DNA of 62,897 nt, filler included, from Reclinomonas americana ATCC 50394 (Eukaryota), in the NCBI GenBank assembly GCA_048213135.1. It is 12 parts of 9 records of this genome, joined end to end, with 100 filler letters (N's around TTAATTAATTAA, not from the genome) between each part and the next. Parts side by side here need not be neighbours in the genome. Positions count along the whole stretch, not along the records: positions 1 to 15,923 come from AFZH01016752.1; positions 16,024 to 27,487 come from PS016110.1; positions 27,588 to 28,735 come from PS016111.1; positions 28,836 to 33,066 come from PS016111.1; 8 more parts are not named here. One strand, 5' to 3'. How positions within the stretch are numbered: the stretch's first letter is position 1; each line of letters begins with the position of its first letter. The notes beneath the pieces were generated by a model. That model did no database searches. It worked only from the letters and a program-made list of their open reading frames with translations, and had not been told where the DNA came from. Positions 1 through 62,897 of the stretch are shown one piece after another. The translations under genes and the position numbers were made by a program.

Positions 1-1
1 G

Positions 2-1660
2 CTGCATGCCGCCGCCACCGCCGCCGCCGCCGCCGCCGCTGGTGATGCAGCCAAGAAGGCGACGAGCGAGTCAATGCCGCCGTTGCCTGCGCTGCCTGCA
101 TTGCCGCCGTTGCCGCCACTGGTCATTCCCAGCGGCTCTTCTCCACAGTCGTCTGCATCATCATCATCATCATCGTCATCGTCGTCATCTCCGCCGGCAC
201 CGGCGGCGGCCACCGCGTGCGACGCCTCACCACCGTCCGGCTCTTCGATCTGCGCACTGACTCTGTCGGTGCCGTCGGCGGCGCTGTCGTCGTCGAGTGA
301 GCACGTGCGGCAGGTGGGCTCTGTGATTGTGCAGCTGTCGCCGACCGGGCGCAAGCGCAGCGAGCCGTCGTTCCTGCAGTTGCAACTGCAGCGAGCCATG
401 GCGGAGCGCAAGCGTCTCGAATTAGAGCAGCAGCAGCATCAGCAGCAGCGACAGGCCCTCGGTGGCGACGATGCCTCTCCCACAACTCCTTCAGCAGGAG
501 GAGCAGCACCACCACCGCCGCCGCCGCCTCTTCCGCCTCTGGCGACGCCACTGGTGAGTGGCAGCCCGGCTGGCAAGTCGAAGCGGGCCTCCAGCACCGA
601 GAGTGCCGATCGCGACGCACACACAATCGAGAGACCAAGGAGACGACGAGCGGCGAAGCGACTGGCCAGTATGATGTTGATGGACGGCGACGACGACTGC
701 GATGACTGCGACGATGCCGACATGGACGTCGACAGCCGAGCCCTGGTCATGGCCATGGCGGCCGATGATGCCGAGTCGGCAGCCGCCGACGATGACCACG
801 CCGACGACTGCGACTACGTGGGTGAGACTTCACCGAAAAAGCGCGCTCGCCGTGCATCTTCGGCCGGCACCGCTGCGGCTGCCGCCGCCGCCGCTGCCTC
901 TGGCAAGAGCAAGAAGCGCGGCAAGGGTCGCACTGCCACTGCCGCCGCCACCACGACCATGGCCGCGTCGCGATCACGCAACCGACGAGCCAAGTTTCGT
1001 GACCTTTTCTGCGCGCGTGTTTCCACGACCGTTTTTTCTTTCTTCTTACTCACCCCCGCCCCGCGCAACACAGGAGATCGCCCGGCACCGACAACACCAC
1101 CTCCACGGCTCCGTCACTGAACGACATGGAGGTGGCACATTTGCTGGCCGGTGGTCTCGGAACTTCGTCGTCCGCCTCGGGCGGCGATAGTGCGGCGACC
1201 AATAGTCCCAACACAGTCGGCATGCCATCGGAGCGAGTGCACAAGGTGCGTGGGGATCTTCACACAAAAACAGGATGGGGGAGGAGGGGGTTGTGGAGAT
1301 GTTGGTGGCCATGTCGGCGTGTGAACTCACGGACTATCGCAGGTGGAGCACTCGTACTCGGCCACCAACTTGCCGCCGCTGCACCTCGCCGAGTCGTCAA
1401 ACTCGCCCTCGGCGTCGCCACCACTGATGCTCGCCAAGAGCAGTGCTGGCAACAGCAGCGGCAGCAGCAGTGCCGGTTCGTCGTCGCCGCACTGTGTCCT
1501 GTTTTCGGCGGCGCTTCATCACGCTGGCATGATGCTGCCACTTGGGGAGCACGGCGACCTGGCGACAGCAGTCTCCAAGGCACCTGTGGCAAAGAAGAGC
1601 ATCCACGACGTGGATGCACATTTGCTGGCGGCGGCGGCGGCCACCTTTGGCCGCGCATAA
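2..1660 (+). CDS. 5'-partial low-complexity Ser/Pro/Ala-rich protein with basic NLS-like stretches; 3 exons visible
   Basis: Frame open from the window start. Introns 994-1073 (GTTTCG..CAG) and ~1246-1342 (GTGCGT..CAG) keep one reading frame to ...AAATFGRA-TAA. No recognisable domain. Confidence 0.6.
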
Positions 1661-2012
1661 TTATTTTTTTGTTTTAACTGTGTTATTGTTTGCGATCTCT
1701 CTTCTCTCTCTCTCTTCTCGTTGTTCGGCGCTATTGTATTCACGCGCATTCCCGTGGTGTGTATGTGTTTCGTGGTCGAGGTGGCTCACCACTGGCACCC
1801 GTCGCGCTGTGGTGTTTCGTCGTTGTTGACAACATTTTTCCTTTCTTTTTTTCCCTCTCTCTGTCTGTGTATGAGTGATGGTGGTGGTGGTGGTGGTGGT
1901 GGTTTATCGGTGTCGAGTAGCCAAGTAAACAAACTCGTCTGTTGCAAGTACACTGGATTTTCTTTTTCCCTTCTGCTGCTGCCTACATGATTGGGGGGCG
2001 GTGACCATGATG

Positions 2013-4589
2013 TCACACATTGTCGTCGCCCCGGCGCACAGTCTCCTCCTCCTTTTCCGCTTCTACCTCCTCGTCAGCATCGTGTCCCTCTGAGCTTACC
2101 AGGGACGAGTGCTCCGAGGGCTGCGTCATGCTGGAGGTGGCGCCGGCGCCGGCGACATGGCCCGCCATTGGAGCGCCCGCCTCCACCTCCTCCTCGTGCA
2201 TAATCACGGCCACCTCCTGATGCATGGCAAGAATAAAAATAAAAAAAAAGCGGGTGAGTGCCGCCAGTGGAGCGAGGGAAGATGCACACACACACACACG
2301 CACCTTGTACGCACGACCACCGATATCCACGTTGCCCTGCAAGCAGACAGAACGCAGACAAGTCAGGAAATAGACGAATAAAAAAGAAAGAGGTGCTGGC
2401 AAGGGCCTGGAGAGACAGAAGAGAGCAGTGATAATGAATGGCAGGAGTGCAACAGTGTCGCCGTGGAGTCGAATAGCCAGAGGCTGGTGGTGGCAGCGAG
2501 AGAGGATTCGAAGAAATACAGGATCCGGACTGACTGTGTCGATAAAATGAAACTCACCTTCCGGTGCAACTCGATGCTGGAGAGGAGGATCAGCACACCC
2601 CAGATGCCACCCCAAACCCTGCGCAGCAGACCGGCGGTGAGCAGTGGTAGCGGCGGCGCGCGAAGACACGGGGGAGAGACATTGCAAAGGTGAACGCACC
2701 AGCCCACAAAGATGGACACGAGGAACAACTGGAAGAGCCAGACGACCAGCTGGACCCTGTGGATGGCGGACGTGGAGGTGGGTGTGGGGGAGGGCGAGGA
2801 GGAGGAGAAGGAGGAGGAGAAGTGAGTGTACGTCAGTGATGACAGAGAGGGAAAGAGAGAGACAGAGAACAATGAGAGAGATGCAGACGAGGCTTTTCGA
2901 ACCGGTCGCGAAAGCACGAAGCGCGCACGCGCGACGAATAGTCATCAAAAGGGAAAGGGGAAAAGAGGTCAAGTCGCGCGGCGAAGCACACACATGCAGA
3001 GCATAGCGCAGCACGTAGGTGGAGGAGAGCGAGTGGTGGCGCGCGAAGCAGATGCTGCTGTTCACGAAGAATACGCAATGACCAAGTATGTCCATCTCGA
3101 ATACAGATTACTCGCCAAAAGCAGTGGCGAACAAGCAGTGTGGGTGGGAAAAGCGACAACGCGAGTGGCATGTCCCCGTGGAAACGACAAAAACAGACAT
3201 GCACTTTGCTGACGCACACGGTGGGAGCATGAGAGTGCGACAGCGAGAGAGAGAGGAAGCGTGCACAAACAACCAGACGACGAAATACTGTGTGATTGGT
3301 CATCCCGTTTTCCCGCACGGTGCAGCAAGGTGCGTGGGCGGCCATTTCCCATCTCCCCCCATCTCCACTCACCAAAACACCTGCGCGTGCAAGAAGAGAA
3401 GGGATGTGAGCTCGAGCACGCACACGTACACGCACACAGACGAGAAGCACGCGCCTCGCAGCCGACCACGACACTCGCCGTCTGTCGCCCGTCCAGATTC
3501 CTTTGCGGACAGCAACATTCCTGCCACGCGCACACACCCACATGCACAAGAGTGAGCAGGCAGAGAGACACAAGCAGTGGTGCGTGCAGTGGAGCACAGC
3601 GAGACCTGCATGCCCGCCACGAAAGCTGCCAAGAGTGTCCCGACCGAAAACGGCAGGAGATTCAACACGAATATGGGTATCTGAAATGCGCGAAACAACG
3701 TGAGAAGGAAGACTTGGCGAGGCCCGCTGCACGCACACACACGAAGGGCAAGAGGCCGGCACTCACCGCCCACCACAGTCGCAGCCGTGGAACAGCAACT
3801 TGTTCGAAAAACGTGTGGTGAGGTGTCATGTTCGAAAATTGGTGGTGGAGCATGGATATCACGCACCTCGTAGCCTCTCAAAGTAGCCCGGCGGCCTCGC
3901 CATGCGTCGAATGATACGCACCGAGCCAAAGGTGGCCACTGATTCTTCGTCCTCGTCGGCGTCGGCGTCTGCGTCGGCGGCCTCGTCGGCTTTGTCAATT
4001 TTGGCGCCATGACCGCCACTGCCTCGTGTTGTCGCCACCGCCGGCAGCTGCACGTTCGTCTCGCCACGAGCTCGACCCTCAGGAGCAGCAGTGGCCGCGG
4101 GAGCAGTGGTGGTCGAGGCGGTGGTGGATGGGGCACGCGGCCTCTCCAACAGCACCGTGAGCGGTTGGCCGTATGGCGAGTACCTGCGACATGACATCAA
4201 TGGAGTTGACACAACCAATCATCTGATTTTGTGCTGATTACGCAACACTCCATTGTCGTCCACCAAGGCGCCCGGCATGCTCCGCGGAGACTGCGGCGGG
4301 GAAGGAGGAGAGCGAGTGAGCGCGCGGCGCCGGCAACAGAGAAATTAGGCGAAAGAGCAGTACACTTCCGCACCCGCCGTGGTGGCACCGCTGGTGCTGC
4401 TGCTGCGGCGACGGCGACGGCGACTGTGTCTGTGGGCGGTAGTAGTGGCGACTGCTGCGGTGGCGTCCGGGGCGGCGTCTCCACGACAATCTCCAAGTTC
4501 TCGACATCGAACTTTCGAACATCATCGTCGTCGACCTCTGCGACAGGTGGTGGCGGTGGAGGAGGAGGCGCTGCCGCCATCGCCGCCAT
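2013..4589 (-). CDS. multi-exon hypothetical multi-pass membrane protein
   Basis: ATG at 4589 (MAAMAAAPPPP...). Exons bounded by GT..AG encode hydrophobic segments (LWWAIPIFVLNLLPFSVGTLLAAFVAGMQ; VQLVVWLFQLFLVSIFVGW; VWGGIWGVLILLSSI). Central exon structure uncertain. Confidence 0.5.
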
Positions 4590-6801
4590 GTGAGCGCAGA
4601 CGGCGCGCATCATCTCCGAGTCAAAGACACTGGCATCGATGTGGGCCACCACGGAGGAGCAGGCGGGCTGTTTGTTGCTGGTGGGATTGGTGGAGGAATG
4701 TACTACTCCAGCAGCGATACTCATGATGATCGATGATATATCGCGATCGTCACTGTTACAGAGTGCGTGAGAGAGAGAGAGAGAGAAAGAGAAGGGGACT
4801 GTGTGTGCGTGCTCTCGCAGATGATCAAGGAAGTGAGAAATGACGGTGACACGCAATTGCCAAAGAGCAGCGCTGCGAGAGGGGCTCGTGGAAGACAGTG
4901 AGTTGTGTGCGCGAAAGGAAGAATCGCGGCGCGTGTGCATTAGGTCGCCGAAGTGTAGTGCGTGCATGTGTGCATGTGTGTGTGTGTGTGTCGGTGCATG
5001 AGACTCACCCGATGCAACGCACTCCCGCTCGTGACACGACGCGACTGAGTAGTGATCGATGATGGGGGGAATTTCGACGCGAAAGGCGAGTGCTTTTCAA
5101 TGAAAGCGCGTGGGGGAGGTGAGGGAGGGGGAGAGGGGAGTGGGAGGAGACGAGCGGTGGTGAGTGCGCATGAGAGAGAGAGAGAGAGCGGAGCGAGAGA
5201 GAAGAGGAGAGAGCAATGGGAGCGACATTGCCAATTTTTGCGATACAGCGCGCGTGGGTTGTTGTTTGAGTGGGTTGCTGTTTTGTTTTTCGTGACATTG
5301 GTGGCGATGATGTGGCGGTGAGTGACGGGGGGCACGGTGGATGGCTGGGTGAGTATGCGCAATGACGACGGGATGCCCGATTTGGAGGGCGCGCGAGAAT
5401 TTTATGGATACAGCACATTGTGTGGTTCGCAATATTGAGAGTGTGCGAGCGATGTGGGGAGAGGGTGGAAGGGGTGGAGGGAGGAGGTGGAGGGAGGGGG
5501 GATAATACTTGACAGCGCCAGCCAACGTCCGCGAATGTCTTTGAATTTGAAGGAGTGATTGAGAGTTGTCGATGTCACGTGTTTTCCGATCCGCGCGCGG
5601 TTGCTGTCTGTTTTCATCTTTGTTGATCATGGCCCCCAAGTACACTGAGATGTGTATGCGAAGTAACCGAAGAATGTGGCATCGATTTTCAGCCACAGCA
5701 TGGAAGCAAAAAGATGATCGCGACGAGAACTTGACATTCCGCCTGCGGCCGTCGTACATGTTCGTGGGGTGACAACTCTCTCGCCCCTCCGATACCGGCT
5801 GCATGTGCACACACCGCCTGGTCAGTTCAACTCCTCGTGTACGACTTACAACAAAAACAACTTCACAAATCCAAACAGCAACACAGCTGCATGATGTTCA
5901 CCATCTTGAGTGCGCACCAGAAACTCAGACATCATGGGGAAAAGCGAGAAAAAGTCTTGATGGCTAATGCTGGCGTTTCTGCAAGAGAAACCACATGACA
6001 AGCATGAATTTGAAGCCGCTGCGAATTCCAAAATCAGAGAGACCCGACTGATAACCACAGTGAGAGTACCGGTACCGACCAAGTGGCCTACTCTCCTGTA
6101 TCCATGCGCGCGCGCGCGGTTCCACTCTGCGGCGAGAACACAATCTTCACGGTGTCCTCGAATGTAGCGTCCGCTGCTCACCTCTTTCCCACGGTTCCTG
6201 ATCGATTCTATAGCTATGTGCACTCTTCTGCGTACCTTGTCTCCCACTATCGTGGTAGTGACTCCACTTTCCTTTCAAAATATTGGAAATGTCCAGGATG
6301 AGTTTTTGGTCAACGGCCGCTGCGATGGCGACCACCACCACATCAGCCGCCAGTGCACCATCGTGGCGCTAGTCACCCGCGACACGGCGGACGTCGACGG
6401 ATATCGATCGCCGCCAGCCTTTCGCAAGCGACTAATCATGTTCGGATCCGGCAGTGGGAGTTTTATTTTTGATCTCACTTGCCCTTCGCACACCCCACCC
6501 GCTCACCCACCGTCGCGCACCACAGAGAAAACCAAGCGAATCGGCCAAGCTGGCGAGCGATGCGATGCAGTGGCGGCATTTCCATTTTCGACGACCTCAA
6601 CGGTTGGATTTTGGTGCGTCAGTTTTTGTTCGTTCGTGCGAGAGAAGATCAATACCTCCGCTTGCCTCCACGCACGCGTGTACAAGGCAAGAGCGAATCG
6701 CTCGCTCGCACACGCACGCACAGAAGGACACCTTCTCAGTCGCGAGTACTCGGTCCTCCCAGTGGCAGTTGTGAAGTTGTCGTGAGAGTGAGAAAGAGAC
6801 G

Positions 6802-9800
6802 ATGCAACGAGTGCAGACGCCACAGCGTCGTTCGGGTGAGTCATGAGGAGAGAGACACTGTGTTTGTGTATGTGTGATGTACACGTGAGAGAGATCATGT
6901 GTGTGCGTGAAGAGACGCACACAAAATGGTGGAGAGAGCGAGAATCTGTGACAAGGGTGTGTGTCTTCGTGTCACACCGTGAGAGCAAGCGCAAGAGAGT
7001 GTGTGCGTCAAGGAGAAAGAGAGAGAGAGAGAGCAAGCCACGTGTCACAGGAAGGGAGAGAAAGAGACAGTGCACAAATCAAGAATGTGCGCTGGCAATC
7101 ACATGCGTGCCCGTATCGCACGGATTCTGTCACTTGAACGTTTTGCTTCTCTCCCCTTCCCCTCCTCCTCCTCCTCCTCGTCGCCGCTCCCATCACGCAC
7201 ACTCACTTTCACTCACACAGAATCGCCTTTGGTGAGCGACAATGGGAGCGGTGGCTTTCGATCGGTCGCGGGAGCCATGATGCCACGCGCGTCGATTGCA
7301 ACCATGGCCGCCGCCGGAATCGTGAGCGCTTCTTCGCACGCGAGTGACTTCTCGCCGCGATCACCCATGGGAAGCGCCGACGCGCAGCACCACTTGGATG
7401 CGCACGATCCATCGAGCAGTGTTGGCACCAGCATTGGTCGCTCACCTGTGGTGGCCAGGGGCGCGCGGTTGCCACCGCAACCCAAGTTCCGCCTGTCGTC
7501 GGCGTGTGTTACGGTGAGCGGGGGGCGGGTAGGACAAGGGTGGCGAGAGAGAGTGAGAGACGAGAAGAGGGTCGCAGAGGGAGAGAGGGCGGACAGTGAG
7601 ATACGGGTGTGGATTGCTCGGGAGGAGGAGAGAGATAGCACGCATGGTGTCTGTGAGAGCAAGGAGGAGGGAGGTAGAGAGGGGAAGGGCGAGAGCATGG
7701 GAAGAACGGCCTGCTGTGACCATCAAACCGTTGTATTCGATTCATGATTGATTGATGGTGTTTCGCGCACAGGCCGGGCGCAAGATTGATCTGCAGCTGC
7801 TGCCACCCGGGCACGTGCGGGTATCGGTCGGCGATGCGCCGCTGGCAGAGCGGAGAAGCTCGGCCACAGCAGCAACACCGACGTCCAGCGCAGCAGCAGC
7901 AGCAGCAGCGGCGATAACCAATACTTCATTGGTCGGTATCTCCAACTTGGCCCGTTTGCAGCAGTCGTCGAGTTTCGGGTCGCGACCCAACGGAGCCGCG
8001 GCAACGCAGGCCCTGTCGGCCCCCGTGTCGCCGCGTGATATCCTCACGGGTTCGATGCAGCTGGTCAACACCATTAGCGCATCGATACGATCGGCGCCCA
8101 CCACTGGACGACAGGCCAGCAGTTACGCGATCACAAAAGACCCTCGCGCCACACATCTGTACTTCGCACACTCACTATTGCTCGATGCAGCCGACGACCT
8201 CGGTGGCATGCGGTTACCGCAGGTGCGACGCTCCGATCGAGCCTACGAGGAACTGGAGCAAGTCATGGGTTGCGTTCGACCCTTTCTTCTTCACGCCCGC
8301 TGCTACTCACCGCCACCACCACCACCATTACGCGCACAGAGGAGGCACGCCGATTGCACACGGCACACACAGGCAGTCACAAGTCCGGCTCCTCGGCGGC
8401 AGACGGCGGACGATCGCAGAATGCGTTTGGCAATGCACGACGCACACCGGTTTCCGCCGACAAGCGCTCGCTGCTCACACGGAAAATCGAAGAACAATTG
8501 CGCGAGTGGAAGGACGATCCGCGCAAGATTGCTCGGCTCGACGAGGAACTCGGTGAGCCCTCAGTGCAACAACCACCCTTCCTCTCCCTCCTCCTTCTCT
8601 CATCCGTTTGTGCGCGCGCGAACAGCCGAACTTGAAAAGGCGCGGCGCGAATCAATGCGGGAGCATCAGCGCGGGCAGGAGGACTATGTGCGCCGCAACA
8701 TGCACGACTCGTTCGATCCGAACGAGGCCGCGGAGGCTGCTCGGGAGCGGCAGGAGAGATTAACGGAGAGGATGCAGCGGGCCACCATGTCGCGGCAGGA
8801 GCATCAGCGGGCGGAGAGGATCGCAGTGATTGAGGAGTGGGAGAGAGAGGAGGAGAAGGGGGTGGTGGCGCAGCAGGTGCGGTGAAAGGGGAGGGAGGGG
8901 GGAAGAAAGGGGGAAGGGGGGTATGAGGGGAAGGGGTGTGAGGGGAAGGGGTGTGAGGGGAAGAAATAGAAGGGAGAAAAGGAGAAAGGAGAAAGTTGAA
9001 GGGAGAAGGAAGAAGGGAGAAGGGAGAAGGGAGAAGAGAGAAGAGAGAAGAAATGAGAAGGGTGGGAAAATGTGAAGCGTAGTTGCACCGAGGATGGAGA
9101 AGTGGAAGCGGAAGAGCAGATGGAAAGAAAGGAAGCGAGGTATGGCAGCGAGAGGTCTTGTTGAAAGCTGGGAGCAGGAAAGCGATGACAAGGGGGGAGT
9201 TGGGAAGTTGGAGATGCAACGTGCTTACAGAGACAAGGAACGGGAGCAGGAAAGCAATGAGGAGAGATTGTGAGGTGAAGATGGGAGAGGTCAGTAAGAA
9301 ATCGTGGTTGCATCCATGGGAGCAGAAAAGTGATGGCAAGGGAGGAGTTGGAAGGTCGGAGAATCATCTTTGCTTTCAGAGACAGGGAAACCATGACGGA
9401 GAAGTGTTGGAAAGAAAGAAGAGAGGAAACGGAAGAGAGGCAACTTTGGTTGCTCTGCAAGAGATCTGTACAAGGGTAGAGAACTGGCATAGAGAGATGG
9501 GAAGCGCTGTGAAGAAGAAACTGGAAGAGAGGATATAACAGGGCCTGCAAGAGATTTGCACAAGGATGGAGAATTGGGAGCTGGAAAGCATTGAGGTGAT
9601 AGAGATGAGAAGGGTGGGGAAGAGCTGGGAGAAAGAGGAAGATATAGTGGTCGCAGAATGCACTGGAGGGTGAAGAATGGTGAAGGGGCAGAGAGGGGAG
9701 GAGGCAAAAATAACAGGGCTGTTCTGGCTGAGAACGGTGGGAGAAGAGAGGAAGAAATTGTAGTTGTATTTGGAATGCACTGGCAGAGGCAGAAAGGCGA

Positions 9801-12499
9801 AGGGGCAGACGGAGGAAGGATAGGACGAGAGAAAATAACAGAGCAGGGAACGTGGTTGCTTTGCGAGAGGTTGCACAGATGGAGAACTGGGAGCAATGAA
9901 GAGAGAGAGATTGTGAGCAGAGAAGGGTGGGAAAGAGCTGGGAAACTATGGTTGCACAATGCACTGGGAGGAGAGATACAGAGGCAGAGAGGGAAAGGTA
10001 GGACGAGAGAAAGCAGCAGAGCAGAGAACGGGGTTGCGCTACACAGGGAGCAGAAAGCAATGAGGAGATTGTGAGATGAGAATGGTGGGAATGAGTTGGG
10101 AAAAAGACCGTGGTTGCCCCGCGAGAGATTGCACAAGGAATCAAGGACTGAGAGACCAATGAGGAGGGAAATAGTGTGAGAAACCGACGGGGCCACCTTC
10201 ACTGTCACTCATCACCGTTGCCTTCTCTGCAGGTGACGGCGGCGCGTCAGCGAGTAATCGTCATGAGACCAGTGGTGCGCAAGTGGCTGCTCAGCATCAC
10301 TGTCGTGCAGCGACTCACCTTCCTGGCCGAGCACCTCAAGGTCTGTTCAGTGTCCTTGAATCGAGACGAGTGTGTCCCCACTAACACCCCACTGCAGGAG
10401 GCTCGCGTGGAGCGGGAAGCGCGAGAGCGGCTGGCCTGGGCCGTCAATGTGCTGCAGGGCAAGTTCTATCCGTACATGCTGTTGAGACATCGCATGATGC
10501 AACGGCGCGCGTGCGTCAAGATTGCGAGGTTTGGCGGCAAGCAAGTGTGCGCGAGTGGAGTTGTGTGTGTTTGCTCACTCTCTTGCGTGTCGCAGACTGG
10601 TCCCCATCTGGCGCTTCTTCCGACGCATCAAGAAGAAGCGGCAAGCGGTGGCCTACATCAAGGAGTTTTGTCGCGAATACTCCAAGACCCGGCGTCTGCA
10701 AATGGCAGTGGAGGCGTTTGCCAGGAAATGTTGCGCGCATGAGTGCACTCTCTCTCTCTCTCTCTCTTTCTGCTTTTCGCTCACGGTGCTGTGGTGTGTG
10801 ACACAGTGCGCAAGGGTCGTCAGTGCTTCGTCCGCTACATCGAGTATCGGCGTGCGGAGCGCAAGGCCAGCAAGAAGAAGATCTTGGCCATTTTGCGGCG
10901 TATCATTATTTTCTACCCGCAGCGCAAGGGTGTGGCCAGTGCGGTGGATTGGTTGTCGAGGAAGGTTTGGAGGGGAAAGAGGGGAAGGGGGGAGAGGGGC
11001 GAGGAAGGGGAAGGGGATGGGGGGAGGGCGATTAAGGGGAAGGGGGAGAGGGGAAGGGGAAGAAAAAAGGGACTGAGGAGAGGAATGAGCAGCTGCAAGA
11101 AAGAGAGTATGTGTGCCACAGGAGTTGGAAAGGAACTGGTCATTCTCGCTTTTCTACTGTGCCTACTTCTCTCCTGCTCATCTTTTTTCCAACGGAGAGC
11201 ATATTGAAGCTTTCTTCACTGCGTCGATATCTCATCTTGTGTGATTGCTCCGCCGTTACCGTCATCTCACTCTCGCACATTCGTCTTTGTTCTTGAACTC
11301 CCAATGGTTGAAGACTCTGCTTGTTATTCTCCCCGCCTGTGATTGTTGTTTGCTCTGACCGTCGGCGCATTATCTTCAGCTGCTTCAATTGGAGGCTCTC
11401 TGCTTGTCTGTGTGTCATTCTCCGTGCCTGTGATTGTTGTTTGCTCTGACCATCTGCGCATTATCTTCAACGCTGCTTCAATTGGAGGCTCTCTGCTTGT
11501 CTGCGTGTCATTCTCTGTGCCTGTGATTGTTGTTTGCTCTGACCATCGGCGCATTATTCTCAACGCTGCTTTCGGTTTCGCTCCTCGTCTTGATTCGGCT
11601 TTACCTCATCGCGTGCGCTGTGGAGAGTGATAGTCACGGTATCGTTTTCCGCATCGCTTCCGTCGGTGATTGCTTTTGTAGCCGTCTGCTGTTGCTTTCT
11701 CACTTCCTCACTGCTGCGTCTTTTTTATTCGTGTTAATCGCGTTGAGTGACTCTGCTTCTCAATCGTTCTCACTTACTGCACTCCTTGTTGCTGCTTCTT
11801 CATCCTCTACAGTGCTTTCTCCGCCTTAACTTTTCACTCCCCCCTCCTTCCCTCTTCACTCACCCCCTGCGTCTCGCCCACAGCGCGGAAATCTGCACGA
11901 TCGAGCCGAGGTCGCCCTGGTGCCCGACGAGGCGCTGCCGCGCCTCCGCGCACAGCTGCCGACCGATGCACCCATATGGCAGGTGTCGCGTGCACTGATT
12001 ATGCAGGCGCTGGTGGAGACGATTATCAGCCGCCGCCAGACGTACTTGCGCTACGTGCGCTCGGTGTGCCGACTGCAGAAAATGAGAGCGGTGAGCGAGA
12101 ACACTAGCGAGGCCATTGCATGCATGCACATACACAGTGCTCACACGCTGCGTGCAGGAGGACCCCGACTTTATCGGCGACAGTTCCGACACCGAGCCCG
12201 TGGACCAGACGCTGTTCGACGATGGCCCGTCGACGGGCGAGAGTTCGCACGACCTTGTGCAAGCGCTGTTGAAGCAGAGCACGCACAAGCAGAGGATACG
12301 ACCGTTTCGCGGCGAGCTGAACCTCGACGAGTGCTGCGGCGTCATCAAGCACGTGCTGCAGCGCGTGGCGCCGCCGCCACCCGTTGTGGCGAGTGGGGGA
12401 GGTGGGTCTGGGGGTGGTGGAGGCGGAGGTGGAGGAGGAGGGGGAGGTGATCACGGCGGTGCCAGTGGTGCCGCTGGCCACAAGCGGAGGAAGCGGTAG
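6802..12499 (+). CDS. multi-exon hypothetical coiled-coil / basic helical protein
   Basis: About 10 exons joinable in frame through GT..AG introns, from MQRVQTPQRRS (6802) to GHKRRKR-TAG (12499). E/R-rich coiled-coil exon at 8625-8876. Confidence 0.65.
11335..11570. repeat. intronic tandem repeat, ~90-bp unit, ~2.5 copies
   Basis: GCCTGTGATTGTTGTTTGCTCTGACC occurs three times about 90 bp apart. Confidence 0.85.
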
Positions 12500-12554
12500 C
12501 ACAATAGGGCGCGATGAGTGTACTCAATTAATTATCATGCGACGAGTGTTGTTG

Positions 12555-12650
12555 TCAACTTGTCAGTTGGTTTTACTGCAGCTATCACTAAGACGTGATT
12601 GGCGACAGCTTCCCGACTCAGCAACGAGTGGGAATTACGAAAGACAAGTC
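12555..12650. other. conserved structured non-coding element, copy A
   Basis: 83-nt near-identity to 14586-14668. Hairpins ATCAC/GTGAT and TTCCC(G)ACTC/GAGTGGGAA, closing stem CTTGTC/GACAAG. Confidence 0.6.
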
Positions 12651-12888
12651 AGCAGACGGTGGGCGGAGAGAGAAGAGAAAGAACAACAAACAAACACAAA
12701 GGTGACACAGCGTGCAGGAGAGAGCAATATGACATGCACAGATGGCGATGTTGGTGAGTGAGTATCATCACCAACATAGTTTGTCGCAATCCGTGATGCA
12801 GCAATGCCCCTGCTATGTGACACAAGCAGTGTGTGTGTGAGTGAAGGTGACTTCTCGCCGTAGGGTGCCCACCGGCTGTGGGTGGCAG

Positions 12889-13262
12889 TCAGTAGCCACT
12901 GTTGCCGTAGGGGTCGTACGCTTCGAAGAACCAATCACCCTCCGGGTCGGCGCCCGTGCGCCCGGACGGATTGCTCTCGAAGCAATCGGGCTCTGTAATT
13001 GTCGCAGGCGGAGCATGATGACGCGACTCCTCCCGCAGCTGCTCGTTGGCATGGCCGCTTCCTCCGGCAGCCTGGTCATCAGAGTAGTCGTCACTGACAA
13101 GTTCCGGCTGAGGCCGAGGCTGCCCGTAATCGATCGCCATCTTCCGCGGCAGCTGAGACGGCCACGCTTGCCAAGGGTCATCAGTCCGAGGAACGGAAAC
13201 GTGGCTCGCCACGTAATACGGCGGCATCTGACTGTGAGGACTGTCGGCCGCGAACGCAGGTG
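12889..13262 (-). CDS. terminal exon of an orphan acidic/Pro-rich protein
   Basis: CAG acceptor at 13263-13265, then an open frame ending EAYDPYGNSGY-TGA. Upstream exon uncertain. Confidence 0.5.
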
Positions 13263-13657
13263 CTGAGGAGGGATCCAGAGGGGGAACCAGTGAGGAAGCA
13301 AGGATGGCACAGGGAAGGGAATTCTTGAGGGAGAGAACAGGAAAAAGAGAAGGCAACCAGTGACGAAGAGAACGCGGACAAAGAGAGAAGGGCCACAGAG
13401 AAGGAGCCAAGAGTACAAGTGACAAGCCGACAACAAAGAACGTAAACAAGAGAGAAGAAAGTGCAAGAGACGACTTGAAGGAGCATTCCAAGCGGAGAGG
13501 CGCAGCGCAGGCACGGAGAGAGAGAGAGAGCGAGAGAGAAAGAAAGAGAAAGAGAGAAGGCAACCAGTGCAGAAGCGAGCGCGGAAAAAGAGAGAGTGAG
13601 GGCAGAGAGAAAGAAGGAGCCCAAAGAGCAAGTGACAAGCCGACAACAAAAAAGTAA

Positions 13658-13701
<44 letters not shown>

Positions 13702-24526: not shown

Positions 24527-26794
24527 TCACTCGGGTTGATGGACGGCGTCGTGTGAGGCCCAATCGAAGGAACGGACGACGGCTTTCTTCCACAAGGCGA
24601 AGCGGTGCTCGCGGGCTTCGGCGTCCAGGTGCGGTTCGTACACGGAGGCTGGGCGGCGACCGAGTTTCTGATCGTTTTTCGTGAGACTCCTCCCGCCAAG
24701 ATTGACAGTTCTGAGAAGGCAAACTCACCGAGGTCAAGTCGTCCAGGTCGGAGAAGAGACCGCTGCCGATGGCGGCGCAAAAGGCGGCGCCTGCGGGGAA
24801 GGGTGAGATAACGTGTGCAAATAATGGCAGCAGGAGAAAAAGCACAAACCGAGTGCAGTGGTTTCCGCATCCGCTGGTTTCACTGCAACGCACGCATGTC
24901 AGTGTCGGTGGCAACAACACCGCAATCGCACAGACACGTAACCTACAGGAATGCCGAGCAGATCCGCTGCGCGCACAAGGACGGCAAAATGAGCAGCGCA
25001 AGGACACGCTGCATCATCAACGAGCATCACCAACCTTGCAGCTGCACAAACGCCGTGTTGATGGTCATTCCGCCGTCGACGCTGACCTGCAGCACTGGAA
25101 TGCCCGAGTCAAGCGACATGGCCTCCAGCACCTCACGCGTCTGGTAGCACACGGCCTCGTACATGGCGCGCACAATGTGACGCCGTTCCGAGTACGCCGT
25201 CAGGCCCACGATGATGCTGCACGGGGAAGAAGAAGAAGTGAGGGGCACAACACTCTTTCCGTCATGAGGCCTGCTCAAACCGCACCCGCGAGCATCCTCC
25301 CGCCAGTGGGGCGCAAACAGACCGCCGAAAGCGGGCACAAAGTACACGCCGCCCGTGTCCTGCACCTCCTTCAGAATCGACTCGCCTTCCGAGTAGTTGC
25401 GCAGTGCGCCCATGTTGTCGCGCAGCCAGCGCAATCCCGATCCGGCCACTGCAATGGCACCCTCCAGCGCGTACACCACATGCGAGGAGGCGCCCATTTG
25501 GTAGCCAATCGTGGAGAGCAGGCCGTGGCGCGAGAACGGGCACGTGGTGCCGGTGTTGGCGAGCAGGAACGCACCCGTTCCGTAGCTGCGCGGAAACGGA
25601 CAAGGCGTTGGAAGAGAACGAGAGTCGACGACGGCAACAACATCGAGTGCGCGCAACGTATTCTTCGCCTCGCCCGGTCGGTGGCAGCACTGACCGACGA
25701 GCGCCGACTGCTGATCGCCGATGCAACCGGTAATAGCGATTCCGTCAATCTGCGCGTCTCCCACTGCCACCACGCCAAACGGCTCGGCATTCGAGTGCAC
25801 AGTCGGCAGCGCCTTGGCGGGATCAACGCCAAAGAATTCACACGCCTGTGGGTCCCACTGGTGCTGTTTGATGTCGAAGAGCAGCGTGCGGCTGGCATTT
25901 GTCACGTCGGTGCGATGCACGCCTCCTCCCGTGGCACCGCCAGTCAGGTTCTGCGAGTGGATGAGTGCACGGCACGGCACCCAGAGAGATTCAGAAGGCG
26001 CACCCAAATCAGCCAGCTGTCGACTGTGCCAAAGAGGCAGCGACCAGCGTCGTAGGCTTCACGGATTTCGGGGATCTTTCACCGAAGAAGAGTGTGAGCG
26101 AGCTTCGAGAAAAGCAAGGAGGAGGCCACGGTCAGCGCAACATTTCGCAGCATCCACGCAATCTTCACACCACTAAAGTACGTGGAAATGGGCAGTCCAC
26201 AGCGCTCGGCAAACACATATCGCGCATCCATTCCCTCCGGCAACGGCAAATCCGCCCTCCCGCTCACCGACTGCGTCAACTCCTGACACAACGCCGAAGT
26301 TCGCGCATCGTTCCACACTGTCGCGACGAATGAGTGACAAGTGAAGGGGAGAGAGAGAGAGAGAGAGAGAGAGAGGCTGCGCGTGTCGACGCAACAAATG
26401 GCATTATGCAGCGGTTGACCCGTGGTCTTGTCCCAGGCAACCGTCGACTCTCGCTGATTCGTGATGCCAAACTACCGGTCGCCTCACTGGTCAGAGCAAG
26501 CGAGCGCGACGTACAATCACAGAGATAAACATACACACCGCGACAACTCGACTCTTGTCCACTCCGGCCTTGCTAATCGCCTGTCGCATGCACTCGAGCG
26601 ACGACGACAAAATCGACATGGGATCGAGCTCGGACCATCTAATGATACGGTGAGCATCAAAGAAGAACGCTGACTTGAGCAGGAGGTTGACGCAACGCTG
26701 GCTGTGGGTGCACGGGTGTGAGCTCGATTTGATGCGACGCGACCACCTCGAAGGTGTCGGCGCGGTATAACAGGAAGCGCGTGGAGGAGGTGCC
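24527..26794 (-). CDS. GK: glycerol kinase (FGGY family); first exon lost in the gap
   Basis: Spliced motifs GTSSTRF, GITNQRESTVAWDK, GTVDSWLIWNLTGG, TDVTNASRT, GDQQSALVGQ, AKNTYGTG, YALEGAIAVAG, GVYFVPAFGGLFAPHW, VDGGMT, ETTALGAA, WKKAV. Confidence 0.96.
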
Positions 26795-26885
26795 TGCGCA
26801 AGGAGAAGAGATATTAAGAAAGGGAGACTAAGAAGCCAAGGAGAAGAAATAGGAGAAGAGAGCGGAAAAACACAAGAGAGGAAGC

Positions 26886-27390
26886 CCACTTGAAGTGAGA
26901 AGGCGAGACAGGAGAGGGAACGGAGAATGCGAGTGCAAACCCACTTGAAGTGAGCATGCATTCTGATGGATCGAGATAAGAGAGGAAACGGAGAAATGCG
27001 AGCGCAAGCCCACTTGAAGCAAGAACGCATTCTGATGAACCAAGCGGAGAAACAAGTGCATCCCCGCGCCAGATGCTCACTTGAAGCAAGCACGTATTCT
27101 GATGAACCGAGACAAGAGGGGAAACGGAGAAATGCGAGTGCAAGCCCAGTTGAAGGGGGGAGACATTCTGATGGATCGGTGAGGAGAGGGTGCGGAGAAA
27201 CGCATCCATGCAAGCCCAGTTGAAGCAAGAACGCATTCTGATGAGTCGAGAGAGGAGAGGAGCCAAGAAACGCATCAACGCAAGCCCAGTTGAAGCAAGA
27301 ACGCATTCTGATGAACCGAGCGGAGAAACACGAGTGCATGTGCGCGCCAGATGCTCACTTGAAGCAAGCACGCATTCTGATAAACCAAGC
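26886..27390. repeat. intronic minisatellite, ~69-bp unit, ~8 copies
   Basis: CCCA(C/G)TTGAAGCAAGAACGCATTCTGATG recurs every ~69 bp and the intervening sequences are related to each other. Confidence 0.9.
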
Positions 27391-27451
27391 GAGGAAGCGC
27401 AACGCCCAACGCAGAGAAACACATACACACACACTCACTCTCTCTCTCTCA

Positions 27452-27487
<36 letters not shown>

Positions 27488-27849
27488 NNNNNNNNNNNNN
27501 NNNNNNNNNNNNNNNNNNNNNNNNNNNNNNNTTAATTAATTAANNNNNNNNNNNNNNNNNNNNNNNNNNNNNNNNNNNNNNNNNNNNAGAGAGAGAGAGA
27601 GAGAGAGTGAGTGAGGAACAGCACGAGTGAAGGGAACAAACACGCTATAGAGACGGGAAGAGCGTAAAGATGGAAGACAGAAAAGTGATAGAGAGACACG
27701 AGAATGATTCAGAGACACAGAGACAAGATGCGAGAGACAGAAAGTAGAGACGCACAGAGCAAAAGAAAGCCACCTTTCGCGTCGCTTTCTCATTTTTTCA
27801 TGTCGATTGTTCTCCTGCTCACTTTTCCCCCATCCCTCCCGTCACACAG

Positions 27850-31387
<3,538 letters not shown>

Positions 31388-31856
31388 TTGAAGGGTCGTG
31401 TTGGGAGAAGGGTGCGCGAGGGGAAAGGAGGACAAGCCAGTCAGGCAAGTTTATGTCGACGGAGAGATTGCACGTATCAGGAGGAGGGTGCGTGAGGGGG
31501 AAGGACGAGAGCACAGCTGCGTTGCCAGCAGTCTTTCATGGTAAGTTCATGTCGATGGAGAGATTGCATATCTTGAGTTGTTGGAGATGGAGTAGGGCGC
31601 GATAGCCGAGTCGGTGGAATTCAGATGACGAAGGGACGGCTTCACGAATCCACTTTCGTCTCTCGCAAGAGTTTGCAACTCCGGGGGAACCTGATCTGGT
31701 GACGGCAGAATGCAGCACAGCCTCGCACCGGTGCCTATCGCAGACCGTTCTCTGCCTTGCCTCGATCGCTTCGTTCCTCATAGGCTGCAAGCGGCTGAAG
31801 CAGCGCTTGCTACAGAGCAGCGGCAGTCTTGCGCAGGTGCCTCAAACGGAGATAAT

Positions 31857-32080
31857 CGACCTCTCCGACTCGTGCAAATCGCTTTCGTCTCTTGCAAAGT
31901 GGCTACAAGTTGAGACACCCCACGTACTACACAACAGCACCTGCAGTCACCTCGAACGACTGCACAAACTCGGAGATACTCCCGAACGTCGACCTCTCCG
32001 ACTCGTGCAAATCGCTTTCGTCTTTTGCAAAGTGGCTACAAGTTGAGACACCCCACGTACTACACAACAGCACCTGCAGT
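31857..32080. repeat. direct duplication of ~92 bp, 132-bp period
   Basis: TCGACCTCTCCGACTCGTGCAAATCG...CAGCACCTGCAGT at 31857 and 31989. Confidence 0.9.
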
Positions 32081-32146
32081 CTCACACGACTCACGCCCTC
32101 CGTCGTTCAAACAACTTCACGGGACACGCCTATCAATCAATCCGTC

Positions 32147-32700
32147 ATGTGGTGGCGCGTGGGCGCTCGTCTATTCACTCCCACACCACTCGCCACCTCT
32201 CGCTGGAATGCTATTCTCCGCACACCCATTGCCCTCTTCTCCTCGCGTCAATCCGATGTTGCGCACACACACACAAGAAGAAGAAGTGTCAGTTTGTGTC
32301 TGTGTTCAACTCACTCTATCACACACAAACAGCGTGCGGTCATTGAGCAACCTCTGGCGCACATGATTAGGCGCCAGTGGGAGCGAGAAGGCGGAGTGGT
32401 GGAAGGTGAAAGAGCAACTCACAATCAATGAGTCACACTGTGTGTCTCACTCATTGTGCGCACAGAGGACGAGCATGTGTTGCAAGAGACCTTCCAGTCA
32501 GAGGTGCCTCTCTCTCACTCACTTTCTCGTAACACATTGAGTGTCAGTTTGCTCAACTCCGCCTTTATTTTTTTGTTGTGATAGAGTGATTTGCAGGGCA
32601 AGAAGGATGCATTTGAGGCGCAGATCATTGTGGGTGATCCGACGGCGCAGGCCTCGGCGAGTTCCATGTTGAGTGGGCCACTGTGGCGCGGAAACGGGGG
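32147..32700 (+). CDS. 5' exons of a hypothetical, possibly mitochondrion-targeted protein
   Basis: MWWRVGARLFTPTPLATSRWNAILRTPIALFSSRQSD is Arg-rich and acid-poor like a presequence; followed by three in-phase GT..AG introns. 3' end unclear. Confidence 0.55.
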
Positions 32701-32966
32701 GAAAGGGGGAAAAGGGGAGGGATGTAAGAAGGAAAAACTGCACAAGATAGAGAGAGAGAGAGAGAGAGAGAGCCCTGCAACCGAGAGAGACTCATTGAGA
32801 GCAGCAACAGGGTGTGTGACAGGCAGCGGCTGAGACATGGTGATGCACTGGGAACAGCAATCGTGAGAGTAAGGGAGATAAACGGATGTGAACCGCAGGA
32901 CAAGCAGCAACTGAGGATTTCAGAAAGAGAGTAAGAGCAAGAAGGGTTCGGGACGGAAGATTTGCG

Positions 32967-33066
<100 letters not shown>

Positions 33067-33327
33067 NNNNNNNNNNNNNNNNNNNNNNNNNNNNNNNNNN
33101 NNNNNNNNNNTTAATTAATTAANNNNNNNNNNNNNNNNNNNNNNNNNNNNNNNNNNNNNNNNNNNNTCTCTCCCTCCCTCCCCCCCTTCTCTCTCTGCAT
33201 CGATGACGCGAGGGATGCCAGCTGCCTCCTGATCTCCACCACGCCAATAACGATCTGTGACGATGATTCATGTAGAGACTCTCCACCAGTGTCACACAAT
33301 CTCCCCCTTCCCGTCTCCACGTGCACT

Positions 33328-33480
33328 TCAGTAGCTTCCGGCCGACGTGGTCGTCGAGTCAGGCGCAGTGGTGGTGGTGGTGACACCATTGGCGGTCGTG
33401 TACGTGCCGCCCGTGCTCGCAGCGGCGCCTGCGTCAGAGACGGCGGCGCTGATTCCGAAAAGGGCGTCGAGGGCTTCCAT
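33328..33480 (-). CDS. microprotein P1 (50 aa) MEALDALFGISAAVSDAGAAASTGGTYTTANGVTTTTTAPDSTTTSAGSY
   Basis: Close paralog of P2; family motif present; AG acceptor 5 nt before the ATG. Confidence 0.75.
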   Translation of the reverse strand: MEALDALFGISAAVSDAGAAASTGGTYTTANGVTTTTTAPDSTTTSAGSY

Positions 33481-34639
33481 AATGTCTATAGAGAGGGAGG
33501 GAGGGTGAGGGAGATGAAACAACAAGAGAATGAATGAAAGGAGAAGGGAGGGGGAAGAGAGAGGAAGGAGGTAGGGGGAGAGAGAGAAGAAAGAGAGAGA
33601 GAGGGAGAGAACGGGGATGATAAAGAGAATGAAGGTGTACATATGGGAGAGACAGAGAAGGAGGCAGGGGGAGAGAGAGAAGGAGAGAGTGTGTGAGAGA
33701 GAGAATGGCATATGAAAGGAGACGGGAGGGGGAAGAGAGAGGAAGGAGGCAGGGGGAGAGAGTGAAGAGAGAGAGAGAGCGTAAAGTATGGCAAAAGATG
33801 CGCATACGCACACACGCAAAGTGGCATACGAAGCGCGTGTGTGAATGCGAGAGAATGTGTATGTGTGTGCGAGAGAGAGAGAGAGAGCAAGAAGAGGGGG
33901 AGTGTGAGAGTGCGAATGAGTGTGAGAAGTATTTATCATAAAAAGCATGCAGAGCGTGCGTGTGTTGAGGGAGAGAAAGAATGCATCTGTGCGTGTGCGG
34001 GAGAGGGAGAGGGAGAGAGTGAGACACACCTTGCGTGCAATGAACACAAAAAAGTGAGTGATCGTCGGACGGGACCGATACAGCGTGCGAAGGCGGGAGT
34101 GCTGAGGGAGGACTGCAAAGCCCTGAGTCATGTGAGTCTTGGTGTTGTACCACGTTGGTCTCCTGCTCCTGAATTGCAAAGCTTGGCTCGTGGCCACTGC
34201 AGCTGCTTCGCGATATCGGATCCGGTCGGATCTAAGTCCTTTGCTTGCCCCGGCTTTGCCACTGCTTCGTTGCTTGCCTCACAGGTCCAATGCCCGCTTT
34301 GGCCGTTTACCGACCATAATATGTCCTTTGCTGAGCGCATCCACAGCTGCAAGTGCAACTGCAAGACGGCGCTGGGTCACACTTTTATGGCACTCCTGAC
34401 AGTCGGCTTATTGTAAGTGATTGCAGGGCGACAGGCCGCAGCGAGGGCGCTGTCATGCGATGCAGGTCAATCATGGTTGGCCGACACCTGCGCAATATCA
34501 AAGGCCAGCTTGTGCTCCACCGGCCCATGCCTGGGGGCGACAGTAAGAGAAGAAAGACGAGAGAAAAGATGAAGCGAAGAGGAGAAAAAGGAGAGAAGAG
34601 AAGAAGAGGTCATCAATGAATGAATTGTTGTTGTGGAGG

Positions 34640-35355
34640 AAAATAAATGACAAAGAAGAAAGAGGCGAGAGAGACGAGAAGAGAAGAGAGAATGGAACAG
34701 AAGGTAGAGCCAACACAGCGCATTTCAACATGCAGTTGCCTTGCGAATCTAAATAAACGAGAGAAAGACAGGCCTTGGAGAGGAGGAAACGAGATGACAA
34801 ATGAAGAAAAGAGGCGAGAAGAGAAGAGAGGAAACAGAGGGACGAGCCACCAAAGCGCAGATTAACACACAAGTTGCCTTGCGAATTCAAATAGTAGGAG
34901 GAGGGAAGAGAGAAAGACAGGAGAGGAGGAAACGAGATGACAAACGAGACGAGAAGAGATGAGAGAGACGGAACAGCCACCAGCGCAGATCAACGCACGG
35001 TTGCCTTGCTAATTCAAAAGAAGACAGGAGAGGAGGAAACGAGATGACAAAAGAGGCGAGAAGAGATGACGAGAGAAGAGAGGATGGAACAGAACACCAA
35101 AGCGCAGATCAACACACAAGTTGCAAAGAGTAGGAGGAGAGAAGAGAGAAAGACAGGAGAGGAGGAAACGATGACGAATGAAGAAAAGAGGCGAGAAGAG
35201 AAGAGAGGATGGAACAGAAAAACATCGAAGATCAACACACAAGTTGCCTTGCTCATTCAAAAGAAGACAGGAGAGGCGAGAAGAGGCGAAGAGAAGAGAG
35301 AATGGAACAGAACGCCACAGCGCATATCAACACACAAGTTGCCTTGCGAATTCAT
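34640..35355. repeat. degenerate tandem repeat, ~120-bp period, ~6 copies
   Basis: GCGCAGATCAACACACAAGTTGCCTTGC variants recur. Confidence 0.8.
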
Positions 35356-35415
35356 ATTGTTGACGTGCCACGAAACACTCTCTCTCTTCTCTCTCTCTCT
35401 CTCACATCTTCCCTC

Positions 35416-35571
35416 TCAGTAGCTTCCCGCAGCAGGCACATCCGGCACAGTGGTGACCGTGGTAACGCCACTGGCGGTGGTGTAGGTGCCGCCCGTGCTC
35501 GCGGCGGCGTTGGCGTCAGAGACAGCGGCGCAGTCGGCGCCTCCGCTGAAAAAGTTGACGAGGAATTCCAT
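35416..35571 (-). CDS. microprotein P2 (51 aa) MEFLVNFFSGGADCAAVSDANAAASTGGTYTTASGVTTVTTVPDVPAAGSY
   Basis: Shares AAVSDA..AASTGGTYTTA.GVTT and terminal AGSY with P1. Confidence 0.75.
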   Translation of the reverse strand: MEFLVNFFSGGADCAAVSDANAAASTGGTYTTASGVTTVTTVPDVPAAGSY

Positions 35572-36565
35572 AGTGTCTGTGTAGGGGAGAGAGAGAGAGA
35601 GAGTGAGAGAAGAGGCGGGGGAAGAGTGGGAGAGAGAGAGAGAGAGTGAGAGGAGAGTGTGAGTGAGAGAATGAAGAGAGAGAGGGAAGAGAGGGGGAAG
35701 AGAGAGTGAGAGTGAGCAACTGAGAGTGTGTGAATGAGAGAGGGGAATTTCATAGTGCCTGTGGAGGAGAGAGANNNNNNNNNNNNNNNNNNNNNNNNNN
35801 NNNNNNNNNNNNNNNNNNTTAATTAATTAANNNNNNNNNNNNNNNNNNNNNNNNNNNNNNNNNNNNNNNNNNNNGAGAGAGAGAGAGAGAGAGAGAGAGT
35901 GAGAGAGAGAGAGAGTGACTGAGTGAGAGAGTGAGTGAGTGAGTGAGAGAGTGTGAGTGAGAGTGAGTGAGAGAGAGTGAGTGAGAGTGCGTGTGAGAGA
36001 GAGAGAGAGAGTGAGTGAGTGTGAGAAGGAGTGAGTGAGTGAGTGAGTGTGAGTGTGAGAAGAAGGAACTGGACAGACTATATTGATGAGCGCCAACATG
36101 CGCGCGCGTGACACACACGCACACACAGGTGGAAACACACATACACGTGCAGCATTAACCACAACACGCACCTTGTGTTTGCGTGCGAGTGAGCGTGTAT
36201 GTGCGTGAGATTCAAAGATGCGTGTCCCTTGACGTCGACGGCCTCTCCTCGTCTATTCTCGCTTGCCCTTTGTGCAAGGTTGTGAGTTTGCTTTGTTTGT
36301 TTGCCGCATCACCAACAAGCACAAAAGCAAGAGTGGGAGCGCGAAGTTGTTTCGCCGCAAAGAAAAGTCGTCGACAGTCGCTGTTTGTTCGAGAATCACT
36401 GCAGTGGCAAGAGACGCCACCACTGCCTATCATGATCCACGCAGCGTGGCAAATCGCAAAAGACACTCAAGAGACGCGCGCGCATTTCACACACACACGC
36501 AATCACAAAATGCCTCTTTTCCCGTTTCTCCACTCCTCCTCACTGCGAGCTCCTCATGCCTGTGA

Positions 36566-36739
36566 TCAGAAGCGGAGAGCATCCTCGAAGCTGTCGACGA
36601 GGTTGCCGAAGCCGGTAACGATGCTGCCGCTCACCTGAGCGGCAGTGGGGAACGTCAGCAGCGGTGTCGAGCCGGTGCCCTGTGCGGGCGCTGCGTCGGA
36701 AACAACTGCGGACATGGCAGGGGCGTTGTAGTTGTCCAT
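36566..36739 (-). CDS. microprotein P3 (57 aa) MDNYNAPAMSAVVSDAAPAQGTGSTPLLTFPTAAQVSGSIVTGFGNLVDSFEDALRF
   Basis: Motif AMSAVVSD; acceptor upstream of the ATG. A possible internal donor CAG|GTGAGC makes the C-terminus uncertain. Confidence 0.6.
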   Translation of the reverse strand: MDNYNAPAMSAVVSDAAPAQGTGSTPLLTFPTAAQVSGSIVTGFGNLVDSFEDALRF

Positions 36740-37269
36740 TGTTGTAAGTTGGTGGCTGTGTGCGAGGGCGTGAGGGGAAAGGGCGTGAGGGAAAGCGAGA
36801 GGGAGATATTGGGGTGTCAAAAAGAGTGGCGCTGCTGAGCATGTGGCGGTGTGAGTTCGTGTGTGTAGGTTAGAGGAGGAGAAGGAGGGCGAGTGATTGA
36901 GAGAGGGTGGAGAGGAGAGCGAGTGAGAGTGAGAGAGGAAATGGACAAAACTCTGCTGCTGGTACACACACCGGCGCGCACGAACACGCTCAGCACTCGC
37001 TCATCACACACACAAACATGCACTCATATCACGCACGCCAAGCACACACCTTTGCTTTTCGTGCGAGAAGAATTGAAGGGCTGCTTGTTCGCTCTTCACC
37101 ACCCGTCCGGCCAACAAACGTGGCGAAGCATGCCATGCCATTACGACCTGCAAGACATCATGACTGTGCTGCTGGTTTGTCGACACCATGCCGGCATCGA
37201 TATTGGGAACTGCAGAAAGCTGCATTGCATTCACTACTCTCGCTGAGAGACCCCAAGCGCCCTTGCTGC

Positions 37270-40200
37270 TTACGTGCCCGCGTTGTTGGCCTCCTGCAGG
37301 TTCTTGCACCTGCGATGCTGCTGTCAGCATAGAACAAACCCTCTGCATTGCGAAGTGCACTCTCACCCGTGATCGTTGACGCGCACGCGACCTGCGACGA
37401 CGACCGGTGAGCGCAACAGGGAAGAGCACTCGTCTCCGTTAACGCATGACAAACCTTGCACCAAGTTGCTCGTGAAAATGGCACGCTGCACTCCGCTGAA
37501 CACCTCCAACTGCGGTGCGTTCCACTGGAAATCGCACCTGTGCGAGCAGCGACTCAGTGCACGACAACAACCCCAGCACGCGCACGCACCACAGTGCATG
37601 CCCAACGCACCCAATGACGGAAACGGAGCCACCAGTGACCTGGATCGCCGCACGCCCGTTCCCCACCTTGTCCCACTGCGAAAACGTGCAGTCGGCAAAG
37701 CTCACAGTTCCTGCGATCGCTGGAAGTGAGTCGCATGCACTCGCGAGACGAAATCACCAATCGCAAAGAACACACCACTGCCGGCCACCTTGGCAATCTG
37801 ATTGGCCGGGCCCCAGAAGGCAGAGTTCACGAAGGACACCTGGTGGAGGAGGTGATTAGCAACGAATAGCATGCTCTGCCACTTCTCCCTCCCGCAGCAC
37901 TCACCCTTCCCGTGTTGGTGGACGAGACAACCACCTGAACATAAACTTCGTGAGCAAGTTGTAAAGACAAGCGGCAGGGAGACAAGACACGTATGTACCT
38001 CTGACGAATCGGAACCTGATCGAATGTGGCTGTCAGTGGAATGGAAGGGTTCATGGATAGAGAACACAAGGGAAAGCACGACAGACCCTCAAAGCACGTG
38101 AATTCTCCGTTGGTGATCAGGATGCCGTACACGTCCGAGTCGTCCACCTGCACACTGGCTGCGCGCGACACCAACTCAATTAAGTGCAAGTGTGTGTGAA
38201 AGCACTGNNNNNNNNNNNNNNNNNNNNNNNNNNNNNNNNNNNNNNNNNNNNNNNNNNNNNNNNNNNNNNNNNNNNNNNNNNNNNNNNNNNNNNNNNNNNN
38301 NNNNNNNNNNNNNNNNNNNNNNNNNNNNNNNNNNNNNNNNNNNNNNNNNNNNNNNNNNNNNNNNNNNNNNNNNNNNNNNNNNNNNNNNNNNNNNNNNNNN
38401 NNNNNNNNNNNNNNNNNNNNNNNNNNNNNNNNNNNNNNNNNNNNNNNNNNNNNNNNNNNNNNNNNNNNNNNNNNNNNNNNNNNNNNNNNNNNNNNNNNNN
38501 NNNNNNNNNNNNNNNNNNNNNNNNNNNNNNNNNNNNNNNNNNNNNNNNNNNNNNNNNNNNNNNNNNNNNNNNNNNNNNNNNNNNNNNNNNNNNNNNNNNN
38601 NNNNNNNNNNNNNNNNNNNNNNNNNNNNNNNNNNNNNNNNNNNNNNNNNNNNNNNNNNNNNNNNNNNNNNNNNNNNNNNNNNNNNNNNNNNNNNNNNNNN
38701 NNNNNNNNNNNNNNNNNNNNNNNNNNNNNNNNNNNNNNNNNNNNNNNNNNNNNNNNNNNNNNNNNNNNNNNNNNNNNNNNNNNNNNNNNNNNNNNNNNNN
38801 NNNNNNNNNNNNNNNNNNNNNNNNNNNNNNNNNNNNNNNNNNNNNNNNNNNNNNNNNNNNNNNNNNNNNNNNNNNNNNNNNNNNNNNNNNNNNNNNNNNN
38901 NNNNNNNNNNNNNNNNNNNNNNNNNNNNNNNNNNNNNNNNNNNNNNNNNNNNNNNNNNNNNNNNNNNNNNNNNNNNNNNNNNNNNNNNNNNNNNNNNNNN
39001 NNNNNNNNNNNNNNNNNNNNNNNNNNNNNNNNNNNNNNNNNNNNNNNNNNNNNNNNNNNNNNNNNNNNNNNNNNNNNNNNNNNNNNNNNNNNNNNNNNNN
39101 NNNNNNNNNNNNNNNNNNNNNNNNNNNNNNNNNNNNNNNNNNNNNNNNNNNNNNNNNNNNNNNNNNNNNNNNNNNNNNNNNNNNNNNNNNNNNNGGAAGG
39201 CGGAAGATGGAAGGGGGGAAGAGGGAAAGAGGGAAGAGGGAAAGAGGGAAGAGGGAAAGGGGGAAGACGGAAAGGGAGAAGGTGGAAGGGGGGAAGGCCA
39301 AAGGGGGAAGACGGAAGGGGAAGAGGTAAGGGGAAGAGGGAAAGGAGTGAAGGCCTCACTGCCAGTTCGGATCAACGTGCAGCGTCGCGACAGGTGAGGG
39401 CAACGACGACCAGTCTCCTCTTCTCCTTCTTCATCACACCGCGATGGCGTCTGTGCTCTACGACAGGGCATTCCAAATCACTCACCAGTTGAAGACGTAT
39501 TCCCAGTCTGTGCACAACGCGCACACATGAGCAAGACTGGCTCCAGCACACTCGTTGCAGGCTCTCACACACACTTACCGCTGCGAGCAATCTTGAATCC
39601 GATGCCATTTGCACGCTGCCAGGCAAACAGCGTCGGCTCCATGGAGAACCAGGGGTTCTGCACGAGGGGGAGTCAGCAGTCAACGCAATCAGCACACAAT
39701 GTCCTTCCTGCACGACGAACCCAGTGCACATTGCTGATGCGACCAATCTGGCGAAGGATAGTGAGACGAGAATGAGACCAAACGAGCGACAGCGGGTCAC
39801 CAACGCACATCGTAGGTCTGCAACAACGAACATGAGTTCACGGCAGTCACGAAATGAAGGAGGAGAGAGACGAACCTGGTCGACAAAGATGCCGATACTC
39901 AGCGGCTGGCCTGTGTGTGCCAGAACAGTGAGCGCTGGCACTCTCTGTTCCTCTTGACCATTCAGTCACGTACCTTGCACGCGATCGATGTAGTGGCGGG
40001 CGGCATTGACGGCCTGCGGTGGCACAATGAGCTGCGTGGGGGAGAGGGGCAGTTTGGGATAAGGGACGAACCTGAATGCCGTTAAAGGGGTTCAGCAGCT
40101 CGACATCTGCACATCGGATATTAGAGAAGATGCACAGGGAAGCCAAGGGAGAGACACAACGCACCAATAACAGCCGGATTGTTGCCGACCATGGAGATGG

Positions 40201-62897: not shown

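What the first reader, a model, noticed from the sequence alone, without database searches (positions are those of the whole stretch)
4241..32263. Frequent GTTGCG 5' splice sites almost always follow a non-G exon base, suggesting shifted-register U1 pairing
Seen: 16 introns in my gene models begin GTTGCG (first intron base at 4246, 8269, 10730, 17423, 17944, 18412, 18647, 19114, 22388, 25657, 26141, 26395, 26696, 28471, 29795, 32258). The preceding base is C in 7, T in 7, A in 1 and G in 1. GTGCG/GTGAG donors mostly follow G, with some exceptions. Most junctions are fixed by conserved GK, XPC, kinase or F-box motifs. GTTGCG is the common GTGCG donor displaced by one base. Established: rare human GUUAAGU sites are read by U1 snRNA in a +1 shifted or bulged register, where G+1 takes the role of G-1. 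Inference: what is rare in humans may be a major donor class here, or variant U1/U6 snRNAs exist.
Basis: partly seen in the sequence, partly recalled or inferred. Interest (0 to 1): 0.7.

Follow-up and report, generated by a model that had tools for sequence, protein, structure and literature searches.

The report
Second splice-donor class: non-G|GTTGCGY
About a quarter of the short introns in this unidentified eukaryote's DNA begin with the fixed word GTTGCG(C/T) and, unlike the ordinary introns beside them, almost never follow a G, which suggests the splicing machinery reads them one base out of step or with an altered guide RNA.

Summary
GTTGCG lies at all 16 coordinates, and the preceding bases are C7, T7, A1, G1. 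Ten of the 16 junctions are fixed by protein homology or profile continuity: glycerol kinase 4, XPC/Rad4 4, a kinase 1, an F-box 1. The other six rest on reading frame and intron signals.

In my curated set of 62 introns, 17 (27%) start GTTGCGY. Only 1 of these 17 follows G, against 36 of 45 other donors (Fisher p = 1e-7). In the homology or motif subset the counts are 0 of 10 against 14 of 15 (p = 3e-6). A gene finder that required only GT at the donor also ranked GTTGCG as the commonest donor hexamer (11 of 77).

The two classes are otherwise alike in intron length, GC content, branch motif and CAG acceptor.

- With the textbook U1 5' end, non-G|GUUGCGU forms no stable duplex in any register.
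- All 21 extra-T donors have C+5 G+6. None of the 37 GTTGAGY/GTTGTGY sites looks like a donor, so this is not a generic one-base shift.
- An offset register works only if the partner RNA pairs with G-C at those two positions. That predicts a non-textbook or variant U1.

No genome, snRNA gene or RNA-seq was available to test this.

The parts
24527..26793 (-). Glycerol kinase gene (FGGY family). I modelled 12 exons and 11 introns of 53-78 nt; the 5' exon or exons were not found. Four donors are GTTGCG; the other seven all follow G.
   Evidence: Pfam FGGY_N and FGGY_C. Hand model. Alignment with 10 homologues is gap-free at junctions 1-10.
17646..24236 (-). XPC/Rad4 gene: 19 introns and a continuous 1288-codon frame ending at a stop. 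Five donors are GTTGCG and one is GTTTCG. Of the 13 others, 12 follow G and one (18542, GTGAGT) follows T.
   Evidence: Pfam Rad4 and BHD_3. tblastn with P0121 and P0122. Model. Alignment.
27850..31387 (+). Protein-kinase exons that continue in frame into WD40 repeats, an apparent single gene. It is interrupted by a (GT)n run and masked N at 28585-29300. Three donors are GTTGCG.
   Evidence: Pfam Pkinase and WD40. Sequence. Kinase alignment. Gene finder.
26690..26696 (-). GTTGCGY donor preceded by C, phase 2, 58-nt intron.
   Evidence: GK junction 1, gap-free against 10 homologues.
26389..26395 (-). GTTGCGY donor preceded by T, phase 1, 78-nt intron.
   Evidence: GK junction 3. Moving both intron ends by one base would put Trp at a conserved Val/Leu position.
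26135..26141 (-). GTTGCGY donor preceded by T, phase 0, 66-nt intron.
   Evidence: GK junction 4.
25651..25657 (-). GTTGCGY donor preceded by C, phase 2, 72-nt intron. The intron is stop-free in frame, so it lies hidden inside a long ORF.
   Evidence: GK junction 6, in a motif invariant across the aligned homologues.
22382..22388 (-). GTTGCGY donor preceded by C, phase 0, 70-nt intron. An in-frame TAG follows at once.
   Evidence: XPC junction a, gap-free against P0121 and P0122. Found by both gene-finder runs.
19108..19114 (-). GTTGCGY donor preceded by T, phase 2, 59-nt intron.
   Evidence: XPC junction k. The tblastn segments end and resume one residue apart. Alignment.
18641..18647 (-). 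GTTGCGY donor preceded by C, phase 0, 65-nt intron.
   Evidence: XPC junction n.
18406..18412 (-). GTTGCGY donor preceded by A, phase 2, 53-nt intron. The downstream exon also starts GTTG, so only the GT-AG choice fixes the exact cut.
   Evidence: XPC junction p.
17938..17944 (-). GTTGCGY donor preceded by C, phase 1, 60-nt intron. It lies in the unconserved acidic tail of XPC.
   Evidence: Both gene-finder runs. No homology, and read-through is also open. This is a weaker call.
17417..17423 (-). GTTGCGY donor preceded by C, phase 0, 57-nt intron that splits an F-box.
   Evidence: F-box-like profile positions 8-22 fall in exon 1 and 23-45 in exon 2. Both hits are below the Pfam cut-off.
28471..28477 (+). 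GTTGCGY donor preceded by T, phase 0, 63-nt intron.
   Evidence: Kinase junction 4, gap-free against 8 kinases.
29795..29801 (+). GTTGCGY donor preceded by C, phase 2, 61-nt intron.
   Evidence: Both gene-finder runs. It is needed to join the kinase C-terminal frame to the WD40 frame. No homology.
29923..29929 (+). GTTGCGY donor preceded by A, phase 0, 64-nt intron.
   Evidence: Donor-informed gene finder only. It has the second-best intron-likeness score of all 44 GTTGCG sites. The donor-agnostic run chose a GTAGAG 24 nt upstream instead.
4240..4246 (-). GTTGCGY donor preceded by T, phase 2, 63-nt intron.
   Evidence: Both gene-finder runs. No homology.
8269..8275 (+). GTTGCGY donor preceded by G, the only such case. 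Phase 1, 71-nt intron.
   Evidence: Both gene-finder runs. Splicing this intron and the next restores a coiled-coil-like frame.
10730..10736 (+). GTTGCGY donor preceded by T, phase 1, 77-nt intron.
   Evidence: Both gene-finder runs. No homology.
32258..32264 (+). GTTGCGY donor preceded by T, phase 0, 75-nt intron after a short ATG-initiated first exon.
   Evidence: Frame and branch/CAG signals only. The coding score is low, making this the weakest of the 16.
24936..24942 (-). GTTACGY donor preceded by G (related extra-T form).
   Evidence: GK junction 9.
20829..20835 (-). GTTTCGY donor preceded by A (related extra-T form).
   Evidence: XPC model. The intron is forced by an in-frame stop and this is the only GT available.
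8122..8128 (+). GTTACGY donor preceded by A (related extra-T form).
   Evidence: Both gene-finder runs. Intron-likeness score 20.3.
994..1000 (+). GTTTCGY donor preceded by A (related extra-T form).
   Evidence: Both gene-finder runs. Score 15.6.
18922..18928 (-). GTTGCGY that is not a donor. It lies inside the 61-nt XPC intron that starts at 18960.
   Evidence: The XPC homology places the donor at 18960. The donor-informed gene finder wrongly used 18928.

Best explanation
**Shown.** These are ordinary short GT-AG introns of the major (U2) type that use a second, rigid donor word: non-G | G U U G C G Y. A rarer form is G U U (A/U) C G Y.

**Shown.** The word is the commonest ordinary donor of this organism, G | G U G C G Y, with its U-G-C-G-Y core one nucleotide further from the cut.

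**Inferred.**
- The same guide RNA that reads ordinary donors, most likely the 5' end of U1, pairs with the UGCGY core one position out of register.
- In that register the intron's first G sits where the exon's last G normally sits. The exon G is then no longer selected.
- The lost pairing at the cut has to be paid for by perfect pairing of the core. This would explain why +3 to +7 are invariant and why only C-G tails occur.

**Prediction.** This works only if the partner RNA forms pairs with the G and C of the core. The textbook U1 5' end, with two pseudouridines there, does not. So the model predicts that this organism's U1, or one U1 variant, carries G-C-pairing bases at positions 5-6.

**Not explained.** Why G at -1 is depleted below background, rather than merely not required.
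For: **The donors are real and form a major class**
- Ten junctions are fixed by homology or profile continuity.
- They make up 17 of 62 curated introns.
- GTTGCG is the top donor hexamer, 11 of 77, in a run that required only GT at the donor.

**Same kind of intron as the rest**
- Median length 64 against 67 nt.
- GC 0.54 against 0.55.
- CTSAY branch motif in 13 of 17 against 30 of 39.
- CAG acceptor in 15 of 17 against 36 of 39.

**Loss of the exon G**
- 1 of 17 after G against 36 of 45 (p = 1e-7).
- Glycerol kinase alone: 0 of 4 against 7 of 7 (p = 0.003). XPC alone: 0 of 5 against 12 of 14 (p = 0.002).

**Stringent core**
- +3 to +6 are invariant and +7 is Y in 17 of 17.
- In ordinary donors the matching positions are only 63% G, 39% C, 90% G and 76% Y.

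**Hints that fit an offset register**
- The four weaker-core sites (GTTWCG) have A at -1 in 3 of 4. A would pair with U10 of U1 in the shifted register (p = 0.027, n = 4).
- Ordinary donors with the CG core tolerate non-G at -1 slightly more often: 3 of 14 against 3 of 27.

**Energy trial.** I tried all 16 dinucleotides at U1 positions 5-6.
- GC gave the most stable duplexes for the 41 ordinary donors (-8.97 against -6.67 kcal/mol for the textbook UU).
- GC was also best for the 17 GTTGCG donors (-6.86 against -0.84).
- With GC, all 17 pair C4 with +6 and A7 with +3, which is the offset register.

**Precedent.** Shifted and bulged U1 registers are proven in human cells (PMC4856993, passages read; PMC9311317, passages read).
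Against: - No U1, U6 or U5 gene is in the window and no genome is held. The key prediction is therefore untested.
- From my own knowledge, not checked here, the U1 5' end is among the most conserved RNA sequences in eukaryotes.
- With the textbook U1 no register is stable for these sites.
- An offset register predicts a purine (A or G) at -1 to be neutral or favourable. Yet G is depleted (1 observed, 5.6 expected, p = 0.009) and pyrimidines are enriched (14 observed, 8.0 expected, p = 0.003).
- The canonical -2 preference (A 15 of 41) is not transferred to -1 of the GTTGCG class (A 2 of 17).
- The GC result is partly built in. G-C pairs score better than A-U, and the donors are G/C-rich.
- All counts come from a single 63-kb window, and there is no cDNA.
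Confidence: 0.42

Rival explanations
1. A dedicated second guide RNA reads this class. It would be a variant U1, or another small RNA, whose 5' end is fully complementary to G-U-U-G-C-G, perhaps with a G facing the flanking pyrimidines at -1 and +7. It would pair in its own canonical register, while the standard U1 reads the ordinary donors.
For: - The motif is rigid over seven intron positions and is flanked by pyrimidines on both sides: -1 Y in 14 of 17 and +7 Y in 17 of 17. A single G in a partner RNA could pair with either C or U.
- Textbook U1 cannot bind these sites.
- Expressed variant U1 snRNAs exist in humans (PMC3561869 and PMC10870369; abstracts seen in the listing).
Against: - No such RNA has been seen, and none can be sought without the genome.
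- The motif's one-base-offset identity with the commonest ordinary donor would then be a coincidence.
- Once G is set aside, the pyrimidine excess at -1 is not significant (14 of 16 against an expected share of 0.70, p = 0.10).
Confidence: 0.17
2. U1 pairing matters little here. The two donor classes reflect the known seesaw between exon-side contacts (U5 loop 1 with the exon's last bases) and intron-side contacts (U6 ACAGA box or a protein). GTTGCGY would be a very strong intron-side site that needs no exon G.
For: [quoted passage not shown] They are attributed to U5 and U6 contacts (PMC11732430, passages read; PMC9803359, listing only).
- The intron side of the GTTGCG class is invariant and the exon side is free.
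Against: - The motif has U, G, C at +3 to +5. The described U6-type class has R, A, G there, and I found no convincing pairing to the ACAGA box by hand.
- The seesaw relaxes the -1 base to any nucleotide. It does not deplete G below background.
- This idea does not explain the exact one-base offset of the TGCGY core.
Confidence: 0.2
3. Bulged register: G+1 and U+2 pair with U1 in the normal way, one of the two U's after the G bulges out, and the GCGY tail pairs one step on.
For: - A register with a bulge at +2/+3 is validated for a few dozen human sites (PMC4856993: 68 predicted, 54 after curation).
- In my energy model G|GUUGAGU and, with a GC-type U1, G|GUUGCGU fold this way.
Against: - In this register the exon's last base still faces C9 of U1, so G at -1 should stay favoured. 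It is found in 1 of 17.
- With textbook U1 the GCG tail does not support this register.
Confidence: 0.07
4. Artefact: the association comes from gene-model choices, a small sample, or cuts that really lie one base away.
For: - Seven of the 17 sites have no homology support.
- My gene finder made errors: a false donor at 18928, a one-base exon at 18582, and wrong donors at 20476 and 19241.
- There are no RNA data.
Against: - The homology or motif subset alone gives 0 of 10 against 14 of 15.
- The -1 base was never used in any model.
- False donors would carry background G and weaken the contrast, not create it.
- Moving both intron ends by one base changes conserved residues at 26395 and 25657.
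Confidence: 0.04
5. A strongly diverged minor-spliceosome-like system with its own rigid donor word.
For: - The intron-side motif is rigid and extended and has no exon requirement, as in U12-type introns.
- Intron classes intermediate between major and minor are catalogued across species (PMC11347168, abstract only).
Against: - The donor word bears no likeness to the U12-type donor (recalled, not tested against a model).
- Branch motif, branch-to-acceptor distance, length and acceptor are those of the other introns.
Confidence: 0.03

Closest known systems
Human 5' splice sites read by U1 in the +1 shifted register (Roca and Krainer 2009; known to me only through PMC4856993 and PMC9311317, since the paper itself is not held)
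   Same: - The donor starts GUU.
- The conserved tail sits one base further in.
- The intron's first G can take the slot of the exon's last G.
- The exon's last base need not be G.
   Different: - The human sites are rare, and their A-rich tail pairs with the two pseudouridines of U1.
- Here the class is 17 of 62 introns.
- The tail is G-C-G, which textbook U1 cannot pair.
- The A-tail analogue is absent.
Human bulge and asymmetric-loop registers (PMC4856993: validated noncanonical registers cover about 1.5% of 201,541 human 5' splice sites; the +2/+3 bulge covers 54-68 sites)
   Same: An extra U lies between the GU and the paired tail.
   Different: The bulge keeps the exon G paired, whereas here G at -1 is depleted. 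The frequency here is more than ten-fold higher.
[quoted passage not shown]
   Same: There are two separable donor classes in one genome. One relies on the exon's last G and the other on the intron side.
   Different: - Here the intron-side word is GUUGCGY, not GURAG, and it has C at +5.
- The ordinary class is strong on both sides: -1 G 85% and +5 G 90%.
- G is actively depleted in the second class.
Ostreococcus lucimarinus donors outside chromosome 2, atypical consensus GTGCGTG (PMC2483917, passages read)
   Same: - The ordinary donor core GTGCG(T) is the commonest here too.
- Those authors also raised the question whether snRNAs changed to match.
   Different: - Ostreococcus is intron-poor, and its branch word is GACTGACG.
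- This window is intron-rich (11 introns in a 1.55-kb coding sequence), and its branch word is CTSAY.
- No GTTGCG class is mentioned in the passages I read.
U12-type (minor) introns
   Same: The donor word is rigid and long, and the exon is not conserved.
   Different: The donor word is different, and the branch and acceptor features match the major-type introns of the same genes.

Membership tests
Major (U2-type) GT-AG spliceosomal introns | GT at the 5' end and AG at the 3' end, with removal restoring the reading frame of a conserved protein | tested here: met
   All 62 curated introns were required to be GT-AG by construction. Removal gives gap-free alignments for the glycerol kinase, XPC and kinase genes, and a continuous 1288-codon XPC frame.
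Major (U2-type) GT-AG spliceosomal introns | Branch-site word and short branch-to-acceptor distance shared with the other introns of the genome | tested here: met
   CTSAY lies within 6-45 nt of the acceptor in 13 of 17 GTTGCG introns against 30 of 39 others. The median distance is 14 against 18.5 nt. Branch usage itself was not shown.
Shifted-register 5' splice sites (U1 +1 register) | More stable pairing to the U1 5' end in the +1 shifted register than in the canonical one | tested here: not met
   The test used the textbook U1 5' end. The shifted register is the optimum for 1 of 17 sites, the mean energy is -0.84 kcal/mol, and the model C/U|GUUGCGU gives +0.5. It is met only with a hypothetical U1 carrying GC at positions 5-6.
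Shifted-register 5' splice sites (U1 +1 register) | Rescue by suppressor U1 designed for the shifted but not the canonical register | not testable with these tools
   This needs an experiment. The organism's own U1 sequence is also unknown.
Bulge +2/+3 register 5' splice sites | Canonical pairing of -1, +1 and +2 is kept, so G at -1 stays favoured | tested here: not met
   G at -1 occurs in 1 of 17 sites, against 5.6 expected from coding composition.
NN//GURAG (U6 ACAGA-box) donor class | R at +3, A at +4, G at +5 | tested here: not met
   +3 U, +4 G and +5 C in 17 of 17 sites.
U12-type introns | A donor word of the U12 type, with its own rigid branch word close to the acceptor | tested here: not met
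   The donor is GTTGCGY, and the branch words are the CTSAY of the other introns. The U12 consensus was recalled, not scanned with a model.

The most novel reading that the evidence does not exclude
In this unsampled eukaryotic lineage the 5' end of U1 snRNA, or of a second expressed U1 variant, has been re-coded to pair with G-C where all model organisms have two pseudouridines. A quarter of all introns would then have co-evolved a donor word that is read one base out of register, with C at the normally invariant +5 G position and selection against the exon's terminal G.
Probability: 0.2. Interest if true: 0.85.

Novelty: new variant of a known kind. Interest (0 to 1): 0.62.

Why it matters
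- **Basic rules of splicing.** The G at +5 and the exon's last G are among the most conserved features of splice donors. If the pattern holds genome-wide, a natural genome has about a quarter of its introns with C at +5 and almost never a G before the cut. That would be a ready-made system for asking how far the register between guide RNAs and the splice site can slide. It would also let one ask whether snRNA 5' ends can co-evolve with thousands of introns, and what sets the cut when U1 binds off-register.
- **Annotation.** Gene finders trained on the usual donor matrix will miss or misplace these introns. Several of them are stop-free in frame and hide inside long ORFs, for example 25657, 17423 and 17944.

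Tried and rejected
**Data sources that gave nothing**
- Whole genome: none is held. U1/U6/U5 genes and a genome-wide table could not be obtained.
- Rfam on the window: no hit at gathering level. At E <= 1 there were only sub-threshold miRNA/snoRNA-like hits to hairpins, and no snRNA.
- Earlier findings of this scan: nothing for this genome, for the words, or for look-alike stretches.
- Metagenome scan: by my slip the exon was given one base out of frame. The peptide patterns were meaningless and the one locus, L001, is spurious.

**Gene finders**
- First gene finder, codon log-odds only: too weak. It gave many long false introns and drifted, so I dropped it.
- Coding-agnostic test (a GT followed by CTSAY and then AG): background 28%. 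GTTGCG scored 23 of 44 (p = 6e-4) and was the second most enriched hexamer. The test is too unspecific for more than that.
- Second finder: useful but imperfect.
  - It recovered 10 of 11 glycerol kinase introns and 11 of the 16 claimed donors in the donor-informed run.
  - Errors corrected by hand: 18928, 18581, 20476, 19241, and the choice between 18043 and 18055.
  - The coding model and acceptor matrix of the 'donor-agnostic' run had been trained on the donor-informed output, so some leakage is possible. The -1 base was never used.

**Rows dropped from the curated set**
- All finder introns between 17600 and 31400 were replaced by hand models. This includes 24138 and 24326, which I did not curate. 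Adding them as non-G ordinary donors gives 36 of 47, p = 3.6e-7.
- Two finder introns longer than 110 nt (7514, 15440) were also dropped.

**Ideas tested and set aside**
- Introner or transposon origin: the GTTGCG introns share no evident sequence beyond the donor, and there is no inverted copy of the motif at the 3' end. This was judged by eye.
- Pairing of -1 with +4: 16 of 21 extra-T donors are compatible, against about 12.7 expected from the marginals (my hand count). This is not convincing.

**Literature**
- No paper in the library links GTTGCG or GUUGCG to a donor class. The 8 hits were primers or unrelated.
- Roca and Krainer 2009 is not held.

**Organism.** Not identified. The best glycerol kinase relative is 48% identical, and only two XPC relatives were found.

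Full report
**What is there.** The window is eukaryotic DNA of about 55% G+C, with many short introns. No whole genome is held for it. No RNA run was listed. Neither a gathering-level nor a permissive Rfam scan finds any spliceosomal RNA gene in it.

GTTGCG lies at each of the 16 coordinates given, 5 on the + strand and 11 on the - strand. Dinucleotide-preserving shuffles give 20.9 +/- 5.0, and none of 100 reaches 35.

**Are the junctions real?** Pfam on stop-to-stop ORFs placed four gene regions:
- an F-box gene on the - strand;
- an XPC/Rad4 gene on the - strand;
- a glycerol kinase gene on the - strand;
- a protein kinase followed by WD40 repeats on the + strand.

*Glycerol kinase.* I built the gene by hand: 12 exons and 11 introns of 53-78 nt. 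Aligned with ten homologues found, the product shows no gap at junctions 1-10. Four of those junctions are the GTTGCG donors 26696, 26395, 26141 and 25657. The other seven donors all follow G.

*XPC.* Two relatives and tblastn guided a 19-intron model. It reads as one continuous 1288-codon frame ending at a stop. It shows that the 618-codon ORF upstream is the N-terminal part of the same gene. The alignment is gap-free at 22388, 19114, 18647 and 18412, which are GTTGCG donors. It is also gap-free at 22099, 20439, 18960, 18542 and 18244.

*Kinase.* The five-exon stretch aligns without a gap at 28471 and at its three other junctions against eight kinases.

*F-box.* At 17423 the F-box-like profile runs to position 22 in exon 1 and restarts at 23 in exon 2, with one residue of slack. 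Both hits are below the Pfam cut-off.

*Total.* Ten of the 16 claimed sites are fixed independently of any donor model. The other six (4246, 8269, 10730, 17944, 29795, 32258) rest on reading frame, branch and acceptor signals and my gene finder. Sites 17944 and 32258 are the weakest.

*Alternative cut positions.* Moving both intron ends by one base in either direction changes conserved residues at 26395 and 25657. The GT-AG placement is therefore the consistent one. At several other sites the alternative would be silent, so cDNA is still needed.

**An unbiased look.** I wrote a small dynamic-programming gene finder with periodic Markov coding scores, a branch word, an acceptor matrix and an intron length prior. 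It never uses the -1 base.
- With a donor model on the intron side only, it recovered 10 of 11 glycerol kinase introns and 11 of the 16 claimed donors.
- Run with no donor information beyond GT, it called 77 introns. GTTGCG was the commonest donor hexamer at 11 of 77. Its -1 bases were A1, C5, G1, T4, against G in 35 of the 66 other donors (p = 0.008).
- The finder makes errors. I corrected those from homology: a false donor at 18928 that lies inside an intron, a one-base exon, and wrong donors at 20476 and 19241.
- The coding and acceptor parameters of the agnostic run had been trained on the donor-informed output.

**The association.** My curated set has 62 introns:

| Support | Number |
|---|---|
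| Fixed by homology | 24 |
| Fixed by profile continuity | 1 |
| From my hand models without homology | 18 |
| Called by both finder runs in other genes | 18 |
| Claimed site with frame support only | 1 |

Counts by donor class:

| Donor class | n | -1 A | -1 C | -1 G | -1 T |
|---|---|---|---|---|---|
| GTTGCGY | 17 (27%) | 2 | 7 | 1 | 7 |
| GTTWCGY | 4 | 3 | 0 | 1 | 0 |
| All others | 41 | 3 | 0 | 35 | 3 |

Fisher tests of G against non-G at -1, GTTGCG donors against all other donors:

| Set | GTTGCG after G | Others after G | p |
|---|---|---|---|
| All curated | 1 of 17 | 36 of 45 | 1.0e-7 |
| Homology or profile subset | 0 of 10 | 14 of 15 | 3.4e-6 |
| The remainder | 1 of 7 | 22 of 30 | 0.007 |
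| Glycerol kinase alone | 0 of 4 | 7 of 7 | 0.003 |
| XPC alone | 0 of 5 | 12 of 14 | 0.002 |

Against coding composition at the matching codon positions, G at -1 is depleted (1 observed, 5.6 expected, p = 0.009). Pyrimidines are enriched (14 observed, 8.0 expected, p = 0.003). Once G is set aside, the pyrimidine excess is not significant (p = 0.10).

**Same introns otherwise.** The two classes do not differ in any other feature I measured:

| Feature | GTTGCG introns | Other introns |
|---|---|---|
| Median length | 64 nt | 67 nt |
| G+C | 0.54 | 0.55 |
| CTSAY branch word | 13 of 17 | 30 of 39 |
| CAG acceptor | 15 of 17 | 36 of 39 |

This speaks for one splicing system with two donor words.

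**Testing the shifted-U1 idea.** The motif is indeed G|GTGCGY with the TGCGY core one base further in. Three results argue against a plain textbook-U1 shift.
1. *Energies.* With the U1 5' end printed in PMC4856993, nearest-neighbour energies give no stable duplex for C/U|GUUGCGU (+0.5 kcal/mol). For comparison, G|GUGCGU gives -6.3 and G|GUGAGU gives -10.7. Only 1 of the 17 real sites has the shifted register as its optimum.
2. *Tails.* The same model predicts that an A-containing tail (GUUGAGU, -2.7) would be the better shifted site. Yet none of the 37 GTTGAGY/GTTGTGY sites in the window looks like a donor. All 21 extra-T donors have C+5 G+6. Ordinary donors have the matching C-G in only 14 of 37 (p = 7.6e-7), and they use GAG and TG tails freely.
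3. *The -1 base.* A shifted or bulged helix gains from a purine at -1. G is nevertheless avoided, and the A-rich -2 preference of ordinary donors does not move to -1.

**What would make it work.**
- If the partner RNA pairs with G and C at the two core positions, everything except the G avoidance falls into place.
- The offset site loses the pair at the cut, so it must have a perfect core.
- Ordinary sites keep the exon G and can afford A or U in the core.
- In a trial of all 16 dinucleotides at U1 positions 5-6, GC gave the most stable duplexes for the 41 ordinary donors (-8.97 against -6.67 kcal/mol). It was also best for the 17 GTTGCG donors (-6.86 against -0.84). With GC, all 17 use the offset pairing.
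- This test favours G-C pairs by construction, so it is a prediction and not evidence.
- A small hint for the shifted register: the four weaker-core GTTWCG donors have A at -1 in three cases, which would pair with U10 (p = 0.027, n = 4).

**Comparison with what is known.**
- Shifted, bulged and asymmetric-loop registers are proven in human cells. Together they cover about 1.5% of sites, and the +2/+3 bulge covers only 54-68 sites (PMC4856993, passages read).
- Two anti-correlated donor classes tied to U5 and U6 contacts are described in animals and plants (PMC11732430, passages read). The intron-side word there is GURAG, and -1 is merely relaxed.
- An atypical GTGCGTG consensus is known from Ostreococcus, where snRNA adaptation was raised as an open question (PMC2483917, passages read).
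- A search for GTTGCG or GUUGCG together with splice terms found only primers and unrelated uses. This covers only the held library.

**Verdict.** The most likely reading is an offset register that requires a non-textbook or variant guide RNA. A dedicated variant RNA, or U5/U6-level recognition, are live rivals. The avoidance of G at -1 is unexplained. The decisive data are the organism's snRNA genes and RNA-seq, and I could reach neither.

Noticed in passing
window 15924-16023, 27488-27587, 28736-28835, 33067-33166, 35775-35874, 42585-42684, 54943-55042, 56900-56999, 58912-59011, 60515-60614, 61762-61861; also 38208-39194: Eleven identical patterns of 44 N, 12 bases, 44 N, plus one run of 987 N. 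At least two sit inside (GA)n or (GT)n runs. They look like masking or gap filling in microsatellites, and they interrupt the kinase gene.
   Followed up: no
window 24236-22389 (-): The 618-codon ORF with no Pfam hit is the N-terminal part of the XPC gene. It is a long, repetitive, acidic and lysine-rich region. It joins the conserved part through the GTTGCG intron at 22388.
   Followed up: yes
window 21847-21085 and 20147-19275 (-): Two XPC introns are far longer (763 and 873 nt) than the usual ~65 nt. They are purine-rich on the coding strand, and the first holds tandem repeats of about 120 nt. Hidden exons were not excluded.
   Followed up: partly
window 26830-27420 (-): Tandem repeats of about 60 nt lie directly upstream of the first glycerol kinase exon that I could find. 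The exon or exons coding the N-terminal ATP-binding motif start were not located.
   Followed up: no
window 26697/26638 (-): At glycerol kinase junction 1 the split codon gives Ala. All ten aligned homologues have an invariant Gly before the conserved Trp. No alternative GT-AG choice gives Gly.
   Followed up: partly
window 27850-31387 (+): The kinase C-terminal frame runs on, through the introns at 29795 and 29923, into WD40 repeats. There is no stop and no new start codon, so this is an apparent kinase-WD40 fusion gene.
   Followed up: partly
window 40124-42355 (-) and 8807-10198 (-): The two longest ORFs of their regions (744 and 464 codons) show no codon periodicity. All three codon positions are equally C/T-rich. 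The first still carries a pectate-lyase-like Pfam hit at residues 268-343. The second is probably the antisense shadow of a purine-rich stretch.
   Followed up: partly
window 43352-43476, both strands; weaker at 41185-41397: A strong hairpin draws dozens of sub-threshold miRNA-like Rfam hits on both strands (best 56 bits against a cut-off of 80). It is probably an inverted repeat rather than a known RNA family.
   Followed up: no
window, all ordinary donors: Ordinary donors here are unusually strict on the exon side: G at -1 in 35 of 41 and C never. On the intron side, +5 is G in 37 of 41. The three homology- or frame-supported exceptions are 18542 (T|GTGAGT), 29579 and 30281 (both A|GTGCGT).
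   Followed up: partly
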